Below, piece after piece: positions 1 through 64,000 of a DNA stretch of 64,000 nucleotides. The notes under the pieces are model-generated. The model did no database searches and had not been told where the DNA came from. It worked only from the letters and a program-made list of their open reading frames with translations. The translations under genes were made by a program, and so were the position numbers. Numbering within the stretch: the first letter of the stretch is position 1; each line of letters starts with the position of its first letter. Origin of the DNA: Patescibacteria group bacterium (lineage in GTDB: Bacteria > Patescibacteriota > Minisyncoccia > Phycocordibacterales > Phycocordibacteraceae); NCBI GenBank assembly GCA_030837225.1, contig JAUPKX010000007.1, positions 65,182 to 129,181 on the forward strand. The letters run 5' to 3'.

Positions 1-2
1 GT

Positions 3-191
3 CTTGAGGAAATTCTTGCGGTGCTCATGTCGGAAGATTCTTCGTCACTGGATATTAAGAAACTGAAAGGAGTCGATGATGTATACCGAGTACGAACCGG
101 AGATTTGCGAGTCATCTTCCAAAAGCAAGGTGGAGAGATTCGGATTCTCGAGATAAGCCAGAGAGACGAGAGCACATACAAGAAATACTAA
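3..191 (+). CDS. RelE/ParE-family type II toxin, 3' fragment (5' end lies outside the window)
   Basis: Frame-3 translation ...DIKKLKGVDDVYRVRTGDLRVIFQKQGGEIRILEISQRDESTYKKY* matches the conserved C-terminal core of RelE/ParE toxins (LKG..YRxRxGDxRxIY...IxIL.I..R). No start codon in the window; a hairpin terminator follows. Confidence 0.5.
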   Translation, partial: LEEILAVLMSEDSSSLDIKKLKGVDDVYRVRTGDLRVIFQKQGGEIRILEISQRDESTYKKY

Positions 192-204
192 TGCTTGAAC
201 CAAA

Positions 205-238
205 AGACCGCCCTGTGAGCGGTCTTTCCTTGTTTCTG
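205..238 (+). terminator. rho-independent terminator after the toxin fragment
   Basis: agaccgc-cctgtga-gcggtct stem-loop followed by a T-rich run. Confidence 0.45.
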
Positions 239-243
239 AACGT

Positions 244-320
244 TGGCGCGGTCGAAGGGACTTGAACCCTCGGTCTCCGCCGTGACAGGGCGGCGCTTTA
301 ACCAGCTAAGCTACGACCGC
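244..320 (-). tRNA. tRNA-Asp (anticodon GTC), CCA encoded
   Basis: Minus-strand read GCGGTCGTAGCTTAGCTGGTTAAAGCGCCGCCCTGTCACGGCGGAGACCGAGGGTTCAAGTCCCTTCGACCGCGCCA folds as a cloverleaf. Acceptor GCGGTCG/CGACCGC, D-stem GCTT/AAGC, anticodon stem CCGCC/GGCGG, loop CTGTCAC. Confidence 0.9.
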
Positions 321-321
321 A

Positions 322-1023
322 TTATTTGTCAAGTCTTAAAACTTGTATCGCTTTTTCTAGTTTCTCCCGCTTTCGCGGCAGAGACAGGTCAGAGACTTCA
401 GCAGTATGATACATGAGGCGATAGAGTGCAAGACTGTCATGATGACTGAACTTCAACTCAAATCCGCTTGCAGATTTCTTACAGAAAGACCCTCCTCGTA
501 CACCATATCTTCTGAGTGCCGTGTGCAGTGACTGCAAAAAGCTCAGAGACCCAGATGTAAATAGCGTGAGCAGTACCCACCGTTTATAGCTTCGATCTGC
601 ATACTTGAGCTCACTAAAGTATACACACCCATCTCCATCGAAATACCCGCGCACGAAATGGCCTATATACTTCTGTGGAATATTTGGGAACTCAAGCGCA
701 TTGCTTTTGTGTTGTCTAAAACCTAGTGCTGCAAGATCGGTAAACCACTCTTTACTCCCTATCTGCAATCGATACAGCTGCTTCCAATGTTTTTTGTTCC
801 GCGCATCCGGAGTACGTTCTGCAATCTTATGATTTGAACCGATTGCGCGCTGAATTTGTTCAAGCACTATTCGATCGGTGATATTAAACTCAATGAAGTA
901 CCCGCCCCTCTTATTTGCAAGCATCGAACCATCGGCAGCAAAGAATCCAAGAACATACGCCATATTCGATGACCATGTCTTGAAGAAATCTTGATTTAAG
1001 GTTCGAGCCAGCGCCATACACAA
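322..1023 (-). CDS. LAGLIDADG-family homing endonuclease, double-motif monomeric type, free-standing
   Basis: 233 aa with two dodecapeptide motifs (VLGFFAADGSM and VRGYFDGDGCVYF) about 100 aa apart, typical of single-chain LAGLIDADG enzymes. The stop codon abuts the tRNA-Asp 5' end. GC content is lower than the flanks. Confidence 0.8.
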   Translation of the reverse strand: MCMALARTLNQDFFKTWSSNMAYVLGFFAADGSMLANKRGGYFIEFNITDRIVLEQIQRAIGSNHKIAERTPDARNKKHWKQLYRLQIGSKEWFTDLAALGFRQHKSNALEFPNIPQKYIGHFVRGYFDGDGCVYFSELKYADRSYKRWVLLTLFTSGSLSFLQSLHTALRRYGVRGGSFCKKSASGFELKFSHHDSLALYRLMYHTAEVSDLSLPRKREKLEKAIQVLRLDK

Positions 1024-1085
1024 AGCATATCACCACAACAGGACTATACTCTACCCATATCCCCCAAGCACTACGAGACTTTACT

Positions 1086-1160
1086 TGGTGCCGGTGGGTG
1101 GAGTCGCGCCACCGTCTAGGGTTTATGAGTCCCTCGTTCTAACTCTTGAACTACACCGGC
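1086..1160 (-). tRNA. tRNA with anticodon CAT (elongator Met or lysidine-modified Ile2), CCA encoded
   Basis: GCCGGTGTAGTTCAAGAGTTAGAACGAGGGACTCATAAACCCTAGACGGTGGCGCGACTCCACCCACCGGCACCA. G1-C72 is paired and position 11:24 is a Y:R pair, both elongator-like. The anticodon loop is CTCATAA. The T-loop CGCGACT and an A31/A39 mismatch are unusual. Confidence 0.75.
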
Positions 1161-1194
1161 GATACAAGCACCATACTATAGTGACCGAGCTGAT

Positions 1195-1893
1195 TCAACG
1201 TCCAAACACCAGAAGTGCTGCCTCTGCTTTCTGTAGGTCCTCGGGTGCAGTTACTTGTATCCAGAATGAGGCCTGTACTGCAGCAAGGGAGATTCCAGAC
1301 TCCTTAGATGCAGCGAGGACCGTTTGAGGGAGACCGTACTCATTGCTTCCAAGGGCTTTGGGCACCATGGGGTACTCGAAGAGGCGAGGGTCGAGCGCGA
1401 GCATATTCGTGTTCATGAGACCAGGCTTTCCTGTATGATCCCCTTCTTCAATATCGACGATGAAGCCACGCTCATCCATAACCATACGTCCCCCAGAAGC
1501 CATGGTCTCGGTCTTCTCAACGAGCACACTCCACTCTGGAGACGCAAAGCATGCCTCCACATCTTTGCGTGCGTAAAGATCGTCCCCCATCATCACAATG
1601 AATCGGTCTGACAGAAATGGTCGTGCGAGCCAGAGCGCACCTGCTGTGCCATTCAGGTCTTCCTGCTCAACGTATCGAATCCTGCGTCCACCAAACTCAT
1701 CCTTGAAGTACTCGCGGATAACATTTCCTTGATACCCGATTATGAGAATGACTTCTGTAACCTCAGGAGGAAGCGCATCGAGTTTATGCTCAATAAGAGT
1801 CTTTCCGTTAACGACGAGCATGGGTTTCGGCACTGACTGTGTCAGTTCCTTCATACGCGTGCCTTTTCCGGCGGCGAGGATGACAGCTTGCAT
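1195..1893 (-). CDS. sugar-phosphate nucleotidyltransferase (NTP_transferase family)
   Basis: N-terminal ILAAGKGTRM signature (G-x-G-T-R) and a Rossmann-like fold pattern. Confidence 0.75.
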   Translation of the reverse strand: MQAVILAAGKGTRMKELTQSVPKPMLVVNGKTLIEHKLDALPPEVTEVILIIGYQGNVIREYFKDEFGGRRIRYVEQEDLNGTAGALWLARPFLSDRFIVMMGDDLYARKDVEACFASPEWSVLVEKTETMASGGRMVMDERGFIVDIEEGDHTGKPGLMNTNMLALDPRLFEYPMVPKALGSNEYGLPQTVLAASKESGISLAAVQASFWIQVTAPEDLQKAEAALLVFGR

Positions 1894-1986
1894 AGAAATA
1901 GAGTCCCTCAGGCTATGTCCCTAACATTGCGACAGGACGCCACTATTTGCAATGGCAGCATAGAGCACGCCTGGTATCATTCCCTC

Positions 1987-3120
1987 ATGATACCCAAAGG
2001 CCTCTGCGGACTCCTACTCGGCGTACTGTTATTTGCTCCTATACTTGCAACGGCACAAGAACCCTCCGAGAACGCATTCCCTACTGTCGAGCAACAGCGT
2101 CTTTTGAAGGCTCGCGTGCTTGAAGCCTCCCCTTCTTTACAAAAGGTAGTAGAGGGCACGAGTATAACAACCGACACCCAGTCTCTCACCATTGAAGTCC
2201 TCGAAGGAGAAGATGAGGGACGTACCGTTACCTTCGAGAATGACTTCACCCAGCTTGAGAAAGGAGACGTGTTTTATGTGCGGCACATTGTAGGAGGATT
2301 CGATCTTGAAACGTGGGCCGTATCCGATCCCTACCGACTCAACATTCTCCTTTGGATCGGTATCGCGTTCCTTGTTTTGGTGTCTCTGTTTGGAGGTATT
2401 CAGGGCATTCGAGGAGTTGCCTCTCTTGCAGGAAGTCTTGTCCTTATCTTCTATCTCCTTTTACCGAGCATCCATAACGGCATCTCTCCTATCCTGGTCT
2501 CGCTTGGCGTAGTCTCGCTCATAATCCTTGTTGGTTCCTATATAACGCACGGCGTGAACCGAACGACGACTGCTGCCATGCTTGGTATGGTGGCGACCAT
2601 TGTGATAACGGGTATCGCTACCTATTTAGCTATTGACCTAGCACAGCTCTCTGGATTCACCTCTGACGAAAACGTCTACCTAAACTTCAACACGGATGGA
2701 CGTATCGATATGGTTGGTCTCCTATTCGGCGGAATCATGATTGGTCTTCTTGGTGTTCTCTATGACAGCGCCATTGGGCAGGCTGTAGCCGTTGAGGAGC
2801 TATACCGTGCGAGCGCAAACTACACGCGAAAACAAGTCTATCTTCGGGGGCTTCGTATCGGCCGCGAGCACATCGGGGCACTCGTAAACACTCTTGCGAT
2901 TGCGTACGTTGGTGCTTCACTTCCCCTTCTCCTCCTTCTCAAGCAATCAACCGCAAGTCCTCTCTATCTATTAAATAGCGAGGTCTTTGCAACAGAGATT
3001 ATTCGCATTCTCATGAGCTCTATTGGCATCATCCTCGCGGTTCCTGTTACAACCTTGATTGCCACCTACATGCTGAAAGGTGCTCAAGCATCGGGACTAC
3101 ACTCGCACACAAAAGAGTAG
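1987..3120 (+). CDS. YibE/F-family polytopic membrane protein
   Basis: Multiple TM helices and the characteristic YibE/F layout. The ORF opens at 1888, but the signal/TM segment begins right after Met-34 (1987). The start is uncertain. Confidence 0.6.
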   Translation: MIPKGLCGLLLGVLLFAPILATAQEPSENAFPTVEQQRLLKARVLEASPSLQKVVEGTSITTDTQSLTIEVLEGEDEGRTVTFENDFTQLEKGDVFYVRHIVGGFDLETWAVSDPYRLNILLWIGIAFLVLVSLFGGIQGIRGVASLAGSLVLIFYLLLPSIHNGISPILVSLGVVSLIILVGSYITHGVNRTTTAAMLGMVATIVITGIATYLAIDLAQLSGFTSDENVYLNFNTDGRIDMVGLLFGGIMIGLLGVLYDSAIGQAVAVEELYRASANYTRKQVYLRGLRIGREHIGALVNTLAIAYVGASLPLLLLLKQSTASPLYLLNSEVFATEIIRILMSSIGIILAVPVTTLIATYMLKGAQASGLHSHTKE

Positions 3121-3121
3121 T

Positions 3122-3136
3122 TGCAAATGTTTTGCA
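3122..3136. promoter_or_regulatory. candidate Fur/Zur box (TGCAAAtgtTTTGCA, a 6-3-6 palindrome) upstream of the fur-family gene
   Basis: Perfect inverted repeat 20-35 nt upstream of the start codon at 3156. Position and symmetry fit an autoregulatory Fur-family operator. Confidence 0.35.
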
Positions 3137-3155
3137 TCTATAGTACGGTGCGTAT

Positions 3156-3563
3156 ATGGATTTCCCTACCCTCCTACGCGAGAAGGACCTACGCGCTACT
3201 CCAGGTCGGCTCCAGGTGCTCGAGATACTTTCCTCAGAAAAGCATCCGGTTACTGTGGATCAGATAAAGGAGAAGCTCTCCTCGAGCCTTGATACGGTTA
3301 CGCTGTATCGCACACTCGAAACCCTAAGGGAAGCGCGTATTGTTGACCGGACCGATCTGCAGCATGGCCATGCCCACTACGAACTTCTCGTTGGACGACC
3401 GCACCATCATCACGCGGTATGTCGCTCGTGCGGATTAATCGAGGACATTGAGGTGCCGCACCCAGCAAAGCCTGAGAAACAAGCAGAACAAGCGACTAAG
3501 AAATTCTCCACAATAGATTCCTATGCACTTGAGTTCTTTGGCACCTGCACCAGCTGTGCGTAA
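3156..3563 (+). CDS. Fur-family metalloregulator, likely Zur (zinc uptake regulator)
   Basis: ATPGRLQVLEIL DNA-binding helix, His-rich HHHH patch, CxxC...CxxC zinc site. It lies immediately upstream of a ZIP transporter. Confidence 0.8.
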   Translation: MDFPTLLREKDLRATPGRLQVLEILSSEKHPVTVDQIKEKLSSSLDTVTLYRTLETLREARIVDRTDLQHGHAHYELLVGRPHHHHAVCRSCGLIEDIEVPHPAKPEKQAEQATKKFSTIDSYALEFFGTCTSCA

Positions 3564-3575
3564 TTCTTTAGTACC

Positions 3576-4322
3576 ATGATCGTCCTCCCCACTCTCGCCA
3601 GCGTCATACTCATCAGCCTCATTTCCTTCGTTGGTGCAATAACACTCGTACTAAACAAGACCCTGCTCCACAAGAGTATCTTTATACTCGTCTCTCTTGC
3701 GGTTGGCGCCCTTCTCGGAGACGTGTTCATACACATCATCCCAGAGGCATACGAAGCAATCGGAAACTCTACCCTTGTATCGCTCGCCATCATTACGGGC
3801 ATCATCATGTTCTTTATTCTTGAGAAAGCTCTGCACTGGCATCATCACACTACGGAGCACGCCGAAGAGCACGCACATCCTATTGGACGTTTGCTGCTAG
3901 TATCTGACGGCGTCCACAACTTCATAGACGGTCTCATAATCGCAGCCGGCTACATGGTTTCAATCGAAGTTGGTATCGCAACAACCATCGCCGTTATCCT
4001 TCATGAGATCCCTCAAGAGATTGGGAACTTCGGCGTTCTACTGCATGCAGGATACTCAAAGACTAAAGCGCTTTGGTTCAACTTCCTCTCTGCACTCACG
4101 GCAATTGCCGGAGCGGTTGTAGCGCTCCTTCTGGGAAGCATTACAGAACAATTTGCGATGTGGCTCCTCCCTATTGCTGCAGGCGGATTCATCTACGTCG
4201 CACTCTCGGACCTCATACCAGAACTTCATAAAAGCAACCGTGGCAGCCAAGGTGTCGTTCAGGTTATCGCCATTATCGTGGGCGTTGCTGCTATAGCAGC
4301 CCTTCTCGCGCTTGAAGCGTAG
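3576..4322 (+). CDS. zupT: ZIP-family divalent metal transporter (ZupT-like)
   Basis: HEIPQEIGNFGVLL ZIP signature, 8 TM segments, and a His-rich loop (HWHHHTTEHAEEHAH). Confidence 0.85.
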   Translation: MIVLPTLASVILISLISFVGAITLVLNKTLLHKSIFILVSLAVGALLGDVFIHIIPEAYEAIGNSTLVSLAIITGIIMFFILEKALHWHHHTTEHAEEHAHPIGRLLLVSDGVHNFIDGLIIAAGYMVSIEVGIATTIAVILHEIPQEIGNFGVLLHAGYSKTKALWFNFLSALTAIAGAVVALLLGSITEQFAMWLLPIAAGGFIYVALSDLIPELHKSNRGSQGVVQVIAIIVGVAAIAALLALEA

Positions 4323-4473
4323 ACACAACATACGAGGGAAGATGCTGATATTCACTTAGAATCGTTACTGCACGCAGCCTTTGACTTGATGCTGCTGGCA
4401 GCCCGGGACGACGTTAGTACTTTTACGGTTTATGTTTAGGTATTCGAAAATACCAATGAATAGAGCGCATTAA

Positions 4474-4863
4474 CTAAAGGAACCGTACTGAAAAGCTATA
4501 CATTCCCATGGCGCAGGTGCCTTCAAGTGTTCCCTGGGCAACCTTTATGGGTACTTCAACTTCAGTTATACCCGTTGCAACAAGGTTCTTGCGGAACCCG
4601 ACACTTGGAATAGTTACGGCTGACGAGCAATCGTAAGTACCGCTTGTCTTTAAACGAAGCACTGTGGGTACTCCTGCTTTGGCCGTGGTGAGCTTAGGAG
4701 AGTACCCGCCCTTAGCATCTATTTCGATTATTTGTTTCTCGCCTTCCATAAAGACATTCTGTACGACCTGCTCTGTACCATCTGATTTCTGGCTTAATAC
4801 AATGGCCCCTGCAATTACCAAGGCGGCTACGAGAACCGACAGAATCATTGGCAGATTTTTCAT
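4474..4863 (-). CDS. small exported/anchored cupredoxin-like protein (putative metal-binding)
   Basis: N-terminal signal anchor and a beta-rich domain with C-terminal Cys/Met motifs (DCSSAV...TCAMGMYSF). Last gene of the csoR-copA operon. Confidence 0.45.
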   Translation of the reverse strand: MKNLPMILSVLVAALVIAGAIVLSQKSDGTEQVVQNVFMEGEKQIIEIDAKGGYSPKLTTAKAGVPTVLRLKTSGTYDCSSAVTIPSVGFRKNLVATGITEVEVPIKVAQGTLEGTCAMGMYSFSVRFL

Positions 4864-4877
4864 AATGTAAGTCTACG

Positions 4878-5894
4878 CTAAAAGCTAATAAACGGCTGGA
4901 TAATCCCTGCAGCAACCAAACTGTTCATGAGATTAAAGAGACCAAAGAATATCACCACAAGACCAGCTGTCTTGTAGAACACGCCTGTCTGCATCTTTTT
5001 GATGCTGAGGGCACTAAAACTTAGGAGTGCGAGCACTGGCAGCGTCCCCAGCGCAAAAACGAACATGGTCAGAGCTCCCTCAGTATAGCTGCCAGTTGTA
5101 AGCGTATAGATCTGCATGGACTGCGTGAAGCCGCACGGTAAGAAGAAGGTCGCGGCCCCAATAAGGAGCGGCGTCATGGCACCTGCGGCCCCCTTAAGGC
5201 CCCTCACACCCTTTCCAAAAGAACTGGGGAGTGTAGGGATAAGCTTCTTAGTCCAAGGGAAAATATCAAGAAGGTTTAAACCCAGAATGAGAAGGATTAC
5301 GGCGACGAGGAAACTCAGAACAAATGTGCCAGTTCCCCCAAGCTGAAACGCTGAACCTACTGCCCCGATCACACCCCCAAGTACAAAGAACGAAATGAGA
5401 CGACCGACATGAAATAAGACTTGAGGACGCACGGCTTCGCCCACCTTTGCGTAGCTTGCTGACATAGAAAGTACGAGACCTCCAACTACTGCCATGCAGG
5501 TTGATACAGAGGCAACAAGGCCAATGACAAAGGCAGTGGCATAGGTCATTTCCCCACCTCCCACAAGGTTCACAATGCCGAGCTTTTGAAGGACGATGAA
5601 AAGTCCTACAAAAACTGCTGCAATTGGAATGGCATAGCTGAAATCAGCCCAGCGCACCGTGTGTGCCTGTTTTTCCAAATGGACGCTATAGCCATGGTGC
5701 TTCAGGGGTTTCGTAAGGAGCTCCGCGATTTGTTCAGGTGTCCGGTCGCCAAACTCACCCGTAACGTCCACGGTATGCGTTTTGAGCGAAGACTCGGCAT
5801 GGGTAACTTCAGGCAAGTCCATCAATTCCCCCTCGGTGAGCACAATACAGGACTTGCAGTGCATTCCCTGAATGTGAAAGGTGTAAGTATCCAT
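4878..5894 (-). CDS. heavy-metal-associated (HMA) domain fused to a DsbD/CcdA-like transmembrane thiol-disulfide transporter domain
   Basis: N-terminal GMHCKSC metal-binding motif, then a polytopic membrane domain with conserved Cys in TM helices (STCMAVVGG, FFLPCGFTQ), as in the DsbD_2/CcdA family. Confidence 0.7.
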   Translation of the reverse strand: MDTYTFHIQGMHCKSCIVLTEGELMDLPEVTHAESSLKTHTVDVTGEFGDRTPEQIAELLTKPLKHHGYSVHLEKQAHTVRWADFSYAIPIAAVFVGLFIVLQKLGIVNLVGGGEMTYATAFVIGLVASVSTCMAVVGGLVLSMSASYAKVGEAVRPQVLFHVGRLISFFVLGGVIGAVGSAFQLGGTGTFVLSFLVAVILLILGLNLLDIFPWTKKLIPTLPSSFGKGVRGLKGAAGAMTPLLIGAATFFLPCGFTQSMQIYTLTTGSYTEGALTMFVFALGTLPVLALLSFSALSIKKMQTGVFYKTAGLVVIFFGLFNLMNSLVAAGIIQPFISF

Positions 5895-5895
5895 A

Positions 5896-8190
5896 TTAGA
5901 GCTTAGCGGTTTTTAATCGGAGTGAGTTGAGCACCACTGACACGCTTGAGAGTGCCATGGCAAGTCCCGCAACTACCGGTGAGAGAAGTATGCCAAAGAA
6001 CGGATAGAGAATACCTGCAGCAATCGGTATGCCTACTAAATTGTAGATGAAGGCCCAGAATAGGTTTTGTTTAATACCGGTCATAGTGAAGCGAGAAAGT
6101 CGTATCGCCTTCACTAGCTTTGCAATGTCGCCGTGGAGGAGTGTGATTCCTGCCGTTTCAATAGCAACATCGGTTCCGGTTCCCATGGCAATACCTACAT
6201 CCGCCTGTGCTAGTGCCGGCGCATCGTTCACTCCATCGCCTGCCATAGCAACCACACGACCGGCAGCCTGCAATGCTTTTATTTTAATAAGCTTTTCGCC
6301 CGGCAATGCCTCAGCCACCACATCATCGATACCCACTTCTTTAGCTATGGCGAGCGCTGTTTGTTTGTTATCGCCCGTAAGCATGACAACTGAAATGCCC
6401 ATGCTGTGCAGCTTCTTAATGGCCGCAGCCGCTTCGGGCTTGAGTGCATCTGCAATCAGTACCAATCCCAGCACCTCCGTACGCGTAGCCAGAAAAACAG
6501 GTGTCCTCCCCTTACTCGTATGGTTTTCAAGGGCCTTGCCATCAAGACTAAGTGTAAGGTCGCTTATTAGTCGAGAATTTCCTGCAAAGTATTCTGTACC
6601 TCTCACGAATCCCGTAACTCCCTTGCCTTCAATAATTTGAAACGTATCCGTTGCGCTTGCTGTTACACCATTATCTTTTGCGTACGCAAGAAGTGCGCTG
6701 GCAAGTGGATGTTCAGATTTATTCTCAAGCGACGCGAGAATACCGAGGATATCTTCTTCTGAACGACTGCCGTAGGTTTCTATGGCAACAACTTCCGGCT
6801 TACCCTTTGTGATCGTGCCGGTTTTGTCTACAACAACCGTATTTACACTTCTGAGCTTCTGGAGCGTAGCCGCATCTTTAATAAGAATACCCTCACTAGC
6901 TCCCTTGCCCACTCCAACAATAACGGCGATAGGCGTAGCAAGTCCGAGCGCGCAAGGGCATGCAATCACAAGAATGCCCACGAAAGACGTGAGACCGAGC
7001 GTAAGTGCCTGCGCAAAGCCGAGCACGGGGATACCAAAGAAGAGCCATGCCGCAAATACAAGAACGGCGAATACTAGGACGATAGGAACAAAGACGCTAG
7101 AGATCTTGTCCGCAAGTCCTTGAATGGGTGCCTTGCTGCCCTGTGCCTCACCTACCATTTTAATGATGCTGGCAAGTAACGTTTCTGAACCTACTTTGGT
7201 CGCCTTGAATATAAAGTGACCTTTAGTATTTAAGGTCCCAGCAACAACGGCATCACCTGCTTTTTTCTCTACCGGTATAGGTTCACCCGTAACCATTGCC
7301 TCGTCTACATAGGAACTTCCTTCCGTAAGAATGCCATCTACTGGTATCTTCCCGCCCGGCTTCATAACAATAAAATCGCCATGCACGACCTGGTCTATAG
7401 GAACCTCAACCTCTGTACCATCGCGCATGACGAGGGCCCTTTTTGCCTGAAGACCAAGAAGCTTCTGAATGGCATCACCGGTCCTGAGCTTCGATTGTGC
7501 CTCAAGATACTTACCAAGGGCGATAAGCGCGATTACTACGATGGTTACGTCGTAATAGGTCTGCTCAACATTAAGAAAAGAGCGCAGCGGCTCCTCAAAG
7601 GCAGTGAGGATAAAGCTGTAAAGAAAGGCAACGGAAGTACCGATACCGATGAGGGTATCCATATTCGCCTTTCCATAACGGAGAAAACGATAGAGGCCGA
7701 GCAGATATGGCTTACCCACCACCACCATAGTGTAGGTAGCAAAGATCGGTAAGAGGTGGTGAAAGAACTCGTACCAAATCTCTGGAATGCTACCCAACCA
7801 GCCGAACTGTGCAGTCATTTCCCAGCCCATAACAAAGACACTGAATGCAGCCAGCGGAAGTACGGAAAGAACCCTCCATCGCATGTCCTTAATCTCTGCT
7901 AACTTCTCTGTCTTAGACTGACTTAGGCCGGTATGGGCAGCGTGCTCGTCAGCCGTCATGCTCATACTTTCAGCTGAAGGTATCACGAGAGTGTAGCCAA
8001 GAGGCTTTATCAGTTCAGAAAGATGCTGAGGGTTCGTCTTCGTATCGTCGAAAGCAATCTTTGCGGTCTCGGTGCCATAGTTCACTTCAACGTGTCCAAC
8101 ACCTTCAATTTTTTTAACAGTACGCTCAATTATGCCTGCACAAGAAGCGCAATGCATACCCTTGATCCGGTACGTTTTATGATTACTCAT
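5896..8190 (-). CDS. copA: copper-translocating P1B-type ATPase
   Basis: N-terminal HMA motif [12 protein letters not shown] metal site ([11 protein letters not shown]), DKTGTIT phosphorylation motif, [10 protein letters not shown] hinge. Confidence 0.95.
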
Positions 8191-8191
8191 G

Positions 8192-8458
8192 CTATTTTCG
8201 TTTTAGACGATAGACGGCGAGGATTTCCTGTTTTGCCCTAGTAATATTCCCCGACTTTATCTGACTAGAGGCACAGGTATCCAAATGATTCTCAAGGAGT
8301 AAGTCCTCAACACCTGAAAGGGCGCTTTTAATAGCCGAGGTTTGGGTAATAACGTCGATGCAGTACGTATCTTTCTCAACAAGTGTTTGAAGTCCACGTA
8401 TCTGTCCTTCGACGCGACGGAGACGATTTTGTATCTGCTTTTTAGTTTCAAGTTTCAT
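8192..8458 (-). CDS. csoR: CsoR/RcnR-family copper-sensing transcriptional repressor
   Basis: 88 aa all-helical protein with Cys-His-Cys ligand pattern (YCIDV...H...C). Sits directly upstream of copA. Confidence 0.85.
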
Positions 8459-8461
8459 ATA

Positions 8462-8490
8462 CTAAATATACCCCTATGGGGTATATTTAG
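8462..8490. promoter_or_regulatory. CsoR-type operator: perfect 13-bp inverted repeat CTAAATATACCCC-tat-GGGGTATATTTAG
   Basis: The GC core flanked by AT arms (ATACCCC...GGGGTAT) matches known CsoR operators. It sits 3 nt upstream of the csoR start codon. Confidence 0.6.
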
Positions 8491-8587
8491 TCAAACTTAC
8501 ATATTGGATACGGTAATACTTGCGGTATCTCTAGGATCCGAAAACATAATCAAGATTATGTTTTCAAGGGTTCTAACTTTTCCTAAT

Positions 8588-8842
8588 CTAAGCCAAAAAA
8601 CTCTTTTCAACCTCCTCCTTATTGATGCCGTTTACCACACGAGCGTAGCCCATGCCCTGCAGAATTATATTGGCTCTCTCGGCGCGCCCACCACTTGCGC
8701 AATAGACGACGATACTGGCATCCTTTGGAATCTGCGCTAGGGCACTCGCCACAAAGTCCGTAACAGGTATGTTTATTGCTCCATGCACATGGTCAACAGC
8801 AAATTCCTCTTGGGTACGGACATCGATTAAGATTTTATTCAT
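8588..8842 (-). CDS. single-domain rhodanese-like sulfurtransferase
   Basis: Active-site loop VVYCASGGRAERA (C-x2-G-x-R). Confidence 0.8.
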   Translation of the reverse strand: MNKILIDVRTQEEFAVDHVHGAINIPVTDFVASALAQIPKDASIVVYCASGGRAERANIILQGMGYARVVNGINKEEVEKSFLA

Positions 8843-9004
8843 TTGTGATTTTGACCTCTAACAGTTACGGGTCAATTCTGACACGTGCCGGTAAGTTTTT
8901 GGGTCACCCAATCTTGTTGCACTGATAAGACGGGATTGGCACCAAAACTACAATTAGCTATTTATTTCTTAGGTAGAACCAACCATTCGCACTTGGTGTA
9001 GCTA

Positions 9005-10225
9005 TTAGTGCCCTTGCCCCTCTATAACTTTGCCGTCATAGATAGCTTTGTTTTCTTCTCCTGAAACCTTAAGAACTCCCCAAAGACCCCGATCAACGCG
9101 CGAGAGCGCATGATCAACAAGGATGTACTTTCCAGGAACCTGGGTATCGAACTCAACAACCGTGGCGCCACCGGCCGGCACGAGCGTTGTCTGGACATCG
9201 GTATGGGGTTCAGAGGTTATAGACCCTTCGGGAAATACCTTGTCGAATACTTCACCAATGACATGGAAGGAAGAGATGAGATTCACGCCTCCATTACCCA
9301 TATAGATTCGTGCAGTCTCCCCTGTCTGCATTTGCATAGACTCCCCAAGACCTCCTGTTTTCCCATTGAAGACCATGTAGGTCGGTTGCCCTGCAAGCAT
9401 CGCTTCAGCATCAAAGAGTTGAATACCTTTGCGACCCATGCCGCCAGTCGTGTAGAACTCGCCCTGCATAACGTAGTACTCGTGATCAACAGAAGGAAGG
9501 CCCTCTTCAGGCTCAACCAGGATGAGTCCGTACATGCCATGCGTCATGTGATTCGCTACATTCGGTGTCGCACAGTGGTAGACGAAGAGTCCGGGATGGA
9601 GTGCCTTGAAGGTAACAGTGGCAGACTCCCCCGGGGCAACCATCGTTGAAACCGCGCCTCCTCCAGGACCAGTAACGGCATGCAGGTCGATATTGTGGTG
9701 ATGTAGGCTCGTCGGATCGTTATGAAGTGTGAGCTCTACCGTGTCCCCTTCCCGCACCCGAATCATTGGTCCTGGCACTTGACCATCAAAGGTCCAATAG
9801 TTGATGAACACGCCCGGTGCCATCTCTGCAATAACTTCCTTAGTAGTTAGCTCCACTTTTACGAGCTCCGGTTCCGTACGTGTAATGGGTGACGGAACGT
9901 CGTTCGGATTGCGTGCGATGTTCTCAACACGCTCGAACGAATTGAAGTTAGAGAAGAACTTTAATACATTCCCCAACGAGAGCACAGGACCTTCAACTGG
10001 ACCGTACGTTTTGAGGAAAAACGGGTATTCAAGTCCACGCGGCAAACCATGCGGGGCATAGAAGAAGATCGAGACACCGAGGAAGACCGTGACAAGGGTA
10101 ACCGTTAGCCAGGTTGAGTGGAGCTTTCGCAAGACGAGGTAGAGAAAGACACCTGCAAAAATGAATGCAATGAAAAGACCGAACCATTCAACAAGAATCG
10201 TGCGCAGAAGGTAAATGATTTCCAT
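9005..10225 (-). CDS. nirK: copper-containing nitrite reductase NirK with N-terminal membrane anchor
   Basis: Two cupredoxin domains. Type-1/type-2 Cu ligands HHHNIDLHAVTG and VYHCATPNVANHMTHGMYGLILVEP align with canonical NirK (YHCAP...H..GMYG). Two N-terminal TM helices. Confidence 0.85.
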   Translation of the reverse strand: MEIIYLLRTILVEWFGLFIAFIFAGVFLYLVLRKLHSTWLTVTLVTVFLGVSIFFYAPHGLPRGLEYPFFLKTYGPVEGPVLSLGNVLKFFSNFNSFERVENIARNPNDVPSPITRTEPELVKVELTTKEVIAEMAPGVFINYWTFDGQVPGPMIRVREGDTVELTLHNDPTSLHHHNIDLHAVTGPGGGAVSTMVAPGESATVTFKALHPGLFVYHCATPNVANHMTHGMYGLILVEPEEGLPSVDHEYYVMQGEFYTTGGMGRKGIQLFDAEAMLAGQPTYMVFNGKTGGLGESMQMQTGETARIYMGNGGVNLISSFHVIGEVFDKVFPEGSITSEPHTDVQTTLVPAGGATVVEFDTQVPGKYILVDHALSRVDRGLWGVLKVSGEENKAIYDGKVIEGQGH

Positions 10226-10234
10226 AAGAAAGGA

Positions 10235-10588
10235 TTAGTACGGGATTTTGCACTCGTCAAAACAGTGCGCGTCGCGATTTAAAGTATAGATGCGCTCGCG
10301 TCCGGAATCAACACTCGTTACCGCATCAACAGAACGCAACACATTCAAATGATGGGTAATGGTTGGCTGCTGCAGCTCGAGTTCCGCGGTCAGCATAGTA
10401 ACGGTCATCCCCTCCTTGGCCTTTCCAAGGAGACAGACCAGCTGGTATCGACTGCGGCTCCCCACGACCTTAAAGCAGTCCGGACAGAGCTCCTCCTCTG
10501 CGGAATCCTTCACCCATTCAGGTCTCGGATACGTTTTCTCCTTCTTCTTCGCGCTCGTAGCAGATCTCCCCACCTTTTTTGTATTCAT
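10235..10588 (-). CDS. ArsR/SmtB-family metal-responsive transcriptional regulator
   Basis: Winged-HTH segment LQQPTITHHLNVLRSVDAV. Candidate metal sites ELCPDC (N-terminal) and HCFDEC (C-terminal). Confidence 0.75.
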   Translation of the reverse strand: MNTKKVGRSATSAKKKEKTYPRPEWVKDSAEEELCPDCFKVVGSRSRYQLVCLLGKAKEGMTVTMLTAELELQQPTITHHLNVLRSVDAVTSVDSGRERIYTLNRDAHCFDECKIPY

Positions 10589-10596
10589 AGATGACT

Positions 10597-10626
10597 GTCT
10601 ATTGGTATACTAAAAATCCAATAGAC
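10597..10626. promoter_or_regulatory. 9-bp inverted repeat (GTCTATTGG...CCAATAGAC) bracketing a TATACT -10-like hexamer between divergent arsR-like and nrdD genes
   Basis: Operator-like symmetry overlapping a putative promoter 42 nt upstream of the nrdD start. Confidence 0.35.
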
Positions 10627-10652
10627 GACTATCAATGTAACATGCTGCGCTT

Positions 10653-12803
10653 ATGAAAAAAGGAAAAACGTCTCGTTCTGAGGAAAAGAAAGGGTTTTCA
10701 CAAATAATCAAAAGAAGCGGCGCGCATGTTCCTTTCAAACGAGAGAAGATAGTTGCGGCTCTTACGAAGGCCGGGAATGCTACAAGCGAATACAATGCAG
10801 CTGATGCAGAGCATCTAACAGATTCTATTATCGCCCGAGCGGAAACACTTTCCTGCGAGTTTCCATCGGTTGAAGAGATACAAGACATTGCTGAACAGGT
10901 TCTGATGGAGGCATCGCATCACCAGACTGCAAAGGCATACATTGTGTACCGTAAACAGCATGCCGACATGCGAGCGCTTGCCGCGGCAGCTTCTGTTGAT
11001 CTCGTCGACGGGTACCTTGATCGACTTGATTGGCAGGTGAAGGAGAACAGCAACATGGACTACTCCCTTCAGGGACTGAACAATTACATCTTTTCTGAAG
11101 TGAGTAAGACGTACTGGCTCACTAAAGTGTACCCACAGGAAGTAAAGGTTGCACACGAGTCAGGAGATTTGCACCTACACGATCTCGGTACCCTCTCGGT
11201 ATATTGCGTCGGATGGGATCTGATGGATCTTCTATTAACGGGATTCCGTGGTGTTCCCGGAAAAATAGAGTCTGCGGCTCCGAAACATTTCCGTGCTGCC
11301 TTAGGGCAGGTCGTGAATTTCATGTATACGCTGCAGGGCGAGGCGGCGGGTGCAATCGCGTTCTCTAACTTCGACACTCTCCTCGCTCCCTTTATTCGAT
11401 ATGACAATCTCTCATACGAAGAGGTGAAGCAGGCGATGCAAGAATTCGTATTCAACATGAATGTGCCCACGCGTGTTGGCTTTCAAACGCCATTCTCAAA
11501 TATCACGCTCGATCTATCGCCATCTGCTAACTTCAAGGACTTGCCAGTCATACGAGGCGGCAAACCACAGGAAGAAACCTATGGAGACTTCCAAGTAGAA
11601 ATGGACACCATGAACCGTGCCTTCTTTGAAATTATGGCTGAGGGCGACGCTGCGGGACGTGTATTCACCTTCCCTATTCCTACCGTGAACGTAACCAAGG
11701 ACTTCGATTGGGATAACCAAAACCTGAATGGGCTCTGGGAAATAACCGCAAAATATGGCATTCCGTACTTCAGTAACTTCGTGAACTCCGACATGAAGCC
11801 TGAAGACACGCGGAGTATGTGCTGCCGTTTGCGTCTTGATCTTGAGGAGCTAGATCGCAGAGGGGGTGGTCTCTTCGGTGCTAACGCCTTAACAGGATCG
11901 GTTGGTGTTGTAACTATTAACCTTCCGCGTCTCGGCTATATTGCAAAGAGTACAGAAGAGTTCCAGACACTTCTTGCTCAGCAAATGGACATTGCCAAGC
12001 AAAGTCTTGAGATAAAGCGAAAAGCCCTTGAGCGCCTTACGCGAGCGAACCTCTATCCGTATACAAAGTTCTATCTCCGCAACATCGCGGAAATGCACGG
12101 CGAGTACTGGAAGAATCACTTCTCCACCATTGGCCTTGTTGGAATGAACGAAGCGGCGAAGAACCTCTTGGGAGAAGACATTGGCACAGAAACGGGACAT
12201 GCATTTGCGGAAGAAACACTCCTCTTCATGCGTGAGCGACTCGTTGCATATCAAAAAGACACCGGAAACCTCTACAACCTTGAGGCGACTCCTGCAGAAG
12301 GAACCGCATATCGTCTTGCCCTGAAAGATAAGAAACAGTATCCAGATATTATTGTCGCGAACGAGACGGAATACGCAAAGGGTGCAGAGCCCTTCTATAC
12401 CAACTCCTCACATCTCCCCGTTAATTACACGGATGACATTATCGAAACTCTAGAACTTCAAGATTCGCTTCAAACCAAGTACACCGGCGGGACGGTTATT
12501 CATGTGTTTCTTGGTGAACGTATTCATGATGCACGTGCGGTGCCGCAATTGGTGCGCAAGATTTGCCAGCAATTCAAGCTCCCGTACTTCACACTCACCC
12601 CAACATTCAGCGTCTGTCCGTCACATGGTTACGTGTCAGGCGAACACCCGCTCTGCCCTACCTGTAAAAGCGAGTGCGAAGTATATTCGCGCATCGTCGG
12701 GTACCTCCGTCCTGTGTCGCAGTGGAATGCGGGCAAGCAGTCAGAATTCTCAGTCAGAGAAACCTACGTAACCGAGCCTTCTGTTGTTCCAACGCTCGTA
12801 TGA
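10653..12803 (+). CDS. nrdD: anaerobic ribonucleoside-triphosphate reductase (class III RNR)
   Basis: N-terminal ATP-cone, C-terminal Zn ribbon (CPSHG...CPTCKSEC) and glycyl-radical motif (SRIVGYLRPVSQWNAGKQSEF). Confidence 0.9.
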   Translation: MKKGKTSRSEEKKGFSQIIKRSGAHVPFKREKIVAALTKAGNATSEYNAADAEHLTDSIIARAETLSCEFPSVEEIQDIAEQVLMEASHHQTAKAYIVYRKQHADMRALAAAASVDLVDGYLDRLDWQVKENSNMDYSLQGLNNYIFSEVSKTYWLTKVYPQEVKVAHESGDLHLHDLGTLSVYCVGWDLMDLLLTGFRGVPGKIESAAPKHFRAALGQVVNFMYTLQGEAAGAIAFSNFDTLLAPFIRYDNLSYEEVKQAMQEFVFNMNVPTRVGFQTPFSNITLDLSPSANFKDLPVIRGGKPQEETYGDFQVEMDTMNRAFFEIMAEGDAAGRVFTFPIPTVNVTKDFDWDNQNLNGLWEITAKYGIPYFSNFVNSDMKPEDTRSMCCRLRLDLEELDRRGGGLFGANALTGSVGVVTINLPRLGYIAKSTEEFQTLLAQQMDIAKQSLEIKRKALERLTRANLYPYTKFYLRNIAEMHGEYWKNHFSTIGLVGMNEAAKNLLGEDIGTETGHAFAEETLLFMRERLVAYQKDTGNLYNLEATPAEGTAYRLALKDKKQYPDIIVANETEYAKGAEPFYTNSSHLPVNYTDDIIETLELQDSLQTKYTGGTVIHVFLGERIHDARAVPQLVRKICQQFKLPYFTLTPTFSVCPSHGYVSGEHPLCPTCKSECEVYSRIVGYLRPVSQWNAGKQSEFSVRETYVTEPSVVPTLV

Positions 12804-13486
12804 TCTTCGGGGGCTTCGAGAAGTGCACGCTCGTTGACTACCCGGGCAAGGTAGCCTGCATGGTGTATACCATTGGGTGCAATTTCCGCTGTCCCTACTG
12901 CCATAACCCAGAACTCGTAGATGAAACGGTCGAAACAACCTACAGCGAGGCTGCCATTCTTGATTTCCTCGATACCAGGAAGGGCCTACTCGATGGTGTA
13001 GTTATCACGGGTGGCGAACCAACGATGCATGAAGAATTGCCCGCGTTCGCTCGGCGCGTGAAAGAGAAGGGGTTTCTGGTAAAACTCGATACAAACGGTA
13101 CTAATCCGGAAATGCTTCGGCGAACTATCGATGAAGGCTTGGTTGACTACGTCGCAATGGACATAAAGTCACCGCTTGATTCTTACAGCCAGACAGTTGC
13201 GCGGGCGGTTGATGTGGAAGCGATACGCGAAAGTATTAGTATATTGCTTGCCTCCTCTATTGAGTACGAGTTCCGGACGACAATCGTGAAGGGTCTGTTG
13301 TCGCCAGAAGATCTAAAACGTATCGGCGAGGCAATACAGGGAGCCAAGTCCTACTACCTTCAGAAATTCGTGCCGACAAAGATCCTCAACCCTCAATTCA
13401 AGCGGAAAGTAACGTATACAGACGAAGAGTTTGTAGAGTTTCAGAAAATAATGCACGAGTATGTTGAAACCTGCAAAATACGCTGA
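12800..13486 (+). CDS. nrdG: anaerobic RNR activating protein (radical SAM)
   Basis: CNFRCPYCHN radical-SAM cluster motif. ATGA start/stop overlap with nrdD; the ORF-track start at 12674 is upstream of the likely Met. Confidence 0.85.
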   Translation: MIFGGFEKCTLVDYPGKVACMVYTIGCNFRCPYCHNPELVDETVETTYSEAAILDFLDTRKGLLDGVVITGGEPTMHEELPAFARRVKEKGFLVKLDTNGTNPEMLRRTIDEGLVDYVAMDIKSPLDSYSQTVARAVDVEAIRESISILLASSIEYEFRTTIVKGLLSPEDLKRIGEAIQGAKSYYLQKFVPTKILNPQFKRKVTYTDEEFVEFQKIMHEYVETCKIR

Positions 13487-14675
13487 ACTATATCTGGACT
13501 ATGCTGCTGGGACACCAGTGGCTCCTGAAATACTTGAAGCCATGCTTCCATATTTCGGAAACGAGTACCATAACCCCTCATCAATGCACGCAGGCGGGCG
13601 TAAGGCTCATAGAGTACTCGACGAAGCTAGAGCAGCCATTGCGGGAATGATTAATGCAGAGAGCGACGAGATCATCTTTACTGGTTCCGGTACCGAATCG
13701 GCTAACCTGGCAATTATTGGAGCCGCACGAGCTGCTAAAGCAAAAGGCAACCACGTCATCATATCAAGCGTGGAGCACAAGGCGGTGCTTGAAGCTGCTA
13801 AAAGTCTCACCAAGGAGGGGTTCGAAGTAACGTGTCTTCCGGTTGACCGGTATGGAATGATTGACCCCGGTACTCTTATCTCACACCTACGTGACGAAAC
13901 AATCCTTGTTTCTGTCATCTACGCAAACAATGAAATCGGTACAGTCGTCCCCATACAAGAACTCTCTGCAAAGATTGCTGATGCCTGCATCAACCGAAAG
14001 AGGCCCGTCTTTCATACCGATGCATGCCAAGCGATCTCGTATCTAGATGTCGATGTGCGGGCTCTTGGAGTTGACCTCATGACCTTCAACAGCGCGAAAG
14101 TGGGCGGCCCCACAGGGGTGGCAGCACTCTACAAGCGGCGCGATGTTCGCCTTTCCCCACTTATGTACGGTGGCGAGCAAGAACAATTGTTGCGGCCCGG
14201 AACGGAGGCCCTGCCTCTTCTGAAAGGATTCGCGCACGCACTCAAAATCGCAAGGAGTCTTCGGGCAAAGGAAGTGGATCGATTGCTGGAACTTCGCCAG
14301 TACTTCATTCACGAGCTAGAGAATCGTATACCAGGACTTATAGTGAACGGCCATCCAACTGCTGTCTTGCCTAACGTAGTACACGTAACTATTCCGGGAA
14401 TTGAAGGAGAGGCAATGCTTCTCATGCTCGACGAGCATGGCATTGCAGTATCAACGGGGTCCGCCTGTTCTGCATTCGACCTCCGACCTTCGCATGTCTT
14501 GTCTGCGATAGGCCAGGAGAGCGATCTCATTCATGGAAGTATTCGATTCTCCTTTGGGCGCGACACAGACAAGGAGAAGCTTGAGTATGTACTCCACGTA
14601 TTCCCCGCTATCGTAGCGCGCCTACGATCGATATCGTCAGTAACAACCCATGCATATGAAAAACAACCCCGGTGA
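13461..14675 (+). CDS. cysteine desulfurase (class V aminotransferase, NifS/IscS-like)
   Basis: LDYAAGTPV N-terminus, PLP-lysine region (FNSAKVGGP), active-site loop STGSACS. Confidence 0.85.
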   Translation: MLKPAKYAELYLDYAAGTPVAPEILEAMLPYFGNEYHNPSSMHAGGRKAHRVLDEARAAIAGMINAESDEIIFTGSGTESANLAIIGAARAAKAKGNHVIISSVEHKAVLEAAKSLTKEGFEVTCLPVDRYGMIDPGTLISHLRDETILVSVIYANNEIGTVVPIQELSAKIADACINRKRPVFHTDACQAISYLDVDVRALGVDLMTFNSAKVGGPTGVAALYKRRDVRLSPLMYGGEQEQLLRPGTEALPLLKGFAHALKIARSLRAKEVDRLLELRQYFIHELENRIPGLIVNGHPTAVLPNVVHVTIPGIEGEAMLLMLDEHGIAVSTGSACSAFDLRPSHVLSAIGQESDLIHGSIRFSFGRDTDKEKLEYVLHVFPAIVARLRSISSVTTHAYEKQPR

Positions 14676-15084
14676 CGTCGGCAACTGGCTTTACAGCGAG
14701 ACTGTGCGCGACCATTTCTTCGCGCCCAGAAATCTTTTGCTTGATGAAGCAACATATGAAGCCGATGGGATAGGAATTGTCGGAAGCCCCGCCTGTGGTG
14801 ACATGATGGCAGTTTGGATAAGGGTGGATCCAAAGGCAGAGCGTATAACCGAGTGCAAGTGGCGGACATTTGGTTGCGCCTCCGCTATCGCCTCAACTTC
14901 GATGATGTCAGTTATGGTGACCGAGGAAGGTGGCATGCTGCTTACCCGAGCAAAAAAACTTACTCCTGAAGCAATTATTGAACGCCTGGATGGGCTTCCA
15001 GACAGGAAATACCACTGTTCTGTGTTAGGACACCTCGCCATTCGTGAAGCAATCAAAGACTATGAACAAAATCATGGAGGATAA
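14650..15084 (+). CDS. Fe-S cluster scaffold protein, IscU/NifU N-terminal domain
   Basis: Three conserved Cys (GSPACGD, FGCASAI, YHCSVL). Confidence 0.85.
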   Translation: MHMKNNPGDVGNWLYSETVRDHFFAPRNLLLDEATYEADGIGIVGSPACGDMMAVWIRVDPKAERITECKWRTFGCASAIASTSMMSVMVTEEGGMLLTRAKKLTPEAIIERLDGLPDRKYHCSVLGHLAIREAIKDYEQNHGG

Positions 15085-15766
15085 GCTTGTATACGTAGTC
15101 ACAGAGAACAAGCGGGAGAATCACGATACGGTGACGCTTTTGCTTTCGTGCGAAAAAGGGTCTGTTCCGCCATTCGTTCCAGGTCAATTCATTAGCATCT
15201 ATTTCCCCGAGCTCAACACGCCCGAGGGTAAGTCGTACAGCATTTCGGGTCCTCCGGGCAAGGAAACAATGGAAATAACAATCAAGGGAATCGGCGAATT
15301 CTCTAACCGCCTTTGTGCCATGAAGCGAGGCGACAGAATTATCGGATCTTCCCCGTATGGTTTCTTTTATAGCGAACAGGATGATACTGGCTTGGTCATG
15401 ATTGCAGGCGGTATTGGCATAACACCGTTCCGCGGCATGATAGCTCATACTCTGGAACACGAGCCTGGACGAAGCATCAGCCTATTCCATAGCGCTAGAA
15501 CGGCTGCTGATCTGATTTTTGATAAAGAGCTAGCGAATGTATCTGGATTAGCAACGCATTATTTCGTTACAAGGGACACTGTTTCTTCCCCTCTTATTAC
15601 TCCAAGAAGAATGAAGCCTGAAGATATTGTTCGGAATTGCAGGCCTGAGCTCGCCGAATTTTTTATCTGCGGATCCATACCTTTCGTACGAGATCTATGG
15701 CATGGCCTCAAGAGCCACGGTATTGCCGAAGATAGAATTTACACTGAGGCTTTCTTTTCACACTAA
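15044..15766 (+). CDS. FAD/NAD(P)-binding oxidoreductase (ferredoxin-NADP reductase / PyrK-like electron-transfer flavoprotein)
   Basis: FAD-binding R-x-Y-S motif region (GKSYSISG), NAD-binding GGIGITP glycine-rich loop. Confidence 0.7.
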   Translation: MKQSKTMNKIMEDKLVYVVTENKRENHDTVTLLLSCEKGSVPPFVPGQFISIYFPELNTPEGKSYSISGPPGKETMEITIKGIGEFSNRLCAMKRGDRIIGSSPYGFFYSEQDDTGLVMIAGGIGITPFRGMIAHTLEHEPGRSISLFHSARTAADLIFDKELANVSGLATHYFVTRDTVSSPLITPRRMKPEDIVRNCRPELAEFFICGSIPFVRDLWHGLKSHGIAEDRIYTEAFFSH

Positions 15767-15847
15767 TGTCTTCTAGATTGCATCAATAGAACACTGTCGA
15801 TCGTGGATGCGCTTCGCTCTTATCTGCAGGCAAACCGTGTAATCGTG

Positions 15848-16167
15848 TTGCGGGGGCCGGAATCGAACCGGCGTCTGGAGGTTCTTTTACACCTACTGTT
15901 TCCAGAAGGAATGGACTATACCATGATCCTGAACCAGGATCCTCCCATTATAGTCTCTGAACCTTTCCCGGAAAATTCCGAGACTTGGCTGCTGATTGCC
16001 GAATCTTCTTGTTTTTCAAGCATTCACGCTCATCCTTTCGGATCACGTTGTAGCACAAGAAGCTCTAACGGTATTCCAGCAATTTAGAGAGTTTTTCCAC
16101 TACCCGTTACCGGATAGGGTCACGTTGTTCACATGAGCCTCCCGAGGTACCTCTCCTCTACCCCGCT
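15848..16167 (-). tRNA. tRNA(CAT), likely initiator-type Met, interrupted by a group I intron (exons 16133..16167 and 15848..15883)
   Basis: Joined exons give AGCGGGGTAGAGGAGAGGTACCTCGGGAGGCTCAT|AACCTCCAGACGCCGGTTCGATTCCGGCCCCCGCAA. This folds as a canonical cloverleaf: 7-bp acceptor with unpaired A1/A72, U8, D-stem GAGG/CCTC with A11:U24, anticodon stem GGAGG/CCTCC, loop CTCATAA, T-arm GCCGG-TTCGATT-CCGGC. No CCA is encoded. Confidence 0.75.
15884..16132 (-). mobile_element. 249-nt ORF-less group I self-splicing intron in the tRNA(CAT) anticodon loop, between the anticodon and position 37
   Basis: Contains the conserved group I core elements R (GTTCAGAGACTATAA) and S (ATGGTATAGTCC), giving P7 GACTA/TAGTC. 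U at the 5' splice site, terminal G at the 3' splice site, and a candidate P1 guide (GTGACCC) pairing with the exon GGCTCAT. Confidence 0.7.
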
Positions 16168-16295
16168 ATATACTGCTTCATTGAAGAAGCTCAAAAAAGC
16201 ATACCACTTTACTAAAAAGAGTACAATTCTGAGTAGATATAAGGTTATTGCATGGGGTTCATAAACCTCGAATTTTATGATGCTATTCTTGATAT

Positions 16296-16664
16296 ATGCC
16301 TCACAAGGACCCCGAGCGCGCAAAGGAGTATCACGCGAAGTATATGAAAGAAGTGTGGTATCCGAAAAACAAGGAGAAGCACCTTGCTTACGTGCGTCGT
16401 AACAAGCAGCGAGTTACAGCATTCATCGCAGCGTACAAAAAAGATCGCTCATGCACAGACTGTGGGTTCTCGGGGAAGGAATTCCCTTTTGTACTTGATT
16501 TTGACCACCTCGATGGAGGTCTCTCGAAGAAATTTACAATCGGCAGCTGGTCACACTCAGTACTCAGCATTGAAGCTATTGAAAAAGAAATTGAGAAGTG
16601 CGAACTTGTGTGCGCAAACTGTCACCGCATACGAACCTTCTCTAAGAAGGTTGTGGAGGGCTAA
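16296..16664 (+). CDS. free-standing HNH-family (homing-type) endonuclease
   Basis: C-x2-C ... FDHLDGG ... ELVCANCHRIRT (His-Asn-His beta-beta-alpha-metal motif with zinc-finger cysteines). Lower GC than the flanks. 129 nt from the intron-containing tRNA. Confidence 0.75.
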   Translation: MPHKDPERAKEYHAKYMKEVWYPKNKEKHLAYVRRNKQRVTAFIAAYKKDRSCTDCGFSGKEFPFVLDFDHLDGGLSKKFTIGSWSHSVLSIEAIEKEIEKCELVCANCHRIRTFSKKVVEG

Positions 16665-17254
16665 ATCTCCCCATGCTCACGCATCACCATCTCATACATA
16701 GCTATGGTGCGGTGCGCGAGGTGCTCAGTTAACTCGAACGAGGAACCACTATGGGCAATCTCGTTACGTACCTTATGGGCGTCCCACGCGAACTGGAGCG
16801 TCGTAAACTTCGCAGGATTAACGGCCTTGAGCTTCTCCCCGACACCCTGGCCCGGATACCCAAGCTGAGACAACAGATCATCTAGCATAATATCCGCTTC
16901 GATAATCGCCTGGCGCCAGTCGCTCTCGTGCGGACGTTCAACAAGCTCCCGAACGTGCTCCCATCGAGAATGATCTCGTTCCACCTCCGCATGTGCAGAG
17001 TGTTCGGTGGCGTACTTCGCTGATTCTTCCCGCTTCGTCTGATGTAAACGAATGGTGGAGTTAATAAACACCGCGAGGAGCGCAATCGTTACAACAATTG
17101 AAAGCCCCGTTGCTATGAGCCAGATCTGACTCGCAAGAGCGAGCAGACTGGTCTGTAAGGAGAAGCCTCCCGGATTCGAGACGAGCTCGTAGAGGAGCCT
17201 AAAGAAATACTCGACGTTAAGAAAATGAACGGTAGGTTCCGAAGTTGTTCCCAT
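16661..17254 (-). CDS. membrane-anchored protein with C-terminal HEPN-like R-x4-H motif (DUF4145-like); function unknown
   Basis: Long N-terminal hydrophobic hairpin (LLALASQIWLIATGLSIVVTIALLAVFI) followed by a helical domain containing WDAHKVRNEIAHSG. Stop codons overlap convergently with the HNH gene. Confidence 0.45.
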   Translation of the reverse strand: MGTTSEPTVHFLNVEYFFRLLYELVSNPGGFSLQTSLLALASQIWLIATGLSIVVTIALLAVFINSTIRLHQTKREESAKYATEHSAHAEVERDHSRWEHVRELVERPHESDWRQAIIEADIMLDDLLSQLGYPGQGVGEKLKAVNPAKFTTLQFAWDAHKVRNEIAHSGSSFELTEHLAHRTIAMYEMVMREHGEI

Positions 17255-17262
17255 CCCTTGAA

Positions 17263-18690
17263 TTATAGCGTCTCACCGGTCACGAGCGCACCAATTTTAA
17301 ACAATAGGTCGTCAGCTCCGAGCGGCGCGGTAAAGTGGATACCAGTTGGGAGCAGAACACCGTCGCGCTCAACGTTCCCCATAGGTACTGAAATTGCCGG
17401 CATACCAGTGAGGTTCGCAGTAACGGTAAAAATATCTTCGAGATACATGGACACGGGATCTGACTTCTCGCCGAACTTGAATGCGGGTGAAGGAGTTGTC
17501 GGAAACGCGATAACATCACAGCTCTCAAAAGCAGCATCGTATTCTGCACGCAAAACGCCGCGTGCCTGATCAGCCTTCCGGTAGTAGGCATCGATGTACC
17601 CAGAGGAAAGCACGAATGTGCCAAGCAAAATGCGGCGTTTCGGTTCTTCACCAAAACCTTCTGCGCGTGTCTTAACATAGTCGGCAAGCAGTGAATCTCC
17701 TCGCTCAGCCAGTCCGTACCGGACTCCATCATAGCGCGCAAGGTTTACTGAAGCCTCAGCAGGCTGAATAATGTAATACACCGGCAAGGCAAAGACACTG
17801 GTCGGTAGTGATATGGGAACTACCGTATGGCCAAGAGACTCAAGTGACTTAAGTGTTGCATTCAGATTTTCTTTCACATCCTCATCGATACCGTCCTCAA
17901 GAAGGTGGTGCGGTACACCTATACGGAAGGATTTCGGGATTTCAAAGGCGGGATATGTGCCTGGAGCAAACGTTGTTGCGTCTAGTGGATCCTGACCACG
18001 CACAGCATCGAATAGTATCTTTGCATCTTCGGGCGTCTTAGCTATCTCACCCATCTGGTCTAGCGAGGAACCGAGGGCAATGAGGCCCGAACGAGATACG
18101 GCACCGTATGTGGGCTTGAACCCGACAACCCCGGTATGCGAGGCTGGCTGACGACAGGATCCTCCCGTATCCGTACCATAAGCCCCAAGCACCATATGTG
18201 CAGCAACAGCAACGGCAGATCCTCCTGAAGAACCTCCAGGCACTCGGGTTATGTCATGCGGATTCCTGGAAGGTCCGAAAGCTGAATTCTCCGTGGATGC
18301 TCCCATACCGAATTCATCCATATTTGCGCGTCCTATGAAAAGCGCTCCCTGTTCCTTCAGCTTCTTAACTCCGGTTGCGTCATATGTAGCACGATAATTT
18401 GCGAGTATCTTCGATGCTGCACTCGCAATCCTGCCTTCAATGAGGATGTTGTCCTTCATCGCAAGCGGGATACCGCAAAGGAGCGGTGCCTCCCCGCCAT
18501 CGATGCGCTTCTGCGCGGATTCAATTGCAACATCATCCGCCTCAAAGAGCTCGAGGAATGCATTTAGCTCCGGATTCCTCTCCTTCGCTGCAGTTGCACA
18601 CGCATCCCAAAGCTCGCGGACCGTAAACTCCTTGCTACGCAGGCCACGTGCTGCTTCAGTTATAGAAAGCTCGTTCAAGGACTTAGTCAT
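17263..18690 (-). CDS. gatA: Glu-tRNA(Gln)/Asp-tRNA(Asn) amidotransferase subunit A
   Basis: Amidase signature GGSSGGSAVAVAA, Ser-cisSer-Lys triad context, 475 aa. Confidence 0.95.
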   Translation of the reverse strand: MTKSLNELSITEAARGLRSKEFTVRELWDACATAAKERNPELNAFLELFEADDVAIESAQKRIDGGEAPLLCGIPLAMKDNILIEGRIASAASKILANYRATYDATGVKKLKEQGALFIGRANMDEFGMGASTENSAFGPSRNPHDITRVPGGSSGGSAVAVAAHMVLGAYGTDTGGSCRQPASHTGVVGFKPTYGAVSRSGLIALGSSLDQMGEIAKTPEDAKILFDAVRGQDPLDATTFAPGTYPAFEIPKSFRIGVPHHLLEDGIDEDVKENLNATLKSLESLGHTVVPISLPTSVFALPVYYIIQPAEASVNLARYDGVRYGLAERGDSLLADYVKTRAEGFGEEPKRRILLGTFVLSSGYIDAYYRKADQARGVLRAEYDAAFESCDVIAFPTTPSPAFKFGEKSDPVSMYLEDIFTVTANLTGMPAISVPMGNVERDGVLLPTGIHFTAPLGADDLLFKIGALVTGETL

Positions 18691-18985
18691 GGTTGATGAT
18701 CTTCTTCACTGAAAGACTGTTCCCCTCCTTCGCAGGAAACTGCTCGACAATTCGCTGTGTCCACGTGCCCGACTCATAGGGAGCCTCATCTGCTCGCAGC
18801 ACGTTCCGAACCACAGACAGGTTCCGCCCGCTCTCCGGAAGCGTAAGCTCGTCGAGCTTCCCGACATACGCGAGAATGCTGTCGAATTCAGTCGCGAATC
18901 TTGTAAGATCAGCGTCATCGACATCAACACGGGCAAGCGTCGCTAAGCGCTTCACGTCCTTTGTAGTGGCCTTCATGTCACTCAT
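18683..18985 (-). CDS. gatC: Glu-tRNA(Gln) amidotransferase subunit C
   Basis: About 100 aa helical protein directly upstream of and overlapping gatA. The start was chosen at an internal Met (MSDMK). Confidence 0.8.
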   Translation of the reverse strand: MSDMKATTKDVKRLATLARVDVDDADLTRFATEFDSILAYVGKLDELTLPESGRNLSVVRNVLRADEAPYESGTWTQRIVEQFPAKEGNSLSVKKIINHD

Positions 18986-19001
18986 AATACTAGGCAATCT
19001 A

Positions 19002-21029
<2,028 letters not shown>

Positions 21030-21058
21030 CTACCCTAGCGGACGTCCCGACCCAACCA

Positions 21059-21535
21059 CTAATAGAAGACCTTCAATCCGCGCTCGATACGCCTCGGATC
21101 TGTTGTGCTACAGACGTTATAGCCGCTCGCGTATAGACAGCTTTTGGCCGTCCCCGCATTGCACGTTGCTACGCCTGCACTCTTGTAGACTTTTACGGTC
21201 GCAGAAACGCCACCAGGACATGGAACTGAAAACTCGCTGGTTTGCATGCCAGCGCTAACGCTCGAGGTAACTGCCATGTCGGCTGTTCCACAACGGATAG
21301 TCGAAAGGGGTATACCGTATCCAAATGCATTCTGCTGCTGATCCCAATACAGCGCACATTCCATCGCAGAATCCGCAGCATAAAAGGCGTACTGAGACTG
21401 CCGAGCGGTTGAAGAGAGCGTAACTTGCTTGAGTGCAATATCAAGGAGTGCGAGCCCAACCGAGAGCAATACCGACGTTAAGACAACGGCGATGAGGAGT
21501 GTAAATCCACGTGGTTCGTTTGTGATCATAGCCAA
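21059..21535 (-). CDS. type IV pilin-like minor pilin/pseudopilin (atypical: no Glu at +5)
   Basis: N-terminal prepilin motif PRGFTLLIAVVL with hydrophobic helix; Cys pairs near the C-terminus. Confidence 0.65.
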   Translation of the reverse strand: MAMITNEPRGFTLLIAVVLTSVLLSVGLALLDIALKQVTLSSTARQSQYAFYAADSAMECALYWDQQQNAFGYGIPLSTIRCGTADMAVTSSVSAGMQTSEFSVPCPGGVSATVKVYKSAGVATCNAGTAKSCLYASGYNVCSTTDPRRIERGLKVFY

Positions 21536-22059
21536 TTATGCAGACGCTCTGTAATGGTCACGTTTCGCGTCTGATTCTTTGAAGTCCAGGTAACTATGAC
21601 CGTAAGGGTCATCTCGGTAACACTGCCTGAGACAGGAGTGAGTAACACCGTACGGGTGTATATGGTTGGCGTCGGGACGACTGCAACCTGGGTGTAAAGA
21701 TTCGTGGGACTGAGATAGAGAGGACCGATTGTGCGACTCACTGTATTTTGTGTTGGATCGATAACACAGGTAGCTGATATGCAATTTACTGAACCTCCTG
21801 TCCCATCAAGACCATAGAGCCAAGAGCGCGGAGAACCAGCCCTCAGCACAAAGAGATAGTTGCTATCGCGTATACCACGGACATACTCCACACCTTCCTG
21901 TGCGAGCGAAGACGCAATAAGTTGCTCACGCGCAGTCCTCGATGCGTTTAACGACTGCTGAACGGCATACAAGGGACCTACCATGGCCGTCACAACAACC
22001 GTAATAGCGACGAGGGTCTCAACAAGGGTGAATCCACGCATAGGGGTAGTGTTCATCAT
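21526..22059 (-). CDS. type IV minor pilin/pseudopilin
   Basis: Prepilin cleavage/methylation motif MRGFTLVETLVAI. Confidence 0.8.
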   Translation of the reverse strand: MMNTTPMRGFTLVETLVAITVVVTAMVGPLYAVQQSLNASRTAREQLIASSLAQEGVEYVRGIRDSNYLFVLRAGSPRSWLYGLDGTGGSVNCISATCVIDPTQNTVSRTIGPLYLSPTNLYTQVAVVPTPTIYTRTVLLTPVSGSVTEMTLTVIVTWTSKNQTRNVTITERLHNWL

Positions 22060-22613
22060 AGCTCTATGAGTCTCTGTGTCGCCCCGGTCTGTATTGAGAA
22101 GTCTGTTACCTCACCCGCATCCGTGGTCATGGTACCAGCGATAACAAACGTAACGTTGGGCTGCGTGTCATCGTTGACACCAACGCCGCGGACATAAAAT
22201 CTAAGCGAGGTGATATTGATGCGGCGATCGGTTAAAGAGACCGCATTGTTATCAAGGCACCCTGGCGTACCGGTGCACTGCCCGATACTTCCATCACTCT
22301 TTTGGATGTAGGAGATGATCTGACCCTGGCTGTCGAGGAATGAGATGGTGCCACCACCGCTACTGCAATTTAGCGGATTTCCACCCGCATTGCAGTCGTA
22401 GCTGGTACCCGTGCGCATCGAGCGTGCCATACTCTCAACCGCAAACGAGAGGGATGCAGCAAGCTGATTATTCGCGCGAGCTTGTCTATCAAGGCTTATG
22501 AGCGTCACGTATGCACCCATAACAACGAGCATAACCATGCTGAAGATCCCGAGCGACACAATCATCTCGAGGAGCGAATAGCCACGCTGTGTTAAGGAGG
22601 TACTCATGGACAT
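22056..22613 (-). CDS. type IV minor pilin/pseudopilin
   Basis: Prepilin motif QRGYSLLEMIVSLGIF. Confidence 0.8.
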   Translation of the reverse strand: MSMSTSLTQRGYSLLEMIVSLGIFSMVMLVVMGAYVTLISLDRQARANNQLAASLSFAVESMARSMRTGTSYDCNAGGNPLNCSSGGGTISFLDSQGQIISYIQKSDGSIGQCTGTPGCLDNNAVSLTDRRINITSLRFYVRGVGVNDDTQPNVTFVIAGTMTTDAGEVTDFSIQTGATQRLIEL

Positions 22614-23302
22614 TCTGTCTCACCTTTCTGAACTACGGACACCTGCCCTACTCTCGACACATAAATACACCGTTCATCTACACCGTCTGGCGACGTTACG
22701 CGAATCGTTGCATCCACGAGTGCCGTGCGTGTCCCGCCATTCACACCCGTTATAACAGACTGCGTGTTCGGACGCAGATAGACAATATCGAGCGCATCTA
22801 TCGCACCATTGCAGAGCTGTACACCATTCGATTGCCTGCCACAAAATCCGCTGACACGGAATCCGTTATTAAGGCTATATGTCCGCACAACCTCTGATTC
22901 GAGCGTCTGGATGCAGTCCCCTGGTTTCGCTTCAGGATTTGAGGTGGCAACATTCGGGTGTCCCGGACAAATAGCCGTGTACTGCGTATCGCCTGGCGCT
23001 ATCGGATACGTGTCTGCAAAAAGCTTGTACGACGTGGGAGACAGGTTCGCAAAGTGAATCCCGTAGCCTGCATCCTGAGTGCCCGCAAATGCACGACTTG
23101 AGATACCAAGAGCCTGTGCCTCACGCACCGAGAACGCGATGGTGTAGGCGGTATCCGTAAGAACCATAGAGCGATTGAACGAAGACTGTCCGAGAAGCGC
23201 GATAGTCGTAATGATAACGATAATCGCAAGCACGACCATCATCTCAACGAGCGTAAATCCTCGTACGGGTGTCGTCATAGTGTTAAGAGGAGCGGATTCC
23301 AT
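22604..23302 (-). CDS. type IV minor pilin/pseudopilin
   Basis: Prepilin motif VRGFTLVEMMVVLAIIV. Confidence 0.8.
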   Translation of the reverse strand: MESAPLNTMTTPVRGFTLVEMMVVLAIIVIITTIALLGQSSFNRSMVLTDTAYTIAFSVREAQALGISSRAFAGTQDAGYGIHFANLSPTSYKLFADTYPIAPGDTQYTAICPGHPNVATSNPEAKPGDCIQTLESEVVRTYSLNNGFRVSGFCGRQSNGVQLCNGAIDALDIVYLRPNTQSVITGVNGGTRTALVDATIRVTSPDGVDERCIYVSRVGQVSVVQKGETECP

Positions 23303-24036
23303 TGTGTGAAATAGGCGAGCACATATCCCGCCGCGAGAAACGGCACGAACGGTACTTCAATGCCCATTCTATGGCCTTTCGGACGCGAGACCAATATCGC
23401 TATGCCGACAACGGCACCAATCCAAAACGAGAAGAGCAGCCCCGCAATAGCGAGTGAGCCTCCTGTTAGCAACGAGAGAGCAAGAGCTACGGGACTGTCG
23501 CCAAGCCCCATAGCGCGCCCTCGTGAAAGGAAGTGCACCATGAAGAACAGAAACCCCATAACCCCTGCAACCAGAAGCGTCTGTCCAAGGTGCATATTCC
23601 CTCCCGACGTGAGCAGTGCATATCCCAAGGAGGACACAATAAGGAGTGTGGACGCGGTGGTTGGTACGACCGTATGGCGAAGATCGTACATAACTATGAA
23701 TGCGAGCACCGCAAACGCAGCGAGAATCATTATGAGAGCCAGCGACAGACCAAGCTTCAAGTACGCGAGCACGAAAAGCGATCCAAGCGTTGCCTCCCCT
23801 ATCGCATAGGCAGCAGGTATTAAAGCGCTACAGGTGCGGCAGCGACCCTTAAAGCACAGCCATGAGAACACTGGCACGAGATCAAGCGCGCTAAGCTCCC
23901 GGCTACAGGAATTGCATGCAGAGCGCCCTTGTATCCAGGATTGCCCGGTATTGAGGCGCTCAGCGATAACCGCCATGAAACTTGCCACAATCGCACCAAG
24001 AAAGAAGAAACTTATGAAGATCAAGGGAGTGGGCAT
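23275..24036 (-). CDS. pilD: prepilin peptidase (A24 family)
   Basis: Tetracysteine N-terminal zinc site (CNSC...CRTC), catalytic Asp motifs (MYDLRH, MGLGD), polytopic. The start was chosen at Met-25 of the ORF (MPTPLIF). Confidence 0.85.
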   Translation of the reverse strand: MPTPLIFISFFFLGAIVASFMAVIAERLNTGQSWIQGRSACNSCSRELSALDLVPVFSWLCFKGRCRTCSALIPAAYAIGEATLGSLFVLAYLKLGLSLALIMILAAFAVLAFIVMYDLRHTVVPTTASTLLIVSSLGYALLTSGGNMHLGQTLLVAGVMGFLFFMVHFLSRGRAMGLGDSPVALALSLLTGGSLAIAGLLFSFWIGAVVGIAILVSRPKGHRMGIEVPFVPFLAAGYVLAYFTQWNPLLLTL

Positions 24037-24117
24037 GTCGTTTCGTTTAAAAAGTATAGCACCGGCTAAAAGCGAAAAGCCCTCGATCGCTCGAGGACTT
24101 TTCGACAATTGGCTTGA

Positions 24118-24609
24118 TTACGAAGCCGGGCAAACAACTGCATCTGCAGCGAGTGCTGTGCCGTGCGCACGCTTTGCACCAGTAGAGTCGATGCACCAGA
24201 ACGCGGTACCACCGGTTCCACCAGGAAGCGGAGACGAGATAGCCCATGCACCGCTTGCGCCAGTATTTACGTTGCAGCGCATTTCTCCTGTCGCTGAACC
24301 GTTCACTGCCTCTGCTGCAGCGATAGCCTGTACTGTAGTGGTGTCCCACATAGTGCCAGCGTCTACTACGGTTGGGCAAGCATTGTTGGAGATTTCTACG
24401 TCAGAGTAGAGACCGTTGGTGTCGTAGTTAAGCTCCGACTGAACTGAAACGGTAGCCATGTTGGCCTTTACCGATGCTGCGTTTCCACGTGTACGCGCCG
24501 TGTTAAGAGACGCGAGCACAACGGAGGAGAGGATACCGATGATGGCGATCACGACGAGAAGCTCGATGAGCGTGAAGCCGCGATCTGCTTTGATATGTCC
24601 GAGAGTCAT
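24118..24609 (-). CDS. pilA: major type IV pilin (PilA-like)
   Basis: Classic DRGFTLIELLVVIAIIGIL N-terminus; C-terminal Cys pair. Confidence 0.85.
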   Translation of the reverse strand: MTLGHIKADRGFTLIELLVVIAIIGILSSVVLASLNTARTRGNAASVKANMATVSVQSELNYDTNGLYSDVEISNNACPTVVDAGTMWDTTTVQAIAAAEAVNGSATGEMRCNVNTGASGAWAISSPLPGGTGGTAFWCIDSTGAKRAHGTALAADAVVCPAS

Positions 24610-24717
24610 AATGTCTATAAATGTGTTTAATGCGCAGAATGGGTAAATATCCGCTTACTTGTATTGTACGCCACCCCCCTTCCACATCCGCCCCTAATGT
24701 GGATAACCGGTATATGC

Positions 24718-25926
24718 CTAGGAAATGGAACCAGCCATGTTGTAGATAGGAATAAGTACAGACGCAAGGAGTGTACCGACACCGAGACCAAGGAGCACGA
24801 TCATCATAGGCTCAATAAGGTCAACGAGCGTATCAACGGCAGTCGTCACCTCACGCTGGTAGAACTTAGCCAAAGTCGTAAGAATGTTGCCGAGCTCTCC
24901 CGTTTCCTCACCCACACGCACCATGGCGGTCATAATACCGGGAATCTCCGCGTGCTTTGAGAGCGCATCAGAGATTGAAGCACCGCCCTTTACATCCTCT
25001 CCAACGTCATTCAAAAGCCTCTCATACGTCGGACTGCCGACCACAGAGGCGGTAATCTCAACTGCCTCAACAACTGGCACACCCGAGACGAACATGGTCG
25101 CAAAGTTGTCTGCAATACGCGAGAGGTACAGCTTGCTGTAAAGATCACCTACATACGGCACCTCGAGCTTTAGCTTGTCGAAGAACAAGCGCCCAGGACC
25201 CGTCTGGAGCGAGCGCCAGGCAAAGAACGCACCAACACCCATGGCAATGAGGAAGAGGAATCCATAACGGACGAGGAAATCAGACACGCTAATAACAATC
25301 TGTGTGTACAGCGGTATGTCTTGTCCCGAATCCTTAAGAATGCCCGCGATACGCGGGATAACCATAGTAAGCATCAGCGCCATCACGATGAAGAACACAC
25401 CGATGACGAATGCCGGATAGATGAGCGCATTCTGCGCCTTGTTCATTACCTCGTACGTGCGGTCGAGATAGTCTGCGAGGTACCCGAAGGTTTCGGAGAG
25501 GCGTCCCGACTCCTCACCAGACCTAACCATGTTCACGTAGAAGCCCGAAAATACCTTCGGGTGACGCGAGAGAGCCTTTGATATTGGGCTTCCTCCCTGC
25601 AAATCATCCGCAATCTGCGTCATGATCTCAGCGAGATACTTGTTATCGACCTCTGCAGCAAGAAGACGGAAGATACGGAGCGCAGAAACCTGCGCCTCGA
25701 ACAAGGTCGCAATCTGCCGCGAGAGAATCACCACCTCTTTGTTCGACACCTTCTTGAAGAAGCCTATCTCAATGTTAAGTCCGGTACTCTTTGCAATCGG
25801 TTCTATGGACGAAACAATGAGACCACGACGCTGAAGCGTTGAAACAGCAACGTCCACGGAGAGCGCCTCTACGGTTCCCGCTCGTTCGTGTCCGTCCTTA
25901 TCGAGTGCGTGGTACGAGAAAAGCAT
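24718..25926 (-). CDS. pilC: type IV pilus assembly platform protein (GspF/PilC family)
   Basis: Duplicated T2SS-F domains, 3 TM segments, 402 aa. Confidence 0.9.
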   Translation of the reverse strand: MLFSYHALDKDGHERAGTVEALSVDVAVSTLQRRGLIVSSIEPIAKSTGLNIEIGFFKKVSNKEVVILSRQIATLFEAQVSALRIFRLLAAEVDNKYLAEIMTQIADDLQGGSPISKALSRHPKVFSGFYVNMVRSGEESGRLSETFGYLADYLDRTYEVMNKAQNALIYPAFVIGVFFIVMALMLTMVIPRIAGILKDSGQDIPLYTQIVISVSDFLVRYGFLFLIAMGVGAFFAWRSLQTGPGRLFFDKLKLEVPYVGDLYSKLYLSRIADNFATMFVSGVPVVEAVEITASVVGSPTYERLLNDVGEDVKGGASISDALSKHAEIPGIMTAMVRVGEETGELGNILTTLAKFYQREVTTAVDTLVDLIEPMMIVLLGLGVGTLLASVLIPIYNMAGSIS

Positions 25927-25932
25927 AGGAAA

Positions 25933-27000
25933 CTACAGATAACGCTCGAAGGTCTTTGGATCATTAGCGCGTTCGTACGCGTGCTCAATCGTTACCTCGC
26001 CACGTCGCACAAGTTCCGCTAGTGAACGGTCCATGTCGATCATACCCTCCTGACTTGAGGTCTGGATAACCGTCGTGATCTCGTGGGTGCGTCCCTCGCG
26101 AATGAGGTTTGAGACGGCGCTGTTGTTAATCAACAGTTCGTACGCAGGAAGCTGCCCGCCCGCAATGCGTGGAATAAGACGCTGCGAGAAGATACCCGCA
26201 AGTGATCCCGCAAGCTGGACTCGCACCTGATCCTGCTGATTTGGCGGGAACATGTCGATAATACGGTCGATGGTCTGCGCAGCGTTATTCGTGTGGAGCG
26301 TCGAGAGGACAAGGTGACCAGTCTCAGCTGCAGTCACCGCGGAAGAAATAGTCTCCTGATTACGCATCTCTCCCACCATGATTACGTTCACGTCCTCACG
26401 GAACGCGGAGTTAAGTGCGGAGTGGAAGTCAGGAGTATCAATATGAACCTCGCGTTGATGGATCAAGGACTTCTTCTGCTCGAAGATGTACTCCACAGGG
26501 TCCTCGATCGTCACAATATGCTCAGCACGCGTCTCATTAATGCGATCGATGATGGTAGCGAGCGTCGTCGACTTACCCTGCCCCACGGGACCAACCACCA
26601 AGAAGAATCCCTGCGAGCGCTGGCTGAACACCTCAAGAATAGGCGGAAGGTTCAAAGACTCGAACGTGCGAATCTCATGCGGAATGAGACGCATCGCAAT
26701 TGCCGCTGCGCCCTGAACGGTATATCCGTTCACACGGAAGCGTGCCTTAGTGGTATGGGCGTATGAGAAATCGATCGCTTGCTCGGAAGCGAATCGTTCA
26801 AAACGATGACTTGGCGCAATACTCTTAAGGTACGCAATGGTCATCTCGGGGGTCAACACCGGGTGCTGCAAAAGAGGCACCAAGGAACCCGAGATACGAA
26901 GAATGGGGTTATTCCCCGCAGAGAGATGCAGGTCTGACGCCCCTTCGGCCACAACCGTGTCGAAGAGCGCCTTGAGTGAAGCATCTACTGCTTCGTTCAT
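25933..27000 (-). CDS. pilT: twitching-motility retraction ATPase PilT
   Basis: Walker A GPVGQGKSTTLA, Asp box, His box, 355 aa, no N-terminal T2SE_Nter domain. Confidence 0.9.
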   Translation of the reverse strand: MNEAVDASLKALFDTVVAEGASDLHLSAGNNPILRISGSLVPLLQHPVLTPEMTIAYLKSIAPSHRFERFASEQAIDFSYAHTTKARFRVNGYTVQGAAAIAMRLIPHEIRTFESLNLPPILEVFSQRSQGFFLVVGPVGQGKSTTLATIIDRINETRAEHIVTIEDPVEYIFEQKKSLIHQREVHIDTPDFHSALNSAFREDVNVIMVGEMRNQETISSAVTAAETGHLVLSTLHTNNAAQTIDRIIDMFPPNQQDQVRVQLAGSLAGIFSQRLIPRIAGGQLPAYELLINNSAVSNLIREGRTHEITTVIQTSSQEGMIDMDRSLAELVRRGEVTIEHAYERANDPKTFERYL

Positions 27001-27386
27001 GCTTTCGCTTCGATTATCTTCATAGTCTCCGAGAATACTTCAGACGGAATCGCTGACGCCTTGATGATGTACCCGTCCGCACCGAGCTCGCGGGCCTTTG
27101 CGATATCTGATTCCTGTCCCTGATTTGAAAGAACGATAACCTTTGCGGTTTCTGCAAGATTTTCGCGCTTTATTACTTCGAGGATCTCGAAGCCTGTCAT
27201 GCCTGGCATAACGATATCGAGGAGGAGTCCATCAGGAGCCGGCTCCTTGCGAAGCGCTTCGAGCACCTCTTCGCCGCTCGAGAAAGCAGTTACGGTGTGC
27301 CCTGCCGCTTTGAACTTAACGGCATACATGTCGAGAAGAAATCGGTCATCATCGACGAGATAGAGACGATAGGGGGAAGTGGGCAT
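26997..27386 (-). CDS. stand-alone response-regulator receiver domain (CheY-like)
   Basis: LYLVDDD ... phospho-acceptor Asp (LLLDIVMPGMTG) ... conserved Lys (IIKAS). Confidence 0.85.
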   Translation of the reverse strand: MPTSPYRLYLVDDDRFLLDMYAVKFKAAGHTVTAFSSGEEVLEALRKEPAPDGLLLDIVMPGMTGFEILEVIKRENLAETAKVIVLSNQGQESDIAKARELGADGYIIKASAIPSEVFSETMKIIEAKA

Positions 27387-27392
27387 AGGGAT

Positions 27393-29144
27393 CTATTTAG
27401 ACGGATTCTCTTCTTCAAGGATAACCTGGCCGCCAAGCGCGTTCACTTCCTCAAAAGGAATCTGTCCTGCTAACGCTTTAATGATAGCATCCTCACGCAT
27501 CGTGAACATGCCCTTCTGGCGAGCGGCCGCATACACTGCCTCCTCCGTTGGAGCCGTAAGAACCACATGCTCGAGCTCCTTATCCATACGCAGGAACTCG
27601 AACACCGCAAGGCGTCCTCGGGTACCATTCGGACAGTCTGCTGTTGGTTCTGCGCGATAGAATTTGTCGAACGTCGGGAGGTGCTGCCGATACTCCTCAG
27701 GAAGGTCCGAAAACTCCCGTGTCAAAAGACCCTGCATACTCTCGGAGAGCGGAAACGGCTTCCCTGCACCCGGGCAAAGCTTACGCACGAGACGCTGCCC
27801 GATAGCCGCAATCAAGGTTGGTGCAATCAAATACGGATCGACACCCATATCAACCAAGCGCGGAATAACACCCGCCGCGGTGTTGGTGTGAATGGTTGAG
27901 AACACGAGGTGTCCCGTAAGCGCCGCCTGAATTGCAAGCTGCGCGGTCTCCTTGTCGCGAATCTCTCCGACCATGATGATGTCTGGGTCCTGGCGAAGGA
28001 TCGAGCGAAGACCTGAGGCAAAGGTGTAGCCAATCTCTGGACGCACCTGGGACTGTGCAACACCTTCAATCTCATACTCAACCGGATCCTCAACCGACAC
28101 CACGTTTGCCGACTCGCGGTCGAGCTCGGTAAGCATCGAGAACAACGTCGTCGACTTACCCGAACCAGTTGGTCCCGCAATGAGGATAATGCCGTAGGGC
28201 TGCTTGATGATTTCTCGTACTTGCGCCAAGTCCGCTTCGGAGAGACCGATAGTCTCAAGTGTCGCAACTGATTTTGCACTATCCAAAATACGCATCACCA
28301 CCTTCTCCCCTCCTTGTGTTGGGAACGTTGAAACACGGAAGTCGATACGACGTCCCTCCACAGTCGCGGAGAAACGTCCGTCCTGCGGCTTTCGTTTCTC
28401 GTCGAGGCGCATCTGCGAAAGGATCTTGATACGCGCCACAACCGCCGGATGCACCTTTGCAGGAAGCTCGAGCGATGTGTGGAGCTCGCCGTCCATACGG
28501 AAACGCACCCGGGTCTTTTCAGGTGTTGGCTCAACGTGAATGTCGGATGCTCCACCCTCAACTGCATACCGCAGTATTGTTGCAACGATCTTGGTAACCG
28601 GTGCGTCTGCCTTGATATTGGTATCGACGGATTCTTCTGTCGCCGGCTTTCCTTTCGCTTCGTCAGTTGGCGCAGCAGCAGTCCCTTCAATTTCAGAGAG
28701 CGCTTCGTCAACTTCTCCCGAGAGATTCTCGTATTCCTTGAGCACCTTATCGAAATCGTTCCGCGAAATAATAAACAACTTATAGGGCATGCCAACCCTC
28801 GACGAAATGAACTGGAGTGCATCGAGTGCTTCGATGTTGTCTGGGTCGAGGATACCAACCGCTAGCGCACCGTCTACAACCTCTATCGGCACGAACTCAT
28901 AATGCCGCGCAGACTCTTCCGGGATATAGGAGAGTGCCTTTTGGTCCTTGAGCTCATTCGGGAGCGCACGGTACGGGATGCCGTACTTCTCAGAGACAAC
29001 GGCATAGGCTTTCTCCAAGGAAACACCTTTCTTCTCTAGAAAGGTATCAATGGGAAAGCCGGTACTACGTGCTTCATCCTCAACGCTTTGAGCGTCCTCT
29101 GGAGAGAGTATTCCTTTTTCCTTCAGAAGGGCGACGAGGTTCAT
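27393..29144 (-). CDS. pilB: type IV pilus assembly ATPase PilB (GspE family)
   Basis: N-terminal T2SE_Nter domain, Walker A GPTGSGKSTTL, tetracysteine-less variant, 583 aa. Confidence 0.9.
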   Translation of the reverse strand: MNLVALLKEKGILSPEDAQSVEDEARSTGFPIDTFLEKKGVSLEKAYAVVSEKYGIPYRALPNELKDQKALSYIPEESARHYEFVPIEVVDGALAVGILDPDNIEALDALQFISSRVGMPYKLFIISRNDFDKVLKEYENLSGEVDEALSEIEGTAAAPTDEAKGKPATEESVDTNIKADAPVTKIVATILRYAVEGGASDIHVEPTPEKTRVRFRMDGELHTSLELPAKVHPAVVARIKILSQMRLDEKRKPQDGRFSATVEGRRIDFRVSTFPTQGGEKVVMRILDSAKSVATLETIGLSEADLAQVREIIKQPYGIILIAGPTGSGKSTTLFSMLTELDRESANVVSVEDPVEYEIEGVAQSQVRPEIGYTFASGLRSILRQDPDIIMVGEIRDKETAQLAIQAALTGHLVFSTIHTNTAAGVIPRLVDMGVDPYLIAPTLIAAIGQRLVRKLCPGAGKPFPLSESMQGLLTREFSDLPEEYRQHLPTFDKFYRAEPTADCPNGTRGRLAVFEFLRMDKELEHVVLTAPTEEAVYAAARQKGMFTMREDAIIKALAGQIPFEEVNALGGQVILEEENPSK

Positions 29145-29260
29145 CCCGAGTGGTGAGGCAAGGCCCCTTACATTATGAAACAGCCAATAATACGCAAAGC
29201 CGAGAACACTATCTGAAGTGTACTACGACATCCCACTCTCTACGCGCACGCACTGGGGAA

Positions 29261-29572
29261 TTACTGTTCTTTCTTAACGCCTGCCAAGGGCGCAAACGGA
29301 TCAGTACGTCCCGTAGCCTCTGGTAGGATTGCGGTCTTTATGTCCACAAGCGCCACAAAACGCGGGTCCTCGAGTATGCTCGCATTGAACGCGATTGGCT
29401 GGAGCTGTGCCGCTAACGTAAGGAATGTTGCCTGCGCCTGTCCCGTAGGCCCAAAGCTATCAATAGAAACATTCTCAACAGGCTCGGGCTTAAGCCAAAC
29501 GAAATACACCACAACACCAAGTACCACAATTGCGGCGGCGATGAGCATGGTTTTTTTCTTTGTGAGTGCCAT
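29261..29572 (-). CDS. small membrane-anchored pilus assembly accessory protein (PilP-like?)
   Basis: Single N-terminal TM segment. Position downstream of pilO within the pilMNO cluster. Confidence 0.4.
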   Translation of the reverse strand: MALTKKKTMLIAAAIVVLGVVVYFVWLKPEPVENVSIDSFGPTGQAQATFLTLAAQLQPIAFNASILEDPRFVALVDIKTAILPEATGRTDPFAPLAGVKKEQ

Positions 29573-29583
29573 AGAAAGAATCG

Positions 29584-30213
29584 TTAGCGAAGCCAGTAAA
29601 GACGGAACGTCATGTCGTAGGTATACACCCCCGTATCAGAGTCCTGTACCGAGAGTTCAATGACGTCGAGCGGGCGCAGACTCTGCTCAACTCCAGTGAG
29701 GAAGGTGCGAAATGCCGCATAGCTACCCGTAGCGGACACGGAAAGCTCAAGGGATTCGGTCGGTTTTGAGGTCTGGAGCGCAAGCGTATTGGATTGCGGG
29801 GACATAGCAGCAGGACCTGTTGTTGGTCCAGCCGCTGCAAGGGGTGCAGCACTCGTTCTCGCAGAGGAGGTATCAGAATCGGTCGCTCCCCCGGCGATAC
29901 TGAACTCCGAGAGCTGTACTCCTGAGCGCGCAGCAAGCGAATTCAGATCCACGATGAGTTGCACATTATCGACACTGTCTGGAAGGAAAGATTCAAGTCG
30001 CGCAAGTTGCTCTGCGGGCATCGCATTACGCTGTTGAGTGAGCTGAGCTTCTTTCAACTTGAACTGTTCTGCCGCCTTAAGGGCACTATCGAGATTAGTA
30101 ATCTCATCCTTGAGGGCCGCAACAGAGCTGCTGTACGTAGACTGGGTATACCCGACAAAAAGACCGATAGCGCCGATTACGAGAAGTATGGGAATGATGC
30201 GGGAGACTATCAT
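29584..30213 (-). CDS. pilO: type IV pilus assembly protein PilO-like
   Basis: N-terminal TM, coiled coil, then a periplasmic domain; gene order pilM-pilN-pilO. Confidence 0.6.
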   Translation of the reverse strand: MIVSRIIPILLVIGAIGLFVGYTQSTYSSSVAALKDEITNLDSALKAAEQFKLKEAQLTQQRNAMPAEQLARLESFLPDSVDNVQLIVDLNSLAARSGVQLSEFSIAGGATDSDTSSARTSAAPLAAAGPTTGPAAMSPQSNTLALQTSKPTESLELSVSATGSYAAFRTFLTGVEQSLRPLDVIELSVQDSDTGVYTYDMTFRLYWLR

Positions 30214-30941
30214 AGCTGTGGTTGGGTGGTGCTTGCCGTCTTTGGTGCAGCAGGCGTCACCGGAGACGACGTAGCTGCTGGCGCTTTCGTAGCAGGAGCG
30301 GCAGGCTCAGCAGGAGTTGTTACCGCTGGAAGTGTCGCGGGTGCGTCAGGAATTCCCGGAAGCACTTCGCCTGACGTGATGAGACGCGAATCAATCGTAG
30401 CCGTAAGAGAGAAGCCAACCGTTCCGTTCTCGTTTACTGAGATATCGGAGAAGATGGCTCGCTTGATACGCTTTTCGGCGGCAATAGCTGAACTCTGCGC
30501 AGCGAGTGCATTGAAAGTACGGGCGACGCCTTCCATTTTTATCTCTGCTGAGCGATCATCCTCTACCGCAACCGACAACCCGCTGAAACGCACCGTCTGC
30601 AGCGTCCTTGATTCTAAGGTGTCGAAGAATTCAGAGAGTGCAATATGTTGATTAAGTAGAGTCTCAACCGTATTGAGGCGATTCTTCAAGCGAATGAAGC
30701 CTTCGACCGTGTCGAGGTTTACCTCTTTCTGAGCTGCTGCAAGGTCCGCTGACTTCTGGTCGCGGGCATTCTTCAGGTACAGCTCGTACCCAAATACTCC
30801 AGCAGCAAGCGCAACGGATATGATGGCGATAACGCCACCAATAATGAAAAGTACGTTCATGCCGCTCTTCTGCTGACGCGAAGATGGCGCTACCGGCTGT
30901 TTCGGTACGAACGACGTTGGAATGTTCGGAGGGAGGGCCAC
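30210..30941 (-). CDS. pilN: type IV pilus assembly protein PilN-like (Pro/Ala/Thr-rich C-terminal tail)
   Basis: TM anchor, coiled coil, periplasmic domain; follows pilM. Confidence 0.6.
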   Translation of the reverse strand: MALPPNIPTSFVPKQPVAPSSRQQKSGMNVLFIIGGVIAIISVALAAGVFGYELYLKNARDQKSADLAAAQKEVNLDTVEGFIRLKNRLNTVETLLNQHIALSEFFDTLESRTLQTVRFSGLSVAVEDDRSAEIKMEGVARTFNALAAQSSAIAAEKRIKRAIFSDISVNENGTVGFSLTATIDSRLITSGEVLPGIPDAPATLPAVTTPAEPAAPATKAPAATSSPVTPAAPKTASTTQPQL

Positions 30942-30998
30942 AGTACTTTAGAGTATACGGGAACAATGACAGAAACAGTTGCTCTTATGCACAGAGCG

Positions 30999-32087
30999 CT
31001 ACCCTTCCTCCTCCAGCTTCCGAAGCGCGAGCCCAACTGCTACCGCGAACTCGGGACCAATCGCTTCGAGCACTGGGCGCATAAACGCGGGTGCCTGCGT
31101 CTTCCCAAAAGGATCAGCGATTCGTACTTCTACTGAGAAGAACGTCTTCGCATACGCAGCAAGCTCTTTAGTTACGCCACCACCACCCGTGAGAACAAGA
31201 CACGCTACCTGCTTTCCTTTTGCGTTCTCATACTGCGCTAGTGCACGCTTAGCCTCCTCGAAAATCCTCGAGAAGACCAGCTCTATAGAGCGATGATCAT
31301 ACGTACCTGCTTCGTTCGCGAATCCATGCTCCTTTTTCATGATTTCCGCATTCCCGACCGTTATGCCCTGAGACGTTGCGATGGTGCGAGTCACATCCTG
31401 CCCTCCGCGCGGGATGTTATGGGAGAGTGCAACCACCCCATGCTCAACGACATACACCTTGGTAGCGGACGCACCTATATCAAGTACGAGGACCGGCTTC
31501 ACAGGCTCGTCCACAACCGAACGAATGGTACTGAAAATCTCAATCTCGTAGAAACTTGCAGCAAGCTCTGATGCACGTACCACACCCTCAAGAAGGGTGA
31601 GCTCGTCGTTATGGACCGCAACCAAGAGGACCTGAATCTTTGGAGACGGCGGCGCACCTTCAGAGAGTGCCTCGGGGATTATGAACCAGTCGAGCTGCAC
31701 TTCAGACACCGGCACCGGAATATACTTCCTTGCTTCAAGCTCAATCACCGTCTTCTGCTCTGCGGGATCATCCCGGCGCGGAAGCTCAACAAGCGTAAGC
31801 AAGGAACGAGAGAATGGAATGGAGATACCTGCATCTTTTGTTGTTACATTCGCCTCACGCAAGAGGTCATTCAACGTTTCTGCAATCTTTGACGCAGGCA
31901 TGTTCGTTGCCTGCCCCACCTCAACACCTGCATAGGGACCAAGCGCGAGTTCGCCGTATGTTTCAAGCACTGCAGTGCCTCCCTCGCGGCGTAATTGCAC
32001 TACCTTAAGGGAAGACGAACCGATATCAACGCCAATGACGCTCTTCGATTTGCTCGTACCGCCAAAGAATTTAGACAGAAAGCCCAT
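30999..32087 (-). CDS. pilM: type IV pilus assembly ATPase-fold protein PilM (actin-like)
   Basis: Actin/FtsA-like fold motifs (VIGVDIGSSSLKVV, DIGASATK), 362 aa. Confidence 0.85.
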   Translation of the reverse strand: MGFLSKFFGGTSKSKSVIGVDIGSSSLKVVQLRREGGTAVLETYGELALGPYAGVEVGQATNMPASKIAETLNDLLREANVTTKDAGISIPFSRSLLTLVELPRRDDPAEQKTVIELEARKYIPVPVSEVQLDWFIIPEALSEGAPPSPKIQVLLVAVHNDELTLLEGVVRASELAASFYEIEIFSTIRSVVDEPVKPVLVLDIGASATKVYVVEHGVVALSHNIPRGGQDVTRTIATSQGITVGNAEIMKKEHGFANEAGTYDHRSIELVFSRIFEEAKRALAQYENAKGKQVACLVLTGGGGVTKELAAYAKTFFSVEVRIADPFGKTQAPAFMRPVLEAIGPEFAVAVGLALRKLEEEG

Positions 32088-32737
32088 TGCGGGGATTGTA
32101 TCATGCGAGCATGTTGCTGATTCGCTTTATCCTCGACGTATTGTTCCCTCAGAACGGTACGCAAACACATGTCCAGAATGCATCGCTCGAATCAATTGGA
32201 GCCCTCGTGCGACCGAAACATATTGACGAGCATATCGTTGCACTCCTCCCCTATCACCACTCACTTGTCCGTGCGTGCATTATCGAAGCGAAATTTAAAG
32301 ACAACGAGCGGGCACAGCATATACTCGCAGGTGTTCTCGCTGAATACCTTGCCGAATGGAGTGCGGAACATACCGTACTCACTCACAGCACTTTGGTACT
32401 AGTACCCGTTCCGCTCTCAGCCTCTAGACGCACGGAACGTGGCTACAACCAAGCTGAGCGCATAGCGCGCCTTGCCACAAGCAAACTCCCTGACGTATAC
32501 CTCGACACCGATCTCTTGGTGCGGGTCCGGGATACGATTCCACAAACAAGTCTGAGCGGCACGGAGCGTCGCTCCAATCTCGAAGGAGCATTCAAAGCCT
32601 CTGGTCCTTCAGACCCTGACTATACGTATATAGTGCTCGACGACGTAACGACGACCGGAACTACCTTGCGTGCTGCTATTACAGCGCTTACATCCGTTCA
32701 TCCAGGCAGAGTTATCGGGATCGCATTGGCGCATTAA
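32087..32737 (+). CDS. comFC: ComF-family competence protein, phosphoribosyltransferase domain
   Basis: PRTase motif VLDDVTTTGTTL near the C-terminus; divergent from the pil locus. Confidence 0.8.
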   Translation: MRGLYHASMLLIRFILDVLFPQNGTQTHVQNASLESIGALVRPKHIDEHIVALLPYHHSLVRACIIEAKFKDNERAQHILAGVLAEYLAEWSAEHTVLTHSTLVLVPVPLSASRRTERGYNQAERIARLATSKLPDVYLDTDLLVRVRDTIPQTSLSGTERRSNLEGAFKASGPSDPDYTYIVLDDVTTTGTTLRAAITALTSVHPGRVIGIALAH

Positions 32738-32763
32738 GTCTGAAATGATACGGTAGTACGGAA

Positions 32764-32853
32764 GGAGACGTGGCTGAGTGGTCGAAAGTACCTCACTGCT
32801 AACGAGGCGAGCTGTAAAAGGCTCCGAGGGTTCGAATCCCTCCGTCTCCGCCA
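32764..32853 (+). tRNA. tRNA-Ser (anticodon GCT), type II with long variable arm, CCA encoded
   Basis: GGAGACGTGGCTGAGTGGTCGAAAGTACCTCACTGCTAACGAGGCGAGCTGTAAAAGGCTCCGAGGGTTCGAATCCCTCCGTCTCCGCCA; anticodon loop CTGCTAA. Confidence 0.85.
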
Positions 32854-32892
32854 AATTCGTGTTCTCGTGTGATTCCTGGTATATAAAAAGAA

Positions 32893-33750
32893 ATGGACAA
32901 GAGACTTAAGGTAGCGCTTCTCGCGCTTCTCATCGTATTTGCTGGCATTGGACTCCTGTTTTCCGGGGTCTTTATTGCTTTGCAGTTTGGGCTTTTGAAT
33001 GTGCGTGGATCGAGTACGGAACGTAACAGTTTCTTTACTGGTACTGAGGCGCAGCCTGCAGCAGCACTAGCAGCGCAGCCGTGCATCAACACAACCACAG
33101 ACTCATGCGCCTGGAACGAATCACCAGAGTGGCTCGTTGTTGCAGGAGGACTTGAGAAAGATGCCGCACTTATCGCACGCGTCTCAGGCGAGACCGGTGT
33201 GGACGCGCGCCTTATCGCGGCGGTCGTGATTCCCGAGCAGATTCGCTTCTTCACCTCGGAGCGCGAGGTGTTCAAGCGATACTTCGAGCCACTCAAGATC
33301 CTCGGTTCCCTCTCGCAGTTCTCGCTTGGCGTCTCCGGAATAAAGCAGGAGACCGCACGGAAAGTAGAAGCGTATGCGAATGATCCGTCTTCACCATTTT
33401 ATCCAGGTCCTGACGCTGCGCGCCTTCTGGCGTACAGCGATGCAACCAATCAGGACGCGGAGCTCTACAACCGCCTTACGGACGACAAGAATCACTACTA
33501 TTCGTACCTCTACACCGCGATTTATTTGAAGGAGATCATGATGCAGTGGGAGCGTGCAGGATTTGATATCTCGAACGATGCCGATGCGCTCGTTACGCTC
33601 TTTAATATTGGGTTCGAAAACTCGAACCCTAACCCTGACCCTAAGCCAGGAGGTGCATCGATTATGGTTGGTGGACGGAGCTACGCATTCGGACAGCTTG
33701 GGGGCGACTTCTATCGTTCAGACGAGCTCCTCGGTTCCTTTCCGCGCTAA
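32893..33750 (+). CDS. hypothetical membrane-anchored exported protein
   Basis: N-terminal TM helix and a long ORF with plausible composition; no recognisable motif. Confidence 0.5.
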   Translation: MDKRLKVALLALLIVFAGIGLLFSGVFIALQFGLLNVRGSSTERNSFFTGTEAQPAAALAAQPCINTTTDSCAWNESPEWLVVAGGLEKDAALIARVSGETGVDARLIAAVVIPEQIRFFTSEREVFKRYFEPLKILGSLSQFSLGVSGIKQETARKVEAYANDPSSPFYPGPDAARLLAYSDATNQDAELYNRLTDDKNHYYSYLYTAIYLKEIMMQWERAGFDISNDADALVTLFNIGFENSNPNPDPKPGGASIMVGGRSYAFGQLGGDFYRSDELLGSFPR

Positions 33751-33912
33751 CGAAACGTAGACACTCTGAGCATTGCCTCCTTACGTACATCTAGAAGAGA
33801 CGGGGTAGAATACAAAAAAGCCTAGAAGCGTTATCCTGCACTACCATGAATACAAGAAACGTTCTCGCTACTACCGACATACTGTCTCCCGCGATCGTAA
33901 ACAGACAAAAAT

Positions 33913-34350
33913 ATGGATAAGGTTCGCTGCGCTGGTGGCATTGTACTTGGAGACCGCGGCACTATTGCGATGATCCGCAATCGCGGCGGAAGCGGTGCAT
34001 GGCTCTTTCCAAAGGGACACGTCGAACCCGGCGAATCAGATGAGGCTGCAGCACGGCGAGAAGTGGAAGAAGAGACCGGGCTCACACATCTCGAATGTAT
34101 CGATGATCTCGGAACGTACGAGCGGTACGGGATGAGAATCGACGGCACCGACAATCTCGATACCCTGAAAGAGATACATATGTTTCTCTTCGCCGCAGAG
34201 CCGCATGCAGAACTCGCGCCTTCACACGAGACTGAAGAGGCGCGGTGGGTATCGTTTTCTCACATCGTACCTGAAATCGGGAACGTGAAGGACAGGGCTT
34301 GGTTCACCACCGTCTTTGAGCGTATTCGTCACGCCATACAGCGCGATTAG
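33913..34350 (+). CDS. NUDIX hydrolase
   Basis: Nudix box GHVEPGESDEAAARREVEEETGL (G-x5-E-x7-REUxEExGU). Confidence 0.85.
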   Translation: MDKVRCAGGIVLGDRGTIAMIRNRGGSGAWLFPKGHVEPGESDEAAARREVEEETGLTHLECIDDLGTYERYGMRIDGTDNLDTLKEIHMFLFAAEPHAELAPSHETEEARWVSFSHIVPEIGNVKDRAWFTTVFERIRHAIQRD

Positions 34351-35507
34351 CGAATAGTCTTTGCGATTGCTGGTACTACACGCTTGTCGAACACATCCGG
34401 AATTATCTTCTCTGCAGTTGGCTTTACCACAAGCTGTGCAAGTGCCTTGGCGGCCTTAAGCTTCATAGCTTGCGTGATTTCGGTTACTCCACGGTCAAGT
34501 GCGCCACGAAATATACCTGGGAACACGAGTGCGTTGTTTACCTGATTAGGAAAATCTGAGCGTCCGGTTGCGATGACACGTGCACCTCCCTTTTTTGCCT
34601 CCTCTGGCATAATCTCAGGGACAGGATTTGAGAGTGCAAAGACAATGGCGTCTTTTGCCATAGTTTGTACGTCGCTTCTCGTAAGGAGGTTGGGCCCTGA
34701 AACACCGACAAACACATCACTTCCTTCGAGAACACTCGCTAAATCGCCCGAGACTTTGTGTGGATTGGTTATGGAAGCAAGTTCTTGCTTGCTTGGACTC
34801 AGACCTGGACGTCCGTTATAGATTGCGCCAGCACGATCGAGCACAACAATGTCCGTAATCCCTGCGGCACAAAGAAGTTTTGCCACAGCACTTCCGGCCG
34901 CACCTGCACCAGAGATAACTACTCGTAATTTCTTGAACGACTTTCCAACAACCGTCGCTGCATTCATTAGCCCTGCGAGCACTACGATTGCCGTGCCGTG
35001 CTGGTCGTCATGCATAACCGGTATATCGAGTGCTTCAATAAGACGCTTCTCGATGTCGAAACACTCAGGTGCTTTGATGTCCTCAAGGTTGATTCCTCCG
35101 AACCCAGGAGCAATAGCAATAATCGTACGAACAATCTCGTCAGGATCTTGAGTATCGAGCACGATGGGCCACGCATCAACATTGGCGAGCTCCTTAAATA
35201 TAAGCGCCTTTCCTTCCATAACAGGAAGCGCCCCATACGGGCCGATATTTCCGAGTCCAAGAACGGCAGACCCGTCACTAATAACCGCGACACTGTTCTT
35301 TTTAACGGAAAGCTTCCGGGTGTCTTCTGGATGCTTCGCAAGGTGTAGGGACGCAACGCCAACGCCGGGCGTGTAGTAAAGTCCAAGCGCATCCTTATCC
35401 TTAAGTTTTACGCGGCCCTTCGTTTCGATACGAGGACCAATTCGTCTAAAGGCAGCCAACACGTGCGCAGGTGTTTGTGTCTTTGTTTTCTTTTTAGAAG
35501 ATGCCAT
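34347..35507 (-). CDS. NAD(P)-dependent malic enzyme (short form)
   Basis: Malic-enzyme N-terminal domain with Rossmann GAGAAGSA loop and divalent-cation site region (LEDIKAPECF). Confidence 0.85.
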   Translation of the reverse strand: MASSKKKTKTQTPAHVLAAFRRIGPRIETKGRVKLKDKDALGLYYTPGVGVASLHLAKHPEDTRKLSVKKNSVAVISDGSAVLGLGNIGPYGALPVMEGKALIFKELANVDAWPIVLDTQDPDEIVRTIIAIAPGFGGINLEDIKAPECFDIEKRLIEALDIPVMHDDQHGTAIVVLAGLMNAATVVGKSFKKLRVVISGAGAAGSAVAKLLCAAGITDIVVLDRAGAIYNGRPGLSPSKQELASITNPHKVSGDLASVLEGSDVFVGVSGPNLLTRSDVQTMAKDAIVFALSNPVPEIMPEEAKKGGARVIATGRSDFPNQVNNALVFPGIFRGALDRGVTEITQAMKLKAAKALAQLVVKPTAEKIIPDVFDKRVVPAIAKTIR

Positions 35508-35565
35508 AGCCTGAGCAGTATCTCAGTTTAGCTACCCACTGTCGAACAAGACGGCGGGCGTGAAG

Positions 35566-35991
35566 CTACGTACCTTTTGCCTTCTTCTTTGGATGCACAA
35601 ATACTTTCGCCGTGCAGGTTGTCTTGCCGCCAGGACCTACGAATGTGAGCGGGAACTCATGCTTGCCAACCGAGGCTATAGCAACGCGCTCACTCCCTTT
35701 CGTCGGTCGTTGCGCTGTATCACTCATAAAATTAGCCAAGTAATCTGCTCCCTTGCTCTCCCATGCAATCTTCGTAGATTTTCCTGCAGTAATCCATTTC
35801 TTGGTCGAATACACCTTGCAGGTTGGCGGGGCTACGACAGTCTTAATGTCTGAAATTGAGACTGAGGCTTCTTTTGCTTGCACGTCTACTATGGGCGTAA
35901 GAATACCAATTGAGAAAACAAGAGCTGCAAAACTGTATGCAAAAAGTCGATGTGTCATACCTCTATGAGACCATGATTGTGCGATAAACAC
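35566..35991 (-). CDS. hypothetical secreted protein
   Basis: Signal peptide (LFAYSFAALVFSIGILTPIVDVQA), two Cys, Lys-rich tail. Confidence 0.5.
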   Translation of the reverse strand: MFIAQSWSHRGMTHRLFAYSFAALVFSIGILTPIVDVQAKEASVSISDIKTVVAPPTCKVYSTKKWITAGKSTKIAWESKGADYLANFMSDTAQRPTKGSERVAIASVGKHEFPLTFVGPGGKTTCTAKVFVHPKKKAKGT

Positions 35992-36030
35992 TAGTGTCTC
36001 TCTTCTTAAACTGAACGGTATACTGAGCCT

Positions 36031-38211
36031 ATGAAGCCTGAGGATCTTATCTCAATCCATTTCACCCGCCTCAAGCCTGATCAGAAGAAAGCACTGGAGA
36101 AGCTCGGCATCAAAACGATTAAAGACCTCTTGTATCACTTCCCTGCCCGCTACGAGGCAGCGGGACCAACCGGTACTATTGGCAGCGCAACATCCGGAAG
36201 CGAGGTGACGTTGTACGGCACCATCAGGAAGCCAGAAGCGAAGAAATCATGGACCACGAAGCGTCCTATGGGAGAGGCATGGCTTGAGGACGCTTCGGGG
36301 CGAATGAAACTGCGCTGGTTCTCGCAGCCGTACATCGCTAAATCTCTCAAGGACGGCATGGTGGTAAAGGCGAGCGGCAAGATAACCGGAACGGGTGACA
36401 AAATCTATCTCGCAAACCCAGAGATCGATCGCTCTCCTATAAATCCCGAGGAAGTGCACGATTCACTCTTTACTGATACCGAAAACCTTGGTGGTGCACT
36501 CATTGAAGACACGCTCTACGCAATCTATCCTGAGTCGAAAGGTGTTTCCTCACTCTGGTTCCTACATGCACTGAAGCACGTATTCGAAGCGGGCGTACAT
36601 GAGCGTCTTCCAGACCCCATTCCAAAGGAGATGCTTGATCGCTACAGTTTACCGACACTCGCAACCGCACTCATCTGGATGCATGCACCAAGAAAGCTGC
36701 CTGCCTCGCAAGCCGCGCGAAAGCGCTTTGCGTTTCAGGAGGTCCTTGCTATTCAGTTAACGACGCAGCGCCGTAGACTCGAAGCAACGAAAGAACGAGC
36801 CCTTCCTGTGCACGCGGACCGCGCGTCCCTCAAAGCGTTCATGGATTCATTCCCGTTCCCGCCAACAGATGCCCAGGCACGCTCCATAGAGAGCATCGTC
36901 GCAGACTTCGAGAAACCACACCCAATGAGGAGGCTTCTTGAAGGCGACGTAGGCAGCGGAAAGACTGCAGTAGCTGCAGCAACGGCGTATATGGTTGCGA
37001 CATCTCGTCCGCCCGGCCGTGTTGCGGGTACTCTCCAGGTTGCGTATATGTGTCCAACGGAGATTCTTGCAAAGCAACACTTCTCAACCTTTGTTTCGTA
37101 TTTCAAAGACCATCCGATTCCCATTGGTCTCATAACCGGCAATGAGTGCCGCAAATTCCCGGCTAAGGTTCGGTATGAAGAATCGGCTAAGGTGTCGCGT
37201 GCACAGTTCTCAAAATGGGTAGCCAACGGCGAGATTCCGATTGTTATCGGCACGCATGCGCTTGTCTACAAATCCTTGGCCTTTCAGAATCTCGCATACG
37301 CAATTATCGACGAGCAGCATCGCTTCGGGAAGGCGCATCGCCAAAAGCTCACCAAGAAAGATGGCGCGCTCTCGCCCCACCTTCTTTCTATGACGGCGAC
37401 TCCTATTCCCCGTACCCTCGCCCTTTCGATATATGGAGACCTCGACCTCTCGCTCCTTGATCAGATGCCGCTCGGGCGAAAACCAATCATCACGGAAGTG
37501 CTCGGTCCTGAGAAACGCGAGAAAGCATATGAACGTGTGAGAGCAGAGCTTGCGCTCGGGCATCAGGCCTATGTTATCTGCCCGCGTATTAACGAGCCTG
37601 ATCCTCAGAAGGAATTCGCGGTGCAGGCGAAGTCCGTAAAAGCAGAAGCAGAGCGATTGAAGCTGAACGTGTTCCCGGACGCTTCAATCGACATCCTGCA
37701 CAGCAAGATGACGCCGAAGGACAAGGAGTCAGTGATGAAACGTTTCGAAGATGGTCAGGTGCAGATTCTTGTTGCAACCTCTGTAGTTGAAGTGGGTGTG
37801 AACGTCCCGAACGCAACCGTGATTCTTATTGAAGGCTCTGAGCGCTTTGGTCTCGCGCAATTGCATCAGCTTCGTGGCCGCGTAATTCGCTCAAGCAACC
37901 AGGCATACTGCTTCGCACTTCCGGAATCCTATGGTCCCGCGACCAAGGAACGCCTTACCGCCCTCACAACCGCAAAAAACGGCTTCGAGCTTGCTGAGTA
38001 CGATCTCGCACTTCGAGGCGCTGGCGAGCTCTATGGTGCACGCCAATGGGGTGTGTCGGATATTGCTATGGAGGCACTCAAGAATATAAAGATGGTAGAG
38101 GCCGCACGGAATGAGGCCCAGGAACTCGTGAAGAAGGATCCGGAACTCAAGAAGCATCCACTCTTAGCGAAGCTTGCGAAAGACGCGGACGAAGAGGTGC
38201 ATCCTGAGTAG
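36031..38211 (+). CDS. recG: ATP-dependent DNA helicase RecG
   Basis: Wedge domain plus SF2 helicase motifs (DVGSGKT, DEQHRFG, TATPIPRT), 726 aa. Confidence 0.9.
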   Translation: MKPEDLISIHFTRLKPDQKKALEKLGIKTIKDLLYHFPARYEAAGPTGTIGSATSGSEVTLYGTIRKPEAKKSWTTKRPMGEAWLEDASGRMKLRWFSQPYIAKSLKDGMVVKASGKITGTGDKIYLANPEIDRSPINPEEVHDSLFTDTENLGGALIEDTLYAIYPESKGVSSLWFLHALKHVFEAGVHERLPDPIPKEMLDRYSLPTLATALIWMHAPRKLPASQAARKRFAFQEVLAIQLTTQRRRLEATKERALPVHADRASLKAFMDSFPFPPTDAQARSIESIVADFEKPHPMRRLLEGDVGSGKTAVAAATAYMVATSRPPGRVAGTLQVAYMCPTEILAKQHFSTFVSYFKDHPIPIGLITGNECRKFPAKVRYEESAKVSRAQFSKWVANGEIPIVIGTHALVYKSLAFQNLAYAIIDEQHRFGKAHRQKLTKKDGALSPHLLSMTATPIPRTLALSIYGDLDLSLLDQMPLGRKPIITEVLGPEKREKAYERVRAELALGHQAYVICPRINEPDPQKEFAVQAKSVKAEAERLKLNVFPDASIDILHSKMTPKDKESVMKRFEDGQVQILVATSVVEVGVNVPNATVILIEGSERFGLAQLHQLRGRVIRSSNQAYCFALPESYGPATKERLTALTTAKNGFELAEYDLALRGAGELYGARQWGVSDIAMEALKNIKMVEAARNEAQELVKKDPELKKHPLLAKLAKDADEEVHPE

Positions 38212-38248
38212 AAAACGGCCGGCTGTTTCCAGCCGGCCGTTTGACGCG

Positions 38249-39034
38249 CTACTCAACGCGCATCAGTTTTCCATCGAAGCCGGGCTCGTCCCAGACCGCA
38301 ATGAAGTAGGACTCGCCCCCGAAGCGAACCTCGAGGAAGGGGTCCGGATCATTGAAGATGGTTGCTGCCAAGCCGAAGACCTTGAACCAAGGCCCTCTAT
38401 CGTGCTGGAGCTGATGAACCTTGAGCTCAGCGAGCCCGAGAGCGTCTTTCACCTTCAGCGCGATGGTGAGGACTTCCCGAGGAAGGAGAGCCGACTTCGG
38501 CCCGAAGGAGAAGAAGTTATTAATCGCGATAGCGCGCCACGATTTCCGGGGGAAGATTGCATGTTCGGCCCAGACCATGAAGAAGCCGAGGCCGGCAATC
38601 GCTGGCCAGAGCCAGTGAATGTGCATCTCGCCGCCCACGAGTTCGGGCGAGCGATATGCACTGATCATGAGGACGAGCACAGAAACCAGTCCGGCGGACA
38701 GGAGCGGAAACCCAATACCCTTGAAAAAGAGGTTCAGGTTGTTGCCGCTCATATCCACCATGTATCGCAGCACGGATTCGCGATCGAGGGGCCTGATATC
38801 GAGCTCGACAAGCGCTTTCAGTAGAACCACATCAGCAGGAACGCTGATGGTTTCCTGGCTGACCGCCTGAGATAGGGGTCTATAGCCAAGCCTCTTCTCG
38901 GTCTCCTCGGCGAAGCGTTTCCGCTCTTCGAGTTCAGCCTGAGCGTCTGTAGCGCTCTTGATTGCACCAGTCGCGCCGTCAATGATAGCGTGGATGACTT
39001 CCGGCTTCATCAGGGATAATTTTCTCTGGGACAC
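38249..39034 (-). CDS. hypothetical membrane protein
   Basis: Helical N-terminal region and two hydrophobic segments; no recognisable family. Confidence 0.45.
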   Translation of the reverse strand: MSQRKLSLMKPEVIHAIIDGATGAIKSATDAQAELEERKRFAEETEKRLGYRPLSQAVSQETISVPADVVLLKALVELDIRPLDRESVLRYMVDMSGNNLNLFFKGIGFPLLSAGLVSVLVLMISAYRSPELVGGEMHIHWLWPAIAGLGFFMVWAEHAIFPRKSWRAIAINNFFSFGPKSALLPREVLTIALKVKDALGLAELKVHQLQHDRGPWFKVFGLAATIFNDPDPFLEVRFGGESYFIAVWDEPGFDGKLMRVE

Positions 39035-39163
39035 GAGGCCCTCCTGTTAAAAGTTCAATCAGTTGGATACGCACTCTGGCAGCATTCAAGCACACATACC
39101 CCACAAACGCACGAAGCATGCTTAGCACGTGCACCCCTAAAGCAGATACGCTACAGTACAAGG

Positions 39164-39240
39164 GCACCCTTAGCTCAGTTGGTTAGAGCACGGAGCTTAT
39201 ACCTCCGCGGTCCTTGGTTCGAGTCCAAGAGGGTGCACCA
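39164..39240 (+). tRNA. tRNA-Ile with rare anticodon TAT (UAU; decodes AUA), CCA encoded
   Basis: GCACCCTTAGCTCAGTTGGTTAGAGCACGGAGCTTATACCTCCGCGGTCCTTGGTTCGAGTCCAAGAGGGTGCACCA. Anticodon stem CGGAG/CTCCG, loop CTTATAC. Confidence 0.8.
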
Positions 39241-39267
39241 AACGTGCAGGGAGAGTGAGATTTTGTT

Positions 39268-39585
39268 ATGGTGCATTTTAGAGCATATGAAAGGAGGTCA
39301 GCTATGCTGATGAGTACGTTGCTCATTTTCTTCACGTGGGGGCCGCATGCTATTAGGAACTGGCTCGATACTGGCATTTTCCCCTATCTCGCCGCTTGCC
39401 TTGCTGTGACTATGGGCTACGGTATCTGGTCGGTGACTGAGAACAACGCCACAGCCTTCGGCCTGGCACTCATGGCCGGTTCCTACGGTCTCTATGTGGT
39501 CATAGGCGGCTTCTTCTGGTTTACCCTGCAAGGCGACCCGGAGGTAACGCACAAAAACTGGATCGAAGAGTTCTTTGGGCTCTAG
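39268..39585 (+). CDS. small hypothetical membrane protein
   Basis: Three hydrophobic helices; a terminator follows. Confidence 0.45.
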   Translation: MVHFRAYERRSAMLMSTLLIFFTWGPHAIRNWLDTGIFPYLAACLAVTMGYGIWSVTENNATAFGLALMAGSYGLYVVIGGFFWFTLQGDPEVTHKNWIEEFFGL

Positions 39586-39593
39586 AAGACGAG

Positions 39594-39630
39594 AAACGGC
39601 GGCATCAACCGATGCCGCCGTTTTCCTTTT
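39594..39630 (+). terminator. rho-independent terminator (bidirectional; also downstream of ftsH on the minus strand)
   Basis: acggcggcatc-aacc-gatgccgccgt stem-loop followed by TTTTCCTTTT. Confidence 0.6.
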
Positions 39631-39642
39631 ATGCGAACGATG

Positions 39643-41577
39643 CTAGATCGACACGTCTTCCTCTTCCTTCTTCTTTGGCGTTATGCCGTTTGCTATGAGG
39701 ATAGTCTCGAATTCTTCGCGCTCAAGCGTCTCAACCTCAACGAGGCGATTGGCGATAGCATCAAGCGCCTTGCGGTGCTCTTCAAGCACAACACGAGCAC
39801 GTCCCTTAGCGTCGTCGATAATGCGCGCTACCTCTGCGTCAATCTTTGACGCAATCTCCTGAGAGTACATCGCGTCTCCATACGCGCGGTCTCCTGCGTA
39901 TGCAACAGGGCCCAAGATGTCGCTCATACCGTACCGAGACACCATGTCGCGAGCTAAGGCTGCCACAACCGCAAGATCGTTCGAAGGACCAGTGGTAAGA
40001 TCGCCATAGATCATCTCTTCTGCGACGTAGCCGCCAAGGGTTGTGGCAATGTCGTCGAGGAATGTCTTCCGAGACTGCATGCGCTTGTCGTCAAACGGAA
40101 GCTTGAGTGTGTAGCCTGCAGCACGTCCACGGCTGATGATCGAAATCTTATGAATTGGATCAGAGTGCTCGAGCACAGAACCAACGAGGGCGTGCCCTGC
40201 CTCGTGATATGCGGTTAGGCGCTTCTCCTTCTTTCCAAGAAGATGACTCTTTCGTTCTGGACCAAGCATAACCTTCTCGATAGAGCGGATGAGATCATAC
40301 TGGGTAATCTCCTTTCGATTCTCGCGAGCGGCGAGGATTGCACCCTCGTTCATAAGTGAGTAGAGCTCGGCACCGGAGAATCCAGGGGTACGCTCCGCAA
40401 TCACATCGAGTGCAACGTCAGGACCAAATGGCTTTTTGCGCGCATGCACGGTAAGAATCTCGAGACGGTCCTTGCGATCAGGAAGATCAATCGTAACGCG
40501 TCGGTCAAAGCGTCCTGGACGAAGGAGTGCTGGGTCGAGCACGTCAGGGCGGTTCGTTGCCGCCATAACGATAACTTTCTCTGTCGGATCGAATCCATCC
40601 ATCTCAACAAGAATCTGGTTGAGCGTCTGTTCACGCTCGTCATTCCCGCCGCCAACACCCGTACCACGCACACGTCCAACCGCATCGATCTCGTCAACAA
40701 AGATAATGGATGGCGACGTCTTCTTAGCCATGAGGAATAGGTCTCGCACCCTTGAAGCCCCCACACCGACAAACATCTCAACGAACTCAGAACCTGAGAT
40801 GGAGAAGAACGGTACGCCTGCCTCGCCAGCAACTGCGCGCGCAAGCAAGGTTTTTCCAGTACCCGGTGCACCCATAAGGAGAATACCTTTCGGGATACGC
40901 GCACCAATATCAAGAAACTTCTTCGGGTTCTTCAAGAAGTCCACAATTTCAAGAAGCTCTTCTTTTGCTTCCTTGGCACCCGCAACATCAGAGAAGAGCA
41001 CACGCTGATTGGTATCAGCCGGATCAATCATGCGTGCCTTAGACTGTCCGAAGGAAAATGCCTGCATACCGGCCCCGCGTACCTGGCGCGTGAGGAACCA
41101 AAAGAGAATACCGAGGAAGAGGATCGGAAGAAGGATTGGGGCGAGGTTAAAGAACCAGTACTTGAATCCAGACTCGCTCTCAACCGTAACGTTCACGGCC
41201 GTGAGTTGCTCGGGTGTAACGCCGTATGCGGCCAAAGTCTCCGGAAGTGCCGCTTCGGGATCCTTCATGGCCTTCTTCTCGGTCCCGTCCGCGTATGTAA
41301 GGACGAGCTCGTTCCCGTTGATGTGAATCTCAGAGACAGTGCCGGCCTTCACGTCACCTGCTACCTGCGACAGGGAGAGCGGGTCCTGCTTCTCGCCCTG
41401 CCCCGTTATGAGCGAGTAGAGGCTCGTAAGGATAATAAGGACAAGAACCGTAGATAGGAGGTTTACGGTGAATCCCCCGCCGGCTCCCGGCATCTGAATA
41501 CCCCTCTTTCCTGGTAACTTCTTCACTCCCTTCTTCTCTGGCGCGGGCTTTCCGGCCGGTTTCTTGGTAGGTGCCAT
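39643..41577 (-). CDS. ftsH: ATP-dependent zinc metalloprotease FtsH
   Basis: AAA Walker [17 protein letters not shown] zinc motif. Start uncertain: the ORF extends to 41637, and Met at 41577 was chosen. Confidence 0.9.
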
Positions 41578-41660
41578 AATATGCAGAGTATACGCCAGAC
41601 CAGTATGAAGCGCGAAGGAACAGGCGTTTTCTCCCAAATACTGCTACCTTTTATATATCC

Positions 41661-42107
41661 ATGACCGCACTGATCAAGAACAAGAAAGCTACCCTCAGGT
41701 TTGAGGTGCTTGAGACCTTCCAGGCAGGACTCGAGCTCCACGGATACGAGGTTAAATCTATCCGAGCAAAGCTCGGCTCTTTGGACGGGTCCCGGATTAT
41801 TGTCCGTGGCGGCGAAGCCTTTATCGTTGGCATGACGATCCCTCCCTACCAGGCCCCGAACGCACCGAAGACTTATGATCCGGAGCGTCCCCGGAAGCTT
41901 CTTTTAAAGCGAGCTGAAATCGTTGAGCTTCTTGAAGCAGAAGCGAAGAAAGGCTTGACACTAGTGCCTTTAGAAATGTATAATGCGGGGAGATACCTAA
42001 AGGCGCGCATCGCCATCGTCCGCGGAAAAGGAAAAGCTGATAAGCGAGAGGACCTCAAACGCTTGGAAGCTAAGAAAGAAGCGGACCGTGCGATGCGACA
42101 GAAATAA
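41661..42107 (+). CDS. smpB: SsrA-binding protein SmpB
   Basis: Conserved SmpB core (KNKKATLRFEVLETFQAGLELHGYEVKSIR ... basic C-terminal tail), 148 aa. Confidence 0.9.
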   Translation: MTALIKNKKATLRFEVLETFQAGLELHGYEVKSIRAKLGSLDGSRIIVRGGEAFIVGMTIPPYQAPNAPKTYDPERPRKLLLKRAEIVELLEAEAKKGLTLVPLEMYNAGRYLKARIAIVRGKGKADKREDLKRLEAKKEADRAMRQK

Positions 42108-42154
42108 TTCGATCAGTCCCGTTCTGGAACCATTCTCCTGACTGGTTCCAGAAC

Positions 42155-42561
42155 GGGGGTGACCGGCTTTGACGGTCCTGTACTTTGAGAGACGTGCGAC
42201 GCGGTGGAAGGATACTGACCACCTAAAAACGTATTCAATCAAACTTGCCAAGAACACTCTTGCAAGCGTAAAGTCGCCTTACTTCGGTAAGAAGGATTTT
42301 GCGTTCGCTTACGCGTAAAAGCTTCGCGCTTTCGCCTAAGCGACGTTCATACATCTCCGTTTCTTCAGGGAGTTGTATGGGCGGAATCTTCTGAAGAATC
42401 GGTATCGAGAGCCTCCCTGCCTTCGGCCTAAAAGATGGGACTAGGCAGAAGTGTTTTGGCTAACGTTCCTATGCTCCTGCTGAACCCTCAACGTTAGCTA
42501 CGCGTCGTAGACTCGCTCTTAAAGCAGGATTCGGACCGGAGTTCAACTCTCCGCACCTCCA
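42155..42561 (+). ncRNA. ssrA: transfer-messenger RNA (tmRNA, ssrA), about 407 nt, CCA not encoded
   Basis: 5' GGGGGTGACCGGCTTTGACGG resembles the tmRNA 5' consensus (GGGGCUGAUUCUGGAUUCGACGG). 3' T-arm CGGAG-TTCAACT-CTCCG plus acceptor CACCTCC-A. The acceptor includes a G3:U70 wobble pair, the alanine identity element. Lies immediately downstream of smpB. Confidence 0.7.
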
Positions 42562-42562
42562 C

Positions 42563-42607
42563 ATATAGAAACTATAAAACCGCCCTCTGGGCGGTTTTAT
42601 AGTTTCT
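42563..42607. terminator. 20-bp perfect inverted repeat terminator (bidirectional) after ssrA
   Basis: tagaaactataaaaccgccc-tctg-gggcggttttatagtttcta. Confidence 0.6.
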
Positions 42608-42609
42608 AA

Positions 42610-43500
42610 CTAATTAAATTCCCAGCTTGACGCTAGTTGTTCGATTGCGGCTCTCGTTTCCTCATACTCGTATTCAGGCCCTCCTCCCTGAATGACATAA
42701 CTATTACCATTGTCGGCAAACACTATATGGATAGTAAATCTTTCGCCTAGTTCGGGTCTGTCATAAATCCTTGAATTCCGACTCTGCCGCTCTATCGCCA
42801 AGCTTCCGTTAACAGTTCGCTGCAAAGTGCTGGCAATAATGTCGTTTTTAGCGTCATCAAATGTGTCTAGACCTTTTGTTACTCCAACACTAATATAGTG
42901 TTCTCTATTGTCCGTAGTCTTGCCGTCTTCCCGAATCAAATATACAGAACGAGCGTTTGTCTCATTTTCAGGACTGTCGCTAACCTTCCACCCAGCAGGA
43001 ATTGTAAAGGAGGCATTGTAATCAGCACCTCGGAGTGCGTACTTTGACTCAGCAGCTATTGCTTGTGCCGTTCTGTCATCATTTGATACTGCACTCTTTG
43101 GCACTTGCAAACTATAGGATGTAGTCATAAGTCCTGCCTGATATCCCAAGAGACTCCCGAGCAAGAAATAGATAACTCCGCAAACTCCTAGAATCGACCA
43201 GTACCCGAGCTGTGCTGCTCGCACTCCTGGATCATACGCACCGCCTCCATTCCAGATTGGGTAGCTATTACTTTTATTATTGACTGCTAGTAGACGCATG
43301 CCGAACCACGTGGCTCCAATCGCAAGAATAGTTACCGCAAGAACCCATAGCAGCATCTGGGTATTCTCTGTGACGCCCTGAGTAGCATCTGCATCCGGTT
43401 GAATTCCAGAGACATAGCCATTAAGAAGTCCCACAGCCAAGAGTACGAACCAGCAAAAAACGATAACAATTCGTATCATGATTAAAATTCTACCATCCAT
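42610..43500 (-). CDS. hypothetical membrane/exported protein
   Basis: Three N-terminal TM helices then a soluble domain; no recognisable family. Confidence 0.5.
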   Translation of the reverse strand: MDGRILIMIRIVIVFCWFVLLAVGLLNGYVSGIQPDADATQGVTENTQMLLWVLAVTILAIGATWFGMRLLAVNNKSNSYPIWNGGGAYDPGVRAAQLGYWSILGVCGVIYFLLGSLLGYQAGLMTTSYSLQVPKSAVSNDDRTAQAIAAESKYALRGADYNASFTIPAGWKVSDSPENETNARSVYLIREDGKTTDNREHYISVGVTKGLDTFDDAKNDIIASTLQRTVNGSLAIERQSRNSRIYDRPELGERFTIHIVFADNGNSYVIQGGGPEYEYEETRAAIEQLASSWEFN

Positions 43501-43536
43501 CTACAACTCGTAGCGAAAGGCTGTATTCTAGTAGAT

Positions 43537-44382
43537 ATGAAACAGACTATGCAGTCAGTTGTACTGCTCATTCTTCTCGCGCTCTTGATGTTGATTGGGT
43601 TCGTGCTCCTTAAGGAACCCCGCACCGATCGCACCTGGCTTCCTGAGCAAGCTATTGCTGCAACCGCAGAAATCGAAAACGATATTGTTACAATCCGAGG
43701 CGTCCGCGATTGGACCTATGACGAAGAAGCTCCCCTCACAACAGACTGGAATGATGTATCGGTAGACCCTTCAACAATCGTCCGCACCTGGTTCCTTGTT
43801 GAGCCATTCTCAGACATAGAAGCCGTTGGTCACACCTTTCTTTCCTTTGAACTCGAAAACGGTACCGTACTTTCCTTCTCGGTAGAGGCGAGGCGCGAAG
43901 CGACTGAGGAGTACTCTGCGATCAAAGGCCAGTTCCGGGAATATGAGCTCGCGTACCAATGGGGTACCGAGCGCGACTTTGTTACGAGACGACTTATTAA
44001 TCTCGACCACCCGTTACGACTCTACCCGCTTACGCTCACACCTGAGCAATCGCAGGCGCTATTCCGATCACTTGCAGAAGAGACACAGACGCTTTCCGAG
44101 GAACCACGCTTCTATAACACCCTTACCGCAAACTGCACGAACGTACTCGCGAAGATCGTGAACCGCCATTACCCAGGCACCCTCCCCTATGACATTGCAT
44201 GGAACCTAACCGGGTATGCGGACCTCTACCTCATGGAACAGGGACTAATAGAGACTACGACTTCTAAGGAAGAGGCGATCGCTGCGCACGATCTAACGCC
44301 GTTTCGAACGGAAATCATGAAGAGCGCTACAACTTCCCCGACAGACTTCAGCAAATCTATACGAAGTCTTATTTCTTATTAG
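43537..44382 (+). CDS. DUF4105-domain protein (membrane-anchored)
   Basis: N-terminal TM anchor. Conserved DUF4105-type motif YNTLTANCTNVLAKI (N-C-T core). Confidence 0.6.
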   Translation: MKQTMQSVVLLILLALLMLIGFVLLKEPRTDRTWLPEQAIAATAEIENDIVTIRGVRDWTYDEEAPLTTDWNDVSVDPSTIVRTWFLVEPFSDIEAVGHTFLSFELENGTVLSFSVEARREATEEYSAIKGQFREYELAYQWGTERDFVTRRLINLDHPLRLYPLTLTPEQSQALFRSLAEETQTLSEEPRFYNTLTANCTNVLAKIVNRHYPGTLPYDIAWNLTGYADLYLMEQGLIETTTSKEEAIAAHDLTPFRTEIMKSATTSPTDFSKSIRSLISY

Positions 44383-44432
44383 CAAGCCTCAGACATTGGG
44401 GCGTATGGTTCCTGCACATAACCAATACCTAC

Positions 44433-44458
44433 GAAAGGCCCGGACATCCGGGCCTTTC
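44433..44458 (+). terminator. rho-independent terminator
   Basis: aaaggcccggacatccgggccttt stem-loop. Confidence 0.5.
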
Positions 44459-44477
44459 TACATATATTCCTGAACGC

Positions 44478-44696
44478 TTATTGCGTTGCTTCGCCTCCAC
44501 CCACATCAGGCGTTGGGATCTCAACATTCACCTGCGTAGGAGTGGGAGCAGGGGCAGAAGTGCCTCCACCCTTTCCAAATCCTGGCCATACGAAGATCGC
44601 AATGAGTACCACGGCGATAATGAGGACGCCGGCGATGATCCAGCCGCCTGAGCCGCCTTCATTACCTGAATTAGGATTGTTTACGATGGTTGCCAT
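44478..44696 (-). CDS. small hypothetical membrane protein (Gly-rich N-terminus, Pro/Thr-rich tail)
   Basis: 72 aa with a single TM helix; weak support. Confidence 0.35.
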   Translation of the reverse strand: MATIVNNPNSGNEGGSGGWIIAGVLIIAVVLIAIFVWPGFGKGGGTSAPAPTPTQVNVEIPTPDVGGGEATQ

Positions 44697-44753
44697 GTGC
44701 GTATTCGATTAGAAGTATGTGGGCACCCTACTCCTATCCTGATGAACACTTCA

Positions 44754-45302
44754 TTAAGAAAACAAGAGAATCTTAAACGCGAGCAGAATGATGACAACGG
44801 CACCCATAATCTCAATACGAGTACCGAGCAGATGTTTGCTTGAGCGTCCAAGATATACACCCAGAAGGGAGAGCAAGAACGTTACGACGCCAATCGTCAG
44901 CACAGCGGTAGGCACATGGACTGGAAGGAAACTAAAGGTGATACCAACAACAAACGCGTCAATGCTCGTCGCTACCGCGAGAACAAGGAGGGTTTGAATG
45001 TGCAAAATATTCCGTTCGCTCGCTGTATCTTCCTTCTGAAAGGCCTCGAAGAGCATCTTCCCTCCTACAAGGATGAGGAGAACGAATCCGACAATGTGGC
45101 CGTATGCCAGAAGGTACGCACTAAACGCGGAGCCCAAGAGGAGCCCAAGAAGTGGCATGAGTCCCTGAAACGCACCGAACGTGAATGCAACTTTGAGGGC
45201 CTTTGCGACATTAATACGAGCCAGGACTCCGGCACCAACCGCAACAACCGCCGCATCCAAGGAGAGACTTACGGCTAGGAGGAGTATCTCTGGAAACGAC
45301 AT
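44754..45302 (-). CDS. mntP: manganese efflux pump MntP (DUF204)
   Basis: Two-repeat 6-TM architecture with conserved SLDA/SIDA motifs at the start of each repeat (LSLDAAVV, ATSIDAFVV). Confidence 0.8.
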   Translation of the reverse strand: MSFPEILLLAVSLSLDAAVVAVGAGVLARINVAKALKVAFTFGAFQGLMPLLGLLLGSAFSAYLLAYGHIVGFVLLILVGGKMLFEAFQKEDTASERNILHIQTLLVLAVATSIDAFVVGITFSFLPVHVPTAVLTIGVVTFLLSLLGVYLGRSSKHLLGTRIEIMGAVVIILLAFKILLFS

Positions 45303-45348
45303 AGTGTGGAAAGCATAGCATCCACCCCCAAAACCAGCCCTTTCTACC

Positions 45349-45975
45349 TTGTTTACGGCCTATTTACGTGCTAGAATCCGTATACACCAAGAAACCTTGA
45401 GCACGAACACCGATAGAATCCGCATAAACAGAGAGATTAGGGCCCCGAAACTCCGAGTTATAGGCGCCGAGGGAGAGAACCTCGGCGTCCTCGACACGGA
45501 CGAAGCCCTTAAAGTGGCCCAGAACCTCGGTCTGGACCTCATTGAGATCTCTCCGAACGCGGTGCCTCCCGTTGCGAAAATCATGGATTATGGTAAATTC
45601 GAGTACGAGCGAAGCAAGAAAGAAAGTGCCGCGCGCAGCAAGGTAAAGGTCTCTGAGACCAAGGAAGTACAGATCAAAGTAGGCACGGGAGAGAACGATA
45701 TGCGTCTCAAGGCGAAGAAGGCAGCCGAATGGCTCGCCGACGGACACCGCGTTCGCATGGAGCTCTTCCTCAAGGGACGGTACAAGGGCATGGACGAGTC
45801 GTTTCTTAAGACTCGCCTCGAGAAGTTCATGCTCATGATTCCGTACGCCTACAAGATTGCTGAGCCGGTGACGCGCGCTCCGAAAGGATTCGCCGCCATC
45901 ATCGAGCGTGACGCAAAAGCAGCAGCTCCCGCAAAGAAGCCAGACAGTCCTGAAACAGAAACAACCCCAGCATGA
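45349..45975 (+). CDS. infC: translation initiation factor IF-3
   Basis: IRINREIRAPKLRVIGAEGENLGV ... LDLIEISPNAVPPVAKIMDYGKFEYE matches the IF-3 N- and C-domains. The true start may be a non-ATG codon downstream of 45349. Confidence 0.85.
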   Translation: MFTAYLRARIRIHQETLSTNTDRIRINREIRAPKLRVIGAEGENLGVLDTDEALKVAQNLGLDLIEISPNAVPPVAKIMDYGKFEYERSKKESAARSKVKVSETKEVQIKVGTGENDMRLKAKKAAEWLADGHRVRMELFLKGRYKGMDESFLKTRLEKFMLMIPYAYKIAEPVTRAPKGFAAIIERDAKAAAPAKKPDSPETETTPA

Positions 45976-46163
45976 AAACCAACAAGTCATACACAAAGCG
46001 TATCCGCGTAACCAAGAATGGGACGCTTGTTGCGCGTAAGCCGGGTCAGGACCACTTCAACGCGAAGGAGCGTGGACGCACCAAGGGCCTTAAGGGACGT
46101 GCAAACATCCTTACGCTTCCAAAGCGTATCGTCCGCCAGTTCCTCTCGAAAACGAGCAAGTAA
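45972..46163 (+). CDS. rpmI: 50S ribosomal protein L35
   Basis: 63 aa basic protein MKTNKSYTKRIRVTKNG...; infC-rpmI-rplT gene order. Confidence 0.9.
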   Translation: MKTNKSYTKRIRVTKNGTLVARKPGQDHFNAKERGRTKGLKGRANILTLPKRIVRQFLSKTSK

Positions 46164-46182
46164 TTTCAGTAATCATTAACGT

Positions 46183-46533
46183 ATGGCACGAGTAAAAGGA
46201 GGAGTCGCATCGGCAAAGCGCCGCCGCAACATATTGGTACGCGCTAAGGGCTATCGCCATGGCCGTTCAACGAAGGTTCGCCTCGCGAAGGAGTCCCTCG
46301 TGCACGCAGGAAAGAACGCGTTCAACCACCGCCGCGACAAGAAGACTGACTTCCGCCAGCTTTGGATCGTTCGCTTGAACGCTGCTATCCGCGACCTCGG
46401 CTACAAGTCCTACAGCACCTTCATCGCTGCTAAAGCAAAGGCAGGTATCGAGCTCGACCGCAAGGTTCTCGCAACCCTCGCTGCCCAGGAGCCTGAGGTA
46501 TTCGCACGCGTTGCCGCAAAGATTCAGGGCTAA
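46183..46533 (+). CDS. rplT: 50S ribosomal protein L20
   Basis: MARVKGGVASAKRRRNILVRAKGYRHGRS... conserved L20 N-terminus. Confidence 0.95.
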   Translation: MARVKGGVASAKRRRNILVRAKGYRHGRSTKVRLAKESLVHAGKNAFNHRRDKKTDFRQLWIVRLNAAIRDLGYKSYSTFIAAKAKAGIELDRKVLATLAAQEPEVFARVAAKIQG

Positions 46534-46550
46534 GCCCGTTTTACAAAGAA

Positions 46551-46580
46551 AAGCCCCGCACTCGCGGGGCTTTTCTTATT
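46551..46580 (+). terminator. rho-independent terminator after rplT
   Basis: gccccgc-actc-gcggggc followed by TTTTCTTATTT. Confidence 0.6.
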
Positions 46581-47967
46581 TCTCCTTATGCACCCCTTCC
46601 TTCGTTACCGTCCACACCTCCCCTTGCGAAGGAACGATGGCTTTGGCTCCTAAGAAGTCATGAATCCTTTGTGCAAGGAAGCGCTGCGCTGTTGGTTCAC
46701 CTATTGAAACAAAGATTGCCTTAGCGCGCGGAAGCGTTCCTTCTGCAAACTTAAGTAGTCCCTCGCGATCCGCATGTGCAGACCAGCTCGTTAAGTTCTC
46801 TACCTTCGCCTTAACCTTAACTTCGCGTCCATCGAGCTTAACTTTCGGTGCGCCGTCCTGAAGCAAGCGTCCCGGAGAACCTGGCGCCTGATATCCAACA
46901 ATGAAAAGAGTTGTTGAAGGATCCGGCAGATATTTAGCCTCCCACTTCCCTATGCGGCCTCCATGGCTCATGCCAGCTCCGGCGATAATAAGCTTTGGGG
47001 ACGGTTCGCCAGCGATAGTCTCAGAGTCCTCTCTGGACTGCGTCATAGTCAGGAATGGGAACCGGAAAATACTTCCCTCCTTCTTGGTCTCAGCTTGTGC
47101 AGCCGTATTGAAATACTCCCCCGCATGCTTCTCATAGATATCGGTAACGCCAATTGCGAGGGGTGAATCGAGGAATACCGGGAACTCAGGGAGCTCGCCG
47201 GATTCCATGAGGTTGGAGATCTCGTACAGCATGAGCTGCGTACGCTCCATAGAGAAGGCCGGCATGAGCATGGTCCCGCCACGAGCCAGCGCCCGCTTCA
47301 TCGCATCACGCAGATTCGGTACTCTCTGGTCCACATGCGCGTGCACCCGGTCCCCGTACACGGCCTCCATAATAACGGCGTCCGCGTCCGGCACCATCTC
47401 CGCATCATTCAGATACGGGTTCGGCGAGTTGCCGATGTCCCCGGTAACCACAAGGCTCGTACCGTCGCCAGTATCTTTTACACGAACAGAGGCAGCGCCA
47501 AGGATATGCCCCGTGTCGCGCAGGTAGATGGATAGCCCTGGTGCTATCTCCTGCTCCTCGTGATACGCAATGATCTCAACAAGCGACAATAGACGCTCCA
47601 CATCTGCCTCGGTATAGAGAGGTTCCTGGTTATACCGCTTGGCCTCTTGGGTAAGCAGGCTCACGCTGTCTTTGAGCATTAGTGCCATGAGATCGCGCGT
47701 TGCTTCTGTCATATAAGCCTTGCCCTTAAAGCCCTCGCGTACGAGCTTTGGTGCGCGACCTATGTGGTCGAGGTGCGCGTGGGTAATAACAAGCGCATCT
47801 AAGGAAGGCACATCGTACGGAAACGGCTCGTACATGCACTTCATACAGAAGTCCTGTCCTTGTTCGAGTCCCGCATCGATAAGAATCTTGCCCTTCGTCC
47901 CTTCTATGAGGAAGTTGGATCCCGTAACGGCCCCTGCCCCGCCGTGGAAAGTTATGCGTAGCGCCAT
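46576..47967 (-). CDS. MBL-fold beta-CASP family metallo-hydrolase (RNA-processing ribonuclease, RNase J/CPSF-like)
   Basis: HxHxDH motif (THAHLDHIG), downstream Asp/His motifs, beta-CASP-length C-terminal region, 463 aa. Confidence 0.75.
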   Translation of the reverse strand: MALRITFHGGAGAVTGSNFLIEGTKGKILIDAGLEQGQDFCMKCMYEPFPYDVPSLDALVITHAHLDHIGRAPKLVREGFKGKAYMTEATRDLMALMLKDSVSLLTQEAKRYNQEPLYTEADVERLLSLVEIIAYHEEQEIAPGLSIYLRDTGHILGAASVRVKDTGDGTSLVVTGDIGNSPNPYLNDAEMVPDADAVIMEAVYGDRVHAHVDQRVPNLRDAMKRALARGGTMLMPAFSMERTQLMLYEISNLMESGELPEFPVFLDSPLAIGVTDIYEKHAGEYFNTAAQAETKKEGSIFRFPFLTMTQSREDSETIAGEPSPKLIIAGAGMSHGGRIGKWEAKYLPDPSTTLFIVGYQAPGSPGRLLQDGAPKVKLDGREVKVKAKVENLTSWSAHADREGLLKFAEGTLPRAKAIFVSIGEPTAQRFLAQRIHDFLGAKAIVPSQGEVWTVTKEGVHKEK

Positions 47968-48311
47968 ATAGAGAGTCTAGCTGCAAAGTATGTAACCGCC
48001 ATACCAAGCGCGTCCATAAGAAGATCAAGGGAGGTATCGAAGACGAAGTTTGCTTCGCGCTCAGCATTAATAACTAATTCAAAAAGCTCCCACCCAACCG
48101 CTATCCCGAACATCGCCCCGAGAAATATAAGGGTGCGACGCTTGGCGAGGAGCGCAACTCCGAAACTCGCAAGCGCGAGGCCCCCAAGGAAGTGCATCAT
48201 GGTATCGAACCACGGGTAGTACCAGTACAGGAGGTTTGCGAGCGCGTAGTGCTGCAAAAGCGCGAGAGTACTCGCGAGAATAAGTGCTGAGAGGAGCCAG
48301 GAGAAACGCAT
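47952..48311 (-). CDS. hypothetical small membrane protein (4 TM)
   Basis: Hydrophobic helices only. Confidence 0.45.
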   Translation of the reverse strand: MRFSWLLSALILASTLALLQHYALANLLYWYYPWFDTMMHFLGGLALASFGVALLAKRRTLIFLGAMFGIAVGWELFELVINAEREANFVFDTSLDLLMDALGMAVTYFAARLSIWRYA

Positions 48312-48540
48312 GATCCTTCAACTTTACCATGCTAAAACCCTCGCCTAGGCGAGGGTTTTAGCATGGAACCGCCCTGTCGTGGCAACTTTTTGAAGCCACG
48401 TGGGTGCCCGCATCGCGCGACATTGAGCGTCCGGGGACGCTTGCCGTAACGCGGGATATAAGGCTCCCGAGATAGAATCAAGTTGCGTTTTAGGAGCGGC
48501 TCCGGGAATAGTATATCGCTCTCGTATTCCGAGAGCAAAA

Positions 48541-48566
48541 ACAAAGCCCGTCACAAAAACGGGCTT
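48541..48566 (-). terminator. rho-independent terminator downstream of ndk
   Basis: aaagcccg-tcacaaaaa-cgggcttt stem-loop just past the ndk stop. Confidence 0.5.
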
Positions 48567-48584
48567 TGTTCTTATGAATCCCAA

Positions 48585-49193
48585 TTACTCAAGAATGCCG
48601 TCGAGGTTCACGTCGTAGAGAATCTGATCTCCTACGAGACGGTAGGTAACGAGTTCCTCTGGGGTAAACCAAAGATTAATCTCAGTCTCTGCGTTCTCAG
48701 GAGTGTCCGAGCAGTGGATCAAGTTTCGTACTGCACGATCATCAATCGCTGCGATGTTGTACGAGTCTACGGTGTAGTCGCCACGGATTGTTCCAACGTC
48801 AGACGTTGCAGGTTCCGTGCCTCCAACGAGCTTCGTAACAACACTAACGGCCGAATTCCCTTCCCACGCCATCATGACAACAGGACCGCTCGTCATAAAC
48901 TTCTCAAGGGCTCGGATAATATCCTTCCCGTACTCGATTGGCTCCTTCTCAGCCGAGAGGCCAGCTGCAGCACGATCCTCTGCAATCTTAGTGCCTTTCT
49001 TTATGAACCACGCGTCATCCTTGCTGTAGTGCTTCCAGATGCGATCAGCATCAAGGACCGTAAGCTTGAGGCCAATGAGCTTCAAGCCTGTGCGCTCGAA
49101 GCGCTTAATAACTTCTCCGATAAGAGATCGCTGTACGCCGTCTGGCTTCACGATGACGAAGGTGCGCTCGAGCTTTGGGTGTGGAATAGGCAT
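48585..49193 (-). CDS. ndk: nucleoside diphosphate kinase (with C-terminal extension)
   Basis: FVIVKPDGVQR ... active-site NLIHCSD (His), 202 aa. Confidence 0.85.
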   Translation of the reverse strand: MPIPHPKLERTFVIVKPDGVQRSLIGEVIKRFERTGLKLIGLKLTVLDADRIWKHYSKDDAWFIKKGTKIAEDRAAAGLSAEKEPIEYGKDIIRALEKFMTSGPVVMMAWEGNSAVSVVTKLVGGTEPATSDVGTIRGDYTVDSYNIAAIDDRAVRNLIHCSDTPENAETEINLWFTPEELVTYRLVGDQILYDVNLDGILE

Positions 49194-49278
49194 AAGGTGA
49201 TACTAAAAATCGCCCTAGGGCGCTCTAATAACCTCACTATACTATAGGCAGCCCTAGCTGTCAGTACCGTAGTGCCGG

Positions 49279-49581
49279 CTATTTCTCCCCCTTCAAGATA
49301 ATCCTGCCTTCAAATCCTCCCCGTTCTGCTCGTTTCTCTTGTCGAACTACTTCTACATCTCGATACTCAGGAAGAGCGCTCAATGCTGTAATAACCTCGA
49401 GCACATCCCCAAGCTCCTCAACTGAAGTTACCTCTGAAAACTCTCCTGCCTCTTCCACGAGCTTCTTTACGAGTTCTATTTTGTACTCCTCTGGCGTAGC
49501 TATTCTCTTCTCGTAGGAGACACCTTTCGAGTCCAGTAACTCTGGTATGCCGTCCCGCACGAGCTTTTCATATGAGGCCAT
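49279..49581 (-). CDS. MazG-like nucleotide pyrophosphohydrolase (small, YpjD-type)
   Basis: KLVRDGIPE N-terminus and EEAGEF...ELGDVL acidic helical core. Confidence 0.65.
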   Translation of the reverse strand: MASYEKLVRDGIPELLDSKGVSYEKRIATPEEYKIELVKKLVEEAGEFSEVTSVEELGDVLEVITALSALPEYRDVEVVRQEKRAERGGFEGRIILKGEK

Positions 49582-49585
49582 ATAT

Positions 49586-50371
49586 TTATCGTACCACCTC
49601 GTTTGCCCGTCTCGTCACCACAATCGTCCCTTCGTCCTCAACGAGAATCGTATGCTCGGAATGGGACGAGATAGACCCATCACGAGACCGGTACGTATAG
49701 CCGTCTGGCGCGAGAATAACCGAACCCTTCCCTGCGTTTGCGATAGGCTCAAGCGCGAGCACCATACCGGCTTTTATCTCCTCACCGGTCCCTGCGTGGC
49801 CAAAGTTCGAGATATACGGCTCCTCGTGCACCTTATGCCCCACTGCATGTCCCCCGAGCACCTTCACTATGGAAAACTTTGTCTGCTTGAACACGCCTTC
49901 AATAGCATTAGAAATGTCACCAATACGTGCACCTGGGCGCGCGGCGGCAATACCCGCTTCCAGTGCCTCTTCGGTAGCGGCAATGAGCGCACTCGCTTCC
50001 TTGCTTACCTTCCCCACAGGAACCGTTACGGCAGAGTCCGTGATGAGTCCCTTGTGCACGATACCGAAGTCGAGCGAGACAATGTCGCCGGTCTTAAGGA
50101 TACGAGGCTTCTCGTTTGGTATCCCGTGCACCACCTCCTCGTTCACGGATACGCAGAGCGCAGCTGGAAATGGGCGCTGTGCGCCCTCTGGGGTGTAGCC
50201 CTTGAATGCCGGGAGGTCGCCCCCGTCGAGAATCATCTTGAGCGCTGCATCCTCAAGCTCCTCTGTCGACACACCAGGAGCAACCATACCCTCGAGTACT
50301 TCAAGTATGACGCCAAGGCGTCGTCCTGACTCAATGATGCCCTCACGCTCCTCTGGGGTGCGTACGATCAT
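49586..50371 (-). CDS. map: type I methionine aminopeptidase
   Basis: Metal ligands in conserved contexts (DIVSLDFG, GHAVGHKVHEEP, EP...), 261 aa. Confidence 0.9.
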   Translation of the reverse strand: MIVRTPEEREGIIESGRRLGVILEVLEGMVAPGVSTEELEDAALKMILDGGDLPAFKGYTPEGAQRPFPAALCVSVNEEVVHGIPNEKPRILKTGDIVSLDFGIVHKGLITDSAVTVPVGKVSKEASALIAATEEALEAGIAAARPGARIGDISNAIEGVFKQTKFSIVKVLGGHAVGHKVHEEPYISNFGHAGTGEEIKAGMVLALEPIANAGKGSVILAPDGYTYRSRDGSISSHSEHTILVEDEGTIVVTRRANEVVR

Positions 50372-50372
50372 A

Positions 50373-50987
50373 TTAGGTTAGTGCCGCGTGTATAGCCTCC
50401 TCTACCTTCTCAGGGGTCCCTGTCCCGTCGAGAACAGTAAGGAGATCCTTCTCGCGGAAGTAGTCGAGTACAGGGGCGGTATGGGCTTCGTAGACGGCGA
50501 GGCGGGTGCGAATCTTCCCTTCGGTTGAGCTATCAGGGCGATCTTCCTCCACCGCACGCGCAAGCATGCGCGCCATTACCTCCTCTTCAGAGACCTCGAG
50601 GTCGAGTGCGATATACGGACGCTCGACCCAATCCATGACACTCGCGAAGCGTTCCGCCTGTGCGCGGGTACGCGGATACCCGTCGCAGACGATGCCTTGG
50701 TCTGGCCGGAGCGCGAGCACTGCACCCTCGAAGAGATGGTTCGCGAACCAGTCCGGCAAGAGCTCGCCGGCATCGTACGCCTCGCGTACGTGATTAGCAA
50801 GCGGTCCCTCACCCTCACGAAGCGCCTTGAAGCGATCTCCGGTGGAGAAATGAACCCAGCCTAGCTTCTGTGCTAGGCGCTTAGCTTGGGTTCCCTTACC
50901 TGAGCCAGGGCGGCCGGTAAGGATCACGGTAATGATAGATGACTGCTGCATGACAGGAATGGTATCAGTTATGAAATAAGTCGGCAC
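50373..50987 (-). CDS. adk: adenylate kinase (short LID, no zinc knuckle)
   Basis: P-loop GRPGSGKGTQA, NMP-binding region, 204 aa. Confidence 0.85.
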   Translation of the reverse strand: MPTYFITDTIPVMQQSSIITVILTGRPGSGKGTQAKRLAQKLGWVHFSTGDRFKALREGEGPLANHVREAYDAGELLPDWFANHLFEGAVLALRPDQGIVCDGYPRTRAQAERFASVMDWVERPYIALDLEVSEEEVMARMLARAVEEDRPDSSTEGKIRTRLAVYEAHTAPVLDYFREKDLLTVLDGTGTPEKVEEAIHAALT

Positions 50988-51557
50988 CTACGCGAGCCCA
51001 ATTGCCCTTGCGACATCCTCCGCCACCTCTTCAGGAGGGCGTTCTCCGTCAATATCAATACAGGCACCAGCATTTCGGAATACTTCGAGCGCTTTTTCGG
51101 TATAGCGTGCGTACTCCTCAAGCCGTACCTGAACGAAATGGTCATCGGCGCGACCTGATTCATTCTTGCGGTTATCGAGACGGCGATGCACCTCATTGTT
51201 TGAGACGTCTATATTGAGAACAACGAACGAACGATCGAGAAGTTCTGCTGCGGCGATTATAAGATTCGCCTCCTCAATCTTCCGGTTAAAGCCATCGAAA
51301 ATGACGGGCTGGTCATGAGGAATGGTGAACAACGTCTTCAAGTAGAGGTACTCAACGAACCACGGCGGCGACAGGAGTCCCTGATCAATCTCAAGGCGTG
51401 TCCTCCGGCCGGCTGGAGTATCTTCCTCAGCAATTGCACGAAACTGGTCTCCAGACCCAAACATAGGCCAACCAGTCCTCGCTGCTAGCTGCTTTGCCTG
51501 TGTCCCCTTACCACTTCCTGGCTTACCGAGAAAGAAGATGGTCTTCGGTGTTTCCAT
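50988..51557 (-). CDS. second adenylate-kinase-family NMP kinase (tandem paralog)
   Basis: P-loop GKPGSGKGTQAKQLA, 189 aa; directly upstream of adk and downstream of secY. Confidence 0.8.
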   Translation of the reverse strand: METPKTIFFLGKPGSGKGTQAKQLAARTGWPMFGSGDQFRAIAEEDTPAGRRTRLEIDQGLLSPPWFVEYLYLKTLFTIPHDQPVIFDGFNRKIEEANLIIAAAELLDRSFVVLNIDVSNNEVHRRLDNRKNESGRADDHFVQVRLEEYARYTEKALEVFRNAGACIDIDGERPPEEVAEDVARAIGLA

Positions 51558-51614
51558 GTAGCTGTTACTCTAGCATTTCCTACATATAAAGAGCCCCCGA
51601 AGGAGCTCTTTATT

Positions 51615-52877
51615 CTAGTACTCGCGAAGCGAAGCCTGCGCGTCGATCTTCCGGATAAGATCGAGCACCACGTTCACAACGATGAGAAGCGCGGTGCCGC
51701 CAATGAGGATCGCGGTGATACCCGTGAGGCCCTGGATGATGAACGGAATAACCGCAACCAAACCGAGGAAGACTGCACCTGGAAGCGTCACACGGTTAAC
51801 CACTGCACCAATAAAGTTCTCGGTCTCGCGGCCTGGGCGCACGCCTGGGACAAAGGCCCCGGACTTCTGAAGGTTATCCGCTACGCGCTTCGGCTCGAAC
51901 GTAATTGAGGTGTAGAAGAAGGTGAACATAACCACGAGCACGAAGTAGAGTGCGCCGTATGCGAACGGATTCGCTGCAAAGGCCGTGTAGCCTGCGAGCG
52001 CACCTGCCATACCCGCCACTCCAATAGCCGAGAGCCCGGTTAGGATCATCTGCGGAAGAAGGAGAAGTGAGAGCGCGAAGATAATCGGCATCACACCAGC
52101 CTGAAGGAGGCGAATCGGTAGGTAGGTTGGTGCTGCTCCGCCACGGGCTGCACGGGCGTAATGGATCGGGATAGAGCGCTCAGCCTCAGAGACAAGCACA
52201 ACCGCGAAGACAACCAAGAGACCAAGAAGGATGAATCCGAGGTACGCCGGGATATTCGCTGCTGTTGCAGTGAAGAGAAGCTGTGCGAGACCCGCAGGAA
52301 GAGCGGCCACAATACCAGCGAAGATAATGAGCGAAACACCGTTGCCGATACCGAACTCAGTGATGAGCTCGCCGATCCACATAAGGAGCATGGAACCAGC
52401 GGCGATAAGGAAGACGTTAACCGCAAAATCAAACGGGGTAACGGTGCGAACAATACCCTGGCTCTCAAGCAACGAAAGGAACGCTACGCCCTGTAGAATC
52501 GCGAGTGGAATAGAAAGCGCACGAGAGATCGAGGTGAACTTGGTGCGTCCTGCCTCCCCTTCCTCGCTGTACATCGCCTTAACCTGCGGGATGAGCACGG
52601 TAGCGAGCTGCATGATAATGGAGGCCGTAATGTACGGACCTACACCGAGCATAACGATGGAAAGATTCGAGAGACCACCTCCCGAGAAGATATTCAAAAG
52701 GCCGAGAAACTGGTTGTTCGTGAAGAACTGCTCGAGCGCAATGCGATCAACACCAGGGATCGGTACCGCCGCAAGGAAGCGGAACACGGCGAAAGCGCCC
52801 AGGATAAAGAGTATCCGGTTCCTGATGACCCGATCCGAGAAGATGACCTGTACCTTGTGAATCGCCTTAGCAAACAT
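51615..52877 (-). CDS. secY: preprotein translocase subunit SecY
   Basis: 10-TM SecY architecture, 420 aa, position after rplO. Confidence 0.95.
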   Translation of the reverse strand: MFAKAIHKVQVIFSDRVIRNRILFILGAFAVFRFLAAVPIPGVDRIALEQFFTNNQFLGLLNIFSGGGLSNLSIVMLGVGPYITASIIMQLATVLIPQVKAMYSEEGEAGRTKFTSISRALSIPLAILQGVAFLSLLESQGIVRTVTPFDFAVNVFLIAAGSMLLMWIGELITEFGIGNGVSLIIFAGIVAALPAGLAQLLFTATAANIPAYLGFILLGLLVVFAVVLVSEAERSIPIHYARAARGGAAPTYLPIRLLQAGVMPIIFALSLLLLPQMILTGLSAIGVAGMAGALAGYTAFAANPFAYGALYFVLVVMFTFFYTSITFEPKRVADNLQKSGAFVPGVRPGRETENFIGAVVNRVTLPGAVFLGLVAVIPFIIQGLTGITAILIGGTALLIVVNVVLDLIRKIDAQASLREY

Positions 52878-52880
52878 AGG

Positions 52881-53333
52881 CTAGGAGATGAGCGAACCGC
52901 CGGCGGCTTCTACCGCAGTCTTTGCGGCTTCAGAGAACGAGCATGCGGAGATGGAGAGCTTCTTTGTAAGCGTACCGGTGCCGAGGATCTTTACGTACGA
53001 GACCTTGCCGCCACGTGCAGTGATGAGTCCCTTCTTGTAGAGAGTCTCTGGGTTTACGGTGTCGCCTGCATCGAATGCTGCCTCAAGCGTTGAGAGGTTG
53101 ATTGGCTCGTACTCATGGCGCTTCGCGCGTACGGTACGTGCACGGTTCTTTCCGTGTCCGCGACGCTTTGGGAGCTTCTTAAGGAGATCGCGCATCTCAG
53201 GACGCTTCTTGTGTCCTGCACGGGCGTTCTGGCCCTTGGTACCGCGACCCGAGGTCTTACCGCGCTTACCACCACGACCAACACGAGGTGTTGTTATGCG
53301 AGCGGTCTTCGGAGCGAGAGTGTTGGACTGCAT
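52881..53333 (-). CDS. rplO: 50S ribosomal protein L15
   Basis: Gly/Arg/Lys-rich N-terminus (GRGGKRGKTSGRGTKGQNARAG) typical of L15. Confidence 0.9.
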   Translation of the reverse strand: MQSNTLAPKTARITTPRVGRGGKRGKTSGRGTKGQNARAGHKKRPEMRDLLKKLPKRRGHGKNRARTVRAKRHEYEPINLSTLEAAFDAGDTVNPETLYKKGLITARGGKVSYVKILGTGTLTKKLSISACSFSEAAKTAVEAAGGSLIS

Positions 53334-53344
53334 AGAAATAAGGG

Positions 53345-53971
53345 TTAGCGAGTGCCGGCCATAGCGAGAGCGGCTACGGTTGCGCGCGCGATAGTGAGCT
53401 TGTTCTTGGTGCGGGTGAGGATCTTTGCGATCACGTTGGTGACGCCAGCGTGCTCAAGCACAGTACGCATAGCGGATCCTGCAACCACACCACGACCTGG
53501 AGAAGGAATGATAGTGACAATTGAGGACGAGTTCTTGATCGATACATCGTGTGCGATCGAGTTCTCTGGAGTGCGCTTTACGGTGATGAGGTGCTTCTTT
53601 GCATCGCGAACTGCCTTGTCGATAGCGAGTGCAGTGTCAGCACCCTTGCCGAGTCCTACACCAACCCTTCCTTTCTTGTCGCCGATAACAACAGTAACGG
53701 AGAAGGAGAAACGACGACCACCAGCCATAACACGAGCTACACGGCGAACCTCGAGGGTTGCCTGCTCGAACTCGGAACGCTCACGAGGAGCGCGAGGGCC
53801 ACGGGAGTCCCTACGTCCGCCGCCAGGTCCTCCACGTCCACGCTGTGGACCGCTGCGGAAGTTGCCGCGCGCTGGTGCGGCGTCAGCTGCAGGAGCCTGT
53901 GCCTCAACCACTGCCTCTGGGACAACTGCTGGTGCGTCGGTATTCGTGTCGAGGGTAGTAGTGTCAGTCAT
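53345..53971 (-). CDS. rpsE: 30S ribosomal protein S5 with about 60 aa low-complexity N-terminal extension
   Basis: Conserved core EVRRVARVMAGGRRFSFSVTVVIGDKKGRVGVGLGKG. Confidence 0.95.
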   Translation of the reverse strand: MTDTTTLDTNTDAPAVVPEAVVEAQAPAADAAPARGNFRSGPQRGRGGPGGGRRDSRGPRAPRERSEFEQATLEVRRVARVMAGGRRFSFSVTVVIGDKKGRVGVGLGKGADTALAIDKAVRDAKKHLITVKRTPENSIAHDVSIKNSSSIVTIIPSPGRGVVAGSAMRTVLEHAGVTNVIAKILTRTKNKLTIARATVAALAMAGTR

Positions 53972-53974
53972 GTA

Positions 53975-54319
53975 TTAGAAAGTAAGTCCGTTCTCGCGTG
54001 CGGCATCTGCAACCATCTTGATCTGGCCACCATACTCGAAGCCGCCACGATCGAAGACAACAGTGTCGATACCAGCCGTCTTAGCTGCTTCAGCAACTGC
54101 CTTACCGACCGCTGCTGCCTGCACCGAGAGAGAACCTGGGAACTTGCTGCCGTGCGCTGCTGCGAGTGTCTTCTCAGCCTCGTCATCGATAACCTGAGCC
54201 GAGATGAACTTGTTCGACTTGTAGACCGCAAGGCGAGGACGCGCTGCAGTGCCATTGATCTTCGCGCGCACGCGGTTGTGGCGTCGATCGCGGAGTTCTT
54301 TCTTAGTTGGAGTAGCCAT
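53975..54319 (-). CDS. rplR: 50S ribosomal protein L18
   Basis: RLAVYKSNKFISAQVIDD ... conserved L18 pattern. Confidence 0.95.
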   Translation of the reverse strand: MATPTKKELRDRRHNRVRAKINGTAARPRLAVYKSNKFISAQVIDDEAEKTLAAAHGSKFPGSLSVQAAAVGKAVAEAAKTAGIDTVVFDRGGFEYGGQIKMVADAARENGLTF

Positions 54320-54328
54320 ACGTAATTA

Positions 54329-54862
54329 TTAGACAGCCTTCTTACCCTGCTTGCGGCGGATAACCTCGTTGTCGTACGCGATGCCCTTTCCGAGGTATGG
54401 CTCCGGTGGCTTGATGCCGCGGACTTCTGCCGCGAACTGGCCAACCTTCTGCTTGTCAGCGCCTTCGATGGTGATGGTGAGCTTCTCGACCTTCGCCTCG
54501 ATTCCCTCAGGGATCGGCATGGTTACCTGGTGCGAGAATCCGACGTTGAAGACGAGGTCGCGACCGCGGAGCTCTACCTTGAATCCCACACCCTTCATGA
54601 TGAGGACCTTCTTGAACGGAGTCTCAACGCCTGACATCATCGCGCGAGCGTGTGCAGCGAAGGTTCCGGTGAGCGCGCGAGCGAGCTTCGAGGAATTCGC
54701 GGGTGCAATCTGAAGTCCTTCAGACGTAACGTCCATGGTGATTGCCGAGTGGATCGGCATCGCAAGCGTTGCGTTTGATCCCTTCACCGTGAAGACACCA
54801 CCGTCAGTCGTGACAGTTACCTTCGAAGGGATTGCGATTGGCTTCTTTGCAAGACGGGACAT
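54329..54862 (-). CDS. rplF: 50S ribosomal protein L6
   Basis: MSRLAKKPIAIPSKVTV... duplicated L6 domains. Confidence 0.95.
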   Translation of the reverse strand: MSRLAKKPIAIPSKVTVTTDGGVFTVKGSNATLAMPIHSAITMDVTSEGLQIAPANSSKLARALTGTFAAHARAMMSGVETPFKKVLIMKGVGFKVELRGRDLVFNVGFSHQVTMPIPEGIEAKVEKLTITIEGADKQKVGQFAAEVRGIKPPEPYLGKGIAYDNEVIRRKQGKKAV

Positions 54863-54877
54863 AGTACTAAAAATGAA

Positions 54878-55267
54878 TTACCAGATCTCAAAGAGATTCT
54901 CGCCACCGACGCGGACCTTGCGAGCCTCAGCGTCAGTTAGGACACCACGAGGGGTCGAGATAAGGCGAGCGCCCATACCGTTCTTAACGCTGTGCGCTTC
55001 TGCGGACGGGGTGTAGAGCCTGCGACCTGGCTTTGAAACCCGCTTTACGCCGCTAATAGCGTGGCGGCCGCGCTCGTCATACGCGAGAGTAACCTCGAAC
55101 TCGTATGGCTTCTTGCCCTTCTCGACGCCTGCGACGTACCCAAGGGACTTCAACTTGTGTGCGATCTCCTCAACGTGCTTCGAAAACGGCACCGATACCG
55201 TCGGCTTGTTGATTGCGCCTGCATTCTTGAGGCGGATGATGAAATCTCCTACGCGGTCAGATACCAT
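54878..55267 (-). CDS. rpsH: 30S ribosomal protein S8
   Basis: MVSDRVGDFIIRLKNA...; the ORF-track start at 55375 would overlap rpsN, so an internal Met was chosen. Confidence 0.9.
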   Translation of the reverse strand: MVSDRVGDFIIRLKNAGAINKPTVSVPFSKHVEEIAHKLKSLGYVAGVEKGKKPYEFEVTLAYDERGRHAISGVKRVSKPGRRLYTPSAEAHSVKNGMGARLISTPRGVLTDAEARKVRVGGENLFEIW

Positions 55268-55274
55268 ACGAAAA

Positions 55275-55544
55275 TTACCAAGAAGCCTTCTTAACACCCG
55301 GGATCTTACCCTCGCGGGCGAGTTCGCGGAACATGATGCGGGAGAGACCGAACGGGCGCATGTAGCCACGTCCACGTCCCGTAACCGCGCAGCGGTTCTT
55401 TACGCGGGTAGGGCTCGAGTTCTTCGGGAGCTTCTGAAGGCCTTCCCAATCACCCGCAGCCTTAAGAGCAGCGCGCTTGTCAGCGTACTTCGCGACGAGC
55501 TTTATGCGCTTTTCATTGCGGGCGAGTTGGGATGCTTTGGCCAT
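55275..55544 (-). CDS. rpsN: 30S ribosomal protein S14 (long, zinc-less type)
   Basis: [13 protein letters not shown]... [11 protein letters not shown] ... 89 aa. Confidence 0.9.
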
Positions 55545-55615
55545 AAGAAAAAATAGCTCCGGGGAGCCGTAGAGCTAATCTATCAGCTAGGAAGTAGGCT
55601 GTCAAACCAATGAAG

Positions 55616-55644
55616 AGGGCCCCGCAGATTGCTCTGCGGGGCCT
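55616..55644 (-). terminator. stem-loop (putative terminator/attenuator) between the hypothetical gene and rpsN
   Basis: gggccccgcag-attgct-ctgcggggcc, an 11-bp GC-rich stem; the U-tail is weak. Confidence 0.35.
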
Positions 55645-55655
55645 GAAGGAATCAG

Positions 55656-56057
55656 CTAGCCCCAGGAGACCATTAAGCCCGGCTGGGCGCCGTGGGAGTC
55701 GCCCCCGTCTGCCTGTACTGAGAAGCCTTCTGCCTGAAGGAACTCGGTAAGCGCTGCAACGAGGGTTTGTTCTTGGTAGTCTTCGAGCCCATCCGTGTCG
55801 TCGTAAATTCTGAACGTTGCTGACGGCAGGAATGCCCTTGAATTGCCGTCCTCGGCAGCATCCATAAGAGTCGATTTGAAGTGATTGGTATACGTAAATC
55901 GAATAGTGCGCCGTATTTCCCTTGCCACCGTTTCTTTCTTATTTCGGACACGTTCTGCCTCGGCAAGAACACGTTGTGTGCATTCCCGAAGTAATGCAGC
56001 TTCAGTTTTTCTCCGGCCCATATCCTTCTCCTGGCTAGTAACCTCTTCCTGCAGCAA
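55656..56057 (-). CDS. hypothetical protein inserted in the spc ribosomal operon between rplE and rpsN
   Basis: 133 aa ORF bracketed by hairpins on both sides; basic helical N-terminus and acidic C-terminal domain; no recognisable family. Confidence 0.5.
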   Translation of the reverse strand: MLQEEVTSQEKDMGRRKTEAALLRECTQRVLAEAERVRNKKETVAREIRRTIRFTYTNHFKSTLMDAAEDGNSRAFLPSATFRIYDDTDGLEDYQEQTLVAALTEFLQAEGFSVQADGGDSHGAQPGLMVSWG

Positions 56058-56121
56058 ACACTAATAGAGTCCTTAGGTCAAGAATCGTAGAGGCACGAGG
56101 AATATCTTTTCGCATTAGCAT

Positions 56122-56149
56122 CAAGAAAAAAGCCCGCGCGCGGCGGGCT
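56122..56149 (-). terminator. rho-independent terminator downstream of rplE
   Basis: Minus strand reads agcccgc-cgcgc-gcgggct followed by TTTTTTCTTG. Confidence 0.65.
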
Positions 56150-56170
56150 GTTTTCTTGGTGAAACTAAGA

Positions 56171-56707
56171 TTACTCAGCGTCCTTCTTGAACGGAATCCC
56201 GAGGTGGCGGAAGAATGCGTCTGCCTCCTCCTTGGTCTTCGCAGTTGTCACAAGCGTAATCGCGAGACCAAATACGTCCTTAAGGTCCTCTTCAGCGGTC
56301 TCCGGGAAGATCGTGTGGTCCTTGATACCGATAGTGAGGTTACCCATCTCATCAATCGCGGTTGCGTTAAGTCCACGGAAGTCGCGCGTACGAGGAAGCG
56401 TGATGTGGATGAGCTTCTCGAGGAACTCATTCATACGAGCGCCACGAAGCGTAACCTGGTACCCCACGATGTCTCCTTCACGCATCTTGAACTGTGCGAT
56501 GGATTGCTTGGCCGGACGTGCGGATGCCTTCTGGCCTGTGATACGAGCAAGACGGCTCTCAACGAGTGCCTTCTTCGCCTTGTCTGCCTTTCCAACACCG
56601 GACGAAACCGTAATCTTGAGGAGCTTCGGAGAAGCATTCACGTTCGTGTAACCGAACTTCTCCTTGAGAGTTTCGAATGCGCTAACCTGCTTTTCTTTAG
56701 TGATCAT
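56171..56707 (-). CDS. rplE: 50S ribosomal protein L5
   Basis: Conserved L5 sequence (FRGLNATAIDEMGNLTIGIKDHTIFPE). Confidence 0.95.
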   Translation of the reverse strand: MITKEKQVSAFETLKEKFGYTNVNASPKLLKITVSSGVGKADKAKKALVESRLARITGQKASARPAKQSIAQFKMREGDIVGYQVTLRGARMNEFLEKLIHITLPRTRDFRGLNATAIDEMGNLTIGIKDHTIFPETAEEDLKDVFGLAITLVTTAKTKEEADAFFRHLGIPFKKDAE

Positions 56708-56717
56708 ACTGAAATCG

Positions 56718-57062
56718 TTATGCGAGGGTAGTACCGCTCTTTACGGAGATACGTACGTTCTTGCCGTCCTTGTTAGCCTCGCGCTTCACGCGAGTACCCT
56801 TCTTCTCCTTTGGGTCGTAGAACATGACGTTCGAGATTGCGATAGCTGCAGGCTTCTCGACAATGCGTCCAGTCTGGCCGCGAAGTCCGCGGTTGTGACG
56901 CTTTACGAGTCCAACACCTTCAACAACAATCTTCGCATCCTCGCGAAGAATCTTCTCGACGGTTCCCGTCTTACCCTTGTCCTTGCCAGAGATAACGACA
57001 ACGGTGTCGCCTTTCTTCAACTTAAACTTTGCGGTCTGCTTTCCTTGAGTTGCCTTAGACAT
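56718..57062 (-). CDS. rplX: 50S ribosomal protein L24
   Basis: KOW motif KLKKGDTVVVISGKDKGKTGTV. Confidence 0.95.
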   Translation of the reverse strand: MSKATQGKQTAKFKLKKGDTVVVISGKDKGKTGTVEKILREDAKIVVEGVGLVKRHNRGLRGQTGRIVEKPAAIAISNVMFYDPKEKKGTRVKREANKDGKNVRISVKSGTTLA

Positions 57063-57073
57063 AGAAATAGAGA

Positions 57074-57451
57074 TTAGACGACTTCAGGCGCGATAGACGC
57101 GATGTTCTGCCAGCCCTTATCAACGAGGTCGCGAGGAACAGGACCGAAGACACGGTTACCCTTAGGACCCATCTCCTTACCCTGCTTCTCAATGAGGACA
57201 ACAGCGTTGTCATCAAAGCGAACATAGATACCGGACGCACGGCGGAACGCCTTGCGCTGGCGAACCACAACCGCCTTGTAGATATCCTTCTTCTTAACCG
57301 CCTTGCGAGGCTCTGCGGACTGGATGGATACAACCACCACGTCGCCAATCTCAGCGTATCGCTTCTTCGAGCCACCAAGCACCTTGAAGACGCGTGCGAC
57401 TTTACCGCCTGAGTTATCTGTGACCGCTACGATTGACTGTGGCTGTACCAT
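57074..57451 (-). CDS. rplN: 50S ribosomal protein L14
   Basis: MVQPQSIVAVTDNSGGK... conserved L14 N-terminus. Confidence 0.95.
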   Translation of the reverse strand: MVQPQSIVAVTDNSGGKVARVFKVLGGSKKRYAEIGDVVVVSIQSAEPRKAVKKKDIYKAVVVRQRKAFRRASGIYVRFDDNAVVLIEKQGKEMGPKGNRVFGPVPRDLVDKGWQNIASIAPEVV

Positions 57452-57457
57452 AAATAA

Positions 57458-57706
57458 TTACTTTACGAGCGTGAATGACTTACGCTTCGACTTTGGCGCG
57501 CAGGCGACGATAGTAACCTGATCCCCTACCTTGGCAGTGTTGCCCTCGTCATGCACGAGGAACTTCTTGGTACGGGTCTGGTACTTCTTGTACTTCGGGT
57601 GCTTAACATAACGCGATACCGCAACGGTGATCGTGTCAGTCATGGCCGTCTTTACGACGGTTCCCTTGAAGGACTGAGGCTTTGCGGTTGTTGGTGTAGT
57701 TTCCAT
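57458..57706 (-). CDS. rpsQ: 30S ribosomal protein S17
   Basis: KGTVVKTAMTDTITVAV...HDEGNTAKVGDQVTI. Confidence 0.95.
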   Translation of the reverse strand: METTPTTAKPQSFKGTVVKTAMTDTITVAVSRYVKHPKYKKYQTRTKKFLVHDEGNTAKVGDQVTIVACAPKSKRKSFTLVK

Positions 57707-57710
57707 AAAT

Positions 57711-57908
57711 TTATGCGTTGTTCTTCTGCGCGGTCTGCTCAGTTAGAAGACGAGCGATGTCCTTTCGGACCTTCGAGAGCTGGGAAGCGTCCTTTGCGCG
57801 GCCACCAGCGGCGCTGAAGCGAAGAGAACGGAGCTCTTCACGCTTCTCGCCGAGGAGCTTTACAATCTCCTCTGCCTTCTTACCCTTGAATGAAAGTTTC
57901 TTAGCCAT
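57711..57908 (-). CDS. rpmC: 50S ribosomal protein L29
   Basis: 65 aa helical protein at the expected position; LRSLRFSAAGG motif. Confidence 0.9.
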   Translation of the reverse strand: MAKKLSFKGKKAEEIVKLLGEKREELRSLRFSAAGGRAKDASQLSKVRKDIARLLTEQTAQKNNA

Positions 57909-57912
57909 GATA

Positions 57913-58332
57913 TTAGCGGGTGATGACGGTTGTCTTCAAAGGAAGCTTTGAACCGGCGCGGCGAAGTGCGTCACGAGCCTTTGCATCGTCGACGCCATCG
58001 AGCTCGAAGAGGATGCGTCCTGGACGTACCTCGAACACGAAGTGCTTCGGGTCTCCCTTACCCTTACCCATGCCCACCTCAGCCGGCTTGTTCGTGATAG
58101 GACGATCCGGGAAGATGCGGATCCAGAGCTTGCCTCCCTTTCCGGTTACGCGAGTAAGCACCTTACGAGCAGCCTCGATCTGGTTTGAGGTTACACGAGA
58201 CGGAGTCGTTGCGCGAAGACCGTAGGAACCAAACGCAACGGTGATACCACGAGTATCAGGGCGCGCGAGCTTCTCCGGGGACTTTCGTCCGGTCTGCCAC
58301 TTGCGGTGCTTAACTTTCTTAGGGAATAGCAT
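57913..58332 (-). CDS. rplP: 50S ribosomal protein L16
   Basis: MLFPKKVKHRKWQTGR... conserved L16 N-terminus. Confidence 0.95.
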   Translation of the reverse strand: MLFPKKVKHRKWQTGRKSPEKLARPDTRGITVAFGSYGLRATTPSRVTSNQIEAARKVLTRVTGKGGKLWIRIFPDRPITNKPAEVGMGKGKGDPKHFVFEVRPGRILFELDGVDDAKARDALRRAGSKLPLKTTVITR

Positions 58333-58343
58333 GGTAGTGGGTA

Positions 58344-59057
58344 TTAGCGGCGAGGGCCGTTAGTGGTCGGGCGCTCAGACGCAGGACGAGTACCGCTCTC
58401 AGCGTTGAAAGTCTCACCGAGGTAGATCCAAACCTTGATACCAAGGAGTCCGTACGGGAGAAGTGCCTCAACGTGTGCGTAGTCGATGTTTGCACGGAAG
58501 GTCTGAAGCGGAATACGACCGCGCTTGATCTGCTCAGTACGGCTCATGTCAGCACCTCCGAGGCGTCCTGAGAGAACAATACGGACACCGATAACCTCGC
58601 GAACCGCCATAACCTTCTCAACGGTCTGCTTAAGCACGCGGCGGAATGGCATGCGCTTCTCGAGTCCTTCAGCAACCATGTAGCCAACAACTGATGCGGA
58701 GGTCTCCGGCTGGCGGATCTCCATGATGTCGAGCTTTACCGCACGCTTAGCGCCCGTTGCCTTTGAGTTGATGAGTGCCGTTACTTCGTTGCGAAGCTTG
58801 GTTGCGTTCTCGCCTGAGCGGCCGATAACGATACCAGGACGCGCAGTGTGGAGGATGACACGAACCTCACCCTGCGAGCGCTCGATCTCCATGTCGGCGA
58901 TGTGCATAGCCTTTGCGCGCTTCTTGAAGTAGCCACGGATAGCAGCATCAACCGCAATGTTCTCGCGGTAGGACTTCTTGTCGCCAGCAAACCAGCGGCT
59001 CTTCCAGTCACGGATGATGCCAAGGCGATGCGCGTACGGATGGACAGTGTGAGTCAT
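58344..59057 (-). CDS. rpsC: 30S ribosomal protein S3
   Basis: KH domain and conserved S3 C-terminal domain (GIKVWIYLGE). Confidence 0.95.
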   Translation of the reverse strand: MTHTVHPYAHRLGIIRDWKSRWFAGDKKSYRENIAVDAAIRGYFKKRAKAMHIADMEIERSQGEVRVILHTARPGIVIGRSGENATKLRNEVTALINSKATGAKRAVKLDIMEIRQPETSASVVGYMVAEGLEKRMPFRRVLKQTVEKVMAVREVIGVRIVLSGRLGGADMSRTEQIKRGRIPLQTFRANIDYAHVEALLPYGLLGIKVWIYLGETFNAESGTRPASERPTTNGPRR

Positions 59058-59062
59058 GGTAA

Positions 59063-59455
59063 TTACTTGGTGTCAGATGAAAGACGTACGAAAACTTGAG
59101 AACGGCGGCGGCGAATAGGTGCCGAACGACCCATAGCGCGTGGCATAGCACGGACGATCATACCTGCGGAGTCCACGCGGATCTCCGTAACCTTAAGGGT
59201 GTCCATGTCCTCTCCACGAGCCTTGGCAGTAGCCATTGCGGACTCGATGAGCTTCTTTATAGGAAGCGCAGCGCGCTTTGGGAGGAACTGAAGTGCGGCA
59301 ACAGCCTCCGAGACCTTCTTTCCCTTCACGAGCTCCGTAACGAGGCGCACCTTGCGGGGCGACTGGTTGTACGTGTCGATAGACGCGCGGATAGCCTTCT
59401 TTGCTTCCTCCTTGCGGATTGCGGCTGGCTGCTTGTGAGTTCCAGTAGAGGCCAT
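59063..59455 (-). CDS. rplV: 50S ribosomal protein L22
   Basis: Conserved L22 pattern (VSEAVAALQFLPKRAA...). Confidence 0.95.
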   Translation of the reverse strand: MASTGTHKQPAAIRKEEAKKAIRASIDTYNQSPRKVRLVTELVKGKKVSEAVAALQFLPKRAALPIKKLIESAMATAKARGEDMDTLKVTEIRVDSAGMIVRAMPRAMGRSAPIRRRRSQVFVRLSSDTK

Positions 59456-59457
59456 GA

Positions 59458-59805
59458 TTATTTCTTCTTAGGCGCAGCAGGTGCTGCCTTAGCGGCCTTC
59501 GCAGCAGCAATCTCAGCCTGCTGCTTCTTCTGCTCGAGCTGCTTCTGCATCTTTCCTCCGTGACGAGTGAACTTCTTGGTTGAGGAGAACTCTCCTAGGC
59601 GGTGACCAACCATCTCCTCAGTAACGAGGACATCTACGTGCTTCTGGCCGTTATGGACACCGAAGGTGAACCCAATGAACTCAGGAGCGATCTGGCTTGC
59701 CCGTGCCCACGTCTTAATAGCCGGTGTTGAACTCGGCTTCTTGTCCTGAACTTTCTTCAGGAGCTTGATATCGACGTATGGGCCTTTTTTAAGGGAGCGG
59801 GACAT
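59458..59805 (-). CDS. rpsS: 30S ribosomal protein S19 with Lys/Ala-rich C-terminal extension
   Basis: [12 protein letters not shown]... GHRLGEF... conserved S19; about 25 aa [22 protein letters not shown] tail. Confidence 0.95.
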
Positions 59806-59938
59806 AGATAGACAATGGAAAGCCCGCCAAGCGGGATAGATAGAATCTATAGGAAACGGGAGGAAGTGTCAAATTAATGGCTTGCGTGCTAGGGTTCCGG
59901 CAGACGTTCACACACACCACAATGAAGGAATACCCCTC

Positions 59939-60370
59939 ATGGCCCAAGAATCGAGCTTCAAAGCAGTCTTCTGGCATAGTTCACCGAGCAACCGCCCGGG
60001 CCAGCTCGGCATCGCTTCAAAAATAGAATTGCGATTTATGGATCACACCGGCTGTACGGCCGTTCTGGTTCAACAAATTGCCGGAATGAGTGAGAAAAGA
60101 CGTAATTTAGTCGAGACCCTGGCACATGACAGCCAAGGCTTTATAGGCCTTTTGCACCGCTTCCGTCTTTACCGCACCAGGCGAAAACTTAGGCGACTGT
60201 ATGGTCTCGCCATTCGGAGAATTTTGAATATTCTTCTCTATTCTCCGAAAGACTCGGAACAGGAGGTGCTGATTCTTCGCGACGATTGGGCTCCTGCGTC
60301 TGCCGCTGAGCGACGTGAAGTCGCAAGAAAGCTACGGGAAGCAACCAGGTTCTATGTTTACGCGTCGTAG
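59939..60370 (+). CDS. hypothetical Arg-rich protein (first gene of the cassette inserted between rpsS and rplB)
   Basis: RBS-like GAAGGAA upstream of ATG 59939; a plus-strand rho-independent terminator immediately follows the stop. No recognisable family; could alternatively be a non-coding transcript. Confidence 0.35.
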   Translation: MAQESSFKAVFWHSSPSNRPGQLGIASKIELRFMDHTGCTAVLVQQIAGMSEKRRNLVETLAHDSQGFIGLLHRFRLYRTRRKLRRLYGLAIRRILNILLYSPKDSEQEVLILRDDWAPASAAERREVARKLREATRFYVYAS

Positions 60371-60389
60371 AATCCAAAGATGCGCCTTC

Positions 60390-60419
60390 GGTCCCCGCAA
60401 TGCGGGGACCTTCTTTTTG
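60390..60419 (+). terminator. rho-independent terminator
   Basis: ggtccccgc-aatg-cggggacc followed by TTCTTTTTG. Confidence 0.6.
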
Positions 60420-60436
60420 CACGCTATACTATTTCT

Positions 60437-61255
60437 ATGATCGACTTCAACACCCCGAACGCTCGCCGCATGGAGGTCCTCGGCGTGGTTATTCTTGTAG
60501 GACTCGTGCTCGCCTTCACCGTCTGGTACATGGCCACCCATAAGGCCCCAGAGCCATACACAGGAATCCCTGTGGTAGCGACAACCACTCCAGAGGCGCT
60601 TCCACCAAAAGTCGTCGAGGAACACGGCCAGTACTTCGACATCGAAGTCTCCTACCCTGCTGAGACCGCCCTCAAGGCCTCTCTTGGAGCCGAAGCGGAC
60701 CTAGAGGCGGTTACGCTCATGGAGGACTTCGTTGAGGAGTCTGTGAGCGAATTCAAGAAGCAAGGAAACTTCGAGAACCTCACACCCGAAGACGTTCAGA
60801 TCATGGGACTCTCCGAGGATCGCAAGGAGAGCATCCAGATCGCATATGAGGAGATTAGGGGAGAAAATACTGTCTCCTACGTCTATGCCCTGTTCGTTGA
60901 TACGCTTGGCGCGCATCCGAACACCTTCTACCGCACCTTCACCTTCGACCTGAAGACAGGCGTGGAGCTCGATATCACAAGCCTCTTCGTTCCCCGCTCT
61001 GATTATCTCCGCCGTCTCTCTGCAATCTCTCAGTTTGAGCTCGCAAAGTCTTTGGGCGAATTCGCGGACGTCGAGTACATCGGCCAAGGCACTAAACCTG
61101 AGGCGCTGAACTTCCAGAGTTTCGTTATTGAAGACGACGAGCTCGTTCTCCTATTCCCTCCATACCAGGTTGCACCGTACGCAGCCGGCAGCCAGGAAGT
61201 ATCGATTCCGCTCGAGCAGCTCGAGGAGATCCTGAAGCCGGAGTATCAGCCCTAA
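60437..61255 (+). CDS. membrane-anchored DUF3298/DUF4163-domain protein (RsiV/PdaC-like extracytoplasmic domain)
   Basis: N-terminal TM anchor then a domain with the DUF3298-type motif FVDTLGAHPNTFYRTFTFDL. Confidence 0.55.
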   Translation: MIDFNTPNARRMEVLGVVILVGLVLAFTVWYMATHKAPEPYTGIPVVATTTPEALPPKVVEEHGQYFDIEVSYPAETALKASLGAEADLEAVTLMEDFVEESVSEFKKQGNFENLTPEDVQIMGLSEDRKESIQIAYEEIRGENTVSYVYALFVDTLGAHPNTFYRTFTFDLKTGVELDITSLFVPRSDYLRRLSAISQFELAKSLGEFADVEYIGQGTKPEALNFQSFVIEDDELVLLFPPYQVAPYAAGSQEVSIPLEQLEEILKPEYQP

Positions 61256-61336
61256 GTAGCAGTGAGATTTTTACCTGGTAATTTCTTCTACGAGCGGTAC
61301 TATCATCTATATAGGTCTTTTCAGAGAGGTGTCACA

Positions 61337-61600
61337 ATGTCCCGCAACGAGAACGGAGTTGCTTACACAGTAACTGGAATCCGGCTCCATTCAATCGATC
61401 ACCTACAGAGAGCTTCTGCCGAAGCTGATGTCGATGGCTTAGACAAAACTATCAACGAATGGATTGCTCGGGCAAAAGATTCGCCCAGCGGATTCGGCGT
61501 TGGCTCACTCGTCTTTTTCGTAAAGGATAAAGACGGGGAAGAAGCAACCATATTCCTTTCAACAACTGAGGGAGAGCTCTTTCTAAGCGTTCCTGCTTAG
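61337..61600 (+). CDS. small hypothetical protein
   Basis: RBS AGAGAGG upstream of ATG 61337; 87 aa; bidirectional terminator follows. Confidence 0.4.
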   Translation: MSRNENGVAYTVTGIRLHSIDHLQRASAEADVDGLDKTINEWIARAKDSPSGFGVGSLVFFVKDKDGEEATIFLSTTEGELFLSVPA

Positions 61601-61620
61601 AACAATAAGCCAGAAAGACT

Positions 61621-61650
61621 GAGGGCCTCGCATTTGCGAGGCCCTTTCTT
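61621..61650. terminator. bidirectional rho-independent terminator between convergent small genes
   Basis: gggcctcgca-tt-tgcgaggccc followed by TTTCTT. Confidence 0.55.
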
Positions 61651-61954
61651 ATGCACCCTTCTCTTCGAGCTGTGTTATGCGTTGCTCGTGATCGAGCACC
61701 ATAACTGAGTCTGTATCAACCGCAGCGAGTGCTGATGTAAGATCATCCTGCACGTCAGCGATAGAAGCTTTGATTTTCTCCGTATTGCGCTCTAGCGTGC
61801 TTAAGCGAACCTCCACAGAATCGACTCGCTGGTTCACCGTGAGGACCGCATCTTTCACGCCATCTATTTTCTGATTAGTCAGCGACAATACCTCAAGCAC
61901 GTCATGCAACGTTGGCTCATGCTCGAACTCTGTTGGCGCGACGTTCTTAGACAT
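61649..61954 (-). CDS. hypothetical coiled-coil protein
   Basis: 101 aa, heptad-like helical composition; no recognisable family. Confidence 0.4.
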   Translation of the reverse strand: MSKNVAPTEFEHEPTLHDVLEVLSLTNQKIDGVKDAVLTVNQRVDSVEVRLSTLERNTEKIKASIADVQDDLTSALAAVDTDSVMVLDHEQRITQLEEKGA

Positions 61955-61984
61955 GCTTCTATACTACACCCATCCGGAGAGAAG

Positions 61985-62012
61985 CAAGAAACCCCGCTTT
62001 CGCGGGGTTTCT
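61985..62012 (-). terminator. rho-independent terminator downstream of rplB
   Basis: Minus strand reads gaaaccccgc-gaaa-gcggggtttc followed by TTGCTTC. Confidence 0.6.
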
Positions 62013-62018
62013 CTTTGC

Positions 62019-62864
62019 TTATCGCTTCTTCCCAACCTTTCGGCGAGAGACGATGAACTTGTTTGAGTACTTCTTCGGTGTACGGGTCTTCTGTCCCTTA
62101 CCGGTCGGCTTGCCCCACATGGACTTTGCGCGGCGGAGACCACGTCCCTGCTTACCCTCACCACCTCCGTGTGGGTGGTCAACTGGGTTCATGGCAGTAC
62201 CACGAACGGTTGGACGGATACCCTTCCAGCGGCTCTTTCCTGCCTTTCCGTAGTTCTGAAGACGCTGCTCCTCGTTGCCAACGGCACCAACGGATGCCCA
62301 TGCGGACTCGATAACCTTACGGATCTCGGACGACGGCATCTTGATCTGCGCGTACCCCGCGTCATGCGCAACAATCTCAGCGTAGTTTCCAGCAGAGCGT
62401 GCGATACGTGCACCTGCTCCTGGACGAAGCTCTACATTGTAGATGAAGGTTCCAGAAGGAATCTTGCCGAGTGGAAGGCGGTTACCCGTCTTAATCGGTG
62501 CCTTCTCAGACACGATGAACGTGTCGCCCACCTTCATGTCCTTAGGGACCGTGACGTAACGGCGCTCTCCGTCTGCGAACACAACGAGTGCGATGAACGC
62601 AGTGCGGTATGGATCGTACTCAATAGTCTCAACGCGTGCTGGAATGTCGTGCTTGTTGTACTTAAAGTCGACATCGCGAAGGCGCTTCTTATGACCGCCA
62701 CCCTGGTGACGAGTTGTAATGCGTCCTGCATTGTTGCGACCTGCCTGATTCTTCTTTGAAGAAAGGAGTGCCTTGTGTGGCTTCACGCCAGGCGTAAGCA
62801 CGCCACGGTACGTGACGACGGTCATGCTGCGGCGAGATGCGGATGTTGGCTTGAAAGACTTCAT
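62019..62864 (-). CDS. rplB: 50S ribosomal protein L2
   Basis: MKSFKPTSASRRSM... and conserved C-terminal GGGEGKQGR motifs. An internal Met start was chosen; the ORF extends to 62897. Confidence 0.95.
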   Translation of the reverse strand: MKSFKPTSASRRSMTVVTYRGVLTPGVKPHKALLSSKKNQAGRNNAGRITTRHQGGGHKKRLRDVDFKYNKHDIPARVETIEYDPYRTAFIALVVFADGERRYVTVPKDMKVGDTFIVSEKAPIKTGNRLPLGKIPSGTFIYNVELRPGAGARIARSAGNYAEIVAHDAGYAQIKMPSSEIRKVIESAWASVGAVGNEEQRLQNYGKAGKSRWKGIRPTVRGTAMNPVDHPHGGGEGKQGRGLRRAKSMWGKPTGKGQKTRTPKKYSNKFIVSRRKVGKKR

Positions 62865-62874
62865 AGTAATCAGG

Positions 62875-63252
62875 TTATGCGAAGGTGATGGTGTCACCTG
62901 CCTTCAGGTACACGTAGGCCTTGTGGCGGCGTGCGCGGGTTCCCGTACCGCGACGAGTGCGGAGCGCTACCTTCTTTGCTGGAAGGTTAACCATACGGAC
63001 CTTCATCGGCGTTACCTTGTAGGCCGCGATGATAGCGTTCGCCACATCGATCTTGGTTGCGCTTGGAGACACCTCGAAGACGTACACACCATTCTCCGAA
63101 GAGATAAGTGCCTTCTCAGAGAACCAAGGGCGCTTCAGGATGTTCGCGAGGCGGTCGTCGCCAACCGGAAGGATGCCGCGACCCCAGTTACGGGTCTCAG
63201 ACTTAGCCTTCTTAGCCTTTGGTGTCTTCTTGTCGTTAGAGAAAAGTGCCAT
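62875..63252 (-). CDS. rplW: 50S ribosomal protein L23 (N-terminal extension)
   Basis: Conserved L23 core (YVFEVSPSATKIDVANAI...VRMVNLP). Confidence 0.9.
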   Translation of the reverse strand: MALFSNDKKTPKAKKAKSETRNWGRGILPVGDDRLANILKRPWFSEKALISSENGVYVFEVSPSATKIDVANAIIAAYKVTPMKVRMVNLPAKKVALRTRRGTGTRARRHKAYVYLKAGDTITFA

Positions 63253-63262
63253 ACAAGTAGTG

Positions 63263-63964
63263 TTATGCCTTCTTTGTTAGGCGAGCCGCAAGAATCGGAA
63301 GGGACTCGGAAGGATTCTCGATAACAAGGAACTTCTTGTTTACGAGATCAACCGGGTTCAGGTTACGAACCTCCTCGAGGGTAAGGCTACCAATGTTGCG
63401 GTAGGACTTCTCGCTCGTGGTGTCCTTCTTCGCGAACGCGAAGACGGCTGCGTTCTTGCGCTTGGTTGCGAGCTCAGCAACACCTGCACCCTTTGCGAGC
63501 GCTACAATCATGGCCTTAGCGTCTGCAGTCTTTGGTGTTGCGAACGCAAACGAGTCAACGAAGATAACCTGGCCATCGCGATGCTTCCTTGAAAGCACGG
63601 TTGCAAGTGCAGCAACACGCATCTTACGGTTGATCTTAACGGTGTAGTCCTTCTCAGCGCGTGGACCATGAGTCACACCTCCACCCTTCCAGATAGGAGA
63701 GCGAGTCGAGCCGTGACGAGCGCGTCCGGTTCCCTTCTGCTTCCAAGGCTTCTTGCCGCCGCCGGATACCTCTCCACGGAACTTGGTGTGTGCCGTTGTT
63801 GGGCGAGCGTTTGCCTGCATACCAATAACGACCTGGTGCACGAGATCAGAGTTCCACTTAACCCCGAAGAGCTCAGCAGGAAGAGAGACAGAACCTGCCT
63901 TCTCGCCCTTTCCGTTCCAAACGGTTGCCTCAAGAGACACCTCCTTAAGAGCGCTCTTAGGCAT
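63263..63964 (-). CDS. rplD: 50S ribosomal protein L4
   Basis: Conserved L4 pattern (KPWKQKGTGRARHGS). Confidence 0.95.
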   Translation of the reverse strand: MPKSALKEVSLEATVWNGKGEKAGSVSLPAELFGVKWNSDLVHQVVIGMQANARPTTAHTKFRGEVSGGGKKPWKQKGTGRARHGSTRSPIWKGGGVTHGPRAEKDYTVKINRKMRVAALATVLSRKHRDGQVIFVDSFAFATPKTADAKAMIVALAKGAGVAELATKRKNAAVFAFAKKDTTSEKSYRNIGSLTLEEVRNLNPVDLVNKKFLVIENPSESLPILAARLTKKA

Positions 63965-63967
63965 AGG

Positions 63968-64000
63968 AGCATCCTTCTTGACAGGAGCCTTCTTTGCGAC
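63968..64000 (-). CDS. rplC: probable 3' end of 50S ribosomal protein L3 gene (partial; frame not resolved)
   Basis: Gene order L3-L4-L23-L2 is expected. Only about 30 nt of Lys/Ala-rich coding sequence lie within the window. Confidence 0.3.

Follow-up and report, generated by a model that had tools for sequence, protein, structure and literature searches.

SegB of phage T4 is a free-standing GIY-YIG homing endonuclease encoded in the T4 tRNA gene cluster; a conserved tRNA motif forms part of the site it recognises, and the gene is spread along with the tRNA genes on its flanks (PMC2330249). [quoted passage not shown] In the Patescibacteria, group I introns are found at position 35/36 of tRNA-Asp and tRNA-Asn (Nakagawa et al. 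2026, PMC13011429). Self-splicing of the tRNA-Asp intron at this position was demonstrated in vitro without protein, and the tRNA introns were deemed barely mobile for want of internal endonuclease genes, neighbouring genes being outside the scope of that study (PMC13011429). Finally, LAGLIDADG genes such as I-ShaI have been described from rRNA introns of the CPR (PMC11270868).

Here we analyse a stretch of 64,000 nucleotides from a Patescibacteria group bacterium (denoted the window), in which a double-LAGLIDADG ORF is located between two tRNA genes. As with SegB, a free-standing endonuclease gene lies between tRNA genes, and related genomes are empty at the same place. Unlike SegB, the window gene is of the LAGLIDADG rather than the GIY-YIG type and belongs to a cellular chromosome rather than to a phage; moreover, its family is bound to a single kind of tRNA gene, with which it often has bases in common, and shows a link to a tRNA intron. 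The F-CphI and mobE systems are two phage cases with protein-coding targets and non-LAGLIDADG enzymes, whereas the family described here resides on bacterial chromosomes, has a proposed tRNA target and is found in hundreds of lineages in all states, the window itself having an intron-less tRNA-Asp. With the LAGLIDADG genes of CPR rRNA introns the window gene shares the radiation, the nuclease superfamily and a long persistence at conserved RNA-gene sites. Those genes, however, are embedded in rRNA insertions, many of which are group I or group II introns, and they are nearly all single-domain and in their majority of the LAGLIDADG_1 type with ~180 aa (PMC11270868); the window gene is free-standing, carries two motifs, matches LAGLIDADG_3 and is linked to tRNA.

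The double-LAGLIDADG gene and its tRNA neighbours

An initial annotation had placed the ORF between co-oriented tRNA(CAT) and tRNA-Asp genes, and ARAGORN, Rfam, ORF and Pfam analyses yielded the same order (Table 1). ARAGORN and Rfam agreed on both tRNA genes, which score above the Rfam gathering score of 29. Direct reading of the sequence reproduced the reported gaps of 62 nt between tRNA(CAT) and the TTG start and of 1 nt between the stop codon and position 1 of tRNA-Asp. The N-termini of the aligned homologues agree with the ATG start at 1017. For the leader we found no significant RNA structure (folding z-score −0.94) and no Rfam match. Since the ORF is flanked by two complete tRNA cloverleaves, the gene is free-standing and lies outside any intron or intein; as had been claimed, it fills the tRNA-tRNA spacer, and no intron model matched around it at positions 1-1500.

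Table 1. Features of the tRNA(CAT)-endonuclease-tRNA-Asp locus and of a second element in the window.
Feature	Position	Strand	Remarks
Promoter-like site	1175-1204	-	TGGACG, 18 nt spacer, TATAGT; consensus match only, 9/12 positions; ~15 nt upstream of tRNA(CAT)
tRNA(CAT), elongator type	1086-1160	-	58.1 bits; G1:C72, U11:A24, T-loop CGCGACU, A31/A39 mismatch; upstream border of the cassette
Leader, tRNA(CAT) to ATG	1018-1085	-	68 nt; GGTGA at a distance of 6-7 nt from the TTG at 1023 (alternative start), upstream of it
Double-LAGLIDADG gene, free-standing, predicted monomeric	322-1017	-	231 aa from ATG; 322-1023 and 233 aa from TTG; motif Asp D29 and D129
tRNA-Asp(GTC), intron-less	244-320	-	72 bits; variant type with GCUU/AAGC D-stem and C30:G40 pair
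GC-rich hairpin	203-227		directly after the tRNA-Asp 3' end; scored as terminator on the plus strand only
Initiator tRNA-fMet, split by a group I intron	15892-16123		68.7 bits; intron ORF-less
HNH ORF, free-standing	16296-16664		adjoins the tRNA-fMet intron; phrog_2255, E=8e-24

A scan for promoter-like and terminator-like sites found none between tRNA(CAT), the ORF and tRNA-Asp, and one promoter-like site just upstream of tRNA(CAT). This site is a candidate promoter for a tRNA(CAT)-ORF-tRNA-Asp transcript, and the hairpin downstream of tRNA-Asp is possibly a bidirectional terminator that would close the small operon on the minus strand. The initial suggestion that the gene is expressed by read-through and released by tRNA processing is plausible, given the lack of such sites between the three genes and the conservation of the junction with tRNA-Asp in relatives (see below).

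The protein matched the Pfam family LAGLIDADG_3 (E=1.8e-12; 47.8 bits, cut-off 22.5). Its two motifs are LGFFAADGS and RGYFDGDGC, and all 73 intact homologues retain the Asp of each motif. No match was found when the PDB was searched with the single protein sequence, a profile search yielded only a marginal one to I-MsoI (E=0.0066), and NCBIfam holds no model for this family. Because the PDB sequence searches were nearly empty, folds had to be compared instead. In the AlphaFold2 model (pLDDT 86.5, pTM 0.85), the order alpha-beta-beta-alpha-beta-beta-alpha occurs twice, once in each half. Among PDB entries, Foldseek ranked I-Tsp061I, I-AniI, I-AabMI, the bI3 maturase and I-OnuI highest (E 2.5e-10 to 1e-8); the 50 best matches listed were all of the LAGLIDADG fold (endonucleases, the bI3 maturase and one intein with an endonuclease), and 118 matches had E≤0.001. 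By its predicted fold, the window protein is of the monomeric two-motif LAGLIDADG type.

The monomeric two-domain fold is shared with I-AniI and bI3 (PDB 1p8k and 2ab5; Foldseek E ~1e-9 to 1e-8, TM ~0.6). These proteins are bifunctional endonuclease/maturases with 14-16% sequence identity to the window protein, and they are encoded inside the introns that they help to splice. The window gene, by contrast, lies outside any intron, and the adjacent tRNA is intron-less in 48 of 79 inspected loci including the window, so that the definition of a LAGLIDADG maturase does not apply. A domesticated regulator of the WhiA type was likewise rejected: the LAGLIDADG_WhiA score of 22.2 bits is below the cut-off of 23.2, the catalytic Asp residues are kept and the protein has no extra C-terminal domain. 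In domesticated LAGLIDADG proteins of the WhiA type, the LAGLIDADG domains are degenerate, the catalytic Asp is lost and an HTH domain follows at the C-terminus.

The locus in related genomes

We found 3326 homologues of 208-248 aa, which are stand-alone ORFs. Relatives are encoded in at least 495 species genomes and in at least 569 viral contigs (phrog_4645 match, E=6.5e-35), commonly as free-standing phage genes. The initial annotation had called a free-standing copy within a tRNA operon unusual and LAGLIDADG enzymes normally intron- or intein-encoded. An unusual, isolated insertion is not supported, the same arrangement recurring in at least 495 species genomes and free-standing relatives being common.

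Eighty loci from 80 species (42-70% protein identity) were inspected, of which 79 were informative. tRNA-Asp was found directly 3' of the endonuclease gene in all 79, at a spacing of −86 to +110 nt. A value of −10 was the most frequent, and with it the stop codon of the ORF is formed by U8-A9-G10 of the tRNA; altogether, the stop codon lies inside tRNA-Asp in ~70% of the loci, mostly at these positions. A tRNA comparable to the tRNA(CAT) of the window stands upstream in most related loci, but its distance varies between 2 and >1000 nt; sometimes it is replaced by another tRNA or absent. The constant partner of the gene is thus not the CAT tRNA, as had been supposed, but tRNA-Asp, which we propose to be also the target gene. 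The gene is a recurrent arrangement, not a one-off insertion.

Comparison of the same spacer in related genomes, as the initial annotation had advised, revealed both empty and occupied sites. Empty sites consist of tRNA-Met, a spacer of 40-83 nt and tRNA-Asp, and the same tRNA order was seen in the empty loci L189, L191, L192, L194, L195, L127 and L179. The empty locus L195 is collinear with the occupied locus L042, with flanks 72-78% identical and tRNA-Asp exons 100% identical; L191 (empty) pairs likewise with L050 (occupied). Such presence/absence polymorphism at one site in related genomes is characteristic of a mobile endonuclease gene. Decayed copies also occur, one with many frameshifts and stops (L123) and four with single in-frame stops or a frameshift (L014, L030, L034 and L052), while ~95% of the detected copies are intact.

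In 31 of the 79 loci, the downstream tRNA-Asp gene contains an ORF-less insert of 196-243 nt after U35 that matches the group I intron model RF00028. These inserts correspond to the intron of PMC13011429, being ORF-less and located at the same site, with lengths that compare with a mean of 257 bp for all tRNA introns of that study. In each of the 31 cases, a LAGLIDADG gene precedes the intron site by ~25-45 bp. The other 48 loci, including the window, have the endonuclease gene and an intron-less tRNA-Asp. Across lineages, the locus was seen empty, with the endonuclease only, with endonuclease and intron, and with a decayed endonuclease and the intron. The arrangement known from collaborative homing is therefore present in 31 of 79 related loci and absent at the window locus, to which the collaborative part of the model described below is not directly applicable.

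The intron is statistically associated with the endonuclease and with features of tRNA-Asp. Among tRNA-Asp genes of one sequence type, 18 of 22 that are accompanied by the endonuclease contain it, against 0 of 8 that are not (p=8e-5; the sample is small and shared ancestry is ignored). Among endonuclease-bearing loci, it goes with this tRNA-Asp sequence type (16/20 versus 12/51, p=2e-5) and with G30 (17/28 versus 10/43, p=0.002), shared ancestry again being ignored. The comparison set of endonuclease-lacking loci is limited to eight because the tRNA-Asp pattern used for the metagenome scan was too general; the scan gave 120 stretches, mostly from other phyla, of which about ten were usable and of Paceibacteria type. 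A sequence difference near 35/36 that separates self-immune from susceptible alleles was sought, and a statistical tendency (G30, D-arm type) rather than a clean rule was found. Ten endonuclease-bearing, intron-less loci share their anticodon-arm type (G30) with empty alleles, so protection by sequence variation is not clean.

Proposed basis of persistence at tRNA-Asp

We consider it probable, judging from sequence comparison, that the gene encodes a persistent free-standing homing endonuclease whose target is the tRNA-Asp locus, that its arrangement is often one of "collaborative homing", and that the window shows the state in which the intron is lacking and tRNA-Asp is of a variant type. Mobility is suggested by the empty sites and decayed copies, by the lower GC content of the ORF compared with its flanks, by the weak coupling of its divergence to that of host genes (see below) and by the common free-standing phage relatives; selection for function is suggested by the invariant motif Asp residues and a dN/dS of 0.16-0.33. 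The ORF would encode an active LAGLIDADG homing endonuclease and form part of a selfish cassette, whose fixed site in the Paceibacteria (Parcubacteria) would be the spacer between elongator tRNA(CAT) and tRNA-Asp, its 3' end meeting tRNA-Asp or reaching into the beginning of that gene. No promoter-like site belongs to the endonuclease gene itself, which would be transcribed within the tRNA precursor; cleavage by RNase P at tRNA-Asp +1 would set the 3' end of the mRNA, which in the window would fall 1 nt past the stop codon. In ~70% of the relatives the same cut would remove the stop codon, such that tRNA maturation and translation may compete and expression may be low.

The enzyme would act as a monomer with two motifs and both catalytic Asp residues, its cleavage activity being deduced from the predicted fold and the conserved residues. 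It would cut cassette-free alleles, and repair from a cassette-bearing copy, for example on DNA from relatives, would then copy the gene in, with the two conserved tRNA genes as homology arms; we assume that a chromosomal endonuclease gene encounters empty alleles in these bacteria. The statistics described above suggest that the target is part of tRNA-Asp, and probably of its anticodon arm. Genomes with the cassette would be protected in one of two ways, by the intron or by a variant tRNA-Asp sequence. The window appears to exhibit this second kind of protection, as its endonuclease gene is accompanied by an intron-less tRNA-Asp with a variant D-arm and the C30:G40 pair.

A wider version of this model is tentative, and we would not yet wager on it: collaborative homing may operate on chromosomes throughout the clade, the free-standing LAGLIDADG enzyme cutting the anticodon arm of tRNA-Asp and thereby driving the "endonuclease-less" tRNA introns, while RNase P processing might throttle translation of the endonuclease because its stop codon is usually inside the tRNA. 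If true, this would be a cellular collaborative-homing system with hundreds of natural replicates and every intermediate state, and the view of Patescibacteria tRNA introns as barely mobile (PMC13011429) would have to be revised. The many natural replicates would make the hypothesis testable by comparative genomics and a simple cleavage assay. The locus also accounts for the recurrent "hypothetical/intein-like" gene adjoining tRNA-Asp in CPR annotation, where tRNA-Asp itself is often missed because the intron splits its gene and the ORF overlaps it. The family, with its many natural variants and its possible recognition of a tRNA gene, could also be of interest to meganuclease engineers.

Alternative explanations

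Homing might alternatively be independent of the intron, with a target at the spacer/tRNA-Asp 5' edge or the tRNA-Met 3' edge that is destroyed by the cassette; the intron at 35/36 would then be an unrelated passenger, co-converted because it is only ~45 bp from the gene. This would agree with the borders of the ORF, of which the 3' one is pinned to tRNA-Asp positions −1 to +24 and the 5' one floats, and with border scars in the form of truncated copies of the tRNA-Asp 5' end (L200, L054 and L009) and a duplicated tRNA-Met 3' end (L042). The 48 loci with endonuclease but without intron fit equally, as do the exon sequences around 35/36, which overlap across all three allele classes. However, the spacer beside tRNA-Asp is unconserved among empty sites and would thus be ill suited as a half-site, given that the element is spread across a whole class, and hitch-hiking alone leaves the link of the intron to tRNA-Asp type and G30 unexplained. 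We therefore regard this explanation as unlikely. The divergence of the endonuclease correlates weakly with that of tRNA-Asp or the intron (r=0.12-0.19), a comparison that is uninformative because both sequences are short.

It also seems rather improbable that the gene product is a domesticated host protein, inherited vertically in the tRNA operon and serving as maturase or chaperone for group I introns (tRNA-Asp, tRNA-fMet or rRNA) or as a DNA-binding regulator. The fixed position in 79 of 79 informative loci, a mean column identity of 68% in the homologue alignment A1 and a dN/dS of 0.16-0.33 against close relatives are what such a protein would show, and I-AniI and the bI3 maturase are among its structural neighbours, another ORF-less group I intron being present in the window. 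The GC content of the ORF averages 7.5 points below that of its flanks, yet tracks host GC (r=0.81); together with the large share of intact copies, this tracking is consistent with a long period of vertical inheritance, but just as well with a function for the host. Against domestication speak the absence of the gene from close relatives (L195 versus L042; L191 versus L050), the occurrence of pseudogenes and the poor coupling of its divergence to that of four neighbouring host genes (Mantel r=0.02-0.25, compared with 0.46-0.61 among the host genes themselves). In addition, both catalytic Asp residues are invariant, unlike in WhiA-type proteins, no protein is needed for splicing of the tRNA introns in vitro (PMC13011429), and the gene is kept in 48 loci whose tRNA-Asp is intron-less.

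The initial annotation had assumed a recent, unusual insertion of an intron- or intein-type LAGLIDADG gene that left a damaged tRNA(CAT) paralogue. The CGCGACU T-loop and the A31/A39 mismatch on which this was based are real, and the GC content of the ORF (44.3%) is 7.8 points below that of the window (52.1%). Non-canonical T-loops, however, occur in 29 of 63 elongator-type and 11 of 30 initiator-type CAT tRNAs of related loci, including those that lack the endonuclease, and oddities at 31/39 recur likewise. The odd T-loop is thus a trait of the clade, not homing damage. Given also a tRNA(CAT) score well over the gathering score and an arrangement that is the same across 80 species, such an insertion is very improbable. 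Although most described CPR LAGLIDADG genes reside in rRNA introns (PMC11270868), the possibility that the ORF was mis-delimited and belongs to an intron (group I or archaeal-type) in a tRNA or rRNA gene can practically be dismissed, because the tRNAs on either side form complete cloverleaves, a search of positions 1-1500 with intron and rRNA models gave no match even at E≤1, and the intron of the relatives is a separate element downstream, inside tRNA-Asp.

The second element reported for the window, the intron-split tRNA-fMet and its HNH ORF, proved to be real in both parts. Here, the free-standing HNH ORF beside the tRNA-fMet intron has the arrangement seen in collaborative homing.

The tRNA(CAT), endonuclease gene and tRNA-Asp unit

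The initial annotation had described a double-LAGLIDADG ORF between a co-oriented tRNA(CAT) and tRNA-Asp, an order that is borne out on the minus strand of the window by the coordinates, the tRNA scores (both flanking tRNAs lie above the Rfam gathering score) and a match of the ORF to Pfam LAGLIDADG_3 (E=1.8e-12). A single spacer base separates the TAA of the ORF from the start of tRNA-Asp(GTC). An RNA-family search yielded no intron or other RNA family at window positions 1-1500, even at E<=1.

Features of the window locus and of compared loci
Feature	Locus	Position	Strand	Basis
tRNA(CAT)	window	1160-1086	-	Rfam 58.1 bits; gathering score 29
LAGLIDADG ORF	window	ATG 1017 (or TTG 1023) to TAA ending at 322	-	ORF reading
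tRNA-Asp(GTC)	window	320-244	-	Rfam 72 bits; gathering score 29
Promoter-like site just upstream of CAT tRNA	window	1204-1175	-	sole such site found on the strand at this locus
GC-rich hairpin after tRNA-Asp	window	203-227		site scan
Free-standing HNH endonuclease ORF	window	16296-16664	+	phrog_2255, E=8e-24
Truncated tRNA-Asp copies	L200	about 7214-7413
Truncated tRNA-Asp copy	L054	4713-4750
Truncated tRNA-Asp copy	L009	4687-4715

The protein contains both motifs, LGFFAADGS and RGYFDGDGC. Its AlphaFold2 model is confident (pLDDT 86.5, pTM 0.85) and comprises two alpha-beta-beta-alpha-beta-beta-alpha halves; among solved structures it most resembles I-Tsp061I, I-AniI, I-AabMI, the bI3 maturase and I-OnuI. 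We found 3326 homologues at E<=1e-3, every one a free-standing ORF of about 208-248 aa; where a source is named, the label is that of a Patescibacteria-group bacterium (Kaiserbacteria, Pacebacteria, Minisyncoccia). A scan of one genome per species revealed relatives in at least 495 species.

To define the genomic context, the best 80 of these at least 495 species (42-69% identical to the window protein) were examined. ARAGORN placed a tRNA-Asp immediately 3' of the ORF at 46 loci; almost all remaining loci had the 5' half of a tRNA-Asp, broken after U35 by an insert starting AGAyGTGCAGC. After both tRNA-Asp exons were rebuilt, 48 loci were without and 31 with an intron, and in one the ORF ran past the contig end. 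The tRNA-Asp is directly downstream of the endonuclease gene at 79 of 79 informative loci. The 3' end of the ORF is pinned to it, most frequently at a spacing of -10, at which U8-A9-G10 of the tRNA doubles as the stop codon. Other recurrent spacings are -15 and -21 to -24, and ORF and tRNA overlap in about 70% of loci. The 5' border is variable: the tRNA upstream lies 2 to >1000 nt away and is in most cases an elongator-type tRNA(CAT), itself often preceded by an initiator tRNA.

The conserved abutment or overlap with tRNA-Asp, together with a scan of the window that showed no promoter-like or terminator-like site within the unit, leads us to infer that the ORF is co-transcribed with its flanking tRNAs. 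If RNase P cuts at tRNA-Asp +1, the window mRNA would end one base past its stop codon, and the mRNA of most relatives would lose its stop codon. In those relatives tRNA maturation and translation would exclude each other on a single transcript, a plausible way of keeping nuclease levels low.

Truncated copies of the tRNA-Asp 5' end (GCGGNNGUAAG...AUCCGCUG, minihelix-like) occur just before the real tRNA-Asp at three compared loci, at L200 in tandem repeats; at L042 the tRNA-Met 3' end is duplicated about 70 nt upstream of the ORF (about 3925-3945). These ends may be recombination scars of a cassette border or RNase P minihelix substrates. A second gene family lies near the tRNA cluster at 12 of the 80 loci (including L016, 3105-3758); its products of about 217 aa have an HTH at the N-terminus and a LAGLIDADG-resembling LGLGLGLFWGEGNK motif, and they match only PHROG families annotated 'HNH endonuclease', and these weakly.

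Association with the tRNA-Asp intron

The tRNA-Asp inserts are 196-243 nt long and ORF-less, and score 35.6-53 bits with the group I intron model RF00028; they are the position-35/36 intron for which Nakagawa et al. demonstrated self-splicing (PMC13011429). For the tRNA-Asp type tested, GTAGCTCARYTGGTTAGAGC...CCTGT, which is the one sampled by the unbiased scan, the intron was present at 18 of 22 loci with the endonuclease gene and at none of the eight without it (Fisher p=8e-5), a test that ignores shared ancestry and includes a small endonuclease-lacking sample (n=8). Within endonuclease-bearing loci, in tests that likewise ignore shared ancestry, the intron goes with this tRNA type (16/20 versus 12/51; p=2e-5) and with an anticodon-stem G30:C40 pair (17/28 versus 10/43; p=0.002). 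Five of the eight endonuclease-lacking alleles have G30. Loci with and without the intron are intermixed on the protein tree.

This pattern is as expected if the enzyme's target lay within tRNA-Asp and carriers were protected by the intron or by a variant tRNA. Such a scheme would combine the "collaborative homing" and "intron-less homing" of phages (PMC3984707, PMC6083498, PMC2790892, PMC2330249). The window has the endonuclease gene and no intron, and a GCUU/AAGC D-stem and a C30:G40 pair mark its tRNA-Asp as a variant. Ten of the compared loci with the gene and no intron have the G30 anticodon-arm type seen in empty alleles. That the mechanistic link holds as stated is, on these purely statistical comparisons, possible rather than probable; the simpler alternative, a target at the edge of spacer and tRNA with the intron as a co-converted passenger, appears unlikely.

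Occupied, empty and decayed loci

A metagenome scan for the tRNA-Asp pattern returned mostly other phyla, plus Paceibacteria-type loci without the endonuclease gene. These empty sites (L189, L191, L192, L194, L195, L127, L179) have the order initiator tRNA, tRNA-Met, a 40-83 nt spacer and an intron-less tRNA-Asp; L200 likewise lacks the gene. Empty L195 is collinear with occupied, intron-containing L042 (flanks 72-78% identical, tRNA-Asp exons identical), from which it differs by a 72-nt in place of an 867-nt segment and by the 215-nt intron, and L191 (empty) and L050 (occupied) form a matched pair of the same kind. At L123 the endonuclease copy is heavily decayed by many frameshifts and stops, and the adjacent tRNA-Asp intron is retained; among the 80 species copies, four to five that are otherwise well conserved (L014, L030, L034, L052, L032) are damaged by one in-frame stop, by a frameshift or by loss of the C-terminal end. 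Endonuclease divergence is poorly correlated with that of GatA, a membrane protein, the LigA C-terminus and GatC, the four host genes compared in the neighbourhood (Mantel r=0.02-0.25, versus 0.46-0.61 among the host genes themselves). At least 569 viral contigs carry relatives with 26-44% identity over the best aligned segment, mostly not near tRNAs, and the top PHROG match is an endonuclease family. The GC content of the ORF is on average 7.5 points below its flanks.

Empty sites, matched pairs, decay, poor host coupling, phage relatives and low GC all argue for a mobile element. All 73 intact copies retain both catalytic Asp residues, dN/dS is 0.16-0.33 (against relatives 93% and 89% identical) and ORF GC follows host GC (r=0.81), which argues for long residence or function; domestication as a host gene, which these last features would also fit, appears unlikely. 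We therefore favour, as a reading of the sequences, a persistent homing endonuclease gene that would be kept functional by recurrent homing and loss in the clade.

Free-standing homing endonucleases, SegB in the T4 tRNA cluster, collaborative homing, LAGLIDADG genes of CPR rRNA introns and 35/36 tRNA introns have each been described singly; a literature search found no paper on a tRNA-Asp-docked LAGLIDADG family or its link with the intron. Nakagawa et al. considered the introns poorly mobile on the grounds that they contain no endonuclease genes; the genes next to them were not part of that study (PMC13011429). Compared with known systems, the present one involves another nuclease family, a cellular chromosome as host and a gene fused to a tRNA, with every evolutionary stage represented across an entire bacterial class. 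As a description the finding is well founded and useful; the proposed mechanistic link to the intron, if true, is what would make the system important.

On an IMG/VR contig (L280, 3001-3685), a phage relative 31% identical to the ORF sits amid 26 arrayed tRNA genes. It follows the docking style of the window, being placed between tRNA-Lys and tRNA-Gln with an overlap into the 5' end of tRNA-Gln; L235 is similar.

CAT tRNAs and a second endonuclease gene

The CGCGACU T-loop and A31/A39 mismatch of the CAT tRNA, earlier read as possible traces of a past homing or repair event, are real; they are clade traits, also present at loci without the endonuclease gene, and are no evidence of homing damage. 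In a survey of window 1086-1160, the upstream tRNAs of L007-L086 and the empty sites L189, L192 and L194, T-loops were non-canonical in 29 of 63 elongator-type and 11 of 30 initiator-type CAT tRNAs, most often by U55 to G, including at endonuclease-lacking loci. Variants include UGCAAGU (U55 to G), CGCGACU, UCCGAUU and AUCGUGC, and the D-loop often lacks the GG pair; the A31/A39 mismatch is also frequent. An altered tRNA elbow may be a Paceibacteria trait.

The second homing-endonuclease family that the initial annotation had seen in the window is confirmed by the HNH ORF, which has no Pfam hit. About 120 nt separate it from a divergently oriented initiator tRNA-fMet, encoded on the minus strand and missed by ARAGORN (region 15846-16664). 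With the ORF-less intron of that tRNA it forms a second pair of endonuclease gene and tRNA intron within the 64 kb.

In most bacteria AUA is decoded by a lysidine-modified CAU tRNA. The window encodes a tRNA-Ile with anticodon UAU (39164-39240; ARAGORN; Rfam 69.6 bits), and in view of this the CAT tRNA at 1086-1160 could be either a tRNA-Met or a tRNA-Ile2. Finally, a short ORF at window 21-191, which runs towards the end of tRNA-Asp, weakly matches the ParE toxin, below the cut-off (Pfam E=0.0035); the corresponding place in L001, the database copy of the contig, holds two small genes of 79-80 aa with no Pfam hit, which may be a toxin-antitoxin pair.

Follow-up and report, generated by a model that had tools for sequence, protein, structure and literature searches.

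A Cys4 regulator of the ArsR/SmtB fold, its predicted operators and its ribonucleotide reductase and NirK partners in Patescibacteria

Introduction

What is a copper nitrite reductase for in bacteria that do not respire, and what controls it? NirK has been known in Patescibacteria since 2017, its purpose unexplained, in organisms that have neither a respiratory chain nor an NO reductase, and the NO it forms is more toxic than the nitrite it consumes (PMC5581439). NirKs of the Patescibacteria (CPR) with conserved ligands were already reported by Danczak et al. 2017 (PMC5581439), a description that mentions neither the regulator nor the ribonucleotide reductase linkage discussed here.

We analysed a locus in a stretch of 64,000 nucleotides (the window), in which nirK follows a gene for an ArsR-like regulator (arsR). 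A preliminary description of this DNA proposed that nitrite reduction is wired to metal, perhaps copper, status. We arrive at a different picture, in which nirK often rides in a small predicted regulon, comprising a repressor with four invariant cysteines (Cys4) and its operator, together with ribonucleotide reductase (RNR). The vague question of what NirK is for thereby becomes a set of testable ones: which ligand the Cys4 site holds, whether NO or O2 releases the repressor and whether nrd and nirK genes are co-regulated in situ. The locus further provides a defined, predicted transcription factor–operator pair from a group whose regulation is hardly understood at all, and adds a candidate for a new sensory site to the much-studied ArsR/SmtB family.

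Layout of the locus

The arsR stop codon and the nirK start, on the same strand, are 9 nt apart, and the two genes are very probably co-transcribed, as had been claimed. On the other side, a 64-nt gap separates arsR from a divergent string of genes that opens with nrdD (table). All regulator homologues with a source name come from Patescibacteria/CPR, which fits the earlier impression of a reduced genome; in the nearest related locus (L010), the regulator and NirK have 97% and 92% protein identity, respectively.

Table. Features of the locus, by position in the window; operators and promoter-like sites are predictions
Feature	Position	Strand	Basis or remark
HMA-DsbD_2 gene, outside module	4878..5894	-	Pfam/NCBIfam
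CopA, outside module	5896..8190	-	Pfam/NCBIfam
CsoR, outside module	8192..8458	-	PF02583, 89 bits
CsoR-box-like palindrome, TATACCCCATAGGGGTATA	8467..8485		upstream of CsoR
Rhodanese, outside module	8588..8842	-	Pfam/NCBIfam
NirK, copper nitrite reductase, 406 aa	9005..10225	-	TIGR02376, PDB alignments, ligand positions, hydropathy
ArsR/SmtB-fold winged-helix regulator, 117 aa, Cys4 subfamily	10235..10588	-	Pfam, NCBIfam, AlphaFold2 (AF2), Foldseek, conserved Cys
Promoter-like site, nrdD: TTCATA, 16 nt, TG-n-TATACT	10584..10611	+	consensus match only
Operator O2 (predicted), ATAGATGACTGTCTAT on +; perfect 5-6-5 palindrome ATAGA-N6-TCTAT	10587..10602	.	motif scan
Promoter-like site, arsR-nirK: TTGATA, 17 nt, TAGTAT	10607..10635	-	consensus match only
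Operator O1 (predicted), ATAGACGACTATCAAT on + (ATTGA-N6-TCTAT on -)	10621..10636	.	1 mismatch to box
NrdD, class III anaerobic RNR with ATP-cone	10653..12803	+	Pfam NRDD 648 bits + ATP-cone
NrdG activase (radical SAM)	12785..13486	+	Pfam Radical_SAM, Fer4_12; start codon uncertain, mechanical ORF from 12674
NifS-type cysteine desulfurase	13461..14675	+	Pfam Aminotran_5
NifU/IscU scaffold	14650..15084	+	Pfam NifU_N
FNR-like NAD(P)H flavin oxidoreductase, last gene of + string	15044..15766	+	Pfam NAD_binding_1, FAD_binding_6

NirK looks intact and membrane-tethered

The NirK protein scores 359.4 bits over its whole length against TIGR02376 (copper-containing nitrite reductase), above the curated equivalog cutoff of 296.3, and the solved structures closest to it in sequence are 6tfd, 3ziy/6qpt, 1kbv and 2dv6 (E values of about 1e-101 to 1e-105). 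Alignment with solved NirKs places the T1Cu ligands at H177/C218/H226/M231, the T2Cu ligands at H182/H217/H372 and the catalytic residues at D180/H321/I323. No inactivating substitution of a copper ligand was found in this alignment, in agreement with the earlier statement that the enzyme is complete with its copper-ligand motifs. The three T2Cu histidines and D180, H321 and I323 are invariant in all 19 CPR NirKs aligned, as are the three T1Cu His/Cys positions; the axial ligand is Met in 11 of the 19 and Gln in 8.

The domain order is an N-terminal two-helix membrane hairpin, a linker and two cupredoxin domains. Hydropathy analysis detects hydrophobic segments at windows 3-37 and 37-58, separated by the positively charged loop LRKLHS, from which the positive-inside rule predicts an N-out/C-out topology; no Sec or Tat signal was seen at the N-terminus. 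The hairpin is also present in 43 related NirKs, and for that reason the description of the enzyme as membrane-anchored is reasonable. Whereas AniA carries a lipid anchor and most NirKs have a cleaved signal peptide, the tether here would be the hairpin itself. Furthermore, the fused cytochrome c or cupredoxin domain carried by 3ziy, 2dv6 and 6tfd is absent from this protein. Two cupredoxin domains, all T1 and T2 ligands and the catalytic Asp/His are features shared with the class II (AniA-type) NirKs and with the Patescibacteria NirK clade (PMC5581439). The second gene of the regulator operon thus appears, from its translated sequence, to encode a functional-looking, outward-facing and membrane-tethered enzyme.

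The regulator belongs to a proposed, uncurated ArsR/SmtB subfamily

The upstream gene had been assigned to the ArsR/SmtB type, with the cysteine motifs LCPDC and HCFDEC, and set apart from the NO-responsive NsrR and NnrR types. Both assignments are supported by the fold. The protein matches Pfam HTH_5 (PF01022, 30.2 bits, cutoff 22) and HTH_20 (PF12840, 28 bits, cutoff 27), reaches exactly the cutoff of the ArsR/SmtB model NF033788 (55.0 against 55 bits, a borderline match) and is modelled by AlphaFold2 as a winged helix with a pLDDT of 83.7, for which the top Foldseek matches are ArsR, SmtB, HlyU and CzrA at probability 1.00. Only ArsR-type domains were returned by Pfam, NCBIfam and Foldseek, with no Rrf2 (NsrR) or Crp/FNR (NnrR/DNR) domain among them.

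The LCPDC motif contributes C35 and C38, a CxxC at the N-terminus of helix 1, and HCFDEC contributes H108, C109 and C113 (HCxxxC) in a very short C-terminal helix; a further cysteine, C52, is located in helix 2. All six residues are invariant in 121 regulator homologues. In a comparison of 21 diverse sequences, down to 29% identity, the sole invariant cysteines are C35, C38, C109 and C113: D106 and H108 are not conserved in this wider family, and conservation of C52 ends at the boundary of the CPR subfamily, the residue being missing from close and distant family members alike.

Could this be a classical metal sensor, releasing DNA on binding Cu(I), or Zn/Cd, so that NirK tracks copper status? 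The fold and the NF033788 score are those of such sensors, and sites rich in thiolates are well matched to Cu(I), Cd and Zn. H108 and D106 align with the CzrA alpha5 ligands H86 and D84, which puts the Cys4 site in the region of the alpha5 metal sites. Indeed, CzrA, SmtB, CadC and ArsR are likewise small winged-helix proteins with a palindromic operator over their own promoter and a ligand cluster in the helix-1/helix-5 region. However, the canonical sites are missing: the helix-3 region has no cysteine and hence no alpha3 CVC site, and nothing corresponds to the latter half of the alpha5 site, the protein ending at residue 117 with helix 5 reduced to about 4 residues in the AF2 model. The lack of conservation of D106 and H108 counts against a metal sensor too. 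In place of these sites the regulator has CxxC at the N-terminus of helix 1 and Cx2-4C at the C-terminus, a ligand set for which we know of no description in ArsR/SmtB proteins.

A dithiol switch of the BigR/SqrR/HlyU type, responding to persulfide, ROS or RNS through C52 with C109 or C113 while the nearby rhodanese supplies or consumes persulfide, is highly improbable. HlyU, SqrR and BigR are structural neighbours of the model, and by coordinate arithmetic on the 3jth alignment C52 occupies what we take to be the position of Cys30 in V. vulnificus HlyU. The rhodanese begins 162 nt downstream of nirK on the same strand, and the BigR model NF040642 does match, with E = 1e-6. That match is weak, at 28.6 bits against a cutoff of 155; rhodanese genes are found within 5 kb of the regulator in none of 80 loci (best 80 of 267); and we rejected the switch as a candidate on the absence of C52 from the wider family, in which the other four cysteines stay invariant.

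A second alternative to a sensory cofactor is that the four cysteines form a structural Zn site, replacing the missing helix-5 dimer interface in a housekeeping RNR repressor. The reduction of helix 5 in the model would suit it. Zn ribbons, and structural Zn sites as in Fur/PerR, typically combine a CPxC knuckle with another Cys pair, and the pattern accords with a Zn(Cys)4 site of structural function alone no less well than with an Fe-S cluster. The CPxC it includes is rubredoxin- or zinc-knuckle-like.

No curated family beyond generic ArsR/SmtB fits these proteins, and searches of the literature on ArsR with nirK, on ArsR with RNR and Patescibacteria, and on NrdR with CPR found no description of them. 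Judged by their sequences, the Cys4 regulators are a distinct, uncurated ArsR/SmtB subfamily, with CxxC at the N-terminus of helix 1 and Cx2-4C, which takes the place of most of helix 5, together with a cognate 16-bp palindrome, as its proposed hallmark; the regulator in the window has the four invariant cysteines and an ATAGA-N6-TCTAT box at its own promoter. Distant four-Cys relatives adjoin genes for NifS/NifU, thioredoxin, FTR, ferredoxin, MsrB, DoxX and VKOR, and one of them heads an ArsR-NifS-NifU string next to a thioredoxin/FTR gene; metal efflux genes were never found beside those examined.

Ribonucleotide reductase is the conserved partner

We compared 80 species-level regulator loci from Patescibacteria, the best 80 of 267 matches and therefore a sample biased towards close relatives of the query. 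Among these best 80 of 267, an RNR of class I, II or III is encoded no more than 5 kb from the regulator in 66, NirK in 49 and both in 40, leaving 31 regulators without NirK. The first gene upstream, transcribed divergently, is NrdJ in 27, NrdD in 16 and ATP-cone-NrdB in 11 of the same best 80 of 267, of which 16 have the NrdD-NrdG-NifS-NifU string and 22 an FNR-like oxidoreductase gene. The conserved partner of the regulator is a divergent RNR of any class, with which it shares a conserved operator region. These RNRs span O2-requiring and O2-sensitive classes, and partnership with all three classes is not accounted for by any simple O2 logic. Most CPR loci among the best 80 of 267 combine the regulator with a class I or II RNR, and Fe-S assembly genes are missing from their neighbourhood.

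NirK is the next gene downstream of the regulator in 41 of the 80 loci (best 80 of 267), between flanks that otherwise differ; from these independent loci, the pairing is beyond chance. In four loci (L031, L078, L079 and L086) NirK instead lies on the RNR-operon side of the control region, oriented as the RNR. Seen from NirK, the association is looser: only 7 of the 65 NirK loci with enough upstream sequence carry the regulator upstream, which weakens 'NirK under ArsR' as a rule, and the ATAGA-N6-TCTAT box was not found upstream of the regulator-less NirK genes examined. As most NirK loci lack both the regulator and the box, the regulator is not needed for NirK expression in general. NirK is a frequent, not an obligate, passenger of the regulator. 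The position directly after the regulator, its downstream slot, is elsewhere taken by genes for cytochrome bd, alternative oxidase (AOX) and a cytochrome-b5/d1 fusion.

A search for a conserved gene 3' of NirK, such as an electron donor, was unsuccessful, the downstream genes being heterogeneous: by sequence appearance they are DoxX-like, VKOR-like, DUF1003-like or unknowns, with a Pfam DoxX match downstream in L001-L003.

Paired palindromes in the divergent promoter region

Two 16-bp palindromes, O1 and O2, lie 34 bp apart (centre to centre) in the gap between arsR and nrdD, flanking a common -10-like element. On the minus strand, O2 ends with the AT of the regulator's ATG, and O1 overlaps the -35-like TTGATA of the arsR promoter, whose position implies a leader of about 10-12 nt. 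The putative nrdD -10 overlaps the arsR -10 on the opposite strand, placing O1 within the nrdD leader. O2 is the sole perfect box match in the 64-kb window, where a simple count gives about 0.06 perfect matches by chance and shuffling gives 1.46 at up to one mismatch.

Among 73 unique upstream regions, O2 is perfect and at the same position in 54, and in 59 at up to one mismatch, and O1 is found in 64. The spacer between them, most commonly 10-11, 15 or 18 nt and otherwise 7 to 32, holds a TATAAT-like element across loci; as the spacing is variable, the two boxes are probably, on this prediction, bound independently. The same box recurs in five of six distinct upstream regions of distant family members about 30% identical, directly ahead of the gene. 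In one locus (L011) a cytochrome-d1 gene has been inserted, with a further O1/O2 pair separating it from NrdJ.

At the DNA level this arrangement resembles that of NrdR, the general bacterial RNR repressor, which also has a Cys4 motif and binds tandem 16-bp palindromic boxes at RNR operons of any class. The box sequence differs, and the regulator combines an ArsR winged helix with no ATP-cone, against the Zn-ribbon and ATP-cone of NrdR. The tandem boxes in RNR promoters, recalling NrdR-box logic, speak for the structural Zn site introduced above, in which the regulator would be a functional stand-in for NrdR with some other cue or none, and NirK a passenger without a signalling link. So do the RNR linkage regardless of class, the regulators that occur without NirK and the NirK loci without the regulator. 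Against it, Pfam and NCBIfam find no ATP-cone or nucleotide-sensing domain in the regulator, the ATP-cones of the locus being confined to RNR proteins; nearly all occupants of the downstream slot are O2/NOx oxidoreductases (NirK, cytochrome d1, cytochrome bd, AOX), a pattern that would not be expected of random passengers; and distant members sit beside non-RNR, redox-themed genes. We regard a structural Zn site of this kind as possible but on balance unlikely.

The copper genes form a separate unit

NirK had been described as adjacent to a copper-efflux operon and a rhodanese. These genes are indeed downstream on the same strand, yet the adjacency is not conserved: within 5 kb of the regulator, the 80 loci (best 80 of 267) contain a single instance each of CopA, CsoR and HMA-DsbD2, against 66 loci with an RNR, and, as noted, no rhodanese. 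By their predicted signals, the copper genes of the window are a separate unit, with their own CsoR, a sigma-70-like promoter (TTGACT-18-TATATT, 8494..8465, consensus scan) and an operator-like palindrome. The CsoR translation has the Cu(I) ligand triad C33/H58/C62, and the best-matching NCBIfam model, that of the copper sensor RicR, gives 73.8 bits, short of its cutoff of 175.

These results bear directly on the metal-sensor reading. NirK needs copper, CopA, CsoR and a ZIP transporter are encoded in its vicinity in the window, and a minority of NirK loci elsewhere have CsoR (4 of 80), CopA (1 of 80) or HMA-DsbD2 (1 of 80) close by. Set against this are the synteny counts, the copper operon's own sensor, promoter and palindrome, and the fact that no examined family member adjoins a metal efflux or uptake gene; the predicted regulon of the Cys4 regulator consists of RNR and oxidoreductases, unlike the metal efflux genes of ArsR/SmtB metalloregulators. 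A metal sensor is in our view improbable. Copper wiring of nirK was rejected on the synteny counts and the separate CsoR promoter and palindrome, and with non-conserved adjacency, RNR as the partner and no canonical metal sites, the proposed link between nitrite reduction and metal status finds no support. As a warning for annotation, an ArsR next to copper genes should not be read as a copper sensor.

A predicted repressor of two divergent operons

The explanation that we favour, with moderate confidence, is that the Cys4 ArsR-like regulator is an autoregulated repressor of the divergent arsR-nirK and nrdDG-nifSU operons, acting through O1/O2 in response to a redox, NO or Fe-S signal. Each box overlaps one divergent promoter-like site at its -35-like hexamer and the opposite one at its start or leader; because the boxes overlap both promoters, bound protein would repress arsR-nirK and nrdD-nrdG-nifS-nifU-FNR-like together. 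We infer repression rather than activation and, likewise, the nature of the signal. The Cys4 site would most likely hold an Fe-S cluster or metal-thiolate centre at the dimer interface, and the DNA would be released once NO, O2 or thiol oxidation had removed or modified that centre. Through such a switch, redox or nitrosative state, and not copper, would be coupled both to RNR supply and to an enzyme that makes NO or consumes O2/NOx. The oxidoreductases in the downstream slot, and the NifS-NifU and thioredoxin/FTR genes beside distant members, hint at a redox/Fe-S theme.

Known regulators offer partial parallels. Fe-S homeostasis regulators of the IscR/SufR type are alike in that a distant Cys4 member heads a regulator-NifS-NifU string and nifS-nifU lie in the divergent operon of the window; they belong to another fold family, and an Fe-S cluster is here only inferred. 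NsrR, of the Rrf2 fold, controls aniA/norB in Neisseria and represses aniA. If our reading is right, the regulator would resemble NsrR and ArnR of Corynebacterium (PMC12343034) as a winged-helix repressor with a Cys-ligated cofactor, from which NO releases the promoters of nitrogen-oxide genes. By sequence and fold it is of neither kind, NsrR having the Rrf2 fold. A winged-helix regulator that senses NO through a [4Fe-4S] cluster does have a precedent in ArnR, in which three cysteines lie in a distinct C-terminal sensor domain (PMC12343034), whereas the cofactor of the present regulator is a prediction.

More tentatively, Cys4 ArsR-like proteins could be a new class of cofactor-bearing sensor (Fe-S or redox metal-thiolate) with a family-wide operator, and in Patescibacteria an RNR master regulator tying dNTP synthesis to NO or oxidants, including NO from the cell's own surface NirK. 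We think this broader reading rather unlikely; if true, the 'orphan' NirK of non-respiring bacteria would have a regulatory or signalling role and not a respiratory or detoxifying one.

Other signals in the window

The preliminary description had suggested a check for norB or other denitrification genes. NorB, NosZ and Nar-like genes were absent from ten scanned window ORFs (eight of 410-726 aa and two shorter), and a 64-kb stretch is in any case no guide to the whole genome. These ORFs are housekeeping genes: LigA, a PilB-type ATPase, RecG, FtsH, an amidase (probably GatA), a beta-CASP/metallo-beta-lactamase RNase (RNase J-like), SecY, YibE/F, a ZIP transporter and one without a Pfam match.

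We considered whether the conserved upstream region contains an RNA element and rejected this idea, as Rfam gave no match at gathering thresholds and short palindromic half-sites with variable spacing are of the protein-operator type. Four further one-mismatch boxes in the window (15786, 21062, 42893 and 61947) were also rejected as operators, being within chance expectation; of these, only 15786..15801 is near genes of the module. Finally, a consensus scan picks out a promoter-like site inside the regulator gene (10311..10283), which could be a source of some independent nirK transcription.

Locus architecture and conserved neighbourhood

The reported pairing of NirK with an ArsR-type regulator is confirmed at the positions in the table, where the pair diverges from a class III ribonucleotide reductase (RNR) gene followed by its companions. 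On the minus strand, the interval from nirK to the rhodanese gene yielded no intrinsic terminator-like site; a perfect 11-bp hairpin, GAAAACATAAT-CTTG-ATTATGTTTTC, lies directly 3′ of the rhodanese stop, without a subsequent T-run.

Features of the regulator–NirK locus and other elements of the window
Feature	Position	Strand	Remark
YibE/F	1888..3120		
ZIP transporter	3576..4322		
HMA-DsbD_2 membrane protein	5894..4878	-	downstream of CopA
CopA	8190..5896	-	overlapped by CsoR gene end
CsoR-type repressor, 88 aa	8458..8192	-	129 nt after rhodanese
Palindrome TATACCCCATAGGGGTATA	8467..8485		
11-bp hairpin	8540..8565	-	
Rhodanese, 84 aa	8842..8588	-	162 nt after NirK ORF
NirK ORF, 406 aa	10225..9005	-	9 nt after regulator
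Regulator ORF (arsR), 117 aa	10588..10235	-	ORF list
Predicted nrdD promoter-like site, TTCATA-16-TGnTATACT	10584..10611	+	consensus scan
O2	10587..10602		sole perfect box in 64 kb
Predicted arsR promoter-like site, TTGATA-17-TAGTAT	10635..10607	-	consensus scan
O1	10621..10636		window control region
NrdD	10653..12803	+	divergent from 117-aa ORF, 64 nt away
NrdG, NifS, NifU, FNR-like flavoprotein	downstream of NrdD	+	
One-mismatch operator copy ATAGAACACTGTCGAT	15786..15801		
tRNA body	roughly 15810..16167		
Group I intron	15892..16123	-	Rfam 68.7 bits
tRNA-Ile, anticodon TAT	39164..39240	+	

Exact-protein look-ups place the regulator–NirK pair in three lineages with differing flanks. Among species-representative genome loci of the regulator (the best 80 of 267 matches), NirK is the next downstream gene in 41, mostly after a gap of about 6–30 nt. 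Commoner still in these 80 is a divergent RNR as the first upstream gene, either class II NrdJ (27), class III NrdD (16) or class I ATP-cone-NrdB (11). Within 5 kb of the regulator, 66 of the same best 80 of 267 have an RNR, 49 have NirK and 40 have the two together. The RNR side bears cofactor and activation genes matched to the RNR class: NrdG, NifS, NifU and FNR-like for class III; DUF6580, DUF4430 and a PduO-type adenosyltransferase for class II; and a PNPOx-like flavoprotein for class I. Where NirK does not occupy the downstream slot, the gene there can be one for cytochrome bd, an alternative oxidase or a membrane fusion of cytochrome b5 with cytochrome d1, and in four loci NirK sits on the RNR-operon side of the control region, oriented like RNR.

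The fusion (L023:1696-3792, and locus L011) is a membrane protein of ~695 aa in which TM helices are joined to a cytochrome b5 domain and to a NirS-type cytochrome d1 propeller (PF02239, 228 bits in L023); in L011 its gene ends 107 nt upstream of the regulator start. Class I operons upstream of the regulator (L017-L024, L054, L061, L073, L079) encode a 556-aa NrdA and a 430-aa small subunit NrdB with a fused ATP-cone; the gene for the ~130-aa PNPOx-like flavoprotein usually comes next, though the stretch of L021 that was fetched lacks it. The PNPOx-like gene directly precedes NirK in three further loci (L146, L156, L163).

The reverse search began from NirK in metagenome contigs, at 65 loci with at least 450 nt upstream. 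The regulator directly precedes NirK in seven, and the operator box is confined to those seven. Another ten NirKs have genes of the RNR system (NrdG, PNPOx-like, DUF6580/NrdJ, FNR-like or NifSU) within 4 kb and mostly lie just downstream of them; for some, the fetched flank may stop short of the regulator. Other NirKs have the surroundings usual for denitrifiers: a Crp/FNR-like regulator together with DUF1858, or neighbours judged from sequence to be hemerythrin-like or NarK-like. By these counts, NirK is a frequent but optional member of the regulator's predicted regulon.

A complete NirK

The preliminary description of NirK as complete is borne out. The protein exceeds the cutoff of the curated NirK equivalog model (359.4 versus 296.3 bits), and solved NirKs align to its residues ~100-402 with E values of about 1e-101 to 1e-105. 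All T1Cu (H177/C218/H226/M231) and T2Cu (H182/H217/H372) ligands are present, as is the catalytic pair D180/H321, and 19 related NirKs show no variation at these positions apart from the axial T1Cu ligand (Met in 11, Gln in 8). The Gln proteins (HGQYG; regulator-linked Patescibacteria loci L018, L023, L024, L037, L054, L065, L073 and L074) retain every other Cu ligand. The N-terminal ~60 residues make up a hairpin of two hydrophobic helices with a positively charged loop (LRKLHS) between them, which recurs in 43 related NirKs; under the positive-inside rule, this would leave the catalytic domain facing outward. There is no fused cytochrome or cupredoxin domain. A Patescibacteria NirK with conserved ligands was reported in 2017, its role left open and the regulator unmentioned (PMC5581439). 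NirK itself is already known, and the regulator side appears to be the new part: the subfamily, its operator and the RNR–NirK coupling appear undescribed in the literature searched.

A Cys4 regulator family

The regulator carries ArsR-type HTH domains, matches no curated family beyond generic ArsR/SmtB, and is modelled by AlphaFold2 as a winged helix (pLDDT 83.7, confident) whose helix 1 is short (36-42) and whose helix 5 spans just four residues (108-111). Its structural neighbours are ArsR, SmtB, HlyU and CzrA. The canonical ArsR sensory sites are absent from it, the first half alone of the CzrA α5 site being aligned (by D106/H108). A role as a classical metal sensor is unlikely.

At E ≤ 1e-3 there are 673 homologues, the best 120 of which share 63–93% identity and, where a source is named, all come from Patescibacteria; C35, C38, C52, H108, C109 and C113 do not vary across 121 sequences. 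Searching 1.84 billion representatives with a profile gave a tight core of 7 clusters at E ≤ 1e-30, surrounded by a halo of ArsR-like proteins of 85–95 aa. Across 21 of these sequences, down to 29% identity, C35, C38, C109 and C113 are the sole invariant cysteines, and the family hallmark is therefore a CxxC at the N terminus of helix 1 with a C-terminal Cx2-4C.

A shared operator

Upstream regions share one design: ..TATATTGATAAnnnGTCTAT, a variable spacer and ATAGAnnnnnnTCTATG. O2 (ATAGA-N6-TCTAT), whose final bases enter the regulator ATG, shows no mismatch in 54 of 73 unique upstream regions and at most one in 59, several apparent misses being misassigned start codons with the box visible in the upstream sequence. 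O1 (ATTGA-N6-TCTAT) is found in 64 of the 73, and the spacer between the boxes, most often 10–11 nt, contains a TATAAT-like element. In the window, the predicted arsR and nrdD promoter-like sites point away from each other and overlap at their -10 elements, so each box would cover one promoter's -35 and the other's start or leader. A second O1/O2 pair occurs in L011, exactly where the cytochrome-d1 gene is inserted beside NrdJ. The box lies directly upstream of five of six distinct distant Cys4 family members and the recognition helix (QPT..H) is invariant in the family, which together mark ATAGA-N6-TCTAT as the family's probable cognate site.

The one-mismatch copy just past the FNR-like gene, the last of the nrdD-side string, could be chance, the number of such matches being within expectation. 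In L090 (5001-7004), the distant member P0138, its start codon overlapped by the ATAGA-N6-TCTAT box, is first in a regulator–NifS–NifU string adjoined by a thioredoxin/ferredoxin-thioredoxin-reductase (FTR) fusion gene.

Proposed mode of action

What is established is the set of parts, how they are conserved, and the operator; the operator positions suggest that the regulator is a repressor. We infer that a redox, NO or Fe-S signal acts on it, because it has a Cys4 site, because the downstream slot holds almost only oxidoreductases and because distant members adjoin NifS/NifU, thioredoxin and FTR. RNRs of every class, moreover, have radicals that NO quenches, and precedents exist, among them NsrR control of aniA for NO-responsive regulation. 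Another is ArnR, a winged-helix regulator with a [4Fe-4S] NO sensor (PMC12343034). The same four cysteines could form a structural Zn site, with the regulator answering some other cue; this is a serious rival to the redox, NO or Fe-S signal.

Copper genes as neighbours

NirK, which lies next to the copper-efflux operon and a rhodanese, had also been proposed to be wired to metal, perhaps copper, status. A separate promoter-like site serves csoR–copA; its spacer and -10 region contain the palindrome TATACCCCATAGGGGTATA, which we take to resemble known CsoR boxes, and the CsoR triad C33/H58/C62 is present. Within 5 kb of the regulator, CopA, CsoR and HMA-DsbD2 each occur in 1 of the best 80 of 267 loci and rhodanese in none. 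For these reasons, the copper genes look like neighbours outside the regulator's circuit, perhaps supplying Cu to NirK. The overall interpretation, nitrite detoxification under a metal-responsive regulator, is partly supported: it keeps its intact NirK and its ArsR-type regulator with invariant cysteines, and its copper wiring finds no support. Beside the module, a metal-handling cluster (1888..8485) comprises YibE/F, a ZIP transporter, HMA-DsbD_2, CopA and CsoR.

Other RNA features

A predicted group I intron interrupts a tRNA; once it is removed, ARAGORN recovers a tRNA with the insertion point in the anticodon loop, its identity hinging on the exact splice sites. This agrees with group I introns recently reported from tRNA genes of Patescibacteria (PMC13011429). 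The window also encodes a tRNA-Ile whose anticodon is TAT, an uncommon means of reading AUA in bacteria.

Follow-up and report, generated by a model that had tools for sequence, protein, structure and literature searches.

A predicted group I intron at position 36/37 of an initiator-type tRNA gene in Patescibacteria, and its free-standing HNH endonuclease neighbour

A tRNA gene interrupted after its anticodon

The minus strand of the window (by which we mean the whole stretch of 64,000 nucleotides analysed here) carries at 16167..15848 a tRNA(CAU) gene into which a group I intron of 249 nt is inserted between nucleotides 36 and 37, and on the opposite strand an open reading frame for a 122-aa HNH protein points away from it (Table 1). 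When the region 15780..16260 is read on the minus strand, it consists of AGCGGGGTAGAGGAGAGGTACCTCGGGAGGCTCAT, followed by the 249-nt insert, which begins with GTGAACAACGTGACCC and ends with GTAGGTGTAAAAG, and then by AACCTCCAGACGCCGGTTCGATTCCGGCCCCCGCAA. ARAGORN with its intron search reports tRNA-Met(cat) with an intron of 249 nt and the junction 'ctcat-Intron-aacct'. The split gene is found neither by ARAGORN in its default mode nor by the Rfam tRNA model, both of which give four other tRNAs in the window. A preceding sequence-only reading had proposed that the anticodon loop of a tRNA(CAT) gene is interrupted here by a group I intron, and it has the coordinates, the intron length, the R and S elements, the U at the 5' splice site and the terminal G right, with the minus strand as the coding strand.

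The exon boundaries are fixed independently of any intron model, since the spliced product equals intact orthologues: the 5' exon is identical to the 5' half of uninterrupted orthologous genes, and of the 81 intron-less orthologues among the loci listed, 29 match the product joined in silico at 100% identity, the one in the closest relative (locus L069, see below) among them. This agreement also bears out the original claim of a group I intron. Only a junction at 36/37 restores the loop CUCAUAA, because the 3' exon opens with AACCUCC; a junction at 33/34, the known site in tRNA-fMet genes, was considered and rejected, as CATAA is absent from the downstream sequence. The spliced product comprises 71 nt up to the discriminator A73, because 320 - 249 = 71 and the CCA is not encoded, and not the 72 nt first reported; likewise, the acceptor stem that had been described as 7 complementary base pairs turns out to have 6 bp and an A1·A72 mismatch. 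Just upstream of the tRNA lies a leader hairpin, the stem of which is preserved despite sequence changes at other HNH-bearing loci (L102, L025, L040 and L100). A scan for consensus promoters around the tRNA gave no match.

Table 1. Features of the interrupted tRNA gene, its intron and the adjacent HNH gene (positions in the window)
Feature	Position	Strand	Description	Basis
HNH ORF	16296..16664	+	122 aa, free-standing, divergent from tRNA	PHROG
5' leader hairpin	16175..16190	-	GCUUC-N6-GAAGC, just upstream of tRNA	seen directly in sequence
5' exon	16133..16167	-	35 nt, nucleotides 1-36 in standard numbering; ends CTCAT with anticodon CAU	ARAGORN intron search
Intron	15884..16132	-	249 nt, between 36 and 37, no ORF; first GTGAAC, last AAAAG	RF00028, covariation
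3' exon	15848..15883	-	36 nt, A37 to discriminator A73; opens AACCTCC; no encoded CCA	ARAGORN
P1	16120..16136	-	5' exon UCAU and two intron nucleotides with internal guide ACGUGA	alignment columns 7-12 / 18-23
P2 hairpin	16097..16119	-	GNRA loop (GUAA)	compensatory changes in 7/9 pairs
P3, 5' strand	16087..16091	-	CUCUC, pairs with 15946..15942 (GGGAG)	
P4-P5 domain	15990..16081	-	extended P5a/b arm, GAAA loop, A-rich bulge	P5a 8/8 pairs covary
P6/P6a	15961..15989	-		P6a 6/6 pairs covary
R element	15962..15948	-	GTTCAGAGACTATAA	
P7, 5' strand	15950..15955	-	GACUAU (in R element), pairs with 15919..15914 (AUAGUC, in S element)	
P8 hairpin	15925..15941	-		4/6 pairs covary
S element	15924..15913	-	ATGGTATAGTCC	
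P9 hairpin	15892..15909	-	GAAA loop; then UGUAAAAG, ending in terminal G 15884	6/7 pairs covary

Structure and covariation of the intron

The Rfam model Intron_gpI (RF00028) matches 16123..15892 on the minus strand over model positions 1-253, scoring 68.7 bits where the gathering score is 50 (E=2.6e-15 when the whole window is searched); this comparison and the search for a P3-P7 pseudoknot had been suggested by the sequence-only reading as checks of its claim, and both came out in its favour. We aligned 18 homologous introns inserted at 36/37 (class A), each with 10 nt of the 5' exon and 7 nt of the 3' exon. For these 18 introns RNAalifold predicts the anticodon stem, P1, P2, P3, P4, P5, the extended P5a/b arm, P6/P6a, P8 and P9, with 78 pairs, 42 of which show compensatory changes. 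P7 was added as a pseudoknot before the pairs were counted, which gave a total of 80 pairs (42 with compensatory changes). Standard pairs occupy 98.1% of the cells of this alignment versus 39-43% when the partners are slid by 1-3 columns, and in none of 500 shuffles were the observed pairing values reached.

At the 5' splice site the U·G wobble (16133:16123) is found in 18 of 18 homologues, both intron-internal pairs of P1 covary, and the terminal G of the intron at 15884 is invariant among the homologues. The pseudoknot arises because P7 crosses P3. Three of the five P3 pairs switch on both sides (CG to UA, UA to CG) between the two sub-lineages described below, with 100% of cells paired; P7 is complementary at 6 of 6 positions and invariant in the 18 sequences, so that covariation gives no evidence for or against it. 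P5 covaries too, P4 shows only a one-sided change from U-A to U·G, and the 3-bp P6 never varies. The loops L2, L5b and L9 are GNRA loops. No convincing P10 pairing was found in the intron. In one homologue (locus L030) the P6/P6a loop carries an insertion of 91 nt. As had been noted, the 249-nt intron is too short to encode a protein, and it contains no ORF.

Both the exons and the intron speak against a dead copy, in which an intron would be decaying inside a pseudogene: the exons do not differ from those of orthologues that look functional, the core of the intron does not vary, and its helices have been kept by compensatory substitutions across 18 species. This maintenance of the helices together with the invariant core argues for ongoing selection for folding, and we regard the dead copy as very improbable.

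Identity of the host tRNA

The tRNA restored by joining the exons has an A1·A72 mismatch followed by G2:C71 and C3:G70, and A11:U24, a pair specific to initiators. The acceptor stem, G2:C71 and C3:G70 included, presumably matches that of E. coli tRNA-fMet. Its anticodon stem (A29:U41, G30:C40, G31:C39, abbreviated au/GC/GC) does not obey the strict rule of three G:C pairs. Of the 81 intron-less orthologues at the loci listed, 72 have A and 9 have C at position 1, always opposite A72 (one intron-bearing locus has T there), and the au/GC/GC stem is preserved in 79. The window also encodes a separate tRNA-Met(CAU) at 1160..1086, with 75 nt, a normal G1:C72 pair and an encoded CCA, as well as a tRNA-Ile(UAU), which can read AUA, so that the other CAU/AUA decoding roles are accounted for.

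These features were weighed against two other identities for the host: a tRNA-Met of the elongator kind, or a tRNA-Ile2(CAU) modified with lysidine, the tRNA that carries the 36/37 intron in Azoarcus. Such a host would fit the precedents, as 36/37 insertions after CAU in the entries available to us of the all-bacteria Table S5 in PMC13011429 lie in tRNA-Ile2 genes (Azoarcus, Bacteroidota), and it would agree with an anticodon stem that lacks one of the three canonical G:C pairs. The au/GC/GC stem, though, is a documented variant that occurs naturally among the initiators of alpha-proteobacteria and certain mycoplasmas, and G2:C71 and C3:G70 are determinants recognised by Fmt (PMC5389676). Since the 1:72 mismatch is conserved among the orthologues, and a tRNA-Met(CAU) with a paired 1:72 position and a tRNA-Ile(UAU) are encoded in the same window, we consider an elongator or Ile2 host very improbable. 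Judged by these determinants, the gene that the intron interrupts encodes the initiator tRNA (tRNA-fMet) of a Patescibacteria bacterium of the Paceibacteria/Parcubacteria type. The sequence-only reading was thus right about the initiator-like features and about the lack of three G:C pairs, while its verdict that the identity was unclear does not stand, the au/GC/GC stem being common to the orthologues of this lineage. The data further suggest that this is the only initiator tRNA gene of the genome.

Introns at the same tRNA in related species

The gene was traced with a degenerate pattern that describes the 3' half of the host tRNA, applied to a single genome from each species, and at least 119 loci were obtained; as the scan was seeded with the 3' half of the window's own tRNA, the frequencies given here describe a sample, namely the loci listed. 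Nearly all of these are labelled as Patescibacteria or as unclassified MAGs (Paceibacteria/Parcubacteria, Kaiserbacteria, Nomurabacteria or generic labels), and one as Bacillota. The 118 evaluable sequences are made up of 116 from the scan's 119 loci, one additional locus with a delimited gene, and the window. Among them an intron in the anticodon loop is present in 35, window included, which revises the expectation that such introns are rare: about 30% of the sampled Patescibacteria species at the loci listed have one in this very tRNA.

At the loci listed, 19 of the 35 introns sit at 36/37 (junction CTCAT|...G|AACCTCC) and form two sub-lineages, A1 with 13 loci, window included, and A2 with 6, while the other 16 occupy the classical tRNA-fMet site at 33/34 (GGCT|...G|CATAACC). 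The 33/34 introns of the relatives have a GUGUAGAGACUAGACGG core, which is typical of IC3-type introns in the part of the literature table available to us. The single 7-nt anticodon loop of this tRNA is therefore used in Patescibacteria by two unrelated intron lineages at two sites. In its intron mode ARAGORN labels many of the interrupted genes as tRNA-Leu(cag/caa) or tRNA-Ser(tga). As default ARAGORN and the Rfam tRNA model miss the gene, such genomes will appear to lack an initiator tRNA, and this annotation gap affects roughly three in ten of the species sampled at the loci listed.

The order GatA, 197-aa protein, host tRNA is conserved at most of the loci listed. Exact copies of the neighbouring GatA protein were seen in the Logan assemblies of SRR24011132-35 only. 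Among the loci listed the closest relative by flanking genes is L069, in which the 197-aa protein is 93% identical and GatA 80%; it has neither the intron nor the HNH gene, and its spacer is only 40 nt long. The next-closest, L059, has the intron only, without the HNH gene, so that both elements are polymorphic in presence and absence between close relatives. On a neighbour-joining tree of GatA, a single gene, the 22 intron-bearing taxa require 21 state changes.

The HNH endonuclease gene

The start codon of the HNH gene lies 129 nt from the 5' end of the tRNA, and its stop codon overlaps that of the neighbouring gene. The 122-aa product matches two PHROG families of HNH endonucleases (E=8.4e-24 and 3.1e-23) and, weakly, Pfam HNH (E=0.07); a profile of the HNH family gave no significant match among PDB sequences. 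In 28 HNH homologues the catalytic and zinc-binding positions of the HNH (beta-beta-alpha-metal) motif are almost fully conserved: C53, C56, D70-H71, C102, C106, N108 and C109 are invariant, and H110 is present in 27 of the 28, the one exception being a change from His to Arg. The median dN/dS over 116 pairs is 0.07, which indicates purifying selection; with the motif residues kept, this value argues that the HNH gene is a working gene and not a relic. By eye only, the 122-aa ORF is similar to the HNH ORFs that some Patescibacteria tRNA-Asn introns contain (PMC13011429, Table 3).

In tblastn searches of the loci listed, homologues of the HNH protein were found only at L022, L025, L030, L040, L087, L100 and L102, all seven of which have an A1 intron, and more distant members of the HNH family used as queries added no locus to this list. 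Window included, the HNH gene is thus found beside 8 of 13 A1 loci versus none of the 105 others (Fisher p=1.8e-9, loci listed), so that the combination sought as the mark of a collaborative pair, an ORF-less intron with an adjacent free-standing endonuclease gene, occurs above chance, in a count uncorrected for shared ancestry. The tRNA is separated from the 197-aa gene by 481-512 nt in six HNH-bearing loci and by about 40-130 nt in most HNH-less ones. Scanning metagenomes with the HNH alignment as seed provided 67 loci: HNH homologues of at least 70% identity have this intron-bearing tRNA nearby in 20 of 21 evaluable cases, the tRNA being immediately upstream and divergent in all HNH-intron pairs but one, and the exception to the rule, L126, has a 17-nt tRNA remnant beside the HNH gene. 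In a scan of viral contigs a single moderate HNH relative was found, beside a tRNA-Met, which gives no evidence for a phage reservoir.

Two readings of this association have to be weighed. From the co-occurrence we infer a functional link between the HNH protein and the intron, a target of the nuclease and mobility: the HNH protein may be a free-standing homing endonuclease that cooperates with the ORF-less intron (collaborative homing), a proposal that we hold tentatively and rate somewhat short of an even chance. Alternatively, the intron would splice and be immobile, inherited vertically and sporadically lost, and the HNH gene would be an independent selfish element at the initiator-tRNA locus, linked to the intron through a shared ancestor; this, too, we rate as less likely than not.

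An independent HNH element would agree with the behaviour of its more distant homologues (40-60% identity), which in other Patescibacteria adjoin orthologous initiator tRNA genes, either intron-less (L143, L144, L150-L154, L157-L160) or with the unrelated 33/34-type intron (L146-L149, L155, L156, L164, L175); homologues more remote than these were located in tRNA arrays. The initiator-tRNA locus is hence the home of this HNH family, in which the intron is not obligatory, and since the family does not need the intron, the link could be one of shared descent. The same reading is favoured by the five of 13 A1 loci that have the intron but no HNH gene (loci listed), and by L087, whose HNH gene shares the strand of the tRNA and lies downstream of it, and so seems to have moved independently. 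Pairwise identities of the HNH genes and of the introns, moreover, roughly track those of the host genes, leaving no clear signature of recent horizontal transfer; a clear horizontal transfer of HNH gene and intron together, which we had considered, was dropped on this ground.

Independence of the two elements is harder to reconcile with the close homologues of the HNH gene, which were found beside an intact intron-less tRNA in none of the 105 listed genome loci and in none of the 21 evaluable metagenome loci, the remnant in L126 being the exception. Purely vertical descent also conflicts with L069, which is without both elements, and with L059, which has the intron only; moreover, with the intron-bearing species so scattered, it would need about as many losses as there are carriers. 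Finally, an unrelated family of ORFs of about 230 aa, with an N-terminal HTH, adjoins other intron lineages in the same upstream, divergent position: it is found beside 13 of 22 loci with other intron lineages versus 2 of 96 others (loci listed).

Searches with the ~230-aa ORF among PDB sequences gave no match. Its motif GLGLYWGEGYK had suggested a LAGLIDADG protein by eye, an assignment that was dropped when Pfam showed only the N-terminal HTH; an hhalign comparison with the genuine LAGLIDADG protein that the window also encodes returned a probability of 0.1%.

A model of splicing and mobility

Taken as a whole, a tRNA-fMet gene with an intron at 36/37, the splicing pathway outlined below and the proposal of HNH-mediated mobility form what we consider very probably the best explanation of the locus. 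Its parts differ in strength. From the covariation-supported fold we predict with high confidence that the insert in the initiator tRNA gene, at 36/37, is a self-splicing group I intron, and from the same structure we infer its splicing pathway. [quoted passage not shown] Exogenous guanosine would then attack the 5' splice site, the freed 3'-OH of U36 would attack after the terminal G (15884), and the exons would be ligated; the resulting 71-nt tRNA would be finished by RNase P and the CCA-adding enzyme. If the suggestion holds that this is the genome's only initiator tRNA gene, splicing has to work, and an essential, single-purpose RNA of a very reduced genome would depend on the self-splicing of a ribozyme.

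In the proposed collaborative homing, the HNH protein would cut or nick tRNA-fMet loci that have neither the HNH gene nor the intron, its putative target, and when the damage is repaired with the occupied locus as template, both the HNH gene and the nearby intron would be copied, in trans. Should the target extend across the anticodon loop, the intron may at the same time protect the host gene by dividing that site. If the link is functional, the locus offers a testable cellular case of an intron and an external endonuclease that cooperate, and it would explain why endonuclease-less tRNA introns in Patescibacteria are both common and patchy. We would go further only with reservations: ORF-less introns of initiator tRNAs in Patescibacteria may be kept mobile by free-standing endonucleases encoded just outside the gene, in which case the HNH family may serve the 36/37 intron and the ~230-aa HTH family the other intron lineages.

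Comparison with known introns and with collaborative homing

An nhmmer profile of the 36/37 intron family has its best core match among the Patescibacteria tRNA-Asn introns of PMC13011429 (48.8 bits, core only), and it matches an actinobacterial tRNA-Lys intron nearly over the full length (27.6 bits); the latter is labelled IB2 among the entries of Table S5 of PMC13011429 available to us, where the introns to which the P5a/b arm aligns bear the same label. For the 33/34 introns in relatives of the window the profile gave 17-27 bits and for the Anabaena tRNA-Leu intron 9.6 bits, and nhmmer found no match to the IC3 Acidobacteria introns or to the Azoarcus intron, the latter being a weak test. 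An initial assignment as an IC3 intron like that of Azoarcus was rejected, as there was no IC3 or Azoarcus match and the best full-length match, within the available part of that table, is labelled IB2. By sequence similarity the intron thus appears IB2-like, without a formal subgroup.

Group I introns in Patescibacteria tRNA genes have already been described by Nakagawa et al. [quoted passage not shown] Like these, the intron described here is a short, ORF-less anticodon-loop intron missed by standard tRNA finders. It differs in its site, 36/37 and not 35/36, in its initiator host and in lacking their extra helices between P3 and P8, for which there is no space because the 3' strand of P3 (15946..15942) abuts P8 (15941..); it is therefore unlike the prevailing IA introns. 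The complete-genome survey of the same authors includes only two introns in tRNA-Met(CAU), both at 33/34 and in Microgenomatia. Endonuclease genes were sought in that study only inside the introns, and mobility was concluded to be limited (PMC13011429), whereas the candidate endonuclease here is encoded outside. The HNH adjacency suggests that this inference should be re-examined, and if endonuclease-driven mobility is true, it would overturn the view that Patescibacteria tRNA introns are largely immobile for want of internal endonuclease genes.

With the cyanobacterial-type tRNA-fMet intron (33/34, IC3) our intron shares an initiator host and the same general mechanism, but it belongs to another intron lineage and is not inserted between U33 and C34. 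The intron in tRNA-Ile(CAU) of Azoarcus sp. BH72 (36/37, IC3) is likewise inserted after CAU, which pairs with a GUG guide, and has a P2 hairpin directly after the guide; its host, however, is tRNA-Ile2 and not an initiator, and it lacks the extended P5 arm. Against the part of the all-bacteria table available to us, we hold with high confidence that a group I intron at 36/37 of an initiator tRNA is a new combination of site and host within a known kind of element.

For the proposed partnership of intron and HNH gene the closest precedents come from phages. In T4 the free-standing HNH endonuclease MobE mobilises the neighbouring nrdB intron in trans (PMC2790892), and collaborative homing, including that of the cyanophage endonuclease F-CphI with the psbA intron, has been reviewed (PMC3984707). 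If the mobility reading is true, the present locus would bring collaborative homing to a cellular, essential RNA gene. As in both phage systems, an intron without a working endonuclease of its own has a free-standing endonuclease gene nearby, with which it is co-inherited; in T4 and the cyanophage the hosts are protein-coding phage genes and the cooperation has been demonstrated experimentally, whereas the present intron lies in a cellular tRNA gene, and its partnership is indicated by co-occurrence.

Leader, HNH gene and intron at the initiator tRNA locus

The initiator tRNA is preceded by a short leader hairpin, GCUUC-N6-GAAGC, located 7 nt upstream of the 5' end of the tRNA. Its stem is preserved despite sequence changes in other loci that carry the HNH gene (L102, L025, L040 and L100), while the loci devoid of this gene possess instead a promoter-like TTGCAA-N17-TATTGT element immediately upstream of the tRNA. 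The hairpin may be a piece of a cassette that arrived together with the HNH gene. In one locus of the genome scan (L087) the HNH gene does not lie upstream and divergent; it follows the intron-bearing tRNA in the same orientation after ~80 nt, and therefore the endonuclease gene has moved at least once independently of the intron. In a metagenome locus (L126), the tRNA beside a close HNH homologue breaks off after its first 17 nt (AGCGGGGTAGAGGAGAG) and the sequence beyond is unrelated; either the locus has been rearranged or the assembly is chimeric there. The intron itself also varies: L030 contains a 340-nt member of the window's lineage whose P6a loop holds a GC-rich insertion of 91 nt, and its Rfam score is reduced to 52 bits, barely over the threshold.

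Features discussed in the text (window positions unless a locus is named)
Feature	Location	Strand	Details
LAGLIDADG ORF	322..1023	-	233 aa; Pfam LAGLIDADG_3, E=1.8e-12; two motifs
tRNA-Asp	320..244		
tRNA-Met(CAU)	1160..1086		
Leader hairpin	16175..16190	-	
tRNA-Ile(UAU)	39164..39240	+	
tmRNA	42155..42564	+	Rfam 96.4 bits
HNH homologue, partial tRNA	L126 1..360		
Enlarged intron	L030 1187..1597		
Downstream HNH gene	L087 1035..1803		
33/34 introns	L011, L014, L027, L035, L036, L039, L051, L053, L056, L057, L063, L086, L088, L090, L105, L120		

Introns at position 33/34

An unrelated group I intron occupies the classical 33/34 site of the initiator tRNA in at least 16 species. At least 13 loci (from the 33/34 class and the A2 sub-lineage of the 36/37 introns) bear a directly upstream, divergent ORF of ~230 aa that has an HTH at its N-terminus and in which the motif GLGLYWGEGYK is invariant. 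A Pfam search of this family returned nothing beyond the HTH, and its assignment to LAGLIDADG was rejected, as hhalign against a genuine LAGLIDADG protein gave a probability of 0.1%. Across the initiator tRNA loci L004 to L122, ARAGORN in intron mode (-i) reported wrong anticodons and splice sites for many genes, e.g. tRNA-Leu(cag) i(34), tRNA-Ser(tga) i(36) and tRNA-Leu(caa) i(36); automated surveys based on this program would miscount the insertion position as well as the type of tRNA.

Other genes of the window

The LAGLIDADG ORF, with the motifs LGFFAADGS and VRGYFDGDGC, is a second free-standing homing-endonuclease-like gene of this genome. It lies within a tRNA cluster, flanked by tRNA-Met(CAU) and tRNA-Asp, which are just 40–190 nt apart in other Patescibacteria contigs. 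Compared with the family model, the tmRNA contains insertions of ~40–50 nt, and its middle pseudoknots are aligned with low confidence. The UAU anticodon of the tRNA-Ile, uncommon among bacteria, suggests that AUA is decoded without a lysidine-modified tRNA-Ile2(CAU), in agreement with the presence of just two tRNAs with a CAU anticodon, an initiator and an elongator.

Follow-up and report, generated by a model that had tools for sequence, protein, structure and literature searches.

The question raised by this locus is why a small gene for an HNH-type nuclease should stand directly beside a tRNA gene that is split by a group I intron with no ORF of its own. An earlier note on this DNA, made from the letters alone, had read the pair as a free-standing homing endonuclease together with the ORF-less intron that it mobilises. 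From the window (the whole stretch of 64,000 nucleotides that was analysed) and from related loci, referred to below by L numbers, we propose with a probability of roughly 0.6 that the 122-aa ORF encodes a free-standing HNH homing endonuclease and travels with the ORF-less 36/37 group I intron. Comparison of the sequences supports a pattern of collaborative homing in bacterial chromosomes, a new setting for this process. The features on which the argument turns are collected in Table 1.

Table 1. Features of the intron-bearing tRNA locus and its flanks, in window coordinates
Feature	Position	Strand	Basis
tRNA-Met(CAT), initiator-like, split by intron	15847-16167	-	ARAGORN with introns allowed
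5′ exon of tRNA-Met(CAT), 35 nt, ends in anticodon CAT	16133-16167	-	ARAGORN
Group I intron, ORF-less, 249 nt, tRNA position 36/37	15884-16132	-	Rfam RF00028, ARAGORN
3′ exon of tRNA-Met(CAT), 37 nt	15847-15883	-	ARAGORN, exon comparison
Divergent spacer from tRNA 5′ end (16167) to HNH ATG (16296), 128 nt, AT-rich (31% GC)	16168-16295	.	Sequence
HNH nuclease gene, free-standing, ATG start, 122 aa	16296-16664	+	ORF and translation, PHROG match
TM197, flanking host gene, 197 aa, no family match	16661-17254	-	ORF; synteny in 40+ loci

The split tRNA-Met(CAT) is read as the initiator (tRNA-fMet) because its 1:72 position is mismatched, it has an A11:U24 pair, and a separate 75-nt tRNA-Met gene is found at 1086-1160. 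Its 5′ exon is identical to that of the intronless alleles L092 and L109. The Rfam model RF00028 matches the intron at 15892-16123 of the minus strand with 68.7 bits (gathering score 50), and the splice borders have U as the last base of the 5′ exon and G as the last base of the intron, which is too short for any nuclease gene. The score, the length and the 128-nt divergent gap bear out the earlier description of a group I intron without an ORF beside an HNH gene. The spacer presumably holds the promoters of both divergent genes; a search of its 128 nt for the sigma-70 consensus gave no match. In an alignment of the occupied locus L015 with the empty locus L109, the spacer and the HNH ORF together stand in place of the short spacer found in empty alleles. 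On its far side the HNH gene meets the convergent TM197 gene, the two stop codons overlapping by 4 nt, and it is intergenic, bounded by the TM197 stop on one side and the tRNA 5′ end on the other, with no intron or intein around it. TM197, where the variable segment ends, is part of a conserved block, GatC-GatA-TM197-tRNA. Two other RNA genes of the window are unusual in their own right, namely a tRNA-Ile with anticodon TAT at 39164-39240, uncommon in bacteria, and a tmRNA gene at 42155-42564 whose sequence has long insertions when set against the Rfam model.

The CxxC, FDHLDGG and CANCHRIRT motifs that had first drawn attention to the ORF are all present, as C53xxC56, F69-D-H71-L-D-G-G (with D70) and C106-A-N-C109-H110-R-I-R-T. 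They supply the hallmarks of the HNH superfamily, that is, a catalytic His, an Asn and a metal-binding His (DH...N...H) with two CxxC zinc-binding pairs, and among 22 homologues 31 residues of the protein are invariant, including C53, C56, D70, H71, C106, N108, C109 and H110. Profile searches agreed with this assignment in part: the protein matches the PHROG HNH families phrog_2255 (E 8e-24) and phrog_3106 (E 3e-23), and its match to Pfam PF01844 is weak and falls below the cut-off (E 0.069, 13.7 bits against 21.4 bits). Searches of NCBIfam, PADLOC and PDB sequences returned zero matches. The AlphaFold model (pLDDT 83.5) has a 44-residue N-terminal helix followed by strand-strand-helix, and fold searches with this model listed mostly HNH and Endo VII nucleases, none of them significant. 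A GC content lower than that of the flanks had also been claimed for the gene. It is indeed below the window mean (47.2% versus 52.1%), but the gene on the other side, at 15044-15766, is lower still (46.3%) and the GC3 of the HNH ORF is not low, and GC content was dropped as an argument because it does not discriminate.

The best family matches of the protein are phage HNH families and homologues occur in 112 phage records, some of them inside tRNA arrays, so that the gene might be taken for something left behind by a phage or a defence system, such as a restriction-type nuclease or an HNH of the terminase-associated kind. Its surroundings argue otherwise. The neighbours in the window are IscS, NifU, GatCAB and a ligase, with no phage or defence genes nearby; terminase and portal neighbours of the HK97 gp74 type are absent, the neighbours being housekeeping genes; and PADLOC, as noted, finds nothing. 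No phage vector was found for the close clade, the relatives in viral contigs being at most 54% identical, with 6 of 80 next to a tRNA. We regard descent as a phage or defence remnant as extremely improbable.

The distribution of the gene was followed in two samples. A scan based on the HNH protein, in which each species was represented by one genome, gave 213 relatives. From these, 80 loci were retained, and in nearly all of them a tRNA gene lies within 0-150 nt of the HNH gene. Relatives of at least 69% identity, here called the close clade, are divergent from an intron-containing tRNA-Met(CAT), as in the window. This adjacency recurs at 22 of 22 evaluable loci with a close homologue and is therefore not due to chance. 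Every evaluable locus whose close HNH gene is intact, 22 in all, likewise has the 36/37 intron, so that no carrier among them has the nuclease without the intron, and all close HNH-bearing loci have introns homologous to that of the window, 243-252 nt long. Enlarged 36/37 introns were seen in L013 (340 nt; L013:1640-2051) and in L046 (270 nt; L046:5599-5940). The first genome scan had suggested that the HNH gene is linked to the tRNA and not to the intron, which holds for distant relatives and is false for the window's clade. The earlier note had named unlinked HNH genes as evidence that would count against it, and this point divides in the same way, with linkage at 22 of 22 loci in the close clade and distant relatives beside intronless tRNAs.

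So strict a co-occurrence might also be produced by a maturase-like helper that aids the folding or splicing of the neighbouring intron and does not cut DNA. A protein of this kind sits poorly with several observations: the catalytic and zinc-binding residues are all invariant, intron-only alleles persist without the HNH gene, HNH relatives are found beside intronless tRNAs, and related tRNA introns of Patescibacteria self-splice in vitro (PMC13011429). A splicing function is accordingly very improbable.

The second sample was independent of the HNH gene and consisted of 80 metagenome loci fetched by way of the neighbouring TM197 protein, 57 of which could be scored. The commonest state was GatA-TM197-tRNA-fMet on one strand with a spacer of 35-180 nt and neither HNH gene nor intron; the HNH gene was found at 6 of the 80 loci. 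Where the tRNA-fMet was intronless (39 of 57), the spacer measured 35-390 nt and held a nuclease-like ORF in none of the 39 cases, and where it was intron-bearing (18 of 57), a nuclease-like spacer ORF was present in 8, comprising 2 HNH, 5 HTH-LAGLIDADG-fold and 1 GIY-YIG. The association of intron and spacer nuclease ORF over the 57 scored loci is significant (Fisher p = 2.6e-5, or 1.2e-4 minus the GIY-YIG case).

It was this sampling that led us to drop a housekeeping reading of the gene, suggested by its synteny, by its being slower than GatA and by saturation of its pS. In its general form this reading holds that the HNH protein is a domesticated host gene with a cellular role in tRNA-gene processing or regulation, inherited vertically, and it can draw on the slow change of the protein relative to GatA, the fixed place in a conserved gene block and the adjacency of relatives to tRNA genes across phyla. 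A gene of cellular function should hardly be missing at 51 of the 57 scored loci, one of them with flanks that are 97.7% identical, nor be found in frameshifted copies, and in some pairs of loci its synonymous divergence lies far below that of the flanking genes. Domestication is thus very improbable.

A tree of GatA shows the HNH carriers scattered among empty loci, and in every sister contrast that could be evaluated (10 of 10) the HNH gene changes in step with the 36/37 intron, the tree being a simple neighbour-joining one of a single protein, from MAG and metagenome contigs. The clearest comparison is that of L015, which has both HNH gene and intron, with L109, which has neither: over 2 kb of flank the two are 97.7% identical, and they cease to be homologous precisely at the 5′ end of the tRNA and at the stop of TM197. 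No co-conversion tract is visible in the flank of this pair, and the mismatch density near the junction is not raised. Alleles lacking the intron had been named earlier as the place to look for a cleavage site, and such intronless relatives do exist with exons identical to those of intron-bearing alleles, so that empty genomes contain the presumed target, GGGAGGCTCAT/AACCTCC. The empty intronless spacers have a peculiarity of their own: 64-135 nt upstream of the real gene, the first ~18 nt of the tRNA (AGCGGGGTAGAGGAGAG, with the TAT before it) are repeated in part, in direct orientation, as one copy or two. Such copies were seen in the L109:4560-4727 spacer and also in L115, L129, L137, L149 and L150. 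These may be repair scars of past occupancy or duplications of the promoter region.

A break in homology exactly at the tRNA 5′ end also suits the main rival to collaborative homing, in which the target of the HNH enzyme would be not the intron site but the spacer or the 5′ edge of the tRNA gene, and the intron, about 165 nt away, would be dragged along by co-conversion. The two readings differ in the incomplete alleles that they predict. A cut at the intron site is expected to yield intron-only products, and carriers of the HNH gene alone would cut themselves; a cut beside the point of HNH insertion should frequently leave products with the HNH gene alone. Intron-only alleles are in fact seen (L118, L131 and L133), with a 36/37 intron 91-95% identical to those of the carriers and a short, empty-type spacer that bears no trace of an HNH gene, and HNH-only alleles number 0 among the 22 close-clade carriers. 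A break at the intron site is therefore favoured over a break at the HNH insertion point, although this asymmetry rests on small numbers. Decay of the nuclease has left the intron in place at two further loci: the HNH gene of L060 has lost its start and has an internal deletion and a frameshift, and that of L046 lacks its first 29 codons, the intron being kept in both.

Movement between lineages is clearest for L116 and L139, in which nucleotide identity is 96.6% for HNH, 73% for GatA and 68% for TM197, and pS is 0.09, 0.68 and 0.67, respectively. Several further pairs have an HNH pS of 0.31-0.42 against 0.53-0.64 for flanking genes. Because purifying selection is unable to lower synonymous divergence so far, the HNH gene must have moved between lineages. 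In sliding windows a single block of raised identity comprises the tRNA, intron, spacer and HNH gene and ends at the HNH stop. Purifying selection does act on the HNH protein, which changes more slowly than GatA (pN 0.07-0.19 versus 0.14-0.27). The window's own copy shows no recent transfer, its pS to the nearest relative being saturated at 0.71 with GatA at 0.70, and within the close clade the distances between introns follow host GatA distances as well as those of control genes do (Mantel r 0.51), from which it follows that much of the HNH and intron history has been vertical or between close relatives. In Paceibacteria, the group of Patescibacteria to which the names of identical and related proteins assign the source of the window, the gene also keeps its place in the block GatC-GatA-TM197-HNH-tRNA. 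Part of this co-occurrence pattern would also arise if HNH gene and intron were lost jointly when an occupied allele recombined with an empty one.

The same anticodon loop also houses a second intron lineage, which bears directly on the choice between these readings. It was found at 13 loci, is 203-257 nt long, is inserted at 33/34 of tRNA-fMet and has the catalytic core alone in common with the 36/37 lineage; the Rfam threshold was reached by 1 of 3 tested introns. At 5 of the 13 loci, and at no other scored locus, the spacer holds an ORF of 222-246 aa antiparallel to the tRNA, in which sequence libraries recognise an N-terminal helix-turn-helix alone. This HTH-LAGLIDADG-fold ORF pairs with the 33/34 intron alone (5 of 5, Fisher p = 3e-4). 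That two unrelated nucleases should each go with their own intron in one anticodon loop is hard to explain otherwise than by a functional link between nuclease and intron, and the exclusive pairing of the second nuclease runs counter to an intron that is merely dragged along from a distant break.

Other elements were met at these loci. A GIY-YIG protein of ~80 aa (PF01541, E 4e-15) is encoded at L132:3630-3872, 13 nt upstream of an intron-bearing tRNA-fMet, and homologues lie downstream of the tRNA at L118:2116-2337, L139:5521-5742 and L161:4747-4971, one of these loci being intronless. As a candidate homing nuclease the L132 ORF was judged ambiguous, since its homologues are also found downstream of intronless tRNAs. 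Genes for tRNA-Asp(GTC) with 212-254-nt introns (L031:7228-7556, L043:6570-6857 and L050:7204-7491) sit a few hundred bases downstream of the HNH gene in loci of intermediate HNH identity; these are probably the 35/36 introns of Nakagawa et al. 2026.

The more distant relatives speak for homing that does not involve the intron. HNH relatives of 47-61% identity have an initiator tRNA without intron on one side and an elongator tRNA-Met on the other. L029, whose HNH protein is intact and 61% identical and whose gene order is that of the window, has an intronless tRNA-fMet and so carries the nuclease without the intron, and most loci of the mid-clade (47-57% identity) likewise have the HNH gene beside an intronless tRNA-fMet. 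The anticodon stems of these intronless tRNAs are CAAGG/CCTTG or similar, not GGAGG/CCTCC, and stems of this type could make the tRNAs resistant, or the L029 and mid-clade enzymes could have another target. Relatives of 33-47% identity come from Acidobacteriota, Gammaproteobacteria, Actinomycetota, Saccharimonadia, Woesebacteria and one archaeon (L052-L088). They stop 0-30 nt upstream of an intronless tRNA on the same strand, 31 of 36 lying within 100 nt, and their partners are tRNAs for Gln-CTG, Arg-TCG, Glu-CTC, Phe-GAA and Met, the same partner recurring across phyla. One Acidobacteriota contig carries two identical HNH-tRNA-Met arrangements with the same neighbours 50 kb apart (L053 and L054), either a large duplication or an assembly repeat. 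Because relatives of 33-61% identity adjoin intronless tRNAs, the basic, ancestral link of the family is with tRNA genes and not with introns, the nuclease having in general no need of an intron, and the position of relatives upstream of intronless tRNAs and in phage arrays suggests that its usual niche is the tRNA 5′ flank. Such a niche is what homing with a hitch-hiking intron would lead one to expect. Set against the alleles of the close clade and the second nuclease-intron pair, we consider this rival unlikely to account for the window's locus, though well worth keeping in mind.

Collaborative homing remains the explanation that we prefer, and it would operate as follows. When carrier DNA meets an empty genome, the HNH nuclease would nick or cut the intronless tRNA-fMet gene at or near the intron site in GGGAGGCTCAT/AACCTCC. 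The break would be repaired from the carrier allele; the intron, being nearest the break, would always be copied, and the HNH gene, about 165 nt from the break, would often be copied with it. By splitting the recognition sequence the intron would render carriers immune to their own nuclease, and by self-splicing it would leave the tRNA functional. The DNA target, the immunity and the copying through repair are what we infer from the allele patterns, and the biochemical core of the scheme, in which the enzyme cuts at the intron site and the intron makes its carrier immune, appears moderately probable. The proposal of the earlier note, a free-standing homing endonuclease working with an ORF-less intron, has thus gained support from co-occurrence at 22 of 22 loci, presence and absence among relatives, transfer, decay and the second nuclease-intron pair.

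On a broader scale, we suggest tentatively that the ORF-less tRNA introns of Patescibacteria are not relics, and may instead be kept mobile by trans-acting free-standing nucleases, with at least two partnerships (HNH with the 36/37 intron, HTH-LAGLIDADG-fold with the 33/34 intron) competing for the initiator anticodon loop. The unnamed HNH clade might then be a homing lineage specialised for tRNA genes, with members beside tRNA genes in several phyla of bacteria, in an archaeon and in the tRNA arrays of phages. Two phage cases have led to the proposal that it was through collaborative homing that nuclease genes were first united with self-splicing introns. If the present suggestion is true, this HNH clade would supply natural intermediates for the proposed route of first mobile-intron formation, and the occurrence of collaborative homing in bacterial chromosomes would mark the process as general. 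The stages to be expected are all in evidence: sites that are empty, sites with both nuclease and intron, sites with a decaying nuclease and sites with the intron only. Collaborative homing at these loci would also revise the recent conclusion that tRNA introns of Patescibacteria hardly move for want of internal nuclease genes. [quoted passage not shown]

A 2026 survey of tRNA introns in Patescibacteria confined its search for nuclease genes to the interior of introns longer than 500 bp, found horizontal transfer to be limited and placed its emphasis on the 35/36 introns of tRNA-Asn and tRNA-Asp (PMC13011429). Those introns resemble the one described here in phylum, in being short and in lacking ORFs, whereas nucleases standing free beside them, the feature that distinguishes the window's locus, were not examined there. 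The earlier note's belief that the arrangement was undescribed for bacterial chromosomal tRNA introns agrees with our literature search, which found no description of free-standing nucleases beside such introns.

The nearest parallels are the two phage systems from which alone collaborative homing has been described, those of cyanophage S-PM2, with F-CphI and an ORF-less psbA intron, and of T4, with mobE and the nrdB intron (PMC3984707; PMC2790892). As in these, a free-standing nuclease gene adjoins a gene with a group I intron that lacks a working nuclease, nuclease and intron are inherited together, and the intron is thought to protect its carrier. Unlike them, the present system lies in a bacterial chromosome and a tRNA gene, not in a phage and a protein gene, and is known from comparative evidence; two nuclease-intron pairs occupy the same tRNA; and the HNH enzyme belongs to a different nuclease family from F-CphI, which is Endo VII-like.

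Two other kinds of homing system share particular features with the locus. Like the homing endonucleases of phage tRNA clusters, among them HNH genes of large actinophages, relatives of the HNH gene lie in phage tRNA arrays and end at or overlap a tRNA (Phabba, Mx1). SegB-type enzymes target the region of a tRNA gene; SegB of T4 is a GIY-YIG enzyme, however, and no intron is involved in the phage tRNA-cluster cases. [quoted passage not shown]
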